Shown here: piece by piece, positions 1 to 36,040 of the stretch
How the letters are laid out: each line of letters opens with the position of its first letter
Position numbering within the stretch: position 1 is the stretch's first letter
Assembly (NCBI GenBank): GCA_043738235.1
Contig: JAYSZC010000383.1
Location: 1-36,040 of the forward strand
Length of the DNA stretch: 36,040 nt
DNA from: Lewinellaceae bacterium
GTDB lineage: Bacteria > Bacteroidota > Bacteroidia > Chitinophagales > Saprospiraceae
Reading direction: 5' to 3'
Translations under genes and position numbers: made by a program
The notes under the pieces: model-generated
Told to the model about the DNA's origin: nothing
What the model saw: the letters and a program-made list of their open reading frames with translations, nothing else
Database searches by the model: none

Positions 1-33
1 TCCCCATCCACTCTACGAGGGAAAAATCCGAAT

Positions 34-2187
34 CTACCTTAAAAAACCCATCGCCACGCCCCCGTCCACATTCAGCGCATTGCCCGTCGACTTGTTCAAC
101 AATCCGCCGACAAAAGCGAAACAGGCATTGGCGATGTCTTCCGGCAAAATGATCTCGTTGAGCAAGGTTCGTTTGGCGTAGTAAGCCGGCAGTTCCTCCA
201 CTGCAATACCGTATGCTTTGGCGCGGCCTTCCGCCCAGCCGCCCGACCAGATATTGGAGCCGGCGATGACGGCGTCGGGATTGACGGTGTTTACCCGGAT
301 TCGGTCGGCGCCCAGTTCCGCTGCGAGCAGGCGCGTGAGGTGGGCCTGGGCTGCTTTGGCGGAGCCATAACCCGCGTTGTTGGGGCCGGCCACCACCGCA
401 TTTTTGGAAACAATATTCACGATATCGCCGCCCAAACCCTGCTTGCGCATGACTACAACACCCGCCTGGCTGACTAAAAACTGACCTTTTACGAGAATAT
501 CATACAATTTATCCCAGTTTTCTTCCGTGTGTTCCGCAATGGGTTGGGAAATGCTGATACCCGCATTATTTACCACAATATCTACGCCGCCGAAAGCGAG
601 GCAGGCATCATGCAGCGCAGATGCAATAGACTGGCTATCCGTCACATTGAGTGTTGTAGCGGCCACCGCATCTTTTCCAAATGCCTGTAAAAATTCGGCC
701 TTGGCCTCCGCCAGACGCTCGGCATTCAGGTCGTTCAGCACCACACAGGCGCCTTCTTCGGCGAAGCGCCGGGCAATAGCCTTGCCTATGCCGCCAGCCG
801 AACCCGTCACCAAAGCCACCCGACCGCTGAGCAGTTTGGGTTTGGGCATGCGTTGTAGTTTTGCTTCTTCCAGTAGCCAGTATTCGATGTCGAACGCCTC
901 CTGCCGGGGCAGCGAGGTGTATTCGGAAATAGCTTCCGCGCCGCGCATCACATTGATGGCGTTGGTATAAAACTCGGCAGCGACGCGGGCGGTCTGTTTG
1001 TCTTTGGCAAACGTGAACATACCCACGCCCGGCCACAAAATCACCACTGGATTGGGGTCGCGCATGGGCGGGCTATTCGGTCTGCGGCAGATGTTATAAT
1101 ATTCGGCATACATATTCCGGTAAGCCTCGAACAGCGGCGACAGTTTTTCTTTAATGGCTGAAACGTCGGATACATCTTCGTCGGGCTTCAGATTCAATAC
1201 CAGCGGTGAAATTTTTGTCCGCAAAAAATGGTCGGGACAGGAAGTACCCAAGGGCGCCAGGCGTTCCAGGTTGTTGGAATTGATAAACTGCAACACGCGT
1301 TCGTCTTCCGAAAAATGGCCCACCATGCGCGTTTGGCTGGAGCAAAACCCGCGCAGAACGGGCGCGAGCGCGGCGGCTTGTTGCTGCGCCGGAGTGAGCG
1401 CCGAACTTCCAGAAAGTCTGAAACTTTCGGGAAGTTGCACTTTAGCGCCGCCAAGCACAGGCCGGGTTTTGCCATAGTTTTTTTCCAGGTAATCCGCGCA
1501 GGTTTCGATAACCTCCAGCGTGTTCATATAACTTTCGTAAGCCGTATCGCCCCAGGTGAACAAGCCGTGTGAGCCGAGCATGATACCGCGCAGCGCAATG
1601 CCCTTCCGGGCGTTTTCTTCCAGGCAATCCAGCAGTTGCAGGCCCAGGTCGAAACCAGGCCGCTGCCAGCCCACCCAGCCGATGGCGCCGCCGAAAAGTT
1701 CTTCGGTAATACGCTGTCCGTCTTTTGCAGCAGCGATGGCTATAGCCGCATCGGGGTGCAGGTGGTCGATGTGCCGGAAGGGTAAAAAACCGTGCAGCGG
1801 CGTATCGATGGAAGGCGCTTTGGAAGCGAGGTCGTAGATGCAGTGGTTGAACAGTTCGACCATTTCGTCCTCCTGTTCAAGGCCGCGATACACATTTTTG
1901 AGGCTGCGCAGACGTTCGACGTAAAGCGCTGCCAGGCCGCTGCGTTTCATAGTACCGAGGTCGCCGCCGGAGCCTTTCACCCACATCACTTCCACCGCTT
2001 TTCCGCTGAGCGGGTCTTTGGCCGGGGCTTTGCAGGAAGTATTGCCGCCGCCGTAATTGGTCAGCCGGAGGTCGGCGCCGAGCAAATTGGAACGATACAC
2101 CAGCAGGGCTACTTCGTCGCCTGCAAGTTCGGCTGCTTTGGATTCGTTCCAGAGGTAGGAAACGTGTTGGAAAGTTTGTACTGCCAT
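34..2187 (-). CDS. rhaEW: bifunctional rhamnulose-1-phosphate aldolase / short-chain (lactaldehyde) dehydrogenase, RhaEW/YuxG-type fusion
   Basis: 717-aa ORF. The N-terminal half looks like a class II aldolase/adducin-type domain. The C-terminal half is an SDR with the TGSAGGIGKA (TGxxxGxG) dinucleotide motif and the YGSAKAA (YxxxK) catalytic motif. Length and architecture fit the YuxG/RhaEW fusion family. rhaT and three rhamnosidase-like genes are nearby. Confidence 0.8.
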   Translation of the reverse strand: MAVQTFQHVSYLWNESKAAELAGDEVALLVYRSNLLGADLRLTNYGGGNTSCKAPAKDPLSGKAVEVMWVKGSGGDLGTMKRSGLAALYVERLRSLKNVYRGLEQEDEMVELFNHCIYDLASKAPSIDTPLHGFLPFRHIDHLHPDAAIAIAAAKDGQRITEELFGGAIGWVGWQRPGFDLGLQLLDCLEENARKGIALRGIMLGSHGLFTWGDTAYESYMNTLEVIETCADYLEKNYGKTRPVLGGAKVQLPESFRLSGSSALTPAQQQAAALAPVLRGFCSSQTRMVGHFSEDERVLQFINSNNLERLAPLGTSCPDHFLRTKISPLVLNLKPDEDVSDVSAIKEKLSPLFEAYRNMYAEYYNICRRPNSPPMRDPNPVVILWPGVGMFTFAKDKQTARVAAEFYTNAINVMRGAEAISEYTSLPRQEAFDIEYWLLEEAKLQRMPKPKLLSGRVALVTGSAGGIGKAIARRFAEEGACVVLNDLNAERLAEAKAEFLQAFGKDAVAATTLNVTDSQSIASALHDACLAFGGVDIVVNNAGISISQPIAEHTEENWDKLYDILVKGQFLVSQAGVVVMRKQGLGGDIVNIVSKNAVVAGPNNAGYGSAKAAQAHLTRLLAAELGADRIRVNTVNPDAVIAGSNIWSGGWAEGRAKAYGIAVEELPAYYAKRTLLNEIILPEDIANACFAFVGGLLNKSTGNALNVDGGVAMGFLR

Positions 2188-2201
2188 GTTAATATATTTT
2201 T

Positions 2202-2238
2202 CCGAGTAAATTTAAAATTAAATTTTAAATTTACTCGG
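2202..2238. repeat. perfect 37-bp palindrome in the 71-bp divergent intergenic region (candidate operator)
   Basis: Read directly as ccgagtaaatttaaaatt-a-aattttaaatttactcgg, with 18/18 arm pairs and one central base. It is flanked by near-identical direct repeats TTAATATATTTTT (2189-2201) and TTAATTTATATTTTT (2239-2253). The structure is certain; the regulatory role is inference. Confidence 0.8.
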
Positions 2239-2246
2239 TTAATTTA

Positions 2247-2254
2247 TATTTTTG
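2247..2254 (+). promoter_or_regulatory. candidate Bacteroidota -7 promoter box (TATTTTTG, fits TAnnTTTG), 4 nt before the ATG of the AAA+ ATPase gene
   Basis: Exact match to the TAnnTTTG consensus known for Bacteroidetes sigma-A promoters. The geometry implies a leaderless or near-leaderless transcript. Confidence 0.35.
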
Positions 2255-2258
2255 TCGA

Positions 2259-3425
2259 ATGATTGAACGTTTGCTTTCAAAAAGAATCCTTCGGGATTTG
2301 AGTTGGTCTCCAATAATCGGCCTTATCGGTTCGAGACAGGTCGGTAAAACAACGCTGGTCAAGCACCTGCAATCGCAGATCGCAAAACCCACGCTTTACC
2401 TCGACCTTGAACTCCGGGAAGACTGGTTTAAACTGGAGGATGCTCAAACCTACCTTTCTGGTCATGCTGACAAATGCGTCATCATCGATGAAATTCAGGT
2501 GCGCCCGGAGTTGTTTGCGTTGTTGCGGGCATTGACCGACCAAAAGCGGGAACCTGCCAGATTTATATTGCTCGGTTCGGCTTCGCCACATATTGTCAAA
2601 CTGAATACCGAGACGCTTGCCGGTCGAATTGCCTACCATGAGTTGCCGCCCTTTTCTTATTCTGAAATCCGCAACCTTTTTTCGCAAGAGGAACACTGGC
2701 TGCGAGGCGGCTTCCCCGGTTCTTTGCTCGCCCCGGAAACTTTTATCAGCCGAAAATGGCTCGACGATTTTACAGAAACCTTCATCCACCGTGATCTTTC
2801 CCGCCTGGGTTTTGCAGTACCTGCCGGTCTCTTGCGCAATATGCTTTCCATGTTGGCGCATTTGCATGGAGGCGCATTCAATGCCAGTGCGCTGGCTGCC
2901 TCGCTGGGTGTGACCAGCCCGACCGTCAATAAATATCTCGAACTGCTGGAAGGCAGTTTTTTGATACGCAGGTTGCCGCCTTATTTCGTCAACCTCGGTA
3001 AACGGCTGACCAAATCGCCCAAACTCTATCTCCGCGACAGCGGCCTGCTCCACTACCTTTTGCGCGTGTTCGATATGGAAAATTTGCGCGGAAACCCTGC
3101 CGTCGGCGCTTCCTGGGAAGGCTACGTTATTGAGCAAATTATCCGGGAAGCCCCTGAATTTTCCGATTTTTACTATTACCGAACGCAACATGGCGCAGAA
3201 GTAGATTTACTTATGATTACCCCGAAAGGCAAAAAAGTGTGCATGGAGATTAAGTTTTCCATTTCACCGAGTATTTCCAAAGGTTTCTACCAGAGCATTG
3301 CCGATTTACAGTCCGATTTCAATTACGTTATTACACCCGGCGGAGAACGCTTTGACAGAAGTGACGGACTGCGTATTTGCCCTTTGTCGATCTTTTTGGA
3401 AAAAGAGTTACCCTCTTTTGAATGA
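2259..3425 (+). CDS. AAA+ superfamily ATPase, COG1373-type (AAA_14 + DUF4143-like C-terminal PD-(D/E)xK-like module)
   Basis: 388-aa ORF. It has Walker A GSRQVGKTT, Walker B-like VIIDEIQ, and a central wHTH-like segment (SPTVNKYLELLEGSFLI). The C-terminal GAEVDLL...CMEIKF resembles a D...E-x-K nuclease-like motif. Confidence 0.75.
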   Translation: MIERLLSKRILRDLSWSPIIGLIGSRQVGKTTLVKHLQSQIAKPTLYLDLELREDWFKLEDAQTYLSGHADKCVIIDEIQVRPELFALLRALTDQKREPARFILLGSASPHIVKLNTETLAGRIAYHELPPFSYSEIRNLFSQEEHWLRGGFPGSLLAPETFISRKWLDDFTETFIHRDLSRLGFAVPAGLLRNMLSMLAHLHGGAFNASALAASLGVTSPTVNKYLELLEGSFLIRRLPPYFVNLGKRLTKSPKLYLRDSGLLHYLLRVFDMENLRGNPAVGASWEGYVIEQIIREAPEFSDFYYYRTQHGAEVDLLMITPKGKKVCMEIKFSISPSISKGFYQSIADLQSDFNYVITPGGERFDRSDGLRICPLSIFLEKELPSFE

Positions 3426-3506
3426 GTGTTTCAAAAATGGCATGGATCAAAAATCCGTCTCTTCCTTTTAATCCGTGTTCCTTTTCCGCCTGGATAAGGC
3501 ATTTCA

Positions 3507-3538
3507 GATTTGACAACTTGAAAAAAAGTTGTCAAATC
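3507..3538. terminator. 13-bp perfect-stem hairpin between convergent genes (bidirectional terminator candidate)
   Basis: gatttgacaactt-gaaaaa-aagttgtcaaatc. The right arm overlaps the rhaT stop codon (3537-3539). There is no clear U-tract on either strand. Confidence 0.5.
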
Positions 3539-4589
3539 ACATCGAATTCCCCCAGCCCACAATGAACACGGACAACAAAATCACCCCAATGCCTACAATA
3601 ACCGTCGCCAACGTGCGGCGGCTCACCCCTTTCCATTCTTTCAAAAACAGTCCCCAGGCGCTGGAAATCAGGATAATGAAAGCCATGTGCAGAATCCAGG
3701 AACTGGCGCCGTTGCCGAGTTTGGACTCGCCCATGCCGTAGAAAAAGAATTGCATAAACCAGGTGGTGCCCGCCAGCGCTGCCCAGCCGTAATTACTCAG
3801 CAAAGGCGATTTGACATTCCGGTAGTCGCCAAAAGACTTGTTGCGCGCATTGAGCACCATACTCCACAGGAAATTGGTGGTCAGGCCGCCCCAAAGCAGC
3901 ACCACAAAAATCACGTTGTTCTGGAAAAGCGGGTTGGCGCCGCGTTCGATGGCTACGTGCGCCATGTCTTTTCCGGCCTCGATGCCGAAGTTGAAACAGG
4001 CCGAGAGGATGCCGGAAATGGTAGCAACGATCAGCCCTTTTACCAGGTTAAATTCTGCTACGCCTTCTTTTTTGGCCGCATCGTCCAGTTCGCGTTCTTT
4101 CAGCATACCCGCTCTGCCGCAAATGGCGATACCCGCCAGACAAACCAGGACGCCGAATAAAATCAACTGTCCGCCGGAACTGGCAAACATCTCGCCGATG
4201 CCGACTTTACCTGCAACAGGGTTGATCGCATAATACATGGAAGGTACCAGCGCTCCGAATGCCGAACAGTATCCCAAAGCGACGCTCATGCCGAGACTCA
4301 TGCCCAGATAGCGCATCGAAAGGCCGAAAGTCAGTCCGCCGATGCCCCAGAGCAGCCCGAAAAAGTATGTCCAAAAAATGGTACTGCCATCGGTGCTGCG
4401 GATAATACCCATAAAATCGGGCACCGTCAGCGTGGCGGCGACAAAGGGCACAATCAGCCACGAAAACACGCCGCCAACGATCCAGGCGCTTTCCCAGGAC
4501 CAACCCTTGACCCGCCGGAAAGGCACATAAAAACTACCGGACGCAAAGCCGCCGATGAAGTGAAAAATGATACCGAATACTACTTCCAT
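3537..4589 (-). CDS. rhaT: L-rhamnose/H+ symporter RhaT
   Basis: The ORF is open to 4646, but ATG at 4589 (MEVVFGIIFHFIGGFASGSFYVPFRRVKGWSWE...) aligns with the N-terminus of E. coli RhaT as I recall it ([28 protein letters not shown]). Similarity continues throughout (MRYLGMSLGMS, FNLVKGL, WFMQFFFYG, LKEW). It is a polytopic membrane protein. Confidence 0.85.
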   Translation of the reverse strand: MEVVFGIIFHFIGGFASGSFYVPFRRVKGWSWESAWIVGGVFSWLIVPFVAATLTVPDFMGIIRSTDGSTIFWTYFFGLLWGIGGLTFGLSMRYLGMSLGMSVALGYCSAFGALVPSMYYAINPVAGKVGIGEMFASSGGQLILFGVLVCLAGIAICGRAGMLKERELDDAAKKEGVAEFNLVKGLIVATISGILSACFNFGIEAGKDMAHVAIERGANPLFQNNVIFVVLLWGGLTTNFLWSMVLNARNKSFGDYRNVKSPLLSNYGWAALAGTTWFMQFFFYGMGESKLGNGASSWILHMAFIILISSAWGLFLKEWKGVSRRTLATVIVGIGVILLSVFIVGWGNSM

Positions 4590-4603
4590 GATTATTCCAT
4601 TAT

Positions 4604-4726
4604 GGTTGATAAAAGTTGATAAGGGTTGATGAAGGTTGATATTCAAGCGCTCGAAAAGAGTAAAATCGCTTCATTTTCGAGCAGTTGAATATCAACCTTA
4701 TCAACCTTTATAAACCCTCATCAACC
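4604..4726. repeat. inverted array of helically phased GGTTGAT / ATCAACC boxes around a central hairpin
   Basis: GTTGAT occurs at 4605, 4615, 4625 and 4635, exactly 10-bp phasing. The mirror ATCAAC boxes are at 4691, 4700, 4710 (degenerate ATAAAC) and 4720. The central stem is gctcgaaaa (4649-4657) / ttttcgagc (4674-4682), plus ttcaa/ttgaa (4642-4646 / 4685-4689). Confidence 0.85.
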
Positions 4727-4741
4727 TGTTGAGACAACTGC

Positions 4742-7700
4742 CTAATTATTTTCTTTCTTCCCTTCAAATGACATCCCCATCGCTTCCAGTTTCACCCCGA
4801 TCACCTTGCCGCCGCTGTCGCGCACAAACTGGAACATCGCCTGCCCGTTCGCATCGAAACGGTCGGCAGTGGAGGTCGCTTTCAACGCGCCCTTTTCTCC
4901 GCCATTGTCGGACATCAGGCTTCCGTTCTCGACGCTGAATTTGATAAATTCAAAAGGAAGTCCCGAGAATTTGTACTTCCCGGCAAAAGCCTCCAATTCG
5001 GAAACCGCAAGTTGTGCACCGGGCATACTGGCCGCAAGCGCTTCCGCCGCGAGCATTTCAGGCGTTTGAAATTTGATACCGGTCAGTACAAACAAACTCT
5101 GTCCTGCAGGCGCCTTTTCATTTTTGAAAACGAGGTAAATATTATGTAGCCCGGCAGGTGCGTTCAAAGGTGCAATGACTTTTTCAGCTCCAAACCCGGG
5201 CTTTTCCGATGCTTCGATAAAAGCGGTTTGTCCCACCAAAGGCCCATCCGGTTTATCCAGGCGTAGTTCCAGCAAACCGCCGGCGGCATTCATACCTTCT
5301 TTGGGGGCAGATACCATAAAATCTACCTGGCTTATTCCGGCCAGATCGAGTTGTTCAAACATAATCCAGGAGCCTGAACTGCTCACGATAGTCAGTTTGG
5401 TAGCGCCGAAAGTCATTTTTTGTATTTTTTCGTACTGACTGCCCATGTGCGGGTTCATGGAAGGATTGCGCAGCACATAGACCTGCTCTGAGGTCTGAGC
5501 AGGTAAACCCATGAATCCACGATCTTTGTACGCTGCACGCAACAGGTACACACCCTCTCCCTTATCGCCTTCCGGTACGGCAGCCACGAATTCGCCTTCC
5601 GTAGCCAGCCGGGGTTTTACGTCGGCCAGACTGAGGATGTAATCGGCAATGACTTCAGCATCCGCCTGTTTGATTTGTGGGTGCGCCGCCATGGCTATAT
5701 CGCCCCAGGCGCCGCTGCCGCCATTGATGATTTTATCGGCGATCAGTTTTACTGCATCTGCCTGGCCTTTGTATTTCTGTGCCACGAGGCGGTATTCCGG
5801 GCCTACGGATTTTTTATCCGCAAAATGGCAGGACTGACAGTCGCTACCGGCCATCAGTTTGGCGCCGGGCGCAAAGGAAGCCGAGGCGTCTGCGTCGCGG
5901 TGACCACGCGCAATGGCTTCTTTATCATAACCTTCTGCCAGATAATCAGCGGTAAACACAACGGCGTTATCGTTGATTGTTCCCATGGCAAGGCTGCCGT
6001 CTTCTTTATCCGTTACTTTCACTGCGTAGTTGATTTTTTGGTTGGGGAAAAAGAAAGAGCGATTGGTGTTGGCGCCCAGTTCAAGTTCGAGTTTGGGCGG
6101 TTCATTGCCCGCCACCAGATCGAGCGAGCGGCTGTTGCTCAAGCCCTGGGGATCGGTCACGGTAAGCGTGGCCTTGTACACCCCTTTCTTTTTCAGTGTC
6201 AAGCTGGGATTGGCCGTGGTAAATACCTGCGCTTTGCCCTTGCCCGCCGCTGGAGCAATTTTCCATTCGTAGCGCAGCGCATCGCCGTCGTAATCTGTTG
6301 TGCCTTCCGAAGAAAGCTGCAGGGTCAGCGGCACAGCGCCTGCTGTCTGGTTGGCGCTGACATTCACCACCGGTTTGCGGTTGCCGGCGCTGTATTCGAT
6401 GCGGACCAGGCGGGCGTCGTCGTTCTCCTGAAACCAGCCGGTGCCGTATTCGAGCATCCAGAGGTCGCCGTTGTGGTCAAATTCCATGTCCATGGGATTC
6501 GAGAATTTTTCGCTCGGCATAAAGCGTTCCATCGAAACGAAATTGCCTGCCGCATCCATCGTCACCGCCATCATCCAGCCGCGCATCCAGTCGTAGATGA
6601 GTAGTTTGCCTTCGTAATAATCCGGGAAAACGCGCGCCGCGCCGGAAAAGTCATTTTTATAAAAAACTGGTCCCGCCATGGCATTTCGACCGCCTGTGCC
6701 GACCAGCGGAAATTCCTTGGAGGCATCATACGGGTACCAGATAAATGCTTTTTGAGCGGGTGGCAGCACTTCCTGACCGGTGTTGTTCGGCGATTGATTC
6801 AGCGGTTTTTCCACCTGGTAATAAGCGGCGGCAGTGCTGTCGGCGTAGTTATAATCGCGGTATGCCTGGTTGTCGCCCACAAAATGCGGCCAGCCGAAAT
6901 TACCGGCCCGACGCGCCTGCCCCACTTCGTCGTAGCCTATCGGGCCGCGCAAAGAATCGGGTTTACTGGCATCGGGGCCGACTTCACCCCAATACACGAA
7001 ACCTGTTTTATGGTCAACAGAGATTCGGAACGGATTGCGGTGGCCCATACTGAAAATTTCCGGGCGGGTTTTGGGGGCGCCTTTTGGGAACAGGTTGCCC
7101 TCCGGCACCGTGTACGTGCCATCGGCCTGCGGGCGGATGCGGATGATTTTGCCGCGCAGGTCGTTGGTATTGGCCGACGATTTTTGGGCATCCCAGGGGC
7201 CGCGGCCCGGACGTTCGTCGATGGGTGCATAGCCGTCGGCACGCGGGCTGCTGTTGTCGCCCGTAGAAAGATAAAGATTGCCCGCTGCGTCCCAGGCGAT
7301 GGAGCCGCCGGTGTGGCAGCATTCTTCGCGTTGCACAGCCACTTCCAGCAATACTTTTCTGGAATCCATCAGCAGTTCGTCGCCGCGCAATTCATAGCGG
7401 GCCAGGATATTTTTCGGCTCGTTGCCGGCAGGCGAATAGTAGAGGTAAATCCAGTGGTTTTGTTCAAAATTCGGGTCTTTACTCAGGCCGAGCAATCCGT
7501 CTTCAGCTTCCGATTCTTTGCCTTCTTTGCTGGTGTATTTGGTGCTGACCGGGATGGTGGCGATGGTGCGCACATCTCCTCTTTTTGGGTCGTAGAGTTT
7601 CAAATCACCATGTCGTTCGATGAACAGCACCCGCCCGTCGCGGAAAGTCGTCAGTTCCATGGGTTCGTTGAGTTTTTCCTTCAGAACCACCTTTGTAAAG

Positions 7701-8494
7701 CGGTTTTCCTCCGGCATCAACTGCGTTCGTACTTTGCCGTAATTCAGATTGGCATTCATCACCCAGCGCAAACCTTCGAGCAGGTGGCGCAGGAAAAGCG
7801 GCTCCGAGTAAGTCTCATCCGTGTGACCCAGGCTGGTGTAAAAGGCCCGGCCGCCGTCGTATTCGTGGTACCAGGCGGATGGGTGCCAGTCGCCCATGGT
7901 GCCGCCGATGTAGGTTTTTTCATCAATGGTAAGCAGCACTTTTACGTCGGGATTCATGTTTTTAAAACTGTAAAACTCGTCCATACGCTTCCAGGGATCG
8001 GGTAAAAAAGACGTTGAAGCGTGGGTTTTATCGTGAACGTGGTACTCACCGGGTTGAACATTGCTCGGCGTGGACGGGTGGTCTTTGAAATAAGCGCCGG
8101 CCAGTTTGCCATACCAGGGCCAGTCGTATTCTGTGTCCGTTGCGGCATGGACGCCGAGATAGCCGCCGCCTGCCTGGATATAGCGTTCAAAAGCATTTTG
8201 TTGGAGCGGGTTGAGCACATCGCCGGTTGTATTCAGGAAAATCACCGCAGCATACCGGCGCAGGTTTTTTTCGTTGAACAGCGTAGCATCTTCCGTCGTA
8301 TCCACCGAAAAACCATTTTCGACACCGAGTTTCTGAATGGCGGCCTTGCCGGCGCCAATGGAGGCGTGTCGAAAAACGGTTGTTTTACTAAAGACCAATA
8401 TCCTGTTTTGAGCAAAGGAAAAGGTGTAACATATACCTAGCAAAAGGTTTATCAGGGCAATTCTTACGACGAGTTGAAAAAGATGTTGAATCAT
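4742..8494 (-). CDS. secreted multidomain oxidoreductase: ThuA-like + PQQ-dependent (soluble glucose/sorbosone-type) sugar dehydrogenase beta-propeller + PKD + class I cytochrome c + CBM6-like + DUF3471-like C-terminal domain
   Basis: 1250-aa ORF with a signal peptide (…YTFSFA-Q).
- ThuA-like block: ILVFSKTTVFRHASI…GGGYLGVHAATD…FYTSLGH.
- GSDH-type propeller motifs: HTGGSIAWDAAGNLYLSTGD, GKIIRIRP, FSMGHRNPFRISVD.
- PKD-like block: VPLTLQLSSEGTTDYDGDALRYEW…TLTVTDPQG.
- Heme motif CQSCH at nt 5825-5839.
- CBM6-like segment: GLLELRLDKPDGPLVG. Confidence 0.8.
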   Translation of the reverse strand: MIQHLFQLVVRIALINLLLGICYTFSFAQNRILVFSKTTVFRHASIGAGKAAIQKLGVENGFSVDTTEDATLFNEKNLRRYAAVIFLNTTGDVLNPLQQNAFERYIQAGGGYLGVHAATDTEYDWPWYGKLAGAYFKDHPSTPSNVQPGEYHVHDKTHASTSFLPDPWKRMDEFYSFKNMNPDVKVLLTIDEKTYIGGTMGDWHPSAWYHEYDGGRAFYTSLGHTDETYSEPLFLRHLLEGLRWVMNANLNYGKVRTQLMPEENRFTKVVLKEKLNEPMELTTFRDGRVLFIERHGDLKLYDPKRGDVRTIATIPVSTKYTSKEGKESEAEDGLLGLSKDPNFEQNHWIYLYYSPAGNEPKNILARYELRGDELLMDSRKVLLEVAVQREECCHTGGSIAWDAAGNLYLSTGDNSSPRADGYAPIDERPGRGPWDAQKSSANTNDLRGKIIRIRPQADGTYTVPEGNLFPKGAPKTRPEIFSMGHRNPFRISVDHKTGFVYWGEVGPDASKPDSLRGPIGYDEVGQARRAGNFGWPHFVGDNQAYRDYNYADSTAAAYYQVEKPLNQSPNNTGQEVLPPAQKAFIWYPYDASKEFPLVGTGGRNAMAGPVFYKNDFSGAARVFPDYYEGKLLIYDWMRGWMMAVTMDAAGNFVSMERFMPSEKFSNPMDMEFDHNGDLWMLEYGTGWFQENDDARLVRIEYSAGNRKPVVNVSANQTAGAVPLTLQLSSEGTTDYDGDALRYEWKIAPAAGKGKAQVFTTANPSLTLKKKGVYKATLTVTDPQGLSNSRSLDLVAGNEPPKLELELGANTNRSFFFPNQKINYAVKVTDKEDGSLAMGTINDNAVVFTADYLAEGYDKEAIARGHRDADASASFAPGAKLMAGSDCQSCHFADKKSVGPEYRLVAQKYKGQADAVKLIADKIINGGSGAWGDIAMAAHPQIKQADAEVIADYILSLADVKPRLATEGEFVAAVPEGDKGEGVYLLRAAYKDRGFMGLPAQTSEQVYVLRNPSMNPHMGSQYEKIQKMTFGATKLTIVSSSGSWIMFEQLDLAGISQVDFMVSAPKEGMNAAGGLLELRLDKPDGPLVGQTAFIEASEKPGFGAEKVIAPLNAPAGLHNIYLVFKNEKAPAGQSLFVLTGIKFQTPEMLAAEALAASMPGAQLAVSELEAFAGKYKFSGLPFEFIKFSVENGSLMSDNGGEKGALKATSTADRFDANGQAMFQFVRDSGGKVIGVKLEAMGMSFEGKKENN

Positions 8495-8573
8495 ATAGAA
8501 TGAAATTCATTAAATGTGTGAAATGGAAATAAACGACCAAAAGTAATAGCAATCACAGCAGTGTATACTTCGC

Positions 8574-11500
8574 TTACTCCCGTACGCCTTCAAATTGTCC
8601 CCCCATAATCGTCACTGTCAGACCAATTACCTTACCCGCTGCATTTCGGGTAAAGCGCACAGGCGCTTCTCCGCCCAGAAAAACATCTTTCTGCTCCGGA
8701 TCGGGTTCGAGCGTTTGGGTAGAAAAAAGCACTTTGGATACCAATACGCCTTTTTCATCCACTATTTCGATATGTTGGAAAGGCAAACCTTCCACTTTAT
8801 ACTTGCCTGTGTAGTCGCTGAAATTGACTTTGACTATTTTGACACCGCCGCCTGCCACAACGAATCGGTATTTCCCGGAGCCGACTTTCAGCACAACATG
8901 GCCGTTTTCCATGCCTGTTACCCGGATATCGGGAACTTCGGCGAGCGGTTTCCCATTTTCCGTAATATCTGCCGCAGCTAATGCGGGGATATAAACGGTT
9001 CCGGTGGTGTTGGCCGGAATTTCCACTTCCAGCGTCAGGTTTTTTTCGTCGCGTTGCCAGCGGCTGGCTGCCAGGCCGTACAAAGTTTGCTGGTCTGCCG
9101 CCGCCTGCGTAAATCCGCCGCCGGGCCGGGGTTGAATACGGATGGATTTATAACCCGGCGCATCGGCATCGAGGCCTGTCATCACGCGGTACATCCAGTC
9201 GCCGATGGCGCCGTAGGCATAGTGGTTGAAAGAATTCATGGATGCCTCCTGGAAAGTGCTGTCGGGCTTGATGCCGTCCCAGCGTTCCCAGATGGTGGTA
9301 GCGCCCATCGTAACGGGGTACAGCCAGGACGGGTAGGTTTTTTGATTTAACAGTTTGTAGGCCAGGTCGTTGTAGCCGAAACGGGTCAGGACATGGCAGA
9401 TGTAAGGCGTACCGAGAAAGCCCGTGGTGAGGTGATTGTTGTAACTTGAGATATTGTCCGCCAGGTTTTGGGCTGCCTTGGCGCGCTTGTTTTCCGGCAG
9501 CATATCAAATTGCAGGGCCAATACATAAGCCGTTTGAGTGGGCGAAGCAGGGCGTCCGTTGGGGGAAATGTACTCGTTCAGGTAAGCGGTTTTTATTTTT
9601 TTCAATAATTCGGAATAAGCCGCCACCTCGTCTTTTTTACCCAATACTTCCGCTGCATTGATTAAGAGTTGGGTGGAATGCGCGTAAAAACACTGCGCAA
9701 TCAGGTATTTGTCGGTAATGGCCGAGCGGCCGTCTCTGTCGTCGTTGATGCTGTAAAACAGCCAGTCGCCGAAGTGAAAACCCGTGTTCCAGAGGTCGTT
9801 TTTGCTTTTTGCGCGCATAAATTCGACCCAGGCTTTCATACTCGGGTACTGGTCTTCGAGGATGCGGCGGTCGCCGTAAGCGAGCCACATATTCCAGGGA
9901 ATGATGGTGGCCACGTCAGCCCAGCCGGTGGAGGCGCCCTGGGTTGGCCCCAGCACATTGGGTATGACCCAGGGTACCATGCCGTTGGGTTGCTGGTCGG
10001 CTGCTACATCTTTAAGCCATTTGGCAAAAAAGTTATGCACGTCGAAATTGTACGCAGCCGTGCGACTGAAGGCCTGCGCGTCGCCCGTCCAGCCCAGCCG
10101 TTCATCGCGTTGCGGGCAGTCGGTCGGCACATCGAGGAAGTTGCCGCGCTGGCCCCACTGGATGTTTTTTTGAAGTTGGTTGACCAATGGATCGGAAGTG
10201 CTGAAACTGCCCGTGGGTCTCATAGCGGAGTACAGCGCGACCGCCGTTATGTTTTCGGGTTTTAATTCGCCGGGGTAACCTGTAATTTTAGCGTAGCGGA
10301 AACCGTGGAAAGTGAAGTGCGGTTCGAAGGTTTCGTAGTCAGAATTGACAACTTTTGAAAAGTTGTCAATTCTTTCGCCGCGCAGTATCCAGTTATCGGT
10401 GCAGTGTGCAGCGCGCAAGTTATCGGTGTAAAAATTGCCCTGTTTGTCCAATACTTCGGCGAATAGCAGCACGACGCGGTCGCCGCTTTTCCCTTTCGCT
10501 TTCAATTCGACCCAACCGACGAGGTTTTGCCCGAAATCGGCCACTAATTCGCCTTTGGGCGTTCGGAAAATATTGACCGGCGTAAAGGTTTCGCGCTTGC
10601 GAATCGGTTCGTTGTAGGTGCCGATGAGATTGTCTTTGGGGATATCTTTCACCGCCGCAGCACTCCATTTCGAGTCGTTGAAACCATGCGAAGACCAGCC
10701 CTGCTGCTCCAGGCGAGCATCGTAGGTTTCGCCGTGGTAAATTTCCGAACTGCGGATGGGGCCGTCTGTGGAACATTTCCAGCCGGCATCGGTGCCGATG
10801 GTTTCCCGGCTCCCGTCGGCGTACAGGATGTCGAGTTGCAAAAGCAGCGCTACATCGGAGCCGTAAAACTCCTTGTCGTTGGCGAAACCGATGTAGCCGC
10901 GCCACCAGCCGCTGCCGAGTGTGGCCCCGATGGTGTTGGCGCCATTGGTGAGCAATTTTGTTACATCGTAGGCCTGGTACTGGATGCGTTTTTGATAGGC
11001 GGTCCAGCCGGGTGTGAGGTAGTCCTGACCGACGCGCTGACCATTGATCTGTGCTTCATACAAACCGTGCGCGGTGATATAGGCCGTTGCCGAAGCGATT
11101 TTTTTCTTAGTCGTAAATTCTTTGCGGAACATGAGACTTGGATGCGCAGGGTCTTCCGGCGCCGGAAGCCCTATCCACTGCGCTTTCCAGTCTGCAGCGC
11201 TCAGAAGTCCCATTTGCCAGGAGGCCGGCGCTGTCCAGTCGGATACATTTCCCGCGTTGTCCCAGACCCGCACGCGCCACCAGTAGCCGACGCCCGACTG
11301 CAATGCGGGGCCGCCGTATGGCACCCAGACCGAGGCATCGGACTGAATTTTGCCGGACTTCCAGAGTAGTTTTTTTCCTGCTGAAAGTTCAGCCTGGCTG
11401 GCGGCTACCTGGATTTCATACGCGGTTTGCAGCACGTTGCGGCGCTCGGCGGCGAGTTGCCAGCTGAAGCGCGGCTGCGTCACGTCGAGGCCGATCGGGT

Positions 11501-11600
11501 TGTCGAGGTTTTCAATGCGCGGGTACAGGACGCGCACTTGCGCCTTTGCTGCGTGGCAGATAAGGATTAGGGCGATGATCAAGATTGATTTAAGATTCAT
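8574..11600 (-). CDS. alpha-L-rhamnosidase, glycoside hydrolase family 78, with an extra DUF3471-like C-terminal domain
   Basis: 1008-aa ORF with a signal peptide (MNLKSILIIALILICHAAKA-Q). GH78 signatures are FHGFRYAKI, DVPTDCPQRDERLGWTGDAQ and NSFNHYAYGAIGDW. Confidence 0.85.
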   Translation of the reverse strand: MNLKSILIIALILICHAAKAQVRVLYPRIENLDNPIGLDVTQPRFSWQLAAERRNVLQTAYEIQVAASQAELSAGKKLLWKSGKIQSDASVWVPYGGPALQSGVGYWWRVRVWDNAGNVSDWTAPASWQMGLLSAADWKAQWIGLPAPEDPAHPSLMFRKEFTTKKKIASATAYITAHGLYEAQINGQRVGQDYLTPGWTAYQKRIQYQAYDVTKLLTNGANTIGATLGSGWWRGYIGFANDKEFYGSDVALLLQLDILYADGSRETIGTDAGWKCSTDGPIRSSEIYHGETYDARLEQQGWSSHGFNDSKWSAAAVKDIPKDNLIGTYNEPIRKRETFTPVNIFRTPKGELVADFGQNLVGWVELKAKGKSGDRVVLLFAEVLDKQGNFYTDNLRAAHCTDNWILRGERIDNFSKVVNSDYETFEPHFTFHGFRYAKITGYPGELKPENITAVALYSAMRPTGSFSTSDPLVNQLQKNIQWGQRGNFLDVPTDCPQRDERLGWTGDAQAFSRTAAYNFDVHNFFAKWLKDVAADQQPNGMVPWVIPNVLGPTQGASTGWADVATIIPWNMWLAYGDRRILEDQYPSMKAWVEFMRAKSKNDLWNTGFHFGDWLFYSINDDRDGRSAITDKYLIAQCFYAHSTQLLINAAEVLGKKDEVAAYSELLKKIKTAYLNEYISPNGRPASPTQTAYVLALQFDMLPENKRAKAAQNLADNISSYNNHLTTGFLGTPYICHVLTRFGYNDLAYKLLNQKTYPSWLYPVTMGATTIWERWDGIKPDSTFQEASMNSFNHYAYGAIGDWMYRVMTGLDADAPGYKSIRIQPRPGGGFTQAAADQQTLYGLAASRWQRDEKNLTLEVEIPANTTGTVYIPALAAADITENGKPLAEVPDIRVTGMENGHVVLKVGSGKYRFVVAGGGVKIVKVNFSDYTGKYKVEGLPFQHIEIVDEKGVLVSKVLFSTQTLEPDPEQKDVFLGGEAPVRFTRNAAGKVIGLTVTIMGGQFEGVRE
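10341..10373. repeat. perfect 33-bp palindrome inside the GH78 coding sequence, exactly 11 in-frame codons
   Basis: agaattgacaactttt-g-aaaagttgtcaattct, 16/16 arm pairs. On the coding strand it encodes RIDNFSKVVNS (codons 410-420). It shares the core TTGACAACTT…AAGTTGTCAA with the intergenic hairpin at 3507-3538. Confidence 0.9.
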
Positions 11601-11660
11601 GTGTCGATTTTTTTATCATTGTGCAATTAAAACACGGAGATACGGACTAGCCACGAATTT

Positions 11661-14600
11661 TTATTTCTTTTCCAGAATTTTAACCGGTCCCATCAGCCCT
11701 GAAGGCAATAATGCTGCGTCGGCCTGGTAAAATGGCATGGTGGTGTAGCTTATTTTTTGGGTTATGCCGGGCTGCTGGTCGCCGATAAGCCTGTTTACCC
11801 AGAGGTTAGTGACTTTCACTTCGAGGGTATTTTGGCCCGGTTTCAGGGCGGCAAGGAGTTTAACCCTGAATGGTTTTTTCCAGACGGTACCCAGCGATTT
11901 TCCATTTAAAATCACTTCCGCGATGTTTTTTACCTCTCCGAGATCTATTTCAAAGCTTGCGCCTGTGGTTGTTTTGGGCGCCGTGAAGGTGGTGCTGTAC
12001 GTAGCGGTTCCTGAAAAATATTTGATGCCTGCATCCGGGTTTTCCGTCCAGGATTGTAATGCCAGGAAAGTGGCGGTTGCCGGTGCGCCGCGTTTTTCAG
12101 GAAAGGAGACGCTCCAGGGGCCGTCAATGCTCAGCAGTTGTGTTTCTTTTACTTTCGGCAATGTGAAAGCAAGTGCAGGCGCTTTGCCTTCAAAAACAAC
12201 AAAAAACGCTTCATGCGACTCCAGATGCAGGGGTATGATGGTCTGGCCGCCTTTGATCTGGTAGGATACTTTGCGCACTTCGCCTGTCTCCGGGTGCCAG
12301 ATTTTGGCTACTTTTCCGGAAACCCTGAACGTAGCCTCTATGTCCTGTGCCCGGTCATTCCGGTTATCGACCCAATAGATGTCCCGATCGACTGTTTTCC
12401 GGTGCACATAGAGTACTTCGGTATCGTTCGAGGGCTTGGTGTACGTGAAATCGGCATTAATTTTTAAGTCGGAAAGCACTTTGTCCAGGGCCTGATTGGA
12501 CCGCACATGAGCCTTTGGTTTTCCCCAAACTTCCGCAACGATGGCCTGAAATTCGGCCTGGTTGTCGCTCAGGCTGGGTGTTTTTTCCGGTACTACGCCC
12601 GTAACGGTTACGCCCGCTTTTACCAGATCCCGTATTTTTTTCAACACCGGCAGCGACATGGTTTTTGCGTTTTCGTCCAGTACCAGCACGGTGTACGTCA
12701 TGCCACTCGCAGTCGTCATTTTACCATTTTTGGCTGTAATTATACGCAGCAGGGCGTCGGCATTGACAAAATCGTAGTTGTAGCCTGTGGGAATCTCCGG
12801 CATTTTTTTGCCAAAAAGAGAGGTGATATTGTTGTCTTCTCCATAAAAATAGAGGATATCGGCTACAAATTTGCCTTGTTGCAGCATGAAACAACTGCGG
12901 GAAAGATAGGCTGTCCATGCGCTTGCCTGTTCCGCCCAGGTTTCGTGCCGGGTGAACCATTGCCCGAATGGGCCGAGGCCGAAACCCGGCTGTTTGTCGT
13001 CCAAAGGTTGATGCACTGAAGTGTGTATGACGAAGCGGTTCAAGCCGTTTGCCAATTCGAGGTCGGCAGAAGATTTCAGGTTTTCGGGGTGATAGGACCA
13101 TGCCAGGCCGCCCACTCCCAGGGCCGTAAGCGATTCGGCTGCCACCAGGTTTTGACCATAAATATGCGCCACGGACGCCGATTCCCGGATATCCGCCGTG
13201 TATTTGAGTTGACTGAACCCGTTCATGACAGAGGGTGTCCACAAGGCAGACATCGGAACAGCGGCTGTCCGTTTTACGTCCATACCATCGGCCATCAATG
13301 CCCGCCCATCTTCGTGCGATTCGGTGTAACGTTTCATACCGCGTTGTTTCAGCAACGTCGTCAATCCATCGTAATGGTATTCCACGATCATTTCCCCGAT
13401 TGTTTTGCGGTAATCCCAGAGGAAGTTTTCGCCGGCTTCAGCGCTTTTGACAATCCGTCCGGTCAAAACAGGCATCCAGGGCAAGAGGCTGTAACCCCGG
13501 CGTTTTTCAAATTCCTGCGGCATATTATTCGTCCAGTTTTGCACGCCGGCTTCCCAACTATCGGTGATGACATATTGAAGTCCGCCTTTGTCGCCCATCA
13601 GACCGCCTGTTGCGTCCTTGTATTTGTCGAGGTAGGTATTAAAATAGGCATTGATGGCCGTTGGGTTCAATTTATCCACCTCCAGGCCTGTCGCTTCGGG
13701 CGAAGCCGGGTGGTTTTGTTTGCCTGTCAGGGAATAGCCGAACCGGACAATATTCCAGTTTCCGGCGGGCACCGCCCAATTCAGCGTACCGTCTGCCTGG
13801 AGTTTACCGGTCAGATCAATCACCTCCTCAATGGCTTCTGTGGAAGCCGGCGTCGGATTCGTATAGGAATTATTGGAAATGGCATAACCTGCTTTTTCTT
13901 CAAATCTGTTGATGCGCATACCCGTGTGCAACACCACTTCTGCTACATCGGTACCCAGGGACGGCTTCGGGGCACTTGGAGGAAGCCCCGCGAACATGGC
14001 GCCGAGATCGGGCACCGGCGGCGGATTATTGAAGGTAATTCTGAAAAATTTGGCTGAAACAGCCGGGAATGCGATGGTTTGCTGCAATGTATTTCCGGCA
14101 GGGATAAAACATATTCTTTTGAAATGCACGCCATCATCGCTCGATTCAAGGCTGCGGTCTTCTTTCTTTTCTCCAAACAAACCAAAAGGCCCCCTGTCGC
14201 CGCCACCGACGACCGTAACGGCTTTTATGCTGACGGGCTGCGCAAAAGCATATTGAATCCACGCCAATCCTTTTTCCAAATCAGTGGGCAAAAGGCTGGT
14301 TTTTGACAGATTTCCGTCCGTCAATTGTGTCAGATCAAAACTGCCGCCGCTGGATGTAATGGCGGGTTTTAAATCGCTCAACAACAATTCTGTGTCGGGT
14401 AGTTTGTATGCGACCACCGAAATATCCCGGTAGTATTCGGGCAATTTGGATACATGACCCGTAAGCATATCACCGCCCAGGGGTATATCCCGAAAAACGC
14501 CTGTTGTAGCGGGTGGTTGAGGCAGCTTGCCGGAAAAGGTCTGACCGCCTTTCACAGGGGTTTCCGTCCAGACTATTTTTTTCATGCCATCGGCAGGCAT

Positions 14601-14975
14601 TACCCAGGGGCCGCCACTTTCACTCCAGCCGGGAGAGCCGGCAATAGCCATTTCGAGGCCCAGTTTTTTGGCTAATTCGGTCGTGAATTTGAAAGCGTCT
14701 TTCCATTCGGGGGTCATGTAATCCAGTTTTTTGGACACGACCTGTGGCGTACCGAGGTTGGCATCAAAATTCTGAAAACCGCCGATACCCACGCGCTTCA
14801 TCCATTCGAGGTCTTTCTGGATGCCTTCTTTGGTGATATTGCCGTTCATCCAGTGCCACCAGACGCGGGGTTGGGCGGCATTGGGCGGATTTTTGAAATT
14901 GGTCTGGAGGGTGGTCTGGCTCTGCAAGGAGGTGGCGAACCAGATAAACAAGGAAAAGATCAGTAAGTGGCGCAT
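11661..14975 (-). CDS. large secreted glycoside hydrolase, GH106-like alpha-L-rhamnosidase (family call tentative)
   Basis: 1104-aa ORF with a signal peptide. The N-terminal PRVWWHWMNGNITKEGIQKDLEWMKRVGIGGFQNFDA signature and the C-terminal galactose-binding-like jelly roll ending NLWVNRLIGD…SGLMGPVKI are as I recall for GH106-type enzymes. It sits between two GH78-type genes. Confidence 0.65.
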   Translation of the reverse strand: MRHLLIFSLFIWFATSLQSQTTLQTNFKNPPNAAQPRVWWHWMNGNITKEGIQKDLEWMKRVGIGGFQNFDANLGTPQVVSKKLDYMTPEWKDAFKFTTELAKKLGLEMAIAGSPGWSESGGPWVMPADGMKKIVWTETPVKGGQTFSGKLPQPPATTGVFRDIPLGGDMLTGHVSKLPEYYRDISVVAYKLPDTELLLSDLKPAITSSGGSFDLTQLTDGNLSKTSLLPTDLEKGLAWIQYAFAQPVSIKAVTVVGGGDRGPFGLFGEKKEDRSLESSDDGVHFKRICFIPAGNTLQQTIAFPAVSAKFFRITFNNPPPVPDLGAMFAGLPPSAPKPSLGTDVAEVVLHTGMRINRFEEKAGYAISNNSYTNPTPASTEAIEEVIDLTGKLQADGTLNWAVPAGNWNIVRFGYSLTGKQNHPASPEATGLEVDKLNPTAINAYFNTYLDKYKDATGGLMGDKGGLQYVITDSWEAGVQNWTNNMPQEFEKRRGYSLLPWMPVLTGRIVKSAEAGENFLWDYRKTIGEMIVEYHYDGLTTLLKQRGMKRYTESHEDGRALMADGMDVKRTAAVPMSALWTPSVMNGFSQLKYTADIRESASVAHIYGQNLVAAESLTALGVGGLAWSYHPENLKSSADLELANGLNRFVIHTSVHQPLDDKQPGFGLGPFGQWFTRHETWAEQASAWTAYLSRSCFMLQQGKFVADILYFYGEDNNITSLFGKKMPEIPTGYNYDFVNADALLRIITAKNGKMTTASGMTYTVLVLDENAKTMSLPVLKKIRDLVKAGVTVTGVVPEKTPSLSDNQAEFQAIVAEVWGKPKAHVRSNQALDKVLSDLKINADFTYTKPSNDTEVLYVHRKTVDRDIYWVDNRNDRAQDIEATFRVSGKVAKIWHPETGEVRKVSYQIKGGQTIIPLHLESHEAFFVVFEGKAPALAFTLPKVKETQLLSIDGPWSVSFPEKRGAPATATFLALQSWTENPDAGIKYFSGTATYSTTFTAPKTTTGASFEIDLGEVKNIAEVILNGKSLGTVWKKPFRVKLLAALKPGQNTLEVKVTNLWVNRLIGDQQPGITQKISYTTMPFYQADAALLPSGLMGPVKILEKK

Positions 14976-15168
14976 GATATTTTATTTTTGCTTCTTCAGA
15001 ATTTCAGTACGACATTTCACATTTGCAGCGCAAAGGGAAACGAAGTTCCTTATTTCTAAAGGCAAAGAGACAGTATATCTGCGTTTTATCCTTTATCCTA
15101 ATTGGGCAGTTCCATGTACTTTTTGGTATGATTTCTCACACTACCTCACATTTTATTCTATAGTGCCC

Positions 15169-15201
15169 AGACCTATAAGGTTTTTGAAACCTTATAGGTC
15201 T
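15169..15201 (-). terminator. 15-bp perfect-stem hairpin in the GH78-like / GH106-like intergenic region
   Basis: agacctataaggttt-ttg-aaaccttataggtct, read directly. It lies downstream of the 15343 stop on the minus strand. No U-tract follows. Confidence 0.45.
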
Positions 15202-15223
15202 CGTTCCACGGAAATTGAGCATC

Positions 15224-15319
15224 GAGGTGACATCTGCGAGGCACGAGCAGGTGTCATCTCAATGCGGAAATGTTGTGGTTTCGAGATGTCACTTGCTCGT
15301 ACCTCGCAAATGACACCTC
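15224..15319. repeat. long imperfect inverted repeat (37-nt arms, 32/37 complementary, 22-nt spacer) carrying four GGTGWCATCT-like boxes
   Basis: Arm 1 is gaggtgacatctgcgaggcacgagcaggtgtcatctc (15224-15260). Arm 2 is gagatgtcacttgctcgtacctcgcaaatgacacctc (15283-15319). I compared them base by base. Confidence 0.85.
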
Positions 15320-15342
15320 TTCACTGGCCATAGGTACTCGCA

Positions 15343-17712
15343 TTAAATGGTCCATTTATTCCCGCCCGCTTTCAGCACCATACGTTTGCCTTTCCAAACA
15401 AGGCTACCTGTTATTCCGGGAGGCAAGTCAATCCGGATGTTCCAGTGTCCATTTACAAGTTCATAACTGACTGGCAGCGCACCGTTTGGATGCGGGATAC
15501 TTCCGCTAATTTTTTTCAAATCGCTCAAATGCGGCTCAATTTTTACTTTTGAAAAACCGGGGCCGTCGCTGTCGATGCCCAGCACGGTTCTGAAAAACTC
15601 GATATTCGGGCTGGATCCCCAGGCATGGCAATCCGAGCGGGCAGCGTTGACGTCCGATTTTTCTGCCCAGGTGGTGAGGCCCATCGCCATATTTTCCCGC
15701 CAGATGTCGAGCCAGTTCAGGTAATCATTTCCGAAACCCGCTTTGATCAGGGCTTCGTGCAGGTAGTATTTGAAATAAATGGAGGCAGGCGCGAGGCTGG
15801 TGTCGGCGAGTAATTGTCCGGCCAGTTGCCTGGCTGCCGTGCCGTGCACCGTTCCCGTCAGGATAGCCAGCGTATTGGCGTGCTGGGAGTAAAAATCTTT
15901 TTCCGCGCGGTCGGCGTACAGCTTTCTGGCGGGGTTCCAGTACTTGTTTTGTATGGTCATTTTCAATCGCGCTGCATGGCCGTTATACAACGCCGCATAA
16001 TCCTTCATCCCCAGTTTGTTTTCCAGGTCGGCGGCCAACTGGTATGCCCAGAGCAATTGCAAATCCAGCAAAGCCGAGGTGCCGTCATCGCTCATGGGGC
16101 CTACACCCGAGACCCATCCTTTCACATCCACCCAGTCAGTGAACATCCAGTGCGGCACGTCCTTCAGGGAGCCGTCCGGCAGTTGGTAAGTCCTGAAATA
16201 TTCCATGACTTGCCGCATCCCGGGCAATTTGTTTTTCACAAAATCCAAGTCTTTGCCATACCTGCTGTAATCGTGCAACATACCCACGTACCACAGGGAA
16301 AAGGTCGGGATATATTGCGGCGTGTACGACGGATGCCGGCTGAGCGTCACACCTTCCGGTTGGCGCGATTGATCCATCTGGTTGAGCGCATTGCGCAAAA
16401 GCCGCTCGTCGCCGCTGTTGTAAATGGACACCAGGCCTTGAATACGCGTATCGCCGATGTACTGCAATTGCTCATAGTAGGGGCAGTCAAAATAGGTTTC
16501 AACGGCGCAAAGCCGCGCGGTACGCCAGCCGATTTCGAGCATTTGCCCCATTTCAGGGCGCTCCGATTCGAGGTTTGCATTGTACTGAAACGGATAACCG
16601 GTGAATATGCCATAGATGTCTTCCAGCACGAGCGGTTCCGTTTGCGTACGCACGGTTACTTGCACAAAACGGTACGTTCGGAAAGAAAGGGCGGTAAAAA
16701 CCTGCCCCGCAGAGCCGTCTGACAGGATACTGTCTTTGCGCCCGATCATCTGTTTGCCTGCGGTCTCGTTGCGGTCGCCTTTCGCCGGATATTTGGTAAA
16801 CAATGCTTCTGCATAAGTCAGGGAAATGGAAGCCCCTTTACCGCCGCTGAAAACGAGCGTCGTGTATGCATTGGTGAGATAAGTCTGATCCAGCAGGACA
16901 GTGGCTACGGTGTTGGCGGGAATGCGCAAATTTGTTTTTTCAGCAGGAAAAGAACCCGGAACCACGAGTCCTTCCGTGTGCAGCACTTTTCCGAATCTTT
17001 CGGGTTTCAACTCCATGGGCGGGATGGAGGAGGGCGTTAGCATCCAACCGCTGACCGTACCGTAGGGGCCTTTTACCGTTTTCGGTACACCGTGGAAAAT
17101 GATTTGCGCGTTTTTCCAGGCGGCATCCTGAAAATCAGTGTTTTGCCAGTTTTTGGGCTGTAATTCCATCCGGATGAGCTCGCCCGGGCCTGCCACATAG
17201 TACGTCTGCATCGACACTTGTATGGGGCTGTAACTGTTGTCGCGGATACATTTCCAACTGCTGTTGGTATTCGCTGCCGACTCGGCGGCGGTGGCGCCTT
17301 GCAGGATAAAACCAGTTTGCAGGGAAATTTGCGCCTCGGGTTTCCAGTCGCCTTCGTTCCAGACCTGGGCAGCCACGATATTTTTCCCGGCCTGCAAATA
17401 GGACGCTATGTCCACCGTTTCAAAATTCCAGTGATTCAGGTCGCCTCTGGCGGGGCCGAGCGATACTAATTGCCCGTTTACGAACAGTTTGTAACGGTTG
17501 TCGGCTGAAACATGGATCACAAAAGCAGCAGGTTTTGTGGAAAGTTCCAGCGTTTTTCGGAACAAATAGACGCCATAATCGTGGGCTGGCTCATCGGGAA
17601 CCCTTATCCAGGATGCCTCCCAATATTTTTGAAGCAAAGCGGGCGCTACGGTTTGCGCGTTTGCAACAACTGTTAGTAAAAGGCAGAAGGTAATGTTTAG
17701 CCACTTTTTCAT
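15343..17712 (-). CDS. GH78-related alpha-L-rhamnosidase-like six-hairpin glycosidase
   Basis: 789-aa ORF with a signal peptide (…VVANA-Q). It has an (alpha/alpha)6-type catalytic region with FDCPYYEQLQYIGDTRIQ, a variant of the GH78 DCPxR(D/E)ERLGWxGD block, and a CHAWGSSP motif. It starts 10 nt downstream of the preceding gene, which suggests an operon. Confidence 0.7.
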   Translation of the reverse strand: MKKWLNITFCLLLTVVANAQTVAPALLQKYWEASWIRVPDEPAHDYGVYLFRKTLELSTKPAAFVIHVSADNRYKLFVNGQLVSLGPARGDLNHWNFETVDIASYLQAGKNIVAAQVWNEGDWKPEAQISLQTGFILQGATAAESAANTNSSWKCIRDNSYSPIQVSMQTYYVAGPGELIRMELQPKNWQNTDFQDAAWKNAQIIFHGVPKTVKGPYGTVSGWMLTPSSIPPMELKPERFGKVLHTEGLVVPGSFPAEKTNLRIPANTVATVLLDQTYLTNAYTTLVFSGGKGASISLTYAEALFTKYPAKGDRNETAGKQMIGRKDSILSDGSAGQVFTALSFRTYRFVQVTVRTQTEPLVLEDIYGIFTGYPFQYNANLESERPEMGQMLEIGWRTARLCAVETYFDCPYYEQLQYIGDTRIQGLVSIYNSGDERLLRNALNQMDQSRQPEGVTLSRHPSYTPQYIPTFSLWYVGMLHDYSRYGKDLDFVKNKLPGMRQVMEYFRTYQLPDGSLKDVPHWMFTDWVDVKGWVSGVGPMSDDGTSALLDLQLLWAYQLAADLENKLGMKDYAALYNGHAARLKMTIQNKYWNPARKLYADRAEKDFYSQHANTLAILTGTVHGTAARQLAGQLLADTSLAPASIYFKYYLHEALIKAGFGNDYLNWLDIWRENMAMGLTTWAEKSDVNAARSDCHAWGSSPNIEFFRTVLGIDSDGPGFSKVKIEPHLSDLKKISGSIPHPNGALPVSYELVNGHWNIRIDLPPGITGSLVWKGKRMVLKAGGNKWTI

Positions 17713-17722
17713 CTCGATGTGT

Positions 17723-18616
17723 TTATAAAATTTTCTTTAAATAACCCATGCTACTGGTGATACTGGCGAAGGCGTCTTTCGGCATATCGTGTTCCACGAA
17801 GTAGTGTTTGACCCCACCCGTTTTGGCGTAAGAGAAAATTCTTTTAAAATCAATGACCCCTTCCCCGACAGGCATCAGGTTTTTGTAACCTTTGTCAAAA
17901 TCCTTGACATGCAGCAAAGGGAACCGGCCCTTGTGTTTTTTAAATAATGCTACCGGATCGACGCCGGCTTTTGATACCCATGCCAGATCGAGTTCAAATT
18001 TCATCACATCGGCCTTGATTTGCGAAGCGAAATAATCGAAAGGGATGGTCCCTTCCACGTTCAAAAACTCTTTGTCGTGGTTGTGGTAGCAAAATGTCAG
18101 GCCGGCTTTTTTTGCCAGTTCGCCGGCTTTATTCAATATTTCCGCGCCTTCTTTTACCTCGTCCAGCGTATCGTGCGGTATTCCAGCGCAAACCATATAT
18201 TTCACACCTCCCTCAGCCACCATGTCCACTAACTTTTGCGCCTCGTTTTTGAGCGTGTCCATTTTGGGCATTTTACTGGTATCGAATGCCGGATTGGGTC
18301 TAAAAGGCGCTCCAATAACATGGTGCGAGCGCCAGTCTAAGCCCAAACTTTTGCTCAATGCCGCAAACTCTTTGGGCGTCATGCCGTAGATGCCACCTTT
18401 CATACTAAAAGCGGATTCAAGCTCCTGAAAACCGATGGCTTTTATTTTTGTCAGATTACCTTTTACGTCCCCATCGAAACTTGGAAAAAAGGTAAATAAT
18501 TGCACGCCGATCGGCTTGCGTTTTTTGGAGATCAACATTTCACTCAGGGGGTTGGCCGACATGGCGCCAAGCGCCAGAAGCCCTGATTGTTTTAGAAAAT
18601 TTCTTCTGTTTTGCAT
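17723..18616 (-). CDS. Tat-exported sugar phosphate isomerase/epimerase family protein (xylose isomerase-like TIM barrel)
   Basis: 297-aa ORF with the twin-arginine leader MQNRRNFLKQSGLLALGAMS. The TIM-barrel pattern (FCYHNHDKEF, FELDLAW, HVKD, YFVEHD) is typical of AP-endonuclease-2/xylose-isomerase-like proteins. Confidence 0.75.
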   Translation of the reverse strand: MQNRRNFLKQSGLLALGAMSANPLSEMLISKKRKPIGVQLFTFFPSFDGDVKGNLTKIKAIGFQELESAFSMKGGIYGMTPKEFAALSKSLGLDWRSHHVIGAPFRPNPAFDTSKMPKMDTLKNEAQKLVDMVAEGGVKYMVCAGIPHDTLDEVKEGAEILNKAGELAKKAGLTFCYHNHDKEFLNVEGTIPFDYFASQIKADVMKFELDLAWVSKAGVDPVALFKKHKGRFPLLHVKDFDKGYKNLMPVGEGVIDFKRIFSYAKTGGVKHYFVEHDMPKDAFASITSSMGYLKKIL

Positions 18617-19107
18617 GATGATTGTTTTTAGAAACTGTAAGAATTATGAAGAAAACTGCAAGCCCACGCGCTCGAAACGTTCATATAGCATGTCCCTGTA
18701 GCCTGCTTTCAAATCATCAGGTAAAAAAGACCGTTCCAACAGATCGAGCCAGATTGGGAGCGCCGTTTCAAACTGCTAAGACGGTAAATATACAGGATTA
18801 AAAAAGTGTGGACATTCATTTTTTCAAACAAATGCCCACATCGCTGAAACCATTCTACTTTATGAAATCAAAACTTGTATGAAGCCGGGAGGAAATAAGC
18901 CCGGGAGGAATACTCAACGTTGAGCACAATATAGTCGGATTAAGGTAAATAAGGAGCGTAACAATCAGACGCATATGGGGTGCATTTTGTGCTATTTCAG
19001 GTGAAAATCTGCCCTTACAAGAGATATGTGTCGCTCAGACACATATTACGAAAAAAAAGTATGTTATAAAAAATAATGTACATGTTTGTTGCATTCAACT
19101 AAATTAT

Positions 19108-19115
19108 TACATTTG
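19108..19115 (+). promoter_or_regulatory. candidate -7 promoter box TACATTTG (TAnnTTTG) for the susC operon
   Basis: Exact consensus match in the AT-rich divergent region, with a TTG-containing stretch about 20 nt upstream (19085-19090). It would give a 5' UTR of about 150-180 nt. Confidence 0.3.
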
Positions 19116-19284
19116 CGTGTCACCTTTGCAAATCGCAGAATATCCTTTGGCTAAAAAAGATATTGTCGGTTAATAATTCTAAGGAAAATGGCCTAATTGA
19201 GTATTTCCAAATACATAATAACCACCTGTTACCAATACCTATTTATCGTAAACATTTAACGAATTAACCAATGGATGAATCTTA

Positions 19285-19318
19285 CTTGACGTTAGAACGT
19301 CCTTGACGTTAGAACGTC
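19285..19318 (+). repeat. perfect tandem duplication of a 17-bp unit (CTTGACGTTAGAACGTC x2) overlapping the susC start
   Basis: Copies at 19285-19301 and 19302-19318 are identical. Each contains the palindrome GACGTT-AG-AACGTC. Confidence 0.95.
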
Positions 19319-22300
19319 AAAAACCTAAACAGGGCTGGCCAAGGCTTTTATTATTGGCCTCGATGTTGTTCATTTCCCAACTCAGCTTTGCACAAACAAC
19401 CTCCATCACCGGAAAATTGCTTGATCAGGAGGCAAATCCATTGATCGGCGCTACGGTGATTGTGAAGGGCACGGCCAGCGGGACAGTGTCAGACACCGAA
19501 GGAAAATTCCGGCTAAGCGTTCCTCCGGGCGGAAGCACTTTAGTGGTTTCCTACACCGGGTACGCGACGCAGGAAATCCCAATTGACGGTCGCACGGAAT
19601 TCAACGTTACCCTCGTTGAAGGCATTTCCTCTGTCAATGAGATTGTGGTTGTTGCGTATGGCGTCCAAAAGAAAGCGACCCTGACCGGCGCCGTAGTGGC
19701 TATTGGAGGGAGGGACTTGACCAAGTCACCCGCTGTGGATATGTCCAATTCGCTTGCCGGCCGACTGGCGGGCGTAGTAGTGGTTCAACCCAGTGGCGAG
19801 CCGGGCTACGACGGCGCCACCATCAACATTCGAGGCATCAATACATTGGGCAACAGCAGCCCGCTGATCGTCATTGACGGTTTCCCTGACCGCGACGGTG
19901 GCTTGGGCCGTTTAAGCCCGCAAGACGTCGAATCCATTTCGGTCTTGAAAGACGCTTCGGCGGCCATCTACGGCGCGCGCGCTGCCAACGGCGCTATCTT
20001 GATCACGACCAAGCGAGGCAAAACGGGCAAGCCTACGATCTCCTACAATTTCAACCAGGGCTGGTCGCAACCTACCGTGGTGCCTGAAATGTCGAATTCT
20101 GTGGAGTATGCTAACATTATGAACGAGCTGCCCATTTACCGGTCCATTCCGGTCGGCGAATGGACTGCGGCTTCAAACAGCATCAAAAGCACAGGTACCT
20201 ACGACTCGCCCACGGCGGGCGTGGCCACGCTGAACGCCAACTACAGCCCGGAAGCGGTGACCAAATACGGCGATGGGTCCGATCCGTGGGGTCACACAGA
20301 CACTGACTGGTTTGGCGATGCGTTCAAAAAGTGGGCGCCGCAGAACCGTCACAACATCCAAATGTCAGGCGGGAGCGAAAACATTCGGTACCTGACCTCG
20401 CTGGGCTATGTTTTCCAGGACGCCATTTATAAAAACTCCGCTACTTTCTACAAACAGTACAATGCACGAGTCAACCTCGATGCCAAGGTGAACAACTACA
20501 TCAGTGCCAACATCGGCGCTATGTTGCGCCGGGAAAACCGCAACTTCCCCACCGAATCTGCCGGCGCCATTTTCCGCATGCTTATGCGCGGTCGGCCCAC
20601 CGAACCGGAAGTATGGCCCAACGGCAAACCCGGTCCCGACATCGAAAACGGCCAAAATCCTTATGTCATCACAACAAACGCCACGGGCTACACCCAAGAC
20701 CCCACCGACTACCAACAGGTCAACGGCGGGGTGGAGATTACTAACCCTTGGATCAGTGGGCTGAAGCTGACCCTCAGCGCAGCTATTGACCGCGCCAATC
20801 GCAGCACCAAAACGTTCCAAACACCCTGGGAACTGTACTACTGGGACCGCACTTCCTATGAAGCCGACGGCACGACGCCCCTGCTGGTCGGTGCGGTGCG
20901 CTCCAACTTCACGGATCCCCGTCTCTCCCAGTCCTACGCTTCCAGGCTTAACACTAACCTGACTTCCTTGCTCAGCTACGACCGCACAGTGGGCGACCAT
21001 GCGATCAACATTCTGGCCGGCGTCACGAAAGAACAGTTTAAAGGCGATTTCTTTTTTGCTTACCGTCGCAACTTCATTTCCACGGCGGTTGACCAGCTGT
21101 TTGCCGGTGGTTCCGAACAGCAAAACACCGGAGGGTCTGCCTTCGAGAGAGCTCGTTTGGGATATTACGGCCGTTTTCAGTACAATTTCAAGGAAAAATA
21201 CCTGGCTGAATTCATTTGGCGGTACGATGGCTCCTACATTTTCCCGAAAGCCGGCCGTTTCGGTTTCTTCCCCGGCTTGTTGCTCGGTTGGAATGTTTCG
21301 AGTGAAAGGTTCATGGAAAACGTCAAATTCATTAACTTCTTGAAACTGCGCGCCTCCTACGGGCAGATGGGCAATGACCAGGTGTTCTACAATGGACAGT
21401 TGCAGGAGTACGCTTATCTGTCCACGTATGGGTTTGGTGCTTATCCCATCAATGGCGTGGTGGTCAGTACGCTGCGGGAAGTTGTGCTGGCAAACCCCGA
21501 CTTTACCTGGGAACGCGCCAACAACCTCAACTTTGGCCTGGATGCTACCCTTTTTAATAGCAGAATTGACGTGAACTTTGAGGTTTTCAAAAACCGGCGC
21601 GATCAGATTTTGATCCAGAAAACAGGTTCCACGCCGGCTTCTTCGGGCATCAGTTCGCTGCTGCCGCCGGTCAACGCAGGCAAAGTAGACAACCAAGGCT
21701 TTGAGTTCGCTTTGGGCTACAATTCCAGTACCAGCAGCAAGTTGCGCTTCCGGGCCACTGTGAATGGTGGTTATGCCCAAAACAAAGTTGTGTTCATGGA
21801 CGAAGTTCCCGGTGCGCCCGATTATCAACGCCAGGAAGGCAAGCCCATTGGCGCCTTTTTGATCTATGAAGCCGACGGCGCCTTTTTGGACCAGGCCGCC
21901 GTGGAGGCAAACACCATTGATTATAGTGGCGTCACGACCCAACTGCTGCCCGGCGACCTGAAGATCAAGGATTACAACGGCGATGGCAAAATTGATGCCG
22001 ATGACCAGGTGCGCCTCAGTAGCAACGCTTTCCCTACTTTCAACTTCGGCGCAACTTTGACTCTCTCTTATGGCGATTTCGACTTTTCGGCCCTCTTCCA
22101 GGGCGCCACGGGCGCGGACATTCGCATTTCCACGGAATCCGGCGATATCGGGAACTTCCTGAAATATAGCCATGATAACCGTTGGTCAATTGCCAATCCA
22201 AGCAGCACGGATCCCCGTTTGGCAAGTCGCGGCGACACCTATTTTACAGGTGGCAACTTCGGTAACAACACGTATTTCCTCTTTAGTAAAGACTACGTTC

Positions 22301-22506
22301 GGTTGAAAAACATCGAGCTAGGCTACAGCATTCCCCGCAGCGTTTTGGACAAATATAAATTCTCTGGCCTGCGCTTTTACGTCAATGCTCTTAATTTGCT
22401 AACATTTGCTGCAAACGATATTTTTGATCCGGAATCTACGGCTGGAAATGGTGTCTATTATCCTCAATCGCGGGTTATTAACACGGGCATCAGCTTAACT
22501 TTCTAA
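19303..22506 (+). CDS. susC: SusC/RagA-family TonB-dependent outer-membrane transporter
   Basis: 1067-aa ORF. It has a signal peptide (…ISQLSFA-Q), a carboxypeptidase-regulatory-like N-terminal domain (ITGKLLDQEANPLIGATVIVKGT…), a plug with VVVAYGVQKKATLTGAV, and a C-terminal barrel ending …GISLTF. The start codon is uncertain: TTG at 19303, see the finding on the 17-bp duplication. Confidence 0.9.
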   Translation: MTLERQKPKQGWPRLLLLASMLFISQLSFAQTTSITGKLLDQEANPLIGATVIVKGTASGTVSDTEGKFRLSVPPGGSTLVVSYTGYATQEIPIDGRTEFNVTLVEGISSVNEIVVVAYGVQKKATLTGAVVAIGGRDLTKSPAVDMSNSLAGRLAGVVVVQPSGEPGYDGATINIRGINTLGNSSPLIVIDGFPDRDGGLGRLSPQDVESISVLKDASAAIYGARAANGAILITTKRGKTGKPTISYNFNQGWSQPTVVPEMSNSVEYANIMNELPIYRSIPVGEWTAASNSIKSTGTYDSPTAGVATLNANYSPEAVTKYGDGSDPWGHTDTDWFGDAFKKWAPQNRHNIQMSGGSENIRYLTSLGYVFQDAIYKNSATFYKQYNARVNLDAKVNNYISANIGAMLRRENRNFPTESAGAIFRMLMRGRPTEPEVWPNGKPGPDIENGQNPYVITTNATGYTQDPTDYQQVNGGVEITNPWISGLKLTLSAAIDRANRSTKTFQTPWELYYWDRTSYEADGTTPLLVGAVRSNFTDPRLSQSYASRLNTNLTSLLSYDRTVGDHAINILAGVTKEQFKGDFFFAYRRNFISTAVDQLFAGGSEQQNTGGSAFERARLGYYGRFQYNFKEKYLAEFIWRYDGSYIFPKAGRFGFFPGLLLGWNVSSERFMENVKFINFLKLRASYGQMGNDQVFYNGQLQEYAYLSTYGFGAYPINGVVVSTLREVVLANPDFTWERANNLNFGLDATLFNSRIDVNFEVFKNRRDQILIQKTGSTPASSGISSLLPPVNAGKVDNQGFEFALGYNSSTSSKLRFRATVNGGYAQNKVVFMDEVPGAPDYQRQEGKPIGAFLIYEADGAFLDQAAVEANTIDYSGVTTQLLPGDLKIKDYNGDGKIDADDQVRLSSNAFPTFNFGATLTLSYGDFDFSALFQGATGADIRISTESGDIGNFLKYSHDNRWSIANPSSTDPRLASRGDTYFTGGNFGNNTYFLFSKDYVRLKNIELGYSIPRSVLDKYKFSGLRFYVNALNLLTFAANDIFDPESTAGNGVYYPQSRVINTGISLTF

Positions 22507-22523
22507 ACGTTAAACTCAAAACA

Positions 22524-24401
22524 ATGAAAAAGCTTAGTGCATTTTCGCTATTTTTATTGGCACTTGTCTCGATCTACATATCCTGCAAACCGGATTTCTT
22601 AGACACGGAGCCACTCGACAAAATTTCCAGTGAAGCAACCTGGAAGGATGGTCCCCTTTCGCAGGCTTTCATCTTCAATGTCTATTCATTCCTCGGTTAT
22701 GGAGGCTTTGAAGAACAGGCCCTGGCGTCCATTACCGATGAAGCCATGTTCACCCATGCCGGACGGAATATCGCGCCCTTCAACGAGGGAGCTGAAACGC
22801 CATCTAACCTGGCTTGGTTCAGTTCGACCTACAAATGGGACGATATGTACCTGGCTATTCGGCAAGCCAACATAGCATTGGAAAACTTGCCCACCTCAAC
22901 TTTCCAGGATGATCAACTGCGCGAGCGGCTTACAGGAGAAGCCTACTTTCTACGTGCCTACTACAACCAGCAACTCCTTCGTTACTATGGTGGCGTTCCC
23001 ATCATCACCAAATCTTATGGTTTGAACGAAGACTATACCATTGAGCGCAACACATATGAAGCATGTGTCAACGCCATTGTTGCCGACCTGGATCAGGCCG
23101 CTCAACTGTTGGACGGCAAATCGGAAATACCCGGTCGTGCCTCCAAGATTGCAGCCTTGGCCCTCAAATCAAGGGTTTTGCTGTACGCTGCCAGCGATCT
23201 CCATGATGGCCCCACGGCCAAATCCAACTCCAGCACATTGTCTTCTTTCGGCAATATTGAATTAGTGGCTTACAATGGCGGAGACCGTACTGCACGCTGG
23301 AGAGCAGCCAAAGAAGCAGCCAAAGCCGTACTGGATGCCTCTACCGGCTACAAATTGGACCTGGGCGCCCCTGCAACTTTAGAGGAAGGCAAAAACAACC
23401 ATATTGCCATTTCAATGGGCGGCAAAAGTAAAGCTGCCGATCCAAGTGCAGCGGTGGAGCTGATTTTCCAGCGCACACACACTGCTCTGTATACAGCCGA
23501 GGACAACTGGCCCCTGGGCGGTATCCACTATGGTATCAACAACGGACCGAACGGATACCACAACTGGGCCGGCAATACGCCGATCCAACAATTGGTAGAC
23601 GACTATGAAATGATGGACGGCACAAAATTCGATTGGAACAATCCTGCACAGAAAGCCGATCCATACCTCAACCGCGACCCTCGTTTTTATGCCACGATTC
23701 TTTTCGACGGTGCTGATTGGAAGCCACGCCCGGCCGATGTAGCTGCGCTCGATCCGGCGAATGAGATACAAACGGGCTACTATGACAATGGTAGCGGGGG
23801 TACGATTAATGGTATCGATACCCGTGAATCTGCCGTCGAAAACTGGAACGGCAGCCGTACACACTATTATGTCCGTAAATATATTGACCCGGATCCGGCT
23901 TTGCCCGACAACCAGTCCAGCGCCCAGGTAGTTCCGTGGCCCTTCATTCGCTATACCGAAGTGATTTTGAACTACGCCGAAGCCTGTATCGAATTGGGTG
24001 AAGAAAGCGAAGCACTTACATGGCTGAACAAGTTGCGTTTCCGCGCCGGTATGCCCGCCATTACCGAAAGCGGCGCGGCGCTGAAACAACGTTACCGCAA
24101 CGAACGCCGGGTAGAATTGGCCTATGAAGAGCACCGCTACCACGATGCCCGTCGCTGGATGATCGCACCTGCTACCCTCGGACGGGGTATTCAGGCCATC
24201 AATATCCAGGCAACGCTCAAACCGGGGGCCACCCCTGCCACGCCTTATCGCCACGATAAGAGCCTCTACGACTACAACTATACGGTGGTGAACAACACCG
24301 AGAACGAGAACCGCAGCTGGAACGACAAAATGTACTTCCGCCCCATTAGTCGTGACGAGATCAACCGGAACGCCAAGTTGGTGCAGAATCCGGGTTATTA
24401 G
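22524..24401 (+). CDS. susD: SusD/RagB-family nutrient-binding outer-membrane lipoprotein
   Basis: 625-aa ORF starting 17 nt after susC. It has a lipoprotein-type leader ending …IYISC. Typical SusD blocks are LRAYYNQQLLRYYGGVP, NRDPRFYATI and ERRVELAYEEHRYHDARRW. Confidence 0.9.
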   Translation: MKKLSAFSLFLLALVSIYISCKPDFLDTEPLDKISSEATWKDGPLSQAFIFNVYSFLGYGGFEEQALASITDEAMFTHAGRNIAPFNEGAETPSNLAWFSSTYKWDDMYLAIRQANIALENLPTSTFQDDQLRERLTGEAYFLRAYYNQQLLRYYGGVPIITKSYGLNEDYTIERNTYEACVNAIVADLDQAAQLLDGKSEIPGRASKIAALALKSRVLLYAASDLHDGPTAKSNSSTLSSFGNIELVAYNGGDRTARWRAAKEAAKAVLDASTGYKLDLGAPATLEEGKNNHIAISMGGKSKAADPSAAVELIFQRTHTALYTAEDNWPLGGIHYGINNGPNGYHNWAGNTPIQQLVDDYEMMDGTKFDWNNPAQKADPYLNRDPRFYATILFDGADWKPRPADVAALDPANEIQTGYYDNGSGGTINGIDTRESAVENWNGSRTHYYVRKYIDPDPALPDNQSSAQVVPWPFIRYTEVILNYAEACIELGEESEALTWLNKLRFRAGMPAITESGAALKQRYRNERRVELAYEEHRYHDARRWMIAPATLGRGIQAINIQATLKPGATPATPYRHDKSLYDYNYTVVNNTENENRSWNDKMYFRPISRDEINRNAKLVQNPGY

Positions 24402-24413
24402 TTTTAGGGGAGT

Positions 24414-24476
24414 GGACTAACTGCATGACAATACTATATTTTTTGCAAAAATTTAGTATTGTCATGCAGTTAGTCC
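24414..24476 (+). terminator. very long hairpin directly after susD (23-bp perfect stem, extendable to about 29 bp with one mismatch, 3-nt loop)
   Basis: ggactaactgcatgacaatacta … tagtattgtcatgcagttagtcc. The inner attttt/aaaaat also pairs. It lies 13 nt after the susD stop and about 70 nt before the next start. Confidence 0.6.
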
Positions 24477-24548
24477 ATTTACAGGAAGTGCCAACGTAGA
24501 GTCGGTTGCGCATAAGTACATTTCGTTGCTCGTTGATATGTTTGCTAT

Positions 24549-27500
24549 ATGAAAAAACGGACGCTCGGCGAGCGAAATCTTTTCCTTTCGGTTACCTTCC
24601 TCTCGTGCCTGCTTTGGCAATGTGGCAGGGATAAAACCCAGGAAACGGTAAGCCCTCCTCCTCCTGCCAATACCCTCTTTTCCCTGCTCTCCCCGGCAGA
24701 GACCGGTGTCAATTTCCAGAACACCCTCACGGAAGGCCCGAACACCAATATTTTGGTTTATGAATATTTTTACAACGGCGGCGGTGTCGCGGCGGGTGAT
24801 TTTAATGGCGACGGGCTGATTGACCTGTACTTTACCGCCAACATGGAAACCAACCGCTTCTACCTCAACCAGGGCGGTATGAAATTCAAGGACGTGACCG
24901 AACTGTCCGGCGCTGCCGGCCGGCCGGGCCCCTGGAAAACCGGGGTCAGCCTCGTGGACATCAACGGCGACCAGAAACTGGACCTCTACGTGTCGTACTC
25001 CGGTATGTTGCCCGAACCGAAACGCGCCAACCAACTCTTCATCAACCTGGGCAACGACGCCAACGGCGTACCGCGTTTTGAAGACCAGGCCGCCGCTTAC
25101 GGGCTGGCCAGCACAGGCTTCAGCAACCAGGCCTATTTTTTCGACTACGACCGGGACGGCGACCTGGATATGCTGCTGCTCAACCACAGCCCCAAGTCGT
25201 TGCCCATGCTCACCGAGACGGGCAACGCCGAAATGCTGAAACAGGACGACCCTAACCAGGGACTGCGCCTTTTCCGCCAGGACAAAGGCCATTTTACCGA
25301 TGTTACCCAGGCTGCCGGCATTTCTGGTTCGCCCCTTAGCTATGGCCTAGGTCTCGGTATTGCGGACGTGAACCGGGATGACTGGCCGGATTTTTACGTG
25401 TCGAACGATTACGCCGTGCCCGATTATCTTTATATCAACAATAAAAACGGCACTTTCACCGACCGATTGGGCCAAAGCCTCGGCCACAACAGCCAATTCT
25501 CGATGGGCAATGACGTCGCCGACGTGAACAACGACGGCTGGGCGGACATCGTGACCCTCGATATGTTGCCAGAGGACAACCGGCGGCAAAAACTGCTGCT
25601 GGCCCCCGACAACTACGCCAAATACGACCTCAACGTGCGCAGCAGCTTCCATCACCAGTTCATGCGCAATATGCTCCAGCTCAACAACGGCAACGGCACA
25701 TTCAGCGAAATCGGCCAATTGGCCGGTATCTCTAATACGGATTGGAGTTGGGCGGCCCTCCTGGCCGATTACGACAACGACGGCTGGAAAGACCTTTTCG
25801 TCACCAATGGCTATTATCGCGACTATACCAACCTGGATTTTATCCATTACATGGACGATGTGGTGCAGGCGAAAGGCCGGTTGCAACGCGAAGATGTGTT
25901 GGAGATCATCCAGCACATGCCCGCTTCCGATGTGTCCAACTACCTTTTCGCCAATCAGGATGGGCAGTCGTTCGTTAATAAATCCCAAGATTGGGGCGTG
26001 GCGCGCCCCTCGAACAGCAACGGCGCCGCTTATGCCGATCTGGACAATGACGGCGACCTGGATTTGGTGGTCAACAACGTGAACCAGCCCGCCTTCGTCT
26101 ATCGCAACGAAGCACAGCGGCAACCTAACCGTCATTATTTGCAAATACAATTGCAAGAGACGGGCGGAAACACGCAAGGCATCGGGGCCGGCGTGACCAT
26201 TTTCGCTCAAGGCCGGCAACAAACCCTGGAACAACAATGCGCGCGCGGCTACCTATCGGCCGTTTCGCCACTGCTGCACTTTGGTTTGGGTCAAGCCACC
26301 CACGTGGATTCTTTGGTGGTCACCTGGCCCAATGGTCGGCAACAAATACTGACCAATGTCCCCGTTGACCAAAAGTTGATCCTGCAAGCAAAAGACGCCG
26401 GTCGGCCAGCCCAAAAGTTGCCGGTACAAAGCCCTGTTTTCCGCAAAACAACGCCTCCTTTCCAATTTCAACAGGTCACCTCCACCGTACGAGACTTCGA
26501 CCGACAAAATTTGCTGATTTGCGAACTGTCTTTTACCGGCCCTTGCTTAGTCAAAGGTGATGTGAATGGCGACAAACGGGAAGATATATTGGTGGGAGGC
26601 GCAGCAGGCCAGGCCCTGACTTTATACTTACAAGAATCCGGCGGGCGCTTCAGCAATAAGGCCATACCTGCTTTTGAGGCCGATAAAGCTTGCACAGATG
26701 CCGATTTAGCACTGTTTGATGCCAATGGAGATGGTTTCCCCGACCTCTACGCCGCCAGCGGCGGGTATAATCAGTTGACCGACCAAGACCCGCTCCTGCT
26801 TGACCGGCTCTACCTCAATGATGGGAAAGGCCATTTTACGCGCGACGCGGAGGCTTTACCCGACTTTCGCGCCAGCAAAGGTTGTGTAGCGGTAGGCGAT
26901 TGCAACCGCGACGGACACCCCGACCTGTTTGTCGGCGGAAGAGTAGTGCCGGGACGGTACCCTGAAGCCCCCGGTAGCGCGCTGTTGATCAATGACGGGA
27001 AAGGCCATTTTTCCGACCAAACAAATGCATGGGCGCCGCAACTCCGAAATATGAGCATGGTCACCGATGCTGTTTGGGTGGACCTTGATCAAGATGGGCA
27101 ACAAGAATTGGTTATTGTGGGCGAGTGGCTACCTATTTCCGTCTATGCCGTGCAGGGGGGTAAACTGGAAGACCGAACCCTCCAATATTTCGGAAACTCC
27201 TACCGGGGCTGGTGGAATACCTTAGAAGTGGCAGACCTTAACCATGATCAAAAACCTGATTTGATAGCCGGGAACATGGGTCTGAACACGCAATTTAAAG
27301 TATCGGACACCGAACCAGCAGAACTTTACTACCGTGACTTCGATGGAAATGGTTCGGTTGATCCTATTTTTTGTTTTTTCATTCAGGGAAAAAGTTATCC
27401 CTATGTAACCCGTGACGAACTGGGTAAACAATTGCCAAGAATGCGCGCCCGCTTCACTTCCTACGAAAGTTATGCCGACGCCACCTTGAAAGACATGTTC

Positions 27501-27914
27501 TCTGATGAGGATATCCAAAAAGCCGGACATTTGACAGCAACCTATATGGCGACTGCCCTTTTTATCAATCAAGGCGGACAATCGCTGCGCTTGCAAACGC
27601 TGCCGGCAGAGGCCCAATATTCGCCTGTTTGCGCCATTGGTATAATTGATGCCAATCAGGACAGTCACCCGGATTTGCTTTTATGCGGTAATAACAGCCA
27701 TGCAAAACTGCGCCTGGGTAAGTTTGATGCCAATTACGGTATGCTGCTGACTGGCGACGGGAAGGGAGGTTTTCAGTACGTGCCCCAGACACAATCGGGT
27801 CTGAAATTGAAAGGAGATGTACGGAGTGTGTTGTCTATTGGCAAAACGGTGTTGTTTGGCATCAACCAAAGCGCTCTTGTTTCTTATCAACTTAATAACC
27901 ACAATGGGTTATGA
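24549..27914 (+). CDS. FG-GAP/VCBS-repeat protein with central UnbV/ASPIC domain (CRTAC1-like), probable lipoprotein
   Basis: 1121-aa ORF with the leader …FLSCLLWQCG. Repeated Ca-binding-like FG-GAP/VCBS motifs are present: DFNGDGLIDLY, DYDRDGDLDML, DVNNDGWADIV, DYDNDGWKDLF, DLDNDGDLDLV, DANGDGFPDLY. The UnbV/ASPIC block is GIGAGVTIFAQGRQQTLEQQCARGYLSAVSPLLHFGLGQATHVDSLVVTWPNG. Confidence 0.8.
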   Translation: MKKRTLGERNLFLSVTFLSCLLWQCGRDKTQETVSPPPPANTLFSLLSPAETGVNFQNTLTEGPNTNILVYEYFYNGGGVAAGDFNGDGLIDLYFTANMETNRFYLNQGGMKFKDVTELSGAAGRPGPWKTGVSLVDINGDQKLDLYVSYSGMLPEPKRANQLFINLGNDANGVPRFEDQAAAYGLASTGFSNQAYFFDYDRDGDLDMLLLNHSPKSLPMLTETGNAEMLKQDDPNQGLRLFRQDKGHFTDVTQAAGISGSPLSYGLGLGIADVNRDDWPDFYVSNDYAVPDYLYINNKNGTFTDRLGQSLGHNSQFSMGNDVADVNNDGWADIVTLDMLPEDNRRQKLLLAPDNYAKYDLNVRSSFHHQFMRNMLQLNNGNGTFSEIGQLAGISNTDWSWAALLADYDNDGWKDLFVTNGYYRDYTNLDFIHYMDDVVQAKGRLQREDVLEIIQHMPASDVSNYLFANQDGQSFVNKSQDWGVARPSNSNGAAYADLDNDGDLDLVVNNVNQPAFVYRNEAQRQPNRHYLQIQLQETGGNTQGIGAGVTIFAQGRQQTLEQQCARGYLSAVSPLLHFGLGQATHVDSLVVTWPNGRQQILTNVPVDQKLILQAKDAGRPAQKLPVQSPVFRKTTPPFQFQQVTSTVRDFDRQNLLICELSFTGPCLVKGDVNGDKREDILVGGAAGQALTLYLQESGGRFSNKAIPAFEADKACTDADLALFDANGDGFPDLYAASGGYNQLTDQDPLLLDRLYLNDGKGHFTRDAEALPDFRASKGCVAVGDCNRDGHPDLFVGGRVVPGRYPEAPGSALLINDGKGHFSDQTNAWAPQLRNMSMVTDAVWVDLDQDGQQELVIVGEWLPISVYAVQGGKLEDRTLQYFGNSYRGWWNTLEVADLNHDQKPDLIAGNMGLNTQFKVSDTEPAELYYRDFDGNGSVDPIFCFFIQGKSYPYVTRDELGKQLPRMRARFTSYESYADATLKDMFSDEDIQKAGHLTATYMATALFINQGGQSLRLQTLPAEAQYSPVCAIGIIDANQDSHPDLLLCGNNSHAKLRLGKFDANYGMLLTGDGKGGFQYVPQTQSGLKLKGDVRSVLSIGKTVLFGINQSALVSYQLNNHNGL

Positions 27915-29248
27915 AAAGGCCCTTCTATGTACTCATATTGCTTGTTTTAAGCATCGCAGGCTGTCGCCGGCTCAATCCTCCCCCCACAGAAGCAGCAGTC
28001 GCCGGCGCCTGGGCAGACATGACGCTTCGCATTACCCGATACACGCCTGCCAATTCGCCTACCTTCGCGTCGAGGGCTTTGGGCTATATTGGACTTACGA
28101 TGTACGAATCCATTGTACACGGATACCCGGAATATCAAAGTATGGCCGCGCAATTGAACGGATTGGATAGTTTGCCTTGGCCGCAAGCAGGTGTCTCATA
28201 TGACTGGGAACTGGCTTTAAACGCAGGTCAGGCTTATATCCTCAAAAATATTTACCAACAAACTTCCGACGCCAACAAACATAGTATTGATTCTTTAGAA
28301 GCCCTGTTTTTTGATTATTTGTCAAGAAAAGAGACTCAAAAAGAAACAGTGGCACGCTCGGTCGCTTATGGTCGGGGAGTAGCTGCTGCCATTTTTGAAT
28401 GGTCTAAAACAGATGGCGGTCACCGTGGTTATTTGAAAAACTTCGACAAGTCTTTCGAACCTCCCAAACATCCGGGTGGCTGGCGCCCTCCGATGTATGC
28501 GCAATCTTTTAGCCACCATCCCCTGCACCCGCATTGGGGTCGGAATCGGACATTCCTCCGGCAAGACGCCCTATTGGCCACGCCGGCAATGATACCCTGC
28601 GATACCACTCAAAACTCGGCCTACTACCGGCAGTTTAAGCTTGTATATGAAAAGAAGCTGACTCAGGAAGAAAAAGAAATCGCCCTTTGGTGGGCCGACG
28701 ACCCCAGCGAGACCTTTACACCGCCCGGTCATTCCTATTATCTGGCAACTATTGTATTGCGAAAAACCAACCCGCCATTGATCTTATGGGCAGAAACGTA
28801 TGCCCGGACTGGAATAGCGGTCGCTGATGCCTTCATTAATTGCTGGAAATGGAAGTACTACTACTTTACGGAAAGGCCCAATACCTTCATCCCCCACTTT
28901 ATTGACCAGGAATGGGAGTCTTTTTGGCCCGACCCACCTTTCCCGGCTTTCCCATCTGGTCACGCCATTCAGTCGGCAGCGGCAGCTATTGTGTTAACCG
29001 ATTTGTTCGGCGAGCCTTTCTCCTTTACTGACAGTGCACATGTGGGTCGGCCTCCCGACGAACTCCGCCAGGTGGAATTCAAGGCGCGTTCGTACAAGTC
29101 TTTTTGGGAAGTAGCCGTCGAAACCGCCAACTCCCGTTTTTACGGCGGCATTCACACGCCTCAGGACAACCATGCCGGCCAGGAAGCCGGAGTGCTCATT
29201 GGGAAAAATGTAAATGCGCTGCGGTGGCGAAAGAAAACACAGGGATAG
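27911..29248 (+). CDS. vanadium-haloperoxidase-like / PAP2-superfamily lipoprotein
   Basis: 445-aa ORF with the lipobox leader MKRPFYVLILLVLSIAGC. The tripartite PAP2/VHPO signature is intact: KWKYYYFTERP (K…RP), PSGHA, SRFYGGIHTPQD (SR…H…D). Its start overlaps the upstream stop as ATGA (27911-27914). Confidence 0.75.
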   Translation: MKRPFYVLILLVLSIAGCRRLNPPPTEAAVAGAWADMTLRITRYTPANSPTFASRALGYIGLTMYESIVHGYPEYQSMAAQLNGLDSLPWPQAGVSYDWELALNAGQAYILKNIYQQTSDANKHSIDSLEALFFDYLSRKETQKETVARSVAYGRGVAAAIFEWSKTDGGHRGYLKNFDKSFEPPKHPGGWRPPMYAQSFSHHPLHPHWGRNRTFLRQDALLATPAMIPCDTTQNSAYYRQFKLVYEKKLTQEEKEIALWWADDPSETFTPPGHSYYLATIVLRKTNPPLILWAETYARTGIAVADAFINCWKWKYYYFTERPNTFIPHFIDQEWESFWPDPPFPAFPSGHAIQSAAAAIVLTDLFGEPFSFTDSAHVGRPPDELRQVEFKARSYKSFWEVAVETANSRFYGGIHTPQDNHAGQEAGVLIGKNVNALRWRKKTQG

Positions 29249-29370
29249 AAGGAGTTGTGTAAAAATCTTGATTTTGATTTTTGACACAATCCATAAAAGC
29301 ACCTAAACGAAGTATAATCTCAAAATTCGAACTTCGAGTGCCGGTTTTGCTTCGTTACTGAAAATGTAAA

Positions 29371-31119
29371 ATGATCCGAGCGTTTAAAAACACTTTTTTA
29401 TCTGCTTTCAATAAGGCAATATGCATTGTCATGCTGCTTCAAAGCCATCCGGTTATTGGGCAAACACCGCCGGCCGCTACCCCTTTTGTGGATATCACCG
29501 AAGCAGCAGGTATCAAGCACCAATTCGCCGTTTATGAAGGAATGTTTGGCGGCGGTATCTGTGTTTTTGACCTGAATAAAGACGGGTTCGAAGATGTGTT
29601 TATCACGGGCGGGATGAACGACGATCAACTTTACCTCAATCAGGGCAACGGCACATTTCGCAATGCTTATGAAGGGTCGGGGCTGGAATTGAGCAAAAGG
29701 TTCGTCACCCAAGGCGCCGTCGGAGCCGATGTCAACCGCGACGGCTGGGTTGATCTGTTCGTGACCACCCTGACTTCCAGGGATACTTTTCCGCAAATAC
29801 CACGCGCACGTAACCTGCTGTTTCTCAACAACGGCAACGGCACTTTTCGGGATGCCACCGATGAATACGGGCTGACCAACTTGTATTCCTTTAGCACAGG
29901 CGCCGGTTTTAGCGATTTCAATGCCGACGGTTGGCCCGACCTGTATGTAGGTAATTACTTTGTCGGCTACGAGGGTAAATTATCATACCTCAGTGACGCG
30001 ACCATTGCCGGGGCAAACCAAACGGCCAAAGGTTATTTGCTGCGCAACGAAATGGGCCGGTCTTTCAAAGATGTATATGCTCTTTACGACCTCAAGCACC
30101 GCGGATTCGGTTTTGGCGGGGTATTCACCGATTACGACAATGACGGGGATCAGGACTTGATTGTCAACCACGATTTTGGTTACAAGGCTGTGCCGAGTTA
30201 CATGTTTGAAAACAAATACCCCTGGCGCTCTTTTAAGGACGTGAGCAAGGCAACCGAAATGAATCTGAAAATTAACGCCATGGGCGCCGCAGTGGGCGAT
30301 TATAACGAAGACGGGTGGATGGATTATTATGTCACCAATATCCGCTTCAATCGCTTCATGGTCAGCCAGGGACCGGGTAAACCCTTCGTAGATAAATCCA
30401 AAGAACTGGGTATGCGCTATGTATCCATTAGTTGGGGAGCCAATTTTGCGGATTTTGACCAGGACGGCGACCTGGATTTGTATGTATCCAATGGAGACCT
30501 CAACCCCTACTGCGTACCCATGGCAGATTTTTATTTTGAAAATGAAAAGGGTGTTTTTATGGAAAAAGCCCGCGCTATGGGTTTAAACGATTACGGTATC
30601 GGGCGCGGCTCTGTAGCATTCGACATCGAAAATGACGGTGATCTCGACATATTGGTGGTCAATCAGAAGCCCATGTCCGACTACCCGGTACCCTCAACGA
30701 CCCGGCTTTATCGCAACGACGCGGCCAAAGGAAATTGGCTGAAAGTTGCACTGTCCGGCACGGAGGCTGAAAGCCATGGCCTCGGTTCGCGCATCATGGT
30801 TGTGGCCGGTGGGCATCACTTCATTCGGGAAATTGACGGCGGAAGTTCAAGCCACCTCTCACAAAACTCTACCATCGCCCATTTTGGACTGGGGAATGCC
30901 GGCATCGTGGATTCTGTCATGGTGACCTGGACGGGCGGCAAACTGCAAATCCTGACAAACCAATCTGTGAATACACTACTCACCGTTATAGAGGCAAAAG
31001 GCACACGTTCCTGGTCATGGGTTTATGTCTTGGTCAGTTTGGGCGTGTTGCTTGGTTTCTATGTTTGGTGGAGAAGAAAAAAGGCAGCCTGTATTTCAGC
31101 ACAAAACCGATACCTTTAG
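29371..31119 (+). CDS. FG-GAP/VCBS-repeat + UnbV/ASPIC protein (CRTAC1-like) with a C-terminal membrane anchor
   Basis: 582-aa ORF with an N-terminal signal. FG-GAP-like motifs are DLNKDGFEDVF, DVNRDGWVDLF, DFNADGWPDLY, DYDNDGDQDLI, DYNEDGWMDYY, DFDQDGDLDLY and DIENDGDLDIL. The ASPIC block is GLGSRIMVVAGGHHFIREIDGGSSSHLSQNSTIAHFGLG…VTWTGG. The C-terminal hydrophobic helix WSWVYVLVSLGVLLGFYVWW is followed by RRKK. Confidence 0.8.
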   Translation: MIRAFKNTFLSAFNKAICIVMLLQSHPVIGQTPPAATPFVDITEAAGIKHQFAVYEGMFGGGICVFDLNKDGFEDVFITGGMNDDQLYLNQGNGTFRNAYEGSGLELSKRFVTQGAVGADVNRDGWVDLFVTTLTSRDTFPQIPRARNLLFLNNGNGTFRDATDEYGLTNLYSFSTGAGFSDFNADGWPDLYVGNYFVGYEGKLSYLSDATIAGANQTAKGYLLRNEMGRSFKDVYALYDLKHRGFGFGGVFTDYDNDGDQDLIVNHDFGYKAVPSYMFENKYPWRSFKDVSKATEMNLKINAMGAAVGDYNEDGWMDYYVTNIRFNRFMVSQGPGKPFVDKSKELGMRYVSISWGANFADFDQDGDLDLYVSNGDLNPYCVPMADFYFENEKGVFMEKARAMGLNDYGIGRGSVAFDIENDGDLDILVVNQKPMSDYPVPSTTRLYRNDAAKGNWLKVALSGTEAESHGLGSRIMVVAGGHHFIREIDGGSSSHLSQNSTIAHFGLGNAGIVDSVMVTWTGGKLQILTNQSVNTLLTVIEAKGTRSWSWVYVLVSLGVLLGFYVWWRRKKAACISAQNRYL

Positions 31120-31145
31120 GCTGAAACCCAACTTTTTGCCGTACG

Positions 31146-32036
31146 ATGGAAGTATTCCGCAAATATTTTAGCGAATCCCAACTGAAAGACCTGGAAGAAT
31201 CGGGTCCCAACTGGGGCGTAAATGTGCATACCGTCGGGCACTACGTACATCCTCCCCGGCGGGCGTACCCCGACCCGGAGCATCCATCCACGTATGTGTT
31301 TCAGTGGGAAAAAGGGCGACGCCTGCAGGAATTTCAAATGGTTTACATCGCCAGCGGAAGAGGCATTTACGAAGGCGACGGCCTGGAGCCGATTGCCATT
31401 GAGGCCGGCACGCTGATGATGCATTTCCCGGAAGTATGGCACCGCTACAAACCCTTGCCGGAAACTGGGTGGGAGGAATTCTGGGTGGGTTTTGACGGGC
31501 ATTTTGCCGAATACCTGATGGGACAGGAATGCTTCGACCCTCAAAAACCTCTCATCAGCATCGGGTTTAACGCAGAGTTCCTCAACATTTTTCTACGCCT
31601 GATCGACACGGTGAAATACGAAGGTGTGGCTTTCCGCCAGATTTCATCCTGCCTCGTGATCCAGATGCTCGGACTGGTGTACGCTTCGGCTTTGATGCAC
31701 GGCAAAACCAAACTCCGGCAGGAACAAATCATCCAGGCCGTCCGGTTCAAAATACACGAAAACTGGGAACGCAACCTCGATTTCGAAGCCATTGCGGCGG
31801 AGCAAAATGTGAGTTACGAATGGTTCCGGAAAACCTTCAAGGATGTGCTGGGCACCTCGCCCGGACAATACCTGCTCCACCTGAAAATTGAAAAAACCGG
31901 CCAGATGCTGCGGGAAACATCGCTGACCATTGCGGAAATAGCCGACAAAGCGGGTTTTGAATCGGAGTTTTACTTTTCCCGGATTTTTAAAAAGAAAATG
32001 GGGCAGACGCCGAGCGCATTCCGGAAAAAAGGCTGA
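31146..32036 (+). CDS. AraC-family transcriptional regulator (cupin-like sensor + HTH), candidate rhamnose/locus regulator
   Basis: 296-aa ORF with an N-terminal cupin-like half. The C-terminal dual HTH includes NVSYEWFRKTFKDVLGTSPGQYLL and IAEIADKAGFESEFYFSRIFKKKMGQTPSAFRK. Rhamnose regulons in Bacteroidetes are known to use AraC-type regulators, but orthology was not tested. Confidence 0.8.
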   Translation: MEVFRKYFSESQLKDLEESGPNWGVNVHTVGHYVHPPRRAYPDPEHPSTYVFQWEKGRRLQEFQMVYIASGRGIYEGDGLEPIAIEAGTLMMHFPEVWHRYKPLPETGWEEFWVGFDGHFAEYLMGQECFDPQKPLISIGFNAEFLNIFLRLIDTVKYEGVAFRQISSCLVIQMLGLVYASALMHGKTKLRQEQIIQAVRFKIHENWERNLDFEAIAAEQNVSYEWFRKTFKDVLGTSPGQYLLHLKIEKTGQMLRETSLTIAEIADKAGFESEFYFSRIFKKKMGQTPSAFRKKG

Positions 32037-32070
32037 TACTTTTGTTGTGTACTTCACGCCGCTAAATTTT

Positions 32071-32111
32071 GGCTACGTTTACTAAACTTTTGAAGTTTAG
32101 TAAACGTAGCC
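32071..32111 (+). terminator. 19-bp perfect-stem hairpin after the AraC gene
   Basis: ggctacgtttactaaactt-ttg-aagtttagtaaacgtagcc, 35 nt after the stop codon. Confidence 0.6.
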
Positions 32112-32223
32112 TCGGTTGAGCATACGCACAAAACCCGGCGGCGCGAGGTATAAAATTTGAATAGTAATTTTTTTAGGTTATTTTTGCGGAGTCAATACCT
32201 AATTATTAATACATTTTTGCGGT

Positions 32224-33441
32224 ATGAATACCGAAAAAATTTACAAGCTACTCGATCAATCCAACTTGCTGCTTGCAAACACCAGAACAACGCACGACCG
32301 ATTTCTGATGCGGGACTTGCCCTGGGATTGGCGTTTGCTCGGTATAAAAGGCGCAAGGGGTGTTGGTAAAACCACCTTACTGCTTCAAAGGCTGCAATTG
32401 GAGCAATCGGCCGGGCAAAAAGCAGTTTATCTGACACTCGACGATGTGCATTTCGGCACACAAGGGTTGAGAGAAACGGTCGAGGCATTGCTGCAAATTG
32501 GTTACAAGCGATTTTTTCTGGACGAAGTACACAAATACCCCGGGTGGGCGCAACACCTTAAAAATCTGTACGATTTTCATCCTGATATCCAGATTGTGTT
32601 TAGCGGTTCGTCAATTGTCGAATTGGGCCGACAATTTGTGGATCTAAGCCGACGGGCCATTATGCACGAACTGCCTGGCCTTTCATTCCGGGAGTACCTG
32701 ATTTTCCGGGAAGTGCCGGAGGTTCCGGAGGCTTTTACACTGGAAGATATTTTCAAGCACCACCGGGAAATTGCTAGCGGGATTTCTCAAAAAATAAAAC
32801 CGTTCGAATTTTTTGCCGACTATCTCAAATCGGGCTATTACCCTTTTTTCCTCGAAAATCCGGCGCTTATTTCGGTCCGTTTGCGGCAGTTAGTGCGCCT
32901 TGTACTCGACGTTGATTTGGCTGGTTCAGAAGAAGGCGGCAGGATTTATCAAGTGCATAAATTGGGGCAATTGCTGCAAATTATTGCCGAATCCGTGCCA
33001 TTCAAACCCAATCTCCAAAATCTCGCCCGTTCACTCGAAATAGATCGCGACACCGTCAGCCGTTATCTGCGGCACCTGCACGACGCACGACTCATTGCCT
33101 TGCTATATGCCGAGTTGCAAGGTGTTTTTTCACTTCAAAAACCGGAGAAAATCTACCTGCAAAATACCGCCATCGCCCATGCTCTTATGCCTGTCGGGCA
33201 ACCCGATCCCGGAAGCCTGCGGGAAACGTTTTTCCTCAGTCAAGTGTCGGCAAAGCATCAGGTCAACTATCCTGCTTCCGGGGATTTTTTGATTGACCAG
33301 AAGTACACCGTCGAGGTTGGTGGAAAAGGCAAAAAACTCAGGCAAATCGCAGAAACACCCAACAGTTTTCTTGCACTTGATGATTTGCCCATTGGATTTG
33401 AACGGCAGGTGCCTTTGTGGCTGTTTGGGTTTTTGTACTAA
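32224..33441 (+). CDS. AAA+ superfamily ATPase, COG1373-like (second paralogue in the window)
   Basis: 405-aa ORF. It has Walker A GARGVGKTT, Walker B-like FFLDEVH, a wHTH-like segment (RDTVSRYLRHLHDARLI), and a C-terminal GDFLID…YTVEVGGKGK motif. The 10-mer ATTTTTGCGG is repeated upstream at 32180-32189 and 32213-32222. Confidence 0.75.
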   Translation: MNTEKIYKLLDQSNLLLANTRTTHDRFLMRDLPWDWRLLGIKGARGVGKTTLLLQRLQLEQSAGQKAVYLTLDDVHFGTQGLRETVEALLQIGYKRFFLDEVHKYPGWAQHLKNLYDFHPDIQIVFSGSSIVELGRQFVDLSRRAIMHELPGLSFREYLIFREVPEVPEAFTLEDIFKHHREIASGISQKIKPFEFFADYLKSGYYPFFLENPALISVRLRQLVRLVLDVDLAGSEEGGRIYQVHKLGQLLQIIAESVPFKPNLQNLARSLEIDRDTVSRYLRHLHDARLIALLYAELQGVFSLQKPEKIYLQNTAIAHALMPVGQPDPGSLRETFFLSQVSAKHQVNYPASGDFLIDQKYTVEVGGKGKKLRQIAETPNSFLALDDLPIGFERQVPLWLFGFLY

Positions 33442-33461
33442 TTTTGAAGCGGCACGCCGCC

Positions 33462-35154
33462 TCAGGCATCGATCAAAACCGAATGAACGAAAATTCTCGT
33501 TTTAGTGAGCGGTTCATTAGCAAGCAAAGCATCATACAGTATCTCTACAGGGTGCAAACTCCTCCTCCCCGTTCCATCTTTGATCTGATGCCGGCAACTG
33601 GTGCCCGCCGCAGCAATAACGACCGAATCGGTTTCCGCCCGCACTGTCGGAAATAAAACCAGTTCGCCTACCTGCATGGACACTTCATAATGCTCCTGTT
33701 CATATCCGAAGGAACCCGCCAGGCCACAACAGCCCGAGGGAATGGCGGTCACTTCGTAATTTTCAGGTAGGGAAAGGGCTTTCAGCGAGGGCGTTAAAGA
33801 AGACAGGGCTTTCTGATGGCAGTGTCCGTGCAAACGGACCACTTGTTTTTTCGTTGTGAAAGCCGAGGAGCGTATGTTTCCGCTATCTATTTCTTTTGCA
33901 AACCATTCTTCAAACAGAAAGGTATGGCGGGCAATGGCCTGAGCAGCCGCTTGCAATGATTCGGGCACGAGATCCAGGTATTCGTCTCTGAACGTCAGAA
34001 TGGCCGAGGGTTCGATACCGATCAGCGGGGTCGCTTCGGAGATGACATCTTTAAATAATGTCACATTTTGAACGGCTATTTCACCGGCTCTGCGGATCAA
34101 ACCCTTGGACAAATACGTGCGCCCGCTTTCCAAATGAGGGATCATTTCGGGTTGATAACCAAGTTTTTGCAAGAGCAGGATCAGTTTTTTGCCTATTTCC
34201 ACATCATTGTACTGGCTGAATTCATCACAAAAAACATACACTTTGCGCGGCTGCTCCTGCCGCTTTTTCTTAAAATCCGAATCATACCAGTTGCTCAAAG
34301 TCTGTGCAGCCAAAACGGGCATCATACGTTCGGGATGAAAACCCACCGCACGGTTCAGCAACCGACGCAGGGCGGGCGTTTCAACCATAAAATTGTACAT
34401 CCGGGGCGCGATGGACGCTAATTTCATTTGCCGGGAAAAATCGCCGATCAGCCGACTGCGGAAAGGAATCCCGTGCCGGTCATAGTAGCGCTGCATGAAT
34501 TCGCCTTTCATTTTAGCGACATCCACGCTGGAGGGGCATTCCGATTTGCAGGCCTTGCAGGAAAGACACAGGTCGAGAATTTCCCTGACTTCGTGGTCGC
34601 TCACCGTTGGCGTATCTTCATTGCTCAGGTATTGACGGAGCATGTTGGCCCTCGCCCTGGTCGTATCGCGTTCGCTGCGGGTGGCCATATAACTGGGGCA
34701 CATGGTGCCAACCACTGGAGTTATTTCCGATCATACCGCCGATCATGGCTCGGTTAGCCGTGGAGGTTTCGGGGCCGAACATCAATCCGTATGGTTTGAG
34801 GAAAGCGTTCAGATCATCCCTGATAACGCCGGGCTGCACCCGAACCCATTTTTTCGCGGTATTGATCTCCAGAATTTGGTTGAGGTATTTTGAAATATCC
34901 ACCACTACCCCACTGCCGACCACCTGGCCTGCCAAAGAAGTGCCCGCAGCCCGGGGAATCAGGGATATGTTGTGCTGCGCCGCAAACCGAACCAACGTTT
35001 TTATATCATCCGTATGCCGGGGCAAAACCACAGCCATCGGTTTTTCCTGGTACTCGGAGGCATCGGTGGCATACACCCGTTTGATGGCTTCGTCGACCGT
35101 AGAATCTTTATAATAGAGTTCTCCGGATAGTTGCGATTGTAATGGTTCAAACAT
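33462..35154 (-). pseudogene. FAD-binding (PCMH/GlcD-type) + Fe-S/CCG-domain oxidoreductase, disrupted by an apparent large internal deletion with frameshift
   Basis: Two overlapping ORFs lie in different frames, 34618-35154 and 33462-34715. The 5' ORF carries the start of an FAD_binding_4-like domain (PRAAGTSLAGQ…ANRAMIGGMIGNNSSG) and then runs into nonsense. The 3' ORF begins abruptly at …GTMCPSYMATRSERDTTRARANMLR, followed by CLSCKACKSECP and CCG-type repeats (SGCCG). The rest of the FAD domain, the FAD-oxidase C domain and the first Cys cluster are missing. Intact relatives are about 950-1000 aa by my recollection, against about 560 aa here. Confidence 0.6.
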
Positions 35155-35162
35155 GGATTTGC

Positions 35163-35936
35163 TCAGGTATTCAAGGTTATAAATCCCCCGTCAATCGGAT
35201 AGTCGCAACCGGTAATGAAGGAGGCTTCATCGGAACATAAAAACAATGCAAGGTGCGCGATTTCCTCGGGTTTTCCCATGCGACCGATGGGTTGGGTTTT
35301 GGAGAGTTTTTCAAACATTTCAGCTACTCTGCCCGGATAGTTTTTTTGTAAATAACCGTCTACAAAAGGCGTGTGCACCCGTCCGGGTGAAATACAGTTG
35401 CAGCGGATCTGGTACTCCAGAAAATCCTTGGCTACCGACAAAGTCATGCCCACGACCGCTGCTTTGGTCGTAGTATAAGCAAAACGTTCGGCCAGGCCCA
35501 CCGACGAGGCAACGGAAGCGAGGTTCAACACCACGCCGCCCTTTTGCTTCATGAGGGGCAACACCGCATGGAGGCAATGGTATACGCCTTTTACATTGAC
35601 GCTCAACAGGCGCTCGAAGTCGGCGGCTTCTGTCGTTTCGGCTGTGCCGATATGCGCCACGCCTGCATTGTTCACGAGAATATCAATAGCGGCATAGCGC
35701 CCGGCAATATGCTGTACTGCCTGCTGCACGGCGGCCTGGTCGGCTACGTTGCAGGGTAGAAACATGGCCTCGCCCTGCTCCTGCCGTATCTCGGCAGCCA
35801 CAGCGCTTCCTTCCTGCTCATCCAAATCCAGGATGCACACCACAGCGCCCTGCCGGGCAAAACACAAAGCAATGGCTTTGCCGATACCGCTTCCGCCGCC
35901 GGTGATGAGGGCTACTTTGTTGTCGAGTCGAAACAC
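35163..35936 (-). CDS. SDR-family NAD(P)-dependent oxidoreductase (FabG-like)
   Basis: 257-aa ORF with a GTG start. Motifs are TGGGSGIGKA, NNAG, the catalytic YTTTKAA, and a typical C-terminal ITGCDYPIDGGF. It ends 8 nt before the FAD/Fe-S remnant. The substrate cannot be assigned from sequence. Confidence 0.8.
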   Translation of the reverse strand: MFRLDNKVALITGGGSGIGKAIALCFARQGAVVCILDLDEQEGSAVAAEIRQEQGEAMFLPCNVADQAAVQQAVQHIAGRYAAIDILVNNAGVAHIGTAETTEAADFERLLSVNVKGVYHCLHAVLPLMKQKGGVVLNLASVASSVGLAERFAYTTTKAAVVGMTLSVAKDFLEYQIRCNCISPGRVHTPFVDGYLQKNYPGRVAEMFEKLSKTQPIGRMGKPEEIAHLALFLCSDEASFITGCDYPIDGGFITLNT

Positions 35937-35944
35937 TTTTTTTT

Positions 35945-36040
<96 letters not shown>

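Follow-up and report, generated by a model that had tools for sequence, protein, structure and literature searches.

Introduction

The closest described relatives of the system considered here are AL1 and BT1 (BT2156), the 3-keto-beta-glucopyranoside 1,2-lyases of the Alistipes/Bacteroides AL/BT pathway (bioRxiv 10.1101/2024.03.25.586180; PDB 8tcd, 8tcr, 8tct), exported TIM-barrel enzymes whose partners are Gfo/Idh/MocA (AL3/BT3) and DUF1080 (AL2/BT2) proteins. The GlycDH operon of Agrobacterium tumefaciens encodes the O-glycoside beta-eliminase AtOGE (PMC10628242; PDB 8bvk), together with a flavoenzyme oxidase, a hydratase (AtHYD) and a Gfo reductase, in a pathway whose steps are oxidation, elimination, hydration and reduction. 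DgpBC and CarBC, C-glycoside deglycosidases of the PF01261 superfamily, likewise use a metal to assist elimination from a 3-keto sugar.

On the oxidative side, the FAD glucoside 3-dehydrogenases (LacABC of Caulobacter and relatives) are periplasmic GMC/FAD enzymes that pass electrons to cytochrome c and, in aerobes, cluster with BT2156-type barrels (PMC8121099); such clusters are found in Caulobacter (PMC8121099) and likewise in Agrobacterium (PMC10628242). ThuAB of Sinorhizobium and Agrobacterium, in which ThuA is partnered by the Gfo/Idh/MocA protein ThuB, is linked to 3-keto-disaccharide formation (cited in PMC8121099). Six-bladed PQQ propellers include the soluble glucose and aldose sugar dehydrogenases (sGDH 1c9u, Asd 2g8s, 2ism, 3a9g) and Bacteroidetes proteins encoded next to cytochrome c551 (bioRxiv 10.64898/2026.07.10.737718); some of these oxidise free aldoses at C1, the others are uncharacterised, and none is described with ThuA, PKD and CBM6 domains. 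The fungal AA12 quinohaemoprotein pyranose dehydrogenase CcPDH combines a six-bladed PQQ domain with cytochrome b and CBM1, and shows no activity on L-rhamnose (PMC4332668).

Here, we describe a locus in a 36,040-nucleotide stretch of DNA from a Lewinellaceae bacterium (the window, contig JAYSZC010000383.1) in which a TIM-barrel protein of this kind (TIM) and a ThuA-PQQ-cytochrome c fusion protein (the fusion) lie at either end of a run of alpha-L-rhamnosidase genes. The pair probably breaks glycosidic bonds through oxidation followed by elimination, not hydrolysis.

Results

Organisation of the locus

All of the genes and domains named in an earlier note on this DNA (TIM barrel, fusion, GH78, GH78-like, GH106 and rhaT) were found where it had placed them, and the domain E-values lie well beyond what chance would give. 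The main features are as follows.

34–2187, minus strand: bifunctional rhamnulose-1-phosphate aldolase/short-chain dehydrogenase of cytoplasmic rhamnose catabolism (NCBIfam NF006191, 1344 bits, cut-off 1240)
3537–4646, minus strand: RhaT, L-rhamnose/H+ symporter, final gene of the string (PF06379, E 2e-70; NCBIfam equivalog, 541.6 bits, cut-off 468)
4742–8494, minus strand: fusion protein, ThuA-PQQ(GSDH)-PKD-cytochrome c-CBM6, 1250 aa, Sec-type signal (Pfam domains)
8574–11600, minus strand: GH78 alpha-L-rhamnosidase, 1008 aa, signal peptide (all five GH78 Pfam domains)
11661–14975, minus strand: GH106 alpha-L-rhamnosidase, 1104 aa, signal peptide (PF17132, 1123 bits; F5/8-type C and jelly-roll domains)
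14976–15342, no strand: structured spacer of 367 nt between GH78like and GH106 (inverted repeats and RNA fold)
15343–17712, minus strand: GH78like, divergent GH78-type alpha-L-rhamnosidase, 789 aa, signal peptide (Pfam Bac_rhamnosid6H, E 4e-21, _C and _N)
17723–18616, minus strand: TIM barrel, metal-dependent, Tat signal, 297 aa (PF01261, E 7.6e-16)
19303–24401, plus strand: divergently transcribed SusC/SusD pair that defines a polysaccharide-utilisation locus (Plug, CarboxypepD_reg, SusD_RagB)
19303–22506, plus strand: SusC (Plug and CarboxypepD_reg domains)
22524–24401, plus strand: SusD (SusD_RagB)
31146–32036, plus strand: AraC-family regulator (AraC_binding and HTH_18)

The window holds the features by which a Bacteroidota polysaccharide-utilisation locus is recognised, namely a SusC/SusD pair, an AraC regulator and GH78/GH106 genes. 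The regulator, an 87% identical copy of which adjoins a fusion homologue in locus L005, is likely to place the locus under rhamnose-responsive control. All three glycosidases carry signal peptides, and the best solved relative of GH78like is RhaB (2okx, E 2.4e-45). Parts of the gene order recur elsewhere, with TIM next to GH78like in locus L003 and GH78 next to the fusion in loci L056 and L138.

From TIM to RhaT the intergenic gaps are 10, 367, 60, 79 and 95 bp. The 367-nt gap contains 37-nt inverted-repeat arms (15224–15260 and 15283–15319, 86% complementary) and 15-nt perfect arms (15169–15183 and 15187–15201), and its RNA fold has an energy of −133 kcal/mol (z −8.9). An Rfam search of the spacer matched no family; it is possibly a terminator, an attenuator or a small repeat element. 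The spacer sets TIM-GH78like apart from GH106-GH78-fusion-RhaT, with the TIM and fusion genes 9 kb apart, and the string may be transcribed in two parts. Because of its strong hairpins, joint transcription of both ends is doubtful.

TIM resembles 3-keto-glycoside lyases

The N-terminus of TIM, MQNRRNFLKQSG, contains a twin-arginine motif (RRNFLK) in which R4 and F7 are invariant among 38 orthologues, at least 90% of which also retain R5; TIM carries a Tat signal, whereas AL1 has a Sec signal. A profile search of the PDB returned 8tcd (3.8e-41), 8tct (3.4e-37) and 8bvk (2.7e-24). For the AlphaFold2 model (pLDDT 90.2), the first four Foldseek matches are the AL1/BT1 lyases 8tcd, 8tct and 8tcr (E ∼2e-21, TM 0.72–0.80), and AtOGE ranks eighth. 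AL1/BT1 are the best match by sequence, profile and fold, yet identity in the Foldseek alignments is just 26–29%, and the sequence searches align AtOGE over no more than the C-terminal half.

Residues H98/H99, H178, N179, H180, D210, W213, H236 and E275 are invariant in the 38 orthologues. Comparison with the active-site residues listed for AL1/BT1 and AtOGE (bioRxiv 10.1101/2024.03.25.586180 and PMC10628242) aligns H178, D210 and H236 with the AL1 metal ligands His178, Asp211 and His237, E275 with the catalytic Glu272, and H99 (H98), H180 and W213 with the substrate residues His103, His180 and Trp214. All seven listed metal, catalytic and substrate residues of AL1-type enzymes (His, Asp, His; Glu; His, His, Trp) are kept, and TIM also has the Mn2+-type His/Asp/His/Glu site and His-x-His motif of AtOGE. 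The metal and catalytic residues of 3-keto-glycoside-acting enzymes, on which the earlier proposal depended, are thus all present. By sequence and modelled fold TIM belongs to the AL1/BT1/AtOGE clade, and it is predicted to be a periplasmic 3-keto-glycoside 1,2-lyase (beta-eliminase).

Assignment of TIM as a C-glycoside deglycosidase of the DgpBC/CarBC type was also considered and rejected. Although TIM shares with these enzymes the PF01261 superfamily and the predicted metal-assisted elimination, neither the sequence searches nor the top 50 Foldseek matches included them, and the window ORF list has no second-subunit ORF beside the TIM gene. The C-glycoside likeness drawn in the earlier note consequently gives way to a resemblance to the O-glycoside lyases AL1/BT1 and AtOGE. 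Another PF01261 barrel, in locus L101, matches DgpC1 weakly.

Domains and cofactor sites of the fusion

The fusion comprises the following parts, all on the minus strand.

7760–8404: ThuA domain (PF06283, E 2e-76, 257 bits, cut-off 33.4)
∼6395–7711: six-bladed PQQ GSDH propeller (PF07995, E 2e-37, 129.5 bits, cut-off 25)
6125–6382: PKD domain (Pfam)
5627–5872: class I cytochrome c (E 4e-7; CQSCH at residues 886–890)
5111–5443: CBM6 (E 1.5e-9)
after CBM6: C-terminal domain of ∼110 aa

The PKD and CBM6 domains are additional to those described previously. Relatives in the PDB are the ThuA-like 4jqs, the PQQ enzymes 2ism, 3a9g and 1c9u, and cytochromes c551/c552 (E 1e-15 to 1e-9); the c551-type pairing seen in Bacteroidetes is here fused into one protein. 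In the phmmer alignment of the PQQ domain, outside which blades 5–6 fall, HTGG aligns with the sGDH DHQSG motif at the catalytic-His position and GHRNP with the HRNP motif. The catalytic His, HRNP, CxxCH and Met ligand are nearly invariant among 26 homologues, and on these sites the fusion looks cofactor-competent. The modelled ThuA domain (pLDDT 89) has a GATase1-like fold with ThuA-like 4jqs, 4pxy and 4e5v as top matches, and is rich in invariant His, Asp and Glu. The family numbers >8000 homologues, which are at present annotated merely as 'ThuA domain-containing protein' or 'cytochrome c'.

We infer that the fusion is a glycoside (keto-sugar-forming) dehydrogenase passing electrons to its own c-type haem. 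It would resemble the FAD glucoside 3-dehydrogenases in periplasmic location and transfer to cytochrome c, but those are GMC/FAD enzymes, whereas the fusion joins a PQQ propeller to ThuA, cytochrome c and CBM6, and no window protein contains a GMC domain. The AtOGE operon likewise relies on a flavoenzyme. A ThuA domain is common to the fusion and ThuAB; unlike in ThuAB, it is exported and fused to (elsewhere adjoining) PQQ enzymes, and ThuB is absent from the window. The arrangement of cytochrome, six-bladed PQQ domain and carbohydrate-binding module recalls CcPDH, but with cytochrome c and CBM6 in place of cytochrome b and CBM1, and CcPDH (6JWF; CAZy AA12) gave no match to the fusion at E ≤ 0.01.

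That the PQQ domain oxidises C3 is purely conjectural. Its nearest solved relatives, sGDH and the aldose sugar dehydrogenases, oxidise free aldoses at C1, and none of the solved or characterised six-bladed PQQ relatives found is known to make 3-keto-glycosides. Alternatively, the fusion could be a periplasmic aldose 1-dehydrogenase that converts rhamnosidase-released L-rhamnose or reducing ends to lactones for respiratory energy, perhaps feeding a non-phosphorylative rhamnonate route, while TIM pairs with another 3-dehydrogenase. This is consistent with the C1 chemistry of its relatives, with the retention of the fusion beside GH78 even where TIM is missing, and with an ILVD_EDD dehydratase, an FAA_hydrolase and two SDR genes directly upstream of GH78-fusion-RhaT in the closest relatives, which correspond to a diketo-hydrolase-type deoxy-sugar-acid route; a window SDR (35163–35936) is 86–87% identical to one of the relatives' SDRs. 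However, the SDRs present can provide a cytoplasmic rhamnose 1-dehydrogenase, RhaT imports unoxidised rhamnose, and a CBM6 is hard to account for in a monosaccharide enzyme. Nor does this explanation, which we regard as unlikely, show why PF01261 barrels, those of lyase type included, repeatedly adjoin the fusion family, or why an alcohol-dehydrogenase-type 8-bladed quinohaemoprotein is swapped in beside the same ThuA and TIM.

TIM and exported dehydrogenases are paired in other genomes

The link between the two protein types extends beyond the window, and the pairing of TIM with an exported dehydrogenase recurs across genomes. Of 59 other loci, 10 have a TIM-clade gene adjoining an exported dehydrogenase, and these dehydrogenases are of four unrelated kinds; such counts are not independent, since peptide patterns were used to retrieve the loci, many of which are short or related by phylogeny. 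The four kinds are the ThuA-GSDH-cytochrome c fusion, ThuA with an 8-bladed PQQ quinohaemoprotein, a DUF7133-cytochrome c protein and a GMC/FAD dehydrogenase. A fusion homologue directly adjoins TIM in L018, L021 and L053, and lies within ∼1.3 kb of it in L005 and L045. An unfused operon, GH78-TIM-ThuA-8-bladed quinohaemoprotein, is found in L030, L034 and L042 (Sphingobacteriales-type, two named Mucilaginibacter), with a ThuA 58–60% identical to that of the window. In L004 the order is GH3-TIM-AraC-GH1-GH106-DUF7133/cytochrome c, and in L140 genes for Gluconate_2-dh3 and a GMC oxidoreductase come after TIM, the latter of the family to which the known FAD glucoside 3-dehydrogenases belong. GH78, GH106, GH3 or GH1 often share the locus with TIM and dehydrogenase.

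Viewed from the fusion, PF01261 barrels are the commonest enzyme family next to it (9 of 110 immediate neighbours of 74 homologues). NrtR-type regulators flank fusion homologues in 34 loci and also GH3-TIM in L141. The AL/BT-type partners Gfo/Idh/MocA and DUF1080 are absent from the window by domain search and from the 110 immediate neighbours; in L140 and L142 a Gfo/Idh/MocA gene does occur, but farther off. The neighbours of TIM are instead quinohaemoprotein, ThuA or GMC dehydrogenases and glycoside hydrolases.

The tie to rhamnosidases is narrower than first suggested: it is restricted to certain lineages, and GH78 or RhaT lies near a fusion homologue in just 3 of 80 loci. The three closest fusion orthologues (L056, L138, L137) adjoin GH78 genes, and TIM is absent from their loci. 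Most TIM orthologues are located away from fusion homologues and rhamnosidases; ∼27 of the 59 TIM loci, forming one Mucilaginibacter clade, adjoin ABC-transporter genes and, like several others, have no sugar context, with dehydrogenase-linked contexts scattered over branches of the TIM tree outside this main clade. TIM and the fusion might thus be independent accessory genes in a rearranging rhamnose locus, their co-location with rhamnosidases being incidental, as the distance between most homologues, the variable gene order among the closest relatives (window, L003, L056, L137, L138) and the structured spacer between the halves would suggest. Yet immediate adjacency occurs in at least five arrangements across four orders of Bacteroidota, far more than the well under 1% of genes expected by chance within 1.3 kb at about ten paralogues per 6-Mb genome (a rough estimate rather than a computed statistic), and such independence appears quite improbable.

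Discussion

Our results are evenly poised on whether the region is a rhamnoside-utilisation operon with a periplasmic oxidation/elimination module, in which the fusion oxidises and TIM eliminates. Of the readings considered, the likeliest, by inference, is a version of the known 3-keto-glycoside pathway coupled to the respiratory chain. In this aerobic, Saprospiraceae-like Bacteroidota host from soil or water, three exported alpha-L-rhamnosidases (two GH78, one GH106) would be bracketed by the two halves of the module. The fusion would bind a glycoside or oligosaccharide and oxidise one of its ring hydroxyls, giving a ketone for which C3 is the most plausible position; the fusion's own c-type haem would take the electrons from PQQ and hand them on to the aerobic respiratory chain. 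TIM, using a Glu/His base and a divalent metal liganded by His/Asp/His, would then remove H2 of the keto-glycoside, expelling the aglycone or next sugar and leaving a 2-hydroxy-3-keto-glycal. This chemistry is that of AL1/BT1 and AtOGE, to whose family sequence and fold assign TIM. The substrate need not be a rhamnoside, and could equally be a beta-glycoside left once rhamnose is removed.

The fusion is the sole exported oxidoreductase in the window, a domain search of the window proteins having found no second one, which favours the pathway. The absence of the known Gfo/Idh/MocA and DUF1080 partners from the window and fusion neighbourhoods counts against it. The order of steps follows that of the AtOGE pathway, but no window gene encodes the hydration or reduction of the glycal, whereas the AtOGE operon supplies AtHYD and a Gfo reductase; the ThuA domain is a candidate for either step. 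This gap, together with the preference of CcPDH, itself a six-bladed PQQ quinohaemoprotein with a CBM, for 2-keto-D-glucose as best substrate (PMC4332668), would also suit a fusion acting downstream of the lyase on the released keto-sugar or glycal, the first oxidation being left to a dehydrogenase encoded elsewhere, and step order cannot be read from adjacency. Such an order is very improbable, as it needs an unobserved extra exported dehydrogenase in each compact operon (L021, L030, L018, L140), and the neighbour in L140 belongs to the family of known first-step glucoside 3-dehydrogenases. Of the oxidation/elimination route that had been proposed beside hydrolysis, the lyase family of TIM and the recurrent pairing stand, whereas the C-glycoside likeness and a general tie to rhamnosidases do not.

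It is conceivable, although we put this forward tentatively, that ThuA-PQQ-cytochrome c proteins and their unfused ThuA/quinohaemoprotein equivalents form an unrecognised class of respiratory-chain-coupled glycoside dehydrogenases, with ThuA catalytic in keto-sugar processing, and that with AL1-type lyases they provide aerobic Bacteroidota with a non-hydrolytic, energy-conserving means of glycoside cleavage. If so, the >8000 homologues would gain a role in glycoside oxidation.

Organization of the locus

The window holds a Bacteroidota polysaccharide-utilisation locus, and the closest match to its TIM-barrel protein comes from a Saprospiraceae MAG (88% identity). Six minus-strand genes were called from the ORF list and family scans, in agreement with the genes and domains described in the earlier note, to which the PKD and CBM6 domains of the fusion protein are now added.

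Rhamnose-related genes and spacer of the window (minus-strand genes from ORF list and family scan)
17723-18616, minus, PF01261 TIM barrel (TIM)
15343-17712, minus, divergent GH78 (GH78-like)
14976-15342, 367-nt spacer with two strong hairpins, one an inverted repeat with 37-nt arms (86% complementary), the other 15 nt and perfect
11661-14975, minus, GH106
8574-11600, minus, GH78
4742-8494, minus, ThuA + GSDH + PKD + cytochrome c + CBM6 protein, 1250 aa (the fusion)
3537-4646, minus, RhaT
34-2187, rhamnulose-1-phosphate aldolase/SDR fusion, beyond an opposite-strand AAA_14/DUF4143 gene

The plus strand encodes SusC, SusD, two FG-GAP/UnbV_ASPIC proteins, a PAP2-type protein and an AraC regulator. 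The region that follows SusC/SusD (24549-31119) is thus occupied by two large FG-GAP/UnbV_ASPIC proteins and a PAP2/vanadium-chloroperoxidase-like protein, not by extra glycosidases. AAA_14/DUF4143 ATPase genes, mutually just 24% identical, lie at both ends of the locus (2259-3425 and 32224-33441, plus strand), the first of them separating RhaT from the aldolase and so interrupting the rhamnose genes. On the minus strand at 33462-35154, two ORFs overlap by ~100 nt, one encoding a 178-aa FAD_binding_4 protein (34618-35154) and the other a 417-aa Fe-S GlpC/YdiJ-like protein (33462-34715), whose start lies in the overlap; the pair looks like a single FAD/Fe-S 2-hydroxy-acid (lactate/glycolate-type) dehydrogenase gene broken by a frameshift or sequencing error.

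The intergenic gaps run from 10 bp (TIM to the GH78-like gene) through 367 and 60 bp to 79 and 95 bp. The RNA fold of the 367-nt spacer is much stronger than that of shuffled sequence (z -8.9); no second copy was found within the window, and an Rfam search of the whole window, spacer included, returned no family. The spacer may act on transcription as a terminator or attenuator, or represent a small repeat element, which makes it doubtful that TIM and the fusion are co-transcribed. Sigma-70 promoter and terminator scans are uninformative for Bacteroidota, and the Bacteroidota -7 motif TAnnTTTG is present at chance frequency (22 seen, 22.2 expected), so that operon boundaries could not be called from it. 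A 15-pair hairpin followed by a T run (18807-18840, minus strand) lies ~190 nt upstream of the TIM start codon, in the divergent TIM/SusC intergenic region.

The TIM barrel keeps the active-site residues of 3-keto-glycoside lyases

Both proposed export signals are seen: TIM begins with a twin-arginine signal, MQNRRNFLKQSG, and the fusion with a Sec-type signal. Tat export would suit a protein whose folding around Mn2+ or Co2+ has to precede its export. Among sequences of solved structures, 8tcd/8tcr, 8tcs and 8tct matched TIM best (E ~1e-23), followed by two Parabacteroides structural-genomics entries and then 8bvk; with a profile built from 38 orthologues, E-values improved to 3.8e-41 (8tcd), 3.4e-37 (8tct) and 2.7e-24 (8bvk). 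A Foldseek search of the PDB with the AlphaFold model (pLDDT 90.2) placed the 3-keto-beta-glucopyranoside 1,2-lyases of Alistipes sp. (AL1) and Bacteroides thetaiotaomicron (BT1) at ranks 1-4, with the Agrobacterium O-glycoside beta-eliminase AtOGE eighth; the hydratase AtHYD (rank 21) and the 3-keto-glucoside epimerase YcjR (rank 31) come further down. The identities of PDB entries are those of the Foldseek descriptions. A resemblance to DgpBC/CarBC, which the earlier note proposed to check, was rejected, as these enzymes are absent from the sequence and profile searches and no C-glycoside deglycosidase occurs in the Foldseek top 50.

In AL1/BT1 the metal is bound by His178/182, Asp211/214 and His237/240, Glu272/275 is catalytic, and His103/107, His180/184 and Trp214/217 contact the substrate (10.1101/2024.03.25.586180); the AtOGE site consists of His132, Asp163, His189 and Glu233, with His134 as the base (PMC10628242). 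At the aligned positions TIM has H99 (H98), H178-N179-H180, D210, W213, H236 and E275, every one of which is invariant in the orthologue alignment. A loss of metal and catalytic residues, which the earlier note held would count against its proposal, is therefore not seen, as the metal, catalytic and substrate positions are all kept.

The fusion protein combines a PQQ propeller with a haem c

The fusion contains one CQSCH haem motif, and its parts match ThuA-like proteins of unknown function (4jqs), cytochromes c551/c552 and PKD domains of solved structure. Its PQQ part matches the six-bladed aldose/glucose dehydrogenases 2ism, 3a9g, 1c9u and 2g8s, and alignment with sGDH shows that it keeps the catalytic His and GHRNP PQQ-binding motifs; kinship with AA12 was rejected at the sequence level. 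Across 26 fusion homologues the catalytic His, GHRNP, CxxCH and the Met ligand are nearly invariant. With >8000 matches, mostly of ~1150-1250 aa and from Cytophagales, Chitinophagales and Saprospirales, this is a very large family. Six-bladed PQQ propellers of Bacteroidetes usually adjoin a cytochrome c551 (2026 preprint, bioRxiv 10.64898/2026.07.10.737718), whereas in the window the cytochrome partner is fused.

The model of the ThuA domain (pLDDT 89) has a glutamine-amidotransferase-like fold and resembles uncharacterised ThuA-like proteins only; as these are structural-genomics entries, no function could be transferred from the fold search. About a dozen His, Asp and Glu residues are invariant, which suggests that the domain may be catalytic rather than a scaffold.

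Genomic contexts of TIM and fusion homologues

TIM orthologues were compared at 59 loci (53 genome loci and six found by exact look-up), with contexts read by comparison with the window proteins and by Pfam scans; L numbers denote comparison loci from other genomes or metagenomes. A fusion homologue directly adjoins TIM in L018, L021 and L053 and lies within ~1.3 kb in L005 and L045. In Mucilaginibacter polytrichastri, M. agri and a Sphingobacteriaceae MAG (L030, L034 and L042, respectively) the order is GH78, TIM, a stand-alone ThuA (58-60% identical to the window ThuA domain) and an 8-bladed PQQ dehydrogenase with an internal cytochrome c, resembling type II quinohaemoprotein alcohol dehydrogenases. 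All three loci, which are of Sphingobacteriales type, have the components found in the window, unfused and with another PQQ fold; their cytochrome c is inserted within the PQQ propeller, and the L030 operon spans 7202-13856. Other dehydrogenases also accompany TIM. In L140 (TIM 67% identical), TIM is followed by a Gluconate_2-dh3 protein and a GMC oxidoreductase, the latter from the family to which the known FAD glucoside 3-dehydrogenases belong; L004 (79%) reads GH3, TIM, AraC, GH1, GH106 and a DUF7133 + cytochrome c protein. In several further loci only glycosidases are found beside TIM: GH3 in L041, L044 and L141, GH1 with an esterase in L020, and the GH78-like gene in L003.

In a neighbour-joining tree of TIM, the dehydrogenase and glycosidase contexts are scattered on branches outside one large Mucilaginibacter clade. 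A single conserved partner for TIM was rejected, the largest clade adjoining MacB/FtsX ABC transporter, LytTR two-component and GDSL-lipase genes. An Acidobacteriaceae locus (L049, 8647-12912) carries four PF01261 genes in tandem beside a cupin-type glucose-6-phosphate isomerase-like gene.

Eighty metagenome loci were read for the fusion. A NUDIX/NrtR-AraR-type regulator is next to the homologue in 34 of them, usually preceding it (e.g. L089 9030-9779), and in 17 there is a 126-aa secreted protein, often after it (e.g. L087 14260-14640), that matches no Pfam family and lacks a counterpart in the window; an NrtR-type regulator likewise lies ahead of GH3-TIM in L141. The commonest enzyme family among the immediate neighbours is PF01261, with barrels of several subfamilies (9/110), and no Gfo/Idh/MocA or DUF1080 gene occurs among them. 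Two such barrels (L101 8533-9528 and L127 2734-3618) belong to subfamilies other than that of the window TIM, one being 4ovx-like (E 9e-76, a Planctomyces structural-genomics entry) and the other 3ngf/YgbM/ketose-3-epimerase-like.

The earlier note had associated TIM, the fusion and the rhamnosidases. Its first pairing holds, in that TIM recurs with an exported dehydrogenase, a link that is robust across Bacteroidota; the link of either gene to rhamnosidases is much weaker, GH78 or RhaT being near the fusion homologue in only 3/80 loci. That the TIM and fusion genes are functionally unlinked is a less likely reading. The closest fusion orthologues (L138, L056 and L137; 78-90% identity) are all beside a GH78-type gene, in loci that are all devoid of TIM. 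L138 and L056 read ILVD_EDD, FAA_hydrolase, SDR, SDR, (GH78-like), GH78 and fusion, followed by RhaT in L056 and the contig end in L138; in L137 the fusion follows the GH78-like gene. The upstream set is also present in L003, where TIM and the GH78-like gene come next. In this lineage the fusion is thus a stable member of the rhamnose locus, within which TIM and the GH78-like gene form a variable cassette. The GH78-like gene of L056, an 88%-identical relative, is broken into two ORFs of 261 and 486 aa (3653-6021), probably by frameshift or pseudogenisation.

The ILVD_EDD-FAA_hydrolase-SDR-SDR set (L056 1-3623, L138 2187-6672, L003 25-3805) lies directly upstream of the rhamnosidase genes and resembles a diketo-hydrolase route for deoxy-sugar acids. 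Just one such SDR is found in the window, at its far end (35163-35936), indicating that the locus has been rearranged. A less probable alternative is that the fusion, in keeping with its nearest solved relatives, oxidises C1 of aldoses and perhaps feeds this adjacent deoxy-sugar-acid route.

A possible oxidise-then-eliminate route

The best-supported reading, to which we give an even chance, is that the fusion and TIM form a periplasmic oxidise-then-eliminate route parallel to hydrolysis. The fusion would make a keto-glycoside, passing electrons through its own haem c to the respiratory chain, and TIM would eliminate the aglycone or the next sugar. The comparisons show the family and active site of TIM, the cofactor motifs of the fusion and the genomic linkage of the two; which position is oxidised, on what substrate, and what becomes of the glycal are inferred. 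Alternatively, the fusion may act downstream of the lyase, on the freed keto-sugar. Precedents for an oxidise-then-eliminate pairing are the periplasmic cytochrome c-dependent glycoside 3-dehydrogenases that cluster with BT2156-type barrels in Caulobacter (PMC8121099) and the flavoenzyme that clusters with AtOGE in Agrobacterium (PMC10628242). According to Liu et al., a limited electron-transport chain bars B. thetaiotaomicron from cytochrome c-dependent dehydrogenases. An aerobic Bacteroidota is able to use them.

With regard to the substrate, no beta-glucosidase was found in the window, and the target could equally be the beta-glycoside that remains after rhamnose removal, e.g. from a rutinoside. 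Alpha-L-rhamnosides are 1,2-trans glycosides, as are beta-D-glucosides and alpha-D-mannosides, so AL1-type elimination from a 3-keto-rhamnoside is stereochemically conceivable. The AL cluster was found as an alpha-thiomannosidase hit.

Glycoside cleavage through 3-keto intermediates is a broad alternative to hydrolysis that has been recognised only recently, and to our knowledge it has so far been tied to NAD-bound Gfo/Idh/MocA or FAD dehydrogenases. In the literature searched, nothing relevant was found on ThuA with PQQ and cytochrome c or on a PQQ-dependent glucoside 3-dehydrogenase. The pathway type is already known, and what would be new is a ThuA-PQQ-haem c dehydrogenase carrying out its oxidising step. 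If correct, this version would explain how Bacteroidota living aerobically in soil and water tie glycoside cleavage to respiration, and a very large uncharacterised protein family, along with the ThuA domain, would gain a function open to testing. Enzymes would also be added for hydrolase-resistant linkages, such as those of plant phenolic glycosides remaining after rhamnose removal, and the degradative range of such loci may be under-reported when they are scored by glycoside hydrolases alone.

What the first reader, a model, noticed from the sequence alone, without database searches (positions are those of the whole stretch)
19271..19320. Perfect 17-bp tandem duplication sits on the susC start and throws the upstream ATG out of frame
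CTTGACGTTAGAACGTC occurs twice back to back (19285-19301 and 19302-19318) with no mismatch.

The ATG at 19271 is now out of frame. It reads ATG GAT GAA TCT TAC TTG ACG TTA GAA CGT CCT TGA, an 11-codon mini-ORF. Its TGA (19304-19306) overlaps the in-frame TTG (19303) that heads the long ORF, forming TTGA.

Removing one 17-bp copy puts ATG 19271 in frame. The product would begin MDESYLTLERQKPKQGWPRLLLLASMLFISQLSFAQ…, a normal-looking SusC leader.

Possible explanations:
- a recent slipped-strand duplication that weakens or silences the transporter;
- a reversible copy-number switch, since 17 is not a multiple of 3;
- uORF-coupled TTG initiation;
- a duplicated protein-binding site, since each copy contains the palindrome GACGTT-AG-AACGTC.
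Basis: seen in the sequence. Interest (0 to 1): 0.65.

Follow-up and report, generated by a model that had tools for sequence, protein, structure and literature searches.

The report
Frameshifting 17-bp duplication at susC start
In one sediment bacterium, a sugar-uptake outer-membrane transporter gene (susC) carries a recent 17-base tandem duplication that throws its normal start codon out of frame; this is an ordinary strain-specific mutation that probably reduces, and may abolish, production of the transporter.

Summary
CTTGACGTTAGAACGTC occurs twice in tandem (19285-19301 and 19302-19318) with no mismatch. ATG 19271 now opens an 11-codon ORF whose TGA overlaps TTG 19303, the first start codon of the 1067-codon susC frame.

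The two-copy form is real. Separate assemblies of two sediment metagenome runs carry it exactly.

It is derived and lineage-specific. All 80 related susC loci have an in-frame ATG ahead of the signal peptide. The five orthologues checked at DNA level have one copy. Orthologues are 1071-1072 aa (1067+5) and keep the M-x-E-S-Y N-terminus that the one-copy reading restores. A low-coverage contig from another study is identical on the flanks, lacks exactly 17 nt, and has the ATG in frame.

The two copies form a -17.4 kcal/mol hairpin with the TTG in its loop. SusC can therefore be made only from a weak, structured TTG, plausibly by termination-reinitiation after the mini-ORF, or not at all.

The palindrome in the unit is absent from relatives, so it is not a conserved binding site. 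Nothing shows an evolved switch, but raw reads were not available.

Verdict: a recent frameshifting duplication in a rhamnose-utilisation locus. It is a known kind of event and of low interest.

The parts
19285..19301 (+). Copy 1 of the 17-bp unit CTTGACGTTAGAACGTC. It corresponds to the single ancestral copy (codons 5-11 of the ancestral CDS).
   Evidence: The alignment to L001/L002 shows a clean 17-nt insertion relative to them.
19302..19318 (+). Copy 2 of the 17-bp unit, 100% identical to copy 1. It supplies the TTG that is in frame with susC.
19271..19273 (+). Ancestral ATG start codon of susC, now out of frame with the gene.
   Evidence: The CCAATG context is conserved in L001, L002, L081 and L083. 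The encoded M-x-E-S-Y-[LF] N-terminus is conserved in orthologues P0014, P0016 and P0017. All 80 related loci have an in-frame ATG.
19271..19306 (+). 11-codon mini-ORF (MDESYLTLERP, then stop) created by the frameshift. Its TGA (19304-19306) overlaps TTG 19303 as TTGA.
   Evidence: read directly from the sequence.
19303..22506 (+). susC reading frame from the only usable in-frame start (TTG): 1067 aa, SusC/RagA TonB-dependent transporter, otherwise intact.
   Evidence: ORF. (CarbopepD_reg_2 and Plug domains). (TIGR04056, 884 bits, profile positions 2-981 of 981). (100% query coverage by orthologues of 1071-1072 aa).
19303..19392 (+). Signal peptide as it would be made from the TTG: MTLERQKPKQGWPRLLLLASMLFISQLSFA, then Q. 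It has a basic n-region, a hydrophobic core and an A-Q cleavage context. The site was inferred by eye, not by a predictor.
   Evidence: translation. Comparison with the N-termini of 60 homologues that end in ..A/S-Q.
19286..19320 (+). RNA hairpin that exists only in the two-copy allele. Stems are 19286-19293/19313-19320 and 19296-19301/19305-19310. The loop is 19302-19304. The first two bases of TTG 19303 are in the loop and its G closes the inner stem.
   Evidence: -17.4 kcal/mol, z = -4.4, 0 of 200 shuffles fold as well; the one-copy form gives -7.3 kcal/mol. Mean unpaired probability around the TTG is 0.25, against 0.59 around the ATG.
19363..19365 (+). Internal ATG (Met21 of the TTG frame) that the public gene call used as the start (P0001, 1047 aa). 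A product from here would lack the n-region and half the hydrophobic core of the signal peptide.
19085..19115 (+). Candidate Bacteroidota-type promoter: TTTG at 19085-19088 and TACATTTG at 19108-19115 (TAnnTTTG type). It would give a leader of about 150 nt. Inferred only.
   Evidence: TACATTTG is invariant in the window, L001 and L002 (invariant columns 69-76). The consensus form is from my own knowledge of Bacteroides promoters.
22524..24401 (+). susD partner gene, intact, 17 nt downstream of susC.
   Evidence: SusD_RagB profile 2-297 of 297; SusD-like_3 profile 1-191 of 191.

Best explanation
This is a recent, lineage-specific 17-bp tandem duplication inside the first codons of a susC transporter gene. 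The gene belongs to a rhamnose-utilisation locus of an uncultured Saprospirales-like bacterium.

Shown:
- The ancestral gene started at ATG 19271 and carried one copy of the unit.
- The duplication adds 17 nt (not a multiple of 3), so ribosomes starting at the conserved ATG stop after 11 codons.
- The duplicated unit contains the ancestral Leu6 codon TTG. The second copy therefore places a TTG exactly in the susC frame, overlapping the mini-ORF's stop (TTGA).
- The rest of the gene and its susD partner are intact.

Inferred:
- SusC can now be made only from that TTG. It is a weak start codon, lacks the upstream adenines that Bacteroidota favour, and sits at the tip of a -17.4 kcal/mol hairpin formed by the two palindromic copies.
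- The most likely route to protein is a ribosome that translates the mini-ORF, melts the hairpin, terminates at TGA and re-initiates on the overlapping TTG. The product would be a full transporter lacking only MDESY, at reduced level.
- The palindrome in the unit is itself new in this lineage. It may have arisen by quasipalindrome template switching and may have favoured the duplication.

Confidence in parts: about 0.9 that this is a real, derived, non-conserved mutation; about 0.5 that residual TTG-driven expression exists rather than a null.
For: - Reality: two independent run assemblies carry the two-copy form with no differences.
- Derived state: the five orthologues read at DNA level have one copy and an in-frame ATG in a conserved CCAATG context.
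- All 80 related loci have an in-frame ATG ahead of the signal peptide.
- Close orthologues are 1071-1072 aa, equal to 1067+5, and share the M-x-E-S-Y-[LF] start.
- Run X5 holds a 223-nt contig that is identical on the flanks and lacks exactly 17 nt, reading MDESYLTPEPLKPKQGW with the ATG in frame.
- Not recurrent: only 1 of 80 relatives has any tandem duplication of 9 nt or more near its start, and that one is in frame.
- Gene otherwise intact: TIGR04056 at 884 bits over the full profile, and susD complete.
- Hairpin and accessibility.
- Bacteroidota initiation is tuned by mRNA structure and by adenines at -3, -6, -12 and -13, and does not use Shine-Dalgarno pairing (PMC6847099).
- Stop/start overlaps of 4 nt support termination-reinitiation in bacteria (PMC6728339).
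- Palindrome is new: 12/14 in the window against 4/14 in X5, L001 and L002.
- Outgroup codons make TCA (codon 8) and CGT (codon 10) ancestral. The window lineage's two derived changes both perfect the inverted repeat GACGTT/AACGTC. This is the signature described for quasipalindrome template switching (PMC7202029).
Against: - No expression, proteomic or ribosome-profiling data exist for this organism, and no RNA run was found. TTG use and re-initiation are untested.
- Re-initiation at UUG in a Bacteroidota has not, to my knowledge, been measured.
- The one-copy allele comes from a single 223-nt contig at depth 2.5 and differs at 5 positions within the unit. It is a sister allele, not the direct precursor.
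- Only consensus contigs at 6-7x were available for the two-copy population, so heterogeneity in copy number is not excluded.
- The quasipalindrome scenario rests on two inferred substitutions.
Confidence: 0.6

Rival explanations
1. Nascent pseudogene. The duplication abolishes SusC production altogether, because the TTG in the hairpin is not used. The gene simply has not yet had time to accumulate further lesions.
For: - TTG is a weak start and has A only at -6 of the favoured positions (PMC6847099).
- Mean unpaired probability around it is 0.25, and the hairpin is -17.4 kcal/mol.
- The copies are still 100% identical, so the event is young enough that an intact downstream ORF carries no information.
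Against: - The mini-ORF starts at the conserved, presumably efficient ATG and ends on the TTG itself. This is the geometry that supports re-initiation elsewhere (PMC6728339).
- The allele is the only one seen in two samples.
- susC, susD and the rest of the locus are complete.
Confidence: 0.3
2. Evolved or exploited reversible switch. Gain and precise loss of the 17-bp copy toggles susC between ATG-driven (on) and off/low states, as tandem duplications in cap3A toggle the pneumococcal type 3 capsule.
For: - The unit length is not a multiple of 3.
- Precise loss of one copy restores the conserved N-terminus.
- Perfect tandem copies that can also pair as a hairpin are prone to slippage (my own knowledge of repeat instability).
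- Copy number differs between near-identical strains.
- A precedent exists: Waite et al. 2001, as summarised in PMC11163986.
Against: - There are only two copies.
- No relative has a repeat at this site.
- No copy-number variant appears in the contigs of either run that carries it.
- The one-copy allele found differs at 5 positions within the unit, so it is not a simple revertant.
- Known variable expression of SusC/SusD in Bacteroides uses invertible DNA, not repeats (my own knowledge).
Confidence: 0.07
3. Assembly or sequencing artefact. The real genome has one copy.
For: Short tandem duplications are occasionally introduced by assemblers. Coverage is low, at 6-7x.
Against: - Three assemblies agree: the window, Logan X1 and Logan X2, from two samples.
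- With 31-mer assembly graphs the copy-1/copy-2 junction words must exist in the reads.
- A two-copy array of 34 nt forms no cycle in such a graph (inference).
Confidence: 0.03
4. Duplicated operator. The palindrome GACGTT-AG-AACGTC is a regulator binding site, and the duplication doubles it.
For: Each unit is 12/14 self-complementary. An AraC-family regulator is encoded in the locus at 31146-32036.
Against: - The palindrome is absent from X5, L001 and L002 at the homologous position, 4/14 in each.
- The site lies inside the coding sequence, about 150 nt downstream of the conserved promoter box.
- The motif occurs nowhere else in the window.
Confidence: 0.02
5. Programmed -1 ribosomal frameshifting carries ribosomes from the ATG frame into the susC frame, with the hairpin acting as the stimulator.
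For: A strong hairpin lies just downstream of the ATG. The susC frame is open from 19279.
Against: - There is no slippery X XXY YYZ heptamer between 19279 and 19306 (by inspection).
- The hairpin begins inside the region where the shift would have to occur, not 5-9 nt after it.
- The arrangement is not conserved.
Confidence: 0.01

Closest known systems
Spontaneous tandem duplications in cap3A that switch the Streptococcus pneumoniae type 3 capsule off, with precise reversion switching it on (Waite et al. 2001, as summarised in PMC11163986)
   Same: A perfect tandem duplication inside an ORF disrupts the product. Precise loss of one copy would restore the wild-type reading.
   Different: In cap3A, on and off subpopulations and reversion were observed experimentally. 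Here no heterogeneity has been seen, the organism is uncultured, and the duplication leaves a possible in-frame restart.
Translational coupling by termination-reinitiation at 4-nt stop/start overlaps (ATGA type) in bacteria and archaea (Huber et al. 2019, PMC6728339)
   Same: [quoted passage not shown] The upstream ORF has the good initiation site, and the downstream start is structurally occluded.
   Different: The known cases are conserved gene pairs, mostly with ATG restarts and often with an internal Shine-Dalgarno motif. Here the 'upstream gene' is an accidental 11-codon remnant, the restart codon is TTG, and the phylum ignores Shine-Dalgarno sequences (PMC6847099). Coupling was not tested.
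Simple-sequence-repeat contingency loci (Haemophilus, Neisseria and others; reviewed in PMC4235727, listed but not read; the description here is my own knowledge)
   Same: A repeat unit that is not a multiple of 3 lies in the 5' coding region of an outer-membrane protein gene.
   Different: Contingency loci have long tracts of 1-7-nt units, conserved as tracts across strains, with high switching rates. This is a two-copy 17-mer found in one lineage only.
Quasipalindrome-associated template-switch mutations (Ripley 1982; Lovett laboratory, PMC7202029)
   Same: Clustered substitutions turn an imperfect inverted repeat into a perfect one. The window allele is 12/14 self-complementary against 4/14 in relatives, and both inferred derived changes are perfecting.
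   Different: Only two substitutions support it, and the ancestor is inferred from outgroups. That literature describes base changes, not the accompanying 17-bp duplication.
Invertase-driven phase variation of SusC/SusD-family genes in gut Bacteroides
   Same: Expression of SusC-family transporters varies within populations.
   Different: The mechanism there is site-specific DNA inversion of promoters or gene segments. No invertase or inverted-repeat-flanked promoter is involved here.

Membership tests
SusC/RagA family TonB-dependent transporter | Full-length match to the curated subfamily model above its cut-off | tested here: met
   TIGR04056 at 884.4 bits (cut-off 368), profile positions 2-981 of 981. 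The TIGR04057 signature scores 58.3 bits (cut-off 46.2).
SusC/RagA family TonB-dependent transporter | N-terminal carboxypeptidase-regulatory-like domain followed by a Plug domain | tested here: met
   PF13715 at residues 35-116 and PF07715 at residues 124-231.
SusC/RagA family TonB-dependent transporter | A susD-family lipoprotein gene immediately downstream | tested here: met
   ORF 22524-24401 carries PF14322 and PF07980 over their full profiles.
SusC/RagA family TonB-dependent transporter | ATG-initiated signal peptide, as in the orthologues | tested here: not met
   There is no in-frame ATG upstream of the hydrophobic core. Only TTG 19303 is available. All 80 relatives have such an ATG.
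Simple-sequence-repeat contingency locus (phase variation by slipped-strand mispairing) | A tract of many tandem units | tested here: not met
   Exactly 2.0 copies.
Simple-sequence-repeat contingency locus (phase variation by slipped-strand mispairing) | A repeat tract present at the homologous site in related strains or species | tested here: not met
   Single copy in X5, L001, L002, L081 and L083. Only 1 of 80 relatives has any tandem duplication near its start, an in-frame 12-mer.
Simple-sequence-repeat contingency locus (phase variation by slipped-strand mispairing) | Copy-number heterogeneity within a population | tested here: inconclusive
   No variant appears in the contigs of X1 or X2.
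Duplication/reversion on-off switching (cap3A type) | A perfect tandem duplication within the ORF that disrupts the reading frame | tested here: met
Duplication/reversion on-off switching (cap3A type) | Precise loss of one copy restores the wild-type product | tested here: met
   The in-silico one-copy reading gives MDESYLTLERQKPKQGW..., which matches the orthologue N-termini and a length of 1072 aa.
Duplication/reversion on-off switching (cap3A type) | Observed revertant subpopulations at elevated frequency | not testable with these tools
   Only Logan contigs are available for the 2023 runs, and there is no culture.
Termination-reinitiation translational coupling | [quoted passage not shown] | tested here: met
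   TTGA at 19303-19306.
Termination-reinitiation translational coupling | Downstream translation depends on upstream translation | not testable with these tools
   This needs reporters or ribosome profiling. Indirect support only: the TTG is occluded by a -17.4 kcal/mol hairpin that a translating ribosome would open.
Termination-reinitiation translational coupling | The arrangement is conserved among relatives | tested here: not met
   It is unique to this allele.
Quasipalindrome template-switch mutation | Clustered changes that make an imperfect inverted repeat perfect | tested here: inconclusive
   Self-complementarity is 12/14 against 4/14 in relatives. The differences from X5 are clustered, P about 1.5e-5. 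Both inferred window-lineage changes are perfecting. Only two events support this, and the ancestor is inferred.

The most novel reading that the evidence does not exclude
The two-copy allele is one state of a palindrome-driven, reversible duplication/deletion toggle that sets a SusC transporter between high (ATG) and low (uORF-coupled TTG) expression in an environmental Saprospirales. For example, it could lower a surface protein that phages or predators use as a receptor while keeping a trickle of uptake. That would be a cap3A-like duplication switch in Bacteroidota, a phylum known for invertase switches, with a built-in leaky 'off' state.
Probability: 0.07. Interest if true: 0.55.

Novelty: new member of a known kind. 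Interest (0 to 1): 0.22.

Why it matters
The practical value is for annotation.
- The duplication made the public gene call start at an internal Met (a 1047-aa product without a working signal peptide), and a naive reader would call a TTG start.
- The comparative data show that the true ancestral start is ATG 19271, and that this population carries a frameshift allele of the transporter that heads a rhamnose-polysaccharide utilisation locus.

Biologically it is a natural example of two things.
- A tandem duplication that includes an in-frame TTG can partly rescue its own frameshift.
- A newly perfected palindrome coincides with a duplication.

If copy number proved to vary within the population, it would be a rare repeat-based switch on a SusC gene. 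Otherwise it is a routine strain polymorphism.

Tried and rejected
- Exact-protein look-up of the 1067-aa TTG product: not on record.
- Metagenome-collection scan with a degenerate ERQKPKQGWP pattern: 0 hits.
- Metagenome-collection scan with the invariant 22-mer just downstream of the repeat: 0 hits.
- Protein search with the 104-aa one-copy N-terminus, to find short same-species fragments: one unrelated 54% hit.
- RNA runs: none listed.
- Rfam on 18500-19600: only a sub-threshold Bacteroides-1 match at 19001-19054 (21.9 bits against a gathering score of 43, E = 0.47). Nothing at the repeat.
- Runs X6, X7 and X8 hold strains 0-2% diverged, but their contigs begin at 19327-19337 and do not cover the repeat. 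X3 and X4 hold only a 151-nt piece.
- Terminator reading of the hairpin: rejected. No T-run follows it on either strand.
- Programmed frameshifting: rejected for lack of a slippery site.
- Operator reading: rejected because the palindrome is not conserved.
- Local donor template: I searched the window for a source of the X5-type or window-type unit, as a sign of gene conversion, and found none.
- A possible direct-repeat explanation for the X5 allele's own clustered changes was considered and left as unsupported speculation.
Full report
**Observation.** The window contains CTTGACGTTAGAACGTC twice in tandem at 19285-19301 and 19302-19318, with no mismatch. Tandem Repeats Finder gives period 17, 2.0 copies, 100% matches and score 68. 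A mismatch-tolerant search gives 3 sites against 0.01 expected by chance. It is the only perfect tandem duplication of 12 nt or more in the 36 kb, apart from a heptamer tract at the window end. ATG 19271 reads 11 codons and stops at TGA 19304-19306. TTG 19303 is the first ATG/GTG/TTG of the long frame 19303..22506, which opens only at 19279 after a TGA. Removing one copy gives MDESYLTLERQKPKQGWPRLLLLASMLFISQLSFAQ.

**Is it real DNA?** The stretch is held almost completely (0.98-1.00 of sampled words) by two sediment-metagenome runs from two samples of one study. Their separately assembled contigs cross the repeat (19012-19943 and 19012-19679) with no substitution or gap, at word depth 7.3 and 6.3. 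In a 31-mer assembly graph the junction between the copies can only appear if reads contain it, and a 34-nt array forms no cycle in the graph. I therefore treat an artefact as very unlikely. These are consensus contigs at low depth. Raw reads were not available, so rare one-copy or three-copy molecules cannot be excluded.

**Gene and context.** The ORF is a complete SusC/RagA transporter. It matches TIGR04056 at 884 bits over the whole profile and carries CarbopepD_reg_2 and Plug domains. A complete susD follows it, then FG-GAP/ASPIC proteins, a PAP2 protein and an AraC-family regulator. Upstream, on the other strand, lie GH78 and GH106 alpha-L-rhamnosidases, RhaT and related genes. This is a rhamnose-glycan utilisation locus. 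The closest genomes are Saprospirales MAGs at 85-86% protein identity. The species itself is absent from the genome and JGI metagenome collections.

**Ancestral state.** In L001 and L002 the same place reads ccaATG...TTG... with one copy and the ATG in frame. The alignment shows a clean 17-nt insertion in the window, with the CCAATG context and an upstream TACATTTG box invariant. All 80 related loci have an in-frame ATG ahead of the signal peptide. The nearest proteins are 1071-1072 aa, which equals 1067+5. Orthologues such as P0014 (MYESYFMSERTKQKPVW) share the M-x-E-S-Y-[LF]..E start that only the one-copy reading gives the window. The ATG at 19271 is therefore the ancestral start and one copy is the ancestral state. 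The public gene call for this very contig (P0001, 1047 aa) begins at the internal Met21, inside the hydrophobic core of the signal peptide. The duplication induced this mis-annotation.

**A near-identical strain with one copy.** Run X5, from a different study, holds a 223-nt contig at depth 2.5 over 19273-19512. It lacks exactly 17 nt and has two substitutions in the reported alignment. Reconstructed, it reads ATG GAT GAA TCT TAC TTG ACT CCA GAA CCT CTA AAA CCT..., with the ATG in frame. Against the window's one-copy reading it differs at 5 positions, all within 12 nt of the unit, and at none of the other 213 positions. The chance of such clustering is about 1.5e-5. Related strains elsewhere differ by 0-2% (33 differences in 1,617 nt in X8), so this short stretch is a local hotspot. 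The window's unit is 12/14 self-complementary (GACGTT-AG-AACGTC). The homologous stretch in X5, L001 and L002 is 4/14. Outgroup codons (TCA at codon 8; CGT at codon 10 in L081 and L002) imply that the window lineage changed CDS positions 21 (to G) and 23 (C to T). These are exactly the two changes that make the left arm complementary to the ancestral right arm AACGTC. That is the pattern described for quasipalindrome template-switch mutation (PMC7202029). I offer it as an inference from two changes, not as a demonstration. The duplication has no flanking microhomology. A link between the new palindrome and the duplication is plausible but unproven.

**Consequences.** Ribosomes starting at the conserved ATG now make MDESYLTLERP and stop. 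The duplicated unit includes the ancestral Leu6 codon, so copy 2 puts a TTG in the susC frame, overlapping the stop as TTGA. A product from it, MTLERQKPKQGWPRLLLLASMLFISQLSFA then Q, keeps a basic n-region, the hydrophobic core and the A-Q cleavage context seen in the homologues. It would lose only five residues. As a stand-alone start the TTG is poor. It is a non-AUG codon and has A only at -6 of the favoured positions. The two copies pair into a 14-bp hairpin with a 2x2 internal loop and a CUU loop: -17.4 kcal/mol, z = -4.4, 0 of 200 shuffles as stable, against -7.3 kcal/mol for one copy. The mean unpaired probability is 0.25 around the TTG and 0.59 around the ATG. In Bacteroidota, initiation does not use Shine-Dalgarno pairing and is tuned by mRNA structure and upstream adenines (PMC6847099). 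A ribosome translating the mini-ORF would open the hairpin and terminate on top of the TTG. That geometry supports termination-reinitiation at 4-nt overlaps in other prokaryotes (PMC6728339). My best estimate is reduced, re-initiation-dependent expression (about 0.5), with a functional null as the main alternative (about 0.3-0.4). Nothing available here can separate them: no RNA run holds the gene.

**Rivals.**
- Evolved copy-number switch. This is not supported. There are two copies only, no repeat at this site in any relative, no variant in the contigs, and the one-copy allele is not a simple revertant. It is not excluded either. Duplication/reversion switching has a precedent in pneumococcal cap3A (Waite et al. 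2001, via PMC11163986).
- Operator. Rejected, because the palindrome is allele-specific and lies in coding sequence.
- Programmed frameshifting. There is no slippery site.
- Terminator. No T-run follows the hairpin.
- Known RNA family. None at the site.

**Comparison with known systems, and novelty.** It works like any frameshifting tandem duplication. It resembles cap3A duplications, 4-nt-overlap coupling and quasipalindrome mutagenesis in separate respects. It meets the sequence-level criteria of the first two but none of the functional or conservation criteria (see the membership table). It is a new instance of a known kind of event in a clear SusC family member. Interest is low, at about 0.2. 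Its main value is the corrected start-site annotation and a tidy natural example of a duplication that partly rescues its own frameshift.

**Limits.**
- Population heterogeneity could not be examined, because only contigs were available.
- The one-copy allele rests on one low-depth contig.
- The promoter and the signal-peptide cleavage site are inferred by eye.
- All functional statements are inferences from sequence and from published work on other organisms.

Noticed in passing
window 35945-36040: A perfect heptamer tract (AATGATG) x13.7 runs off the window end. On the minus strand it reads (CATCATT)n followed by A8, directly 5' of the GTG start (35936) of a short-chain dehydrogenase gene. 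In runs X1 and X2 the heptamer has word depth in the thousands with many different flanks, and the species-specific contigs stop at 35897-35913. It is therefore a community-wide repeat and probably the reason the contig ends there. Its junction to this genome is not independently supported.
   Followed up: partly
window 18145-19011: Neither X1 nor X2 has any Logan contig over this stretch, which covers the 5' end of the TIM-barrel gene and most of the divergent intergenic region upstream of susC. Both have contigs on either side that end or begin at almost the same positions (18139/18144 and 19012). The window assembly bridges a segment that the single-run assemblies lack. The cause is unknown: low coverage of AT-rich DNA, strain variation or a mis-join.
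   Followed up: no
window 15169-15201 and 15224-15319: Two intergenic palindromic elements lie between two rhamnosidase genes. One is a perfect 15-nt inverted repeat with a 3-nt spacer (AGACCTATAAGGTTT/AAACCTTATAGGTCT). The other is a 37-nt-arm inverted repeat, 86% complementary. The region shows up to about 20-fold excess depth, many loose ends and an 'opposite strands' joint (15150/15279) in X1 and X2, as expected of a multi-copy REP- or MITE-like element.
   Followed up: partly
window 4604-4641 and 4690-4727: Four GTTGAT-containing 10-bp units (GGTTGATAAA x3.8) face four units of the reverse complement (TATCAACCTT x3.9) across a 48-nt spacer that itself contains an inverted repeat (GCTCGAAAA...TTTTCGAGC). 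The arrays lie just upstream of rhaT on the minus strand and overlap the listed TTG start of that ORF. They could be a helical-phase binding array for a regulator, or a large palindromic element.
   Followed up: no
window 23303-23325: A perfect 12-nt tandem repeat (AGCAGCCAAAGA x1.9) lies inside susD. Its length is a multiple of 3, so it keeps the reading frame.
   Followed up: no
window 24789-25764: Within the FG-GAP/ASPIC gene (24549-27914), contigs of X1, X2 and X8 show several 'skips' (251, 594-605, 107 and 131 nt), some with replacement letters, and local depth up to about 160. This suggests repeat-domain copy variation or cross-mapping from paralogous FG-GAP repeats.
   Followed up: no
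window 19001-19054: A weak, sub-threshold Rfam match to the Bacteroides-1 sRNA lies in the susC upstream region (21.9 bits against a gathering score of 43, E = 0.47). It is probably chance.
   Followed up: no
window 19085-19115; L001 about 2758-2766; L002 about 2826-2833: A TACATTTG box (Bacteroidota -7 type, TAnnTTTG) is invariant in the window and the two closest MAGs. The downstream leader motifs GTCA and ATTTGGC are also invariant. This is a probable locus promoter with a conserved leader of about 150-220 nt.
   Followed up: partly

Follow-up and report, generated by a model that had tools for sequence, protein, structure and literature searches.

Organization of the locus

The window analysed here is a stretch of 36,040 nt from a Lewinellaceae bacterium (contig JAYSZC010000383.1), in which a SusC/SusD pair is followed by four further genes in the same orientation:

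19303-22506, + strand: susC, SusC/RagA-type TonB-dependent outer-membrane transporter (1067 aa)
22524-24401, + strand: susD, SusD/RagB-type lipoprotein lid (625 aa)
24549-27914, + strand: ASPIC_L, lipoprotein with FG-GAP propellers and UnbV_ASPIC (1121 aa)
27911-29248, + strand: VHPO, two-domain VHPO-like PAP2 lipoprotein (445 aa)
29371-31119, + strand: ASPIC_S, CRTAC1-family protein (582 aa)
31146-32036, + strand: AraC-family regulator with cupin-type AraC_binding and HTH domains (Pfam, NCBIfam)

The positions of the genes, their domains and signal peptides, an ATGA overlap and a C-terminal anchor had been described in an earlier note made from the sequence, and all were found as noted in the ORF map, the Pfam matches and the sequence itself. 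The araC gene, which the text of that note names although it falls just beyond the end coordinate given there for the locus, lies 26 nt downstream of ASPIC_S in the same direction and is a candidate local regulator of the cassette in the window.

SusC was recognized by TIGR04056 (884 bits, cut-off 368) and contains Plug and CarboxypepD_reg domains but no STN domain. SusD matched SusD_RagB (E=5.5e-57) and SusD-like_3 (E=1.6e-28) in Pfam, and its PDB matches were uncharacterised SusD homologues from structural genomics. No GH, PL or CE domain was detected in the three cargo proteins by Pfam, NCBIfam, PDB sequence and profile searches or fold search, which bears out the claim of a SusC/SusD locus without a recognisable CAZyme. 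Domain matches likewise agreed with a cargo of two FG-GAP/ASPIC proteins and a VHPO-like lipoprotein, and predicted sorting signals supported the export of all three.

The region upstream of susC and its start codon

18617-19302, no strand: divergent intergenic region, 686 nt (ORF map and sequence)
19285-19318, + strand: perfect 17-nt tandem duplication (CTTGACGTTAGAACGTC twice) at the 5' end of susC

The intergenic region separates susC from a xylose-isomerase-like TIM-barrel gene on the minus strand, the head of a rhamnosidase operon, and it probably holds the promoters of both transcription units. A single match to the Bacteroidota-type -7 box (TACATTTG) was located at 19108-19115 on the + strand, for a motif whose frequency across the window is at chance level, and no Rfam family matched the region. 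Each unit of the 17-nt duplication contains the palindrome GACGT-N4-ACGTC. Reading of the sequence revealed that, with one copy of the unit, an ATG at 19272 is in frame with susC (MDESYLTLERQKPKQGW...), whereas with two copies this frame stops and susC can start only at TTG 19303. The duplication may reduce or abolish normal susC translation in the window, which counts against the function proposed below for the cassette.

Domains and fold of the ASPIC proteins

In ASPIC_L, Pfam detected FG-GAP_3 in 10 stretches (E=2.6e-75) and UnbV_ASPIC (E=4.7e-23). Residues ~40-615 make up a CRTAC1-like unit of a 7-bladed FG-GAP propeller and an UnbV_ASPIC sandwich, residues ~650-1121 make up a second 7-bladed FG-GAP propeller, and the protein contains 14 DxDxDG-type loops. 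Its N-terminal half is 27% identical to ASPIC_S, and the top Foldseek match of its AF2 model (pLDDT 77.7) was mouse CRTAC1 (9ETN, E=3e-26, TMt 0.73). The lipoprotein Cys25 was invariant among 32 homologues and is followed in the orthologues by acidic or Lys-Asp-rich stretches; from these signals, ASPIC_L is probably exposed on the surface.

ASPIC_S (FG-GAP_3, E=1.6e-33; UnbV_ASPIC, E=5.3e-16; Pfam) consists of a signal peptide cleaved before Gln (VIG|QT), a 7-bladed FG-GAP propeller, the UnbV_ASPIC domain and a C-terminal transmembrane helix, with a hydropathy peak at 547-567 and a basic RRKK tail. The position of this anchor was kept in 32 of 32 aligned homologues, and the protein is predicted to sit on the periplasmic side of the inner membrane, anchored there by this helix. 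Its AF2 model (pLDDT 84.5, pTM 0.83) also matched 9ETN (E=1.5e-30, TMq 0.71), followed by two fungal lectins that bind GlcNAc, PVL and AAL2; the list also included integrins and Bap1, a matrix protein of Vibrio. These fold matches offer a precedent for ligand binding by such propellers.

Both proteins thus resemble the CRTAC1/ASPIC-UnbV (enediyne E4) family, in which a 7-bladed FG-GAP/VCBS Ca-loop propeller is followed by an UnbV_ASPIC beta-sandwich (Foldseek TM to 9ETN 0.71-0.75), and JGI labels ASPIC proteins 'enediyne biosynthesis protein E4'. However, they are only about 20% identical to CRTAC1, ASPIC_S has in addition the C-terminal membrane anchor, ASPIC_L a lipid anchor and a further propeller, and their context is a SusCD transporter instead of a polyketide cluster or the animal extracellular matrix. 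No biochemical activity could be verified for any member of the CRTAC1/UnbV family, and the structure search placed the ASPIC proteins in no characterised enzyme family.

As the closest fold relatives (CRTAC1, integrin alpha and Bap1) are propellers that bind proteins or matrix, the ASPIC proteins might be adhesins or scaffolds, with SusCD serving signalling or micronutrient uptake, in a manner analogous to the cofactor TonB transporters that are capped by a propeller lipoprotein. Trans-envelope signalling by ECF/FecR with an STN-bearing SusC in some carriers, and the lack of conserved catabolic genes nearby, would suit such a role. We nevertheless regard it as very unlikely. The sequences are very highly conserved, and the many invariant polar residues of ASPIC_S outside the Ca loops (H50, E56, R145, H267, D268, K272, R412, H495 and H504) suggest a defined site for catalysis or a ligand more than they do a generic adhesin; adhesion would be senseless on the periplasmic side that this protein is predicted to face, and ASPIC_L is translationally coupled to an enzyme with an intact active site. 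In addition, the LacI, AraC and NrtR regulators suggest a metabolite effector.

The VHPO-like PAP2 enzyme

VHPO scored 46.8 bits with PAP2 (cut-off 27.2) and 22.2 bits with VCPO_N, below the cut-off of 29.3 (Pfam). Its lipobox is IAGC, with Cys18 invariant among 21 homologues; as the orthologues differ in the residues that follow this Cys, the sorting signal is ambiguous between the surface and the periplasm. The start codon overlaps the stop codon of ASPIC_L (ATGA, read from the sequence). A relocated ASPIC_L in Hydrobacter and in one further locus again precedes an overlapping second VHPO paralogue, so that the ASPIC-VHPO partnership is tight.

Residues 47-429 of VHPO aligned with 56-438 of the vanadium iodoperoxidase Zg-VIPO1 of Zobellia galactanivorans (4CIT/4USZ; match to 4CIT, E=1e-47), which also comes from the Bacteroidota and has identical vanadate/phosphate-binding residues. 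The motifs K315-X6-R322-P, P348-S-G-H351 and S408-R-X5-H415-X3-D419 were invariant among the 21 homologues. Judged by these PAP2/VHPO catalytic residues, the active site appears intact and would fit phosphatase and peroxidase chemistry alike. Unlike Zg-VIPO1, VHPO is a lipoprotein inside a transporter operon, retains the HX3D in its third motif and has a 12-residue deletion, where Zg-VIPO1 carries CNPYVSVTRGHL..., in a loop that forms part of the VIPO active site. In 2014, Fournier and colleagues reportedly placed Tyr263 of Zg-VIPO1 in this loop. In some cassettes there is also a second paralogue of VIPO-like type, which shares 28% identity with the enzyme of the window.

VHPO could therefore be a true vanadium haloperoxidase that works with its ASPIC/UnbV partners in hypohalite chemistry on an imported or surface-bound substrate, such as phenolic, humic or unsaturated compounds, or that detoxifies or handles halogenated matter. 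The full-length alignment with a characterised iodoperoxidase, the invariant vanadate-binding residues and a two-domain architecture of the VHPO type, not of the small acid phosphatase type, speak for this possibility, as does the second paralogue after ASPIC_L in Hydrobacter, which keeps the VIPO-type loop. The environmental carriers, which we take to be aerobes, would fit the need for H2O2. The naming of the ASPIC proteins after enediyne protein E4/UnbV by JGI points the same way; in 2024, Gui and colleagues reportedly found that an enediyne PKS cassette including E4 produces iodinated polyynes. Still, we consider true haloperoxidase chemistry unlikely, because the window-type enzyme is without the 12-residue loop and keeps the full phosphatase-type third motif (SR-X5-H-X3-D), and the best 80 loci showed no conserved H2O2-generating oxidase, either within the cassette or next to it. 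Iodide is scarce in the freshwater, soil or sludge habitats of most carriers, the regulators that accompany the cassette belong to types that respond to sugars or small metabolites, and periplasmic production of hypohalite would be hazardous.

Conservation of the cassette

Relatives of the PAP2 enzyme were encoded in 363 species genomes, and in the best 80 loci susC-susD-ASPIC_L-VHPO-ASPIC_S recurred as a self-contained cassette. Because these loci were collected by way of their VHPO gene and none falls below 60% identity, the statistics cover one orthologous clade and not the whole family; their genes were called by a crude ORF procedure. The gene order of the window was found in 30 of the 38 loci with complete flanks and an adjacent SusCD pair in 36, so that gene order, for which the earlier note had named a lack of conservation as refuting, proved to be strongly conserved. 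Median identities to the window proteins were 71% for SusD, the most conserved, 68% for SusC, 64% for ASPIC_S, 63% for VHPO and 60% for ASPIC_L, whereas other SusC/D pairs within the same loci were only 25-59% identical to the window pair. The carriers span Saprospiraceae, Chitinophagaceae, Cytophagales and Flavobacteriaceae; all 80 listed are environmental Bacteroidota, presumably aerobes, and none is named as gut Bacteroidales. The recurrence of the five genes together in dozens of other genomes is far beyond chance.

Neighbouring genes and the rhamnosidase operon

Clustering of all the flanking ORFs of the best 80 loci revealed no other conserved gene around the cassette and, in particular, no conserved inner-membrane transporter or catabolic enzyme. 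The sole recurrent neighbours were regulators (LacI in 13 loci, FecR in 6 and a NUDIX/NrtR type in 4), and their type changes between lineages, from AraC in the window to LacI, ECF/FecR or NrtR/AraR-like elsewhere. The LacI neighbours scored best to RbsR/CytR/PurR, below the cut-off; proteins of the LacI, NrtR/AraR-like and AraC types typically sense sugars or small metabolites. Where ECF/FecR is present, SusC has an STN domain or an N-terminal extension.

The divergent operon of the window encodes the xylose-isomerase-like TIM barrel, GH78-like, GH106 and GH78 proteins, a ThuA-GSDH-cytochrome c-CBM6 protein and RhaT. An aldolase/SDR fusion protein (Aldolase_II and adh_short domains) lies further along, and presumably resembles the rhamnulose-1-phosphate aldolase fusions of rhamnose pathways. 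It had been proposed that cassette and operon act together on a rhamnose-rich anionic glycan, which the Ca-propellers would bind or cleave while the PAP2 enzyme removed a substituent. In favour of this proposal are the 686-nt region common to both, the fusion protein, the AraC-type regulator after ASPIC_S and the presence of the PL11 rhamnogalacturonan lyase YesX among the fold matches, as YesW and YesX are also Ca-dependent beta-propellers. However, the YesX match was poor (TMq 0.31, rmsd 18 A, 12% identity) and absent from the PDB sequence-profile search, reducing the PL11 analogy to a generic propeller likeness. No GH78, GH106 or RhaT homologue (E<1e-8) and no AraC homologue adjoined the cassette in any of the best 80 loci, including the closest relatives at 70-84% identity, and the CAZymes found nearby were sporadic and of unrelated families (GH2, GH95, GH97 and GH20). 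The rhamnose-glycan idea therefore lacks support and is judged highly improbable; the adjacency in the window genome appears incidental, and there may be a local, lineage-specific coupling in this genome alone.

Comparison with known SusCD systems

As in Sus-like PULs, genes for a SusC-like TonB-dependent transporter and a SusD-like lipoprotein lie side by side, exported proteins encoded in the same direction follow, among them a probable surface lipoprotein, and a dedicated regulator accompanies them. The cassette differs in its cargo, which is made up of two propellers of the CRTAC1 family and the VHPO-like PAP2 enzyme and has no domain of a glycoside hydrolase, lyase or esterase, in the unusual conservation of SusC and SusD across families (medians of 68% and 71%) and in a regulator type that varies by lineage. 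A SusCD-like pair with non-CAZyme cargo is also found in the PusCD loci of Flavobacterium, which are switched on when phosphate is depleted and carry phosphomono- and phosphodiesterases in place of CAZymes (Lidbury et al. 2021, PMC8115612). In contrast, the regulators beside the cassette are not of the Pho type, and the terms ASPIC, VCBS, PAP2 and haloperoxidase are absent from that paper. In the literature searched, no paper on the cassette was found, nor any experimentally defined function for bacterial ASPIC proteins or for this gene combination, in agreement with the earlier note.

Proposed function of the cassette

With a probability of about 0.5, the five genes are a self-standing, vertically conserved cassette by which aerobic environmental Bacteroidota take up and process one specific extracellular organic substrate, for which the most plausible guess is a sugar-containing, possibly phosphorylated compound. 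As no substrate, inner-membrane transporter or catabolic enzyme is conserved with the cassette, its nutrient role is deduced from SusCD alone. In the following scheme, locations are taken from sorting signals and the chemistry is conjectural. ASPIC_L would capture and perhaps cut the substrate at the surface beside the SusD lid, and SusC would import it with TonB energy. In the periplasm, the substrate would meet the lipoprotein VHPO, for which a phosphoester or another oxyanion-bearing group would be a likelier target than halide oxidation, and ASPIC_S, whose C-terminal helix would fix it to the inner membrane. Against a phosphatase, the nearest characterised PAP2 relative is a genuine iodoperoxidase. 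A small product would then enter the cytoplasm and be sensed by a regulator recruited by each lineage (AraC in the window; elsewhere LacI, NrtR/AraR-like or ECF/FecR). The rhamnosidase operon alongside would be an independent locus that merely shares the intergenic region in the window genome.

An additional feature was detected within the 122-nt gap between VHPO and ASPIC_S:

29251-29292, + strand: AT-rich stem-loop directly past the VHPO stop codon

This element is without a U tract, and its predicted RNA fold has a free energy of -15.2 kcal/mol (z = -3.0 versus shuffles).

A CAZyme-free SusC/SusD cassette

A Sus-like locus is in itself a known arrangement; what is new here is an uncharacterised, strongly conserved cargo that is free of CAZymes. 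The ORF listing and profile searches bore out, gene by gene, the description in the earlier note, in which a susC/susD pair is followed in the same direction by two FG-GAP/ASPIC proteins with a haloperoxidase-like lipoprotein between them, and by a regulator. The genes are the following:

19303-22506, + strand, SusC/RagA transporter (TIGR04056, 884 bits)
22524-24401, + strand, SusD lipoprotein
24549-27914, + strand, ASPIC_L, 1121 aa, FG-GAP/VCBS plus UnbV_ASPIC
27911-29248, + strand, PAP2 protein (VHPO), 445 aa
29371-31119, + strand, ASPIC_S, 582 aa, FG-GAP plus UnbV_ASPIC
31146-32036, + strand, AraC regulator

The susC-like (TIGR04056) and susD-like genes lie side by side on one strand with 17 nt between them, and an ATGA stop/start overlap, read in the sequence, joins ASPIC_L and the PAP2 gene. 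Searches with Pfam and NCBIfam revealed no GH, PL or CE domain in the cargo proteins, and no CAZyme family was found among the fold-search matches of the cargo propeller proteins, so that the initial view of a SusC/SusD locus without a recognisable CAZyme stood by all three approaches. The adjacent susC/susD pair is shared with Sus-like polysaccharide utilisation loci, whereas the carbohydrate-active enzymes that canonically co-localise with it there are absent here.

In the window ORF map, an opposite-strand operon lies across a 686-nt intergenic region from the cassette, and its products are a xylose-isomerase-like TIM protein, a GH78-like protein, a GH106, a GH78, a 1250-aa multidomain protein and RhaT. 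The 1250-aa protein (4742-8494, minus strand) combines ThuA, a PQQ-type glucose/sorbosone dehydrogenase (GSDH) propeller, PKD, cytochrome c and CBM6, and is a putative enzyme for the oxidative modification of sugars, with its own electron acceptor and a carbohydrate-binding module in the same polypeptide. Next to RhaT lies a 717-aa protein in which a class II aldolase is fused to a short-chain dehydrogenase (34-2187, minus strand). Aldolase/SDR fusions of a similar kind are known in non-canonical rhamnose pathways, and the presence of this one beside RhaT supports the view that the window's left half is a locus for rhamnose utilisation. Two AAA_14/DUF4143 ATPase genes (2259-3425 and 32224-33441, both + strand) bracket the rhamnose locus and the cassette. 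A mobile island flanked by these genes was considered and rejected, as the pair is merely 24% identical and the GC content is even throughout the region.

Conservation of the cassette among Bacteroidota

When 185,579 species, each represented by a single genome, were scanned with a degenerate pattern, 363 genomes proved to encode a PAP2-enzyme relative. The 80 best of these loci were taken with 10-kb flanks, and their ORFs, for which the gene calls are crude, were compared to all window proteins. The 80 loci were chosen through the VHPO gene and, being all at least 60% identical, represent one orthologous clade. In these best 80 loci, the four other cassette genes accompany the PAP2 enzyme almost wherever the contig is long enough. 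SusC and SusD were adjacent in 36 of the 38 loci with full flanks, and the exact gene order of the window was found in 30 of them, which confirms this order as a conserved one; ASPIC_L is relocated in the other full-flank loci, where it lies divergent and upstream or else behind ASPIC_S.

The carriers among the best 80 loci belong to Saprospiraceae/Lewinellaceae, Chitinophagaceae, Cytophagales (Spirosomataceae, Emticicia, Arcicella, Chryseolinea and Cyclobacteriaceae) and Flavobacteriaceae (Maribacter and Eudoraea), the closest relatives being Saprospirales MAGs with 81-89% identity. Bacteroidota of several families, from soil, fresh water, sludge and the sea, thus keep the cassette almost unaltered. 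The transporter is more strongly conserved than usual for SusC/D: median identities to the window proteins were 71% for SusD, 68% for SusC, 64% for ASPIC_S, 63% for VHPO and 60% for ASPIC_L, and other SusC/D pairs in the same loci were 25-59% identical to the window pair. Complex organic matter enters Bacteroidota mainly through SusCD systems, the substrate of which can normally be predicted from the cargo. A CAZyme-free cassette that persists nearly intact across families, together with an unusually conserved transporter, argues for one defined, widespread substrate beyond the reach of current annotation.

In Hydrobacter penzbergensis (locus L083, 6921-14640) the order is ECF, FecR, SusC(STN), SusD, VHPO, ASPIC_S, ASPIC_L and a second VHPO, the VHPO ahead of ASPIC_S being of the window type and the second one VIPO-like. 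The second VHPO gene overlaps the ASPIC_L stop, and its product is 28% identical to the window enzyme. The same adjacency of ASPIC_L to this second type of VHPO (VHPO_B) was present in another locus (L049, 1-609). Taken together with the ATGA overlap in the window, the Hydrobacter overlap and this adjacency point to a functional, perhaps physical, partnership of ASPIC_L with a VHPO-like protein.

An 819-aa protein with PAP2, FG-GAP and ASPIC domains (P0139, on an ENA contig of 352 kb) was considered as a Rosetta-stone fusion of VHPO and ASPIC_S and was rejected. It consists of a truncated VHPO and a complete ASPIC_S that still includes an internal ASPIC_S signal peptide, and is therefore most likely a read-through or gene-calling artefact.

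Genomic neighbours and the proposed link to rhamnose

The neighbours of the cassette were surveyed by all-against-all clustering of the flanking ORFs and by Pfam searches on the genes immediately next to it (62 downstream, 38 upstream). The clustering detected no further conserved gene beside the cassette in the best 80 loci. The only recurrent neighbours were regulators of changing type, namely LacI (13 loci), FecR plus an ECF sigma factor (6 loci) and NUDIX/NrtR-AraR-like proteins (4 loci); in the loci with FecR and ECF, SusC bears an STN domain or is extended at its N-terminus. CAZymes near the cassette occurred sporadically and came from unrelated families (three cases of GH2, two of GH95, and GH97 and GH20). 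When the best 80 loci were searched with every window protein, none had a GH78, GH106, RhaT or AraC homologue beside the cassette, so that the rhamnosidase-operon link proposed in the earlier note fails as a conserved feature. Therefore, with flanks that hold only changing regulators and sporadic CAZymes, and no rhamnose genes, the cassette is an autonomous unit, and only in this genome does it adjoin the rhamnosidase operon.

Substrate clues from the regulators and from SusD were few. Against NCBIfam, the top-scoring models were RbsR, CytR and PurR for the LacI proteins and NrtR for the NUDIX protein, all far below the curated cut-offs, which is at most a weak hint at pentose- or nucleoside-like effectors. 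Among solved structures, SusD matched uncharacterised structural-genomics homologues only. Two unrelated lineages have a polyphosphate kinase gene no more than a few kb from the cassette, PPK1 in Emticicia and relatives (4 loci; for example 14174-16468 in locus L043) and PPK2 in Neolewinella (locus L084, 17595-18362); this gives a weak hint of a phosphorus connection, which may be due to chance.

Predicted localisation of the cargo proteins

The lipoprotein cysteine of ASPIC_L, C25, is invariant in 32 homologues, and in the orthologues it is followed by Asp-, Glu- and Lys-Asp-rich residues. Going by the lipoprotein export signal of Bacteroidota, such an acidic or Lys-Asp pattern denotes exposure at the surface. 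In the PAP2 protein the lipobox is canonical (IAGC) and its cysteine, Cys18, invariant; the residues beyond this cysteine vary, and so do not fix the face of the outer membrane on which the protein resides. In ASPIC_S, a signal peptide with predicted cleavage before Gln and a hydrophobic helix (547-567) followed by RRKK were detected, the helix and basic tail being at the same position in 32 of 32 aligned homologues. A PEP-CTERM or GlyGly-CTERM-type signal was rejected for this helix: no conserved motif precedes it in the 32 homologues, which makes a plain membrane anchor the simpler reading. From these sequence features, ASPIC_S is predicted to reside in the periplasm, held at the inner membrane by the helix.

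Structure of the ASPIC propeller proteins

In both ASPIC_L and ASPIC_S, an FG-GAP/VCBS propeller is followed by UnbV_ASPIC, with both Pfam models above their gathering scores. DxDxDG-type loops number 7 in ASPIC_S and 2 x 7 in ASPIC_L. Among the polar residues of ASPIC_S, H50, E56, R145, H267, D268, K272, R412, H495 and H504 are invariant. The ASPIC_S model (pLDDT 84.5, pTM 0.83) gave mouse CRTAC1 (9ETN) as its top Foldseek match (E=1.5e-30, TMq 0.71). Far behind were the GlcNAc-binding fungal lectins PVL and AAL2, integrin alpha chains and aldos-2-ulose dehydratase (TMq 0.44), and a profile of 32 ASPIC_S homologues matched only CRTAC1 and integrins in the PDB. The ASPIC_L model (pLDDT 77.7) consists of a CRTAC1-like unit, 27% identical to ASPIC_S, and a second propeller; it also matched 9ETN (E=3e-26) and otherwise only generic multi-propeller proteins. 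Homologues are labelled 'enediyne biosynthesis protein E4' by JGI and 'CRTAC1 family protein' or 'VCBS repeat-containing protein' by NCBI.

As judged from the predicted models, both proteins fall in no characterised enzyme family, in agreement with the initial expectation, their best match being CRTAC1. The analogy to PL11 lyases drawn at the same time did not hold: compared with YesW/YesX, ASPIC_S has no close structural likeness (YesX, TMq 0.31, rmsd 18 Å) and no sequence-profile match.

The VHPO-like PAP2 protein

The PAP2 protein matched the Zobellia galactanivorans vanadium iodoperoxidase Zg-VIPO1 (4CIT/4USZ) over nearly its full length (residues 47-429, E=1e-47). The two-domain helical VHPO architecture is present, with a precomputed annotation of PF22778 (VCPO_2nd), and VCPO_N scored below its cut-off (22.2 vs 29.3 bits). 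The format of class A PAP2 phosphatases, a single domain of ~230 aa, does not apply to this protein, which has 445 aa and an extra N-terminal helical domain, and no hydrophobic segment besides the signal peptide was detected that would indicate an integral membrane topology.

In 21 homologues, the vanadate-binding set K315, R322, S349-G350-H351, R409 and H415 is invariant, as are all three PAP2 acid phosphatase motifs (K315-X6-R322-P, P-S349-G-H351 and S-R409-X5-H415-X3-D419). With the three motifs invariant, the active site is intact; its residues are common to vanadium haloperoxidases and acid phosphatases and therefore do not discriminate between the two chemistries. In the alignment to 4CIT, the window enzyme has a 12-residue gap at the second-sphere loop CNPYVSVTRGHL (CNPY...) of Zg-VIPO1, which the second Hydrobacter paralogue, in contrast, keeps. 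This loop reportedly carries an active-site tyrosine, Tyr263.

Our judgement leans to phosphoester or oxyanion chemistry over halide oxidation, on four grounds: the PAP2 enzyme lacks the VIPO loop, it keeps HX3D, no source of peroxide is conserved alongside it, and most carriers come from iodide-poor habitats. Oxidation of a halide by the VHPO-like protein appears unlikely to us, though it is made more intriguing by an enediyne cassette that includes the UnbV homologue E4 and is said to yield iodinated polyynes. To our knowledge, this E4-containing cassette makes iodinated intermediates without any known halogenase.

A proposed import-and-processing system

The best-supported reading is that of a dedicated SusCD import-and-processing system, in which ASPIC_L at the surface, the SusCD pore, the VHPO-like lipoprotein and ASPIC_S tethered to the inner membrane would act together. 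The localisation steps are inferred from the sorting signals, and the putative nutrient role from SusCD and the metabolite-type regulators. A bolder, rather improbable proposal is that the ASPIC/UnbV propellers are a new enzyme class or an obligate enzyme partner and, jointly with VHPO-like PAP2 proteins, perform non-hydrolytic chemistry, possibly dependent on both halide and peroxide, on a SusCD-imported substrate. If true, characterisation of the cassette would assign a first biochemical function to the CRTAC1/UnbV superfamily as a whole, with human CRTAC1 and enediyne E4 among its members.

Full-text literature searches yielded no paper on the cassette or on the function of bacterial ASPIC/CRTAC1 proteins, and no verifiable activity for any bacterial CRTAC1/UnbV protein. 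The original interpretation was upheld as to the unusual nature of the cargo, the conservation of the gene order and the lack of a characterised function in the literature, and was not supported as to the link to rhamnose. The nearest concept is that of the CAZyme-free phosphate utilisation systems of Flavobacterium, for which none of the cassette cargo families is mentioned (PMC8115612). These PusCD systems co-localise with phosphoesterases and respond to phosphate depletion; the cassette has a PAP2-type enzyme, and its regulators are of the LacI, AraC, NrtR and ECF types.

The cargo families, CRTAC1/UnbV and VHPO-like proteins outside natural-product pathways, are unsolved problems in their own right. 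Direct tests are possible in several carriers that are in culture, among them Fibrella aquatilis, Emticicia, Arcicella aurantiaca, Flavilitoribacter nigricans, Hydrobacter penzbergensis and Neolewinella lacunae; they might reveal a new family of enzymes or class of environmental substrate, or a new way in which phosphorus or halogens are cycled.

The susC start and non-coding elements

No Rfam family was detected at threshold as a riboswitch or leader in the 686-nt upstream region, and promoter and terminator scans gave motif counts at chance level. A perfect 17-nt tandem duplication (CTTGACGTTAGAACGTC, two copies) lies at 19285-19318, exactly at the susC start, and each unit holds the palindrome GACGT-N4-ACGTC. 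With a single copy, ATG 19272 would be in frame with susC; with two copies this frame stops and TTG 19303 is the sole start. ATG 19272 is likely the ancestral susC start, and as the duplication parts it from the reading frame, SusC may be poorly translated in this genome. Possible explanations of the duplication are a genuine mutation, inactivating or variable, a repeat that acts like an operator, and an error of the assembly.

Immediately downstream of the VHPO stop codon, in the 122-nt gap ahead of ASPIC_S, an AT-rich hairpin without a U tract was found at 29251-29292 (-15.2 kcal/mol, z = -3.0), which may be an intra-operon RNA processing or attenuation element.
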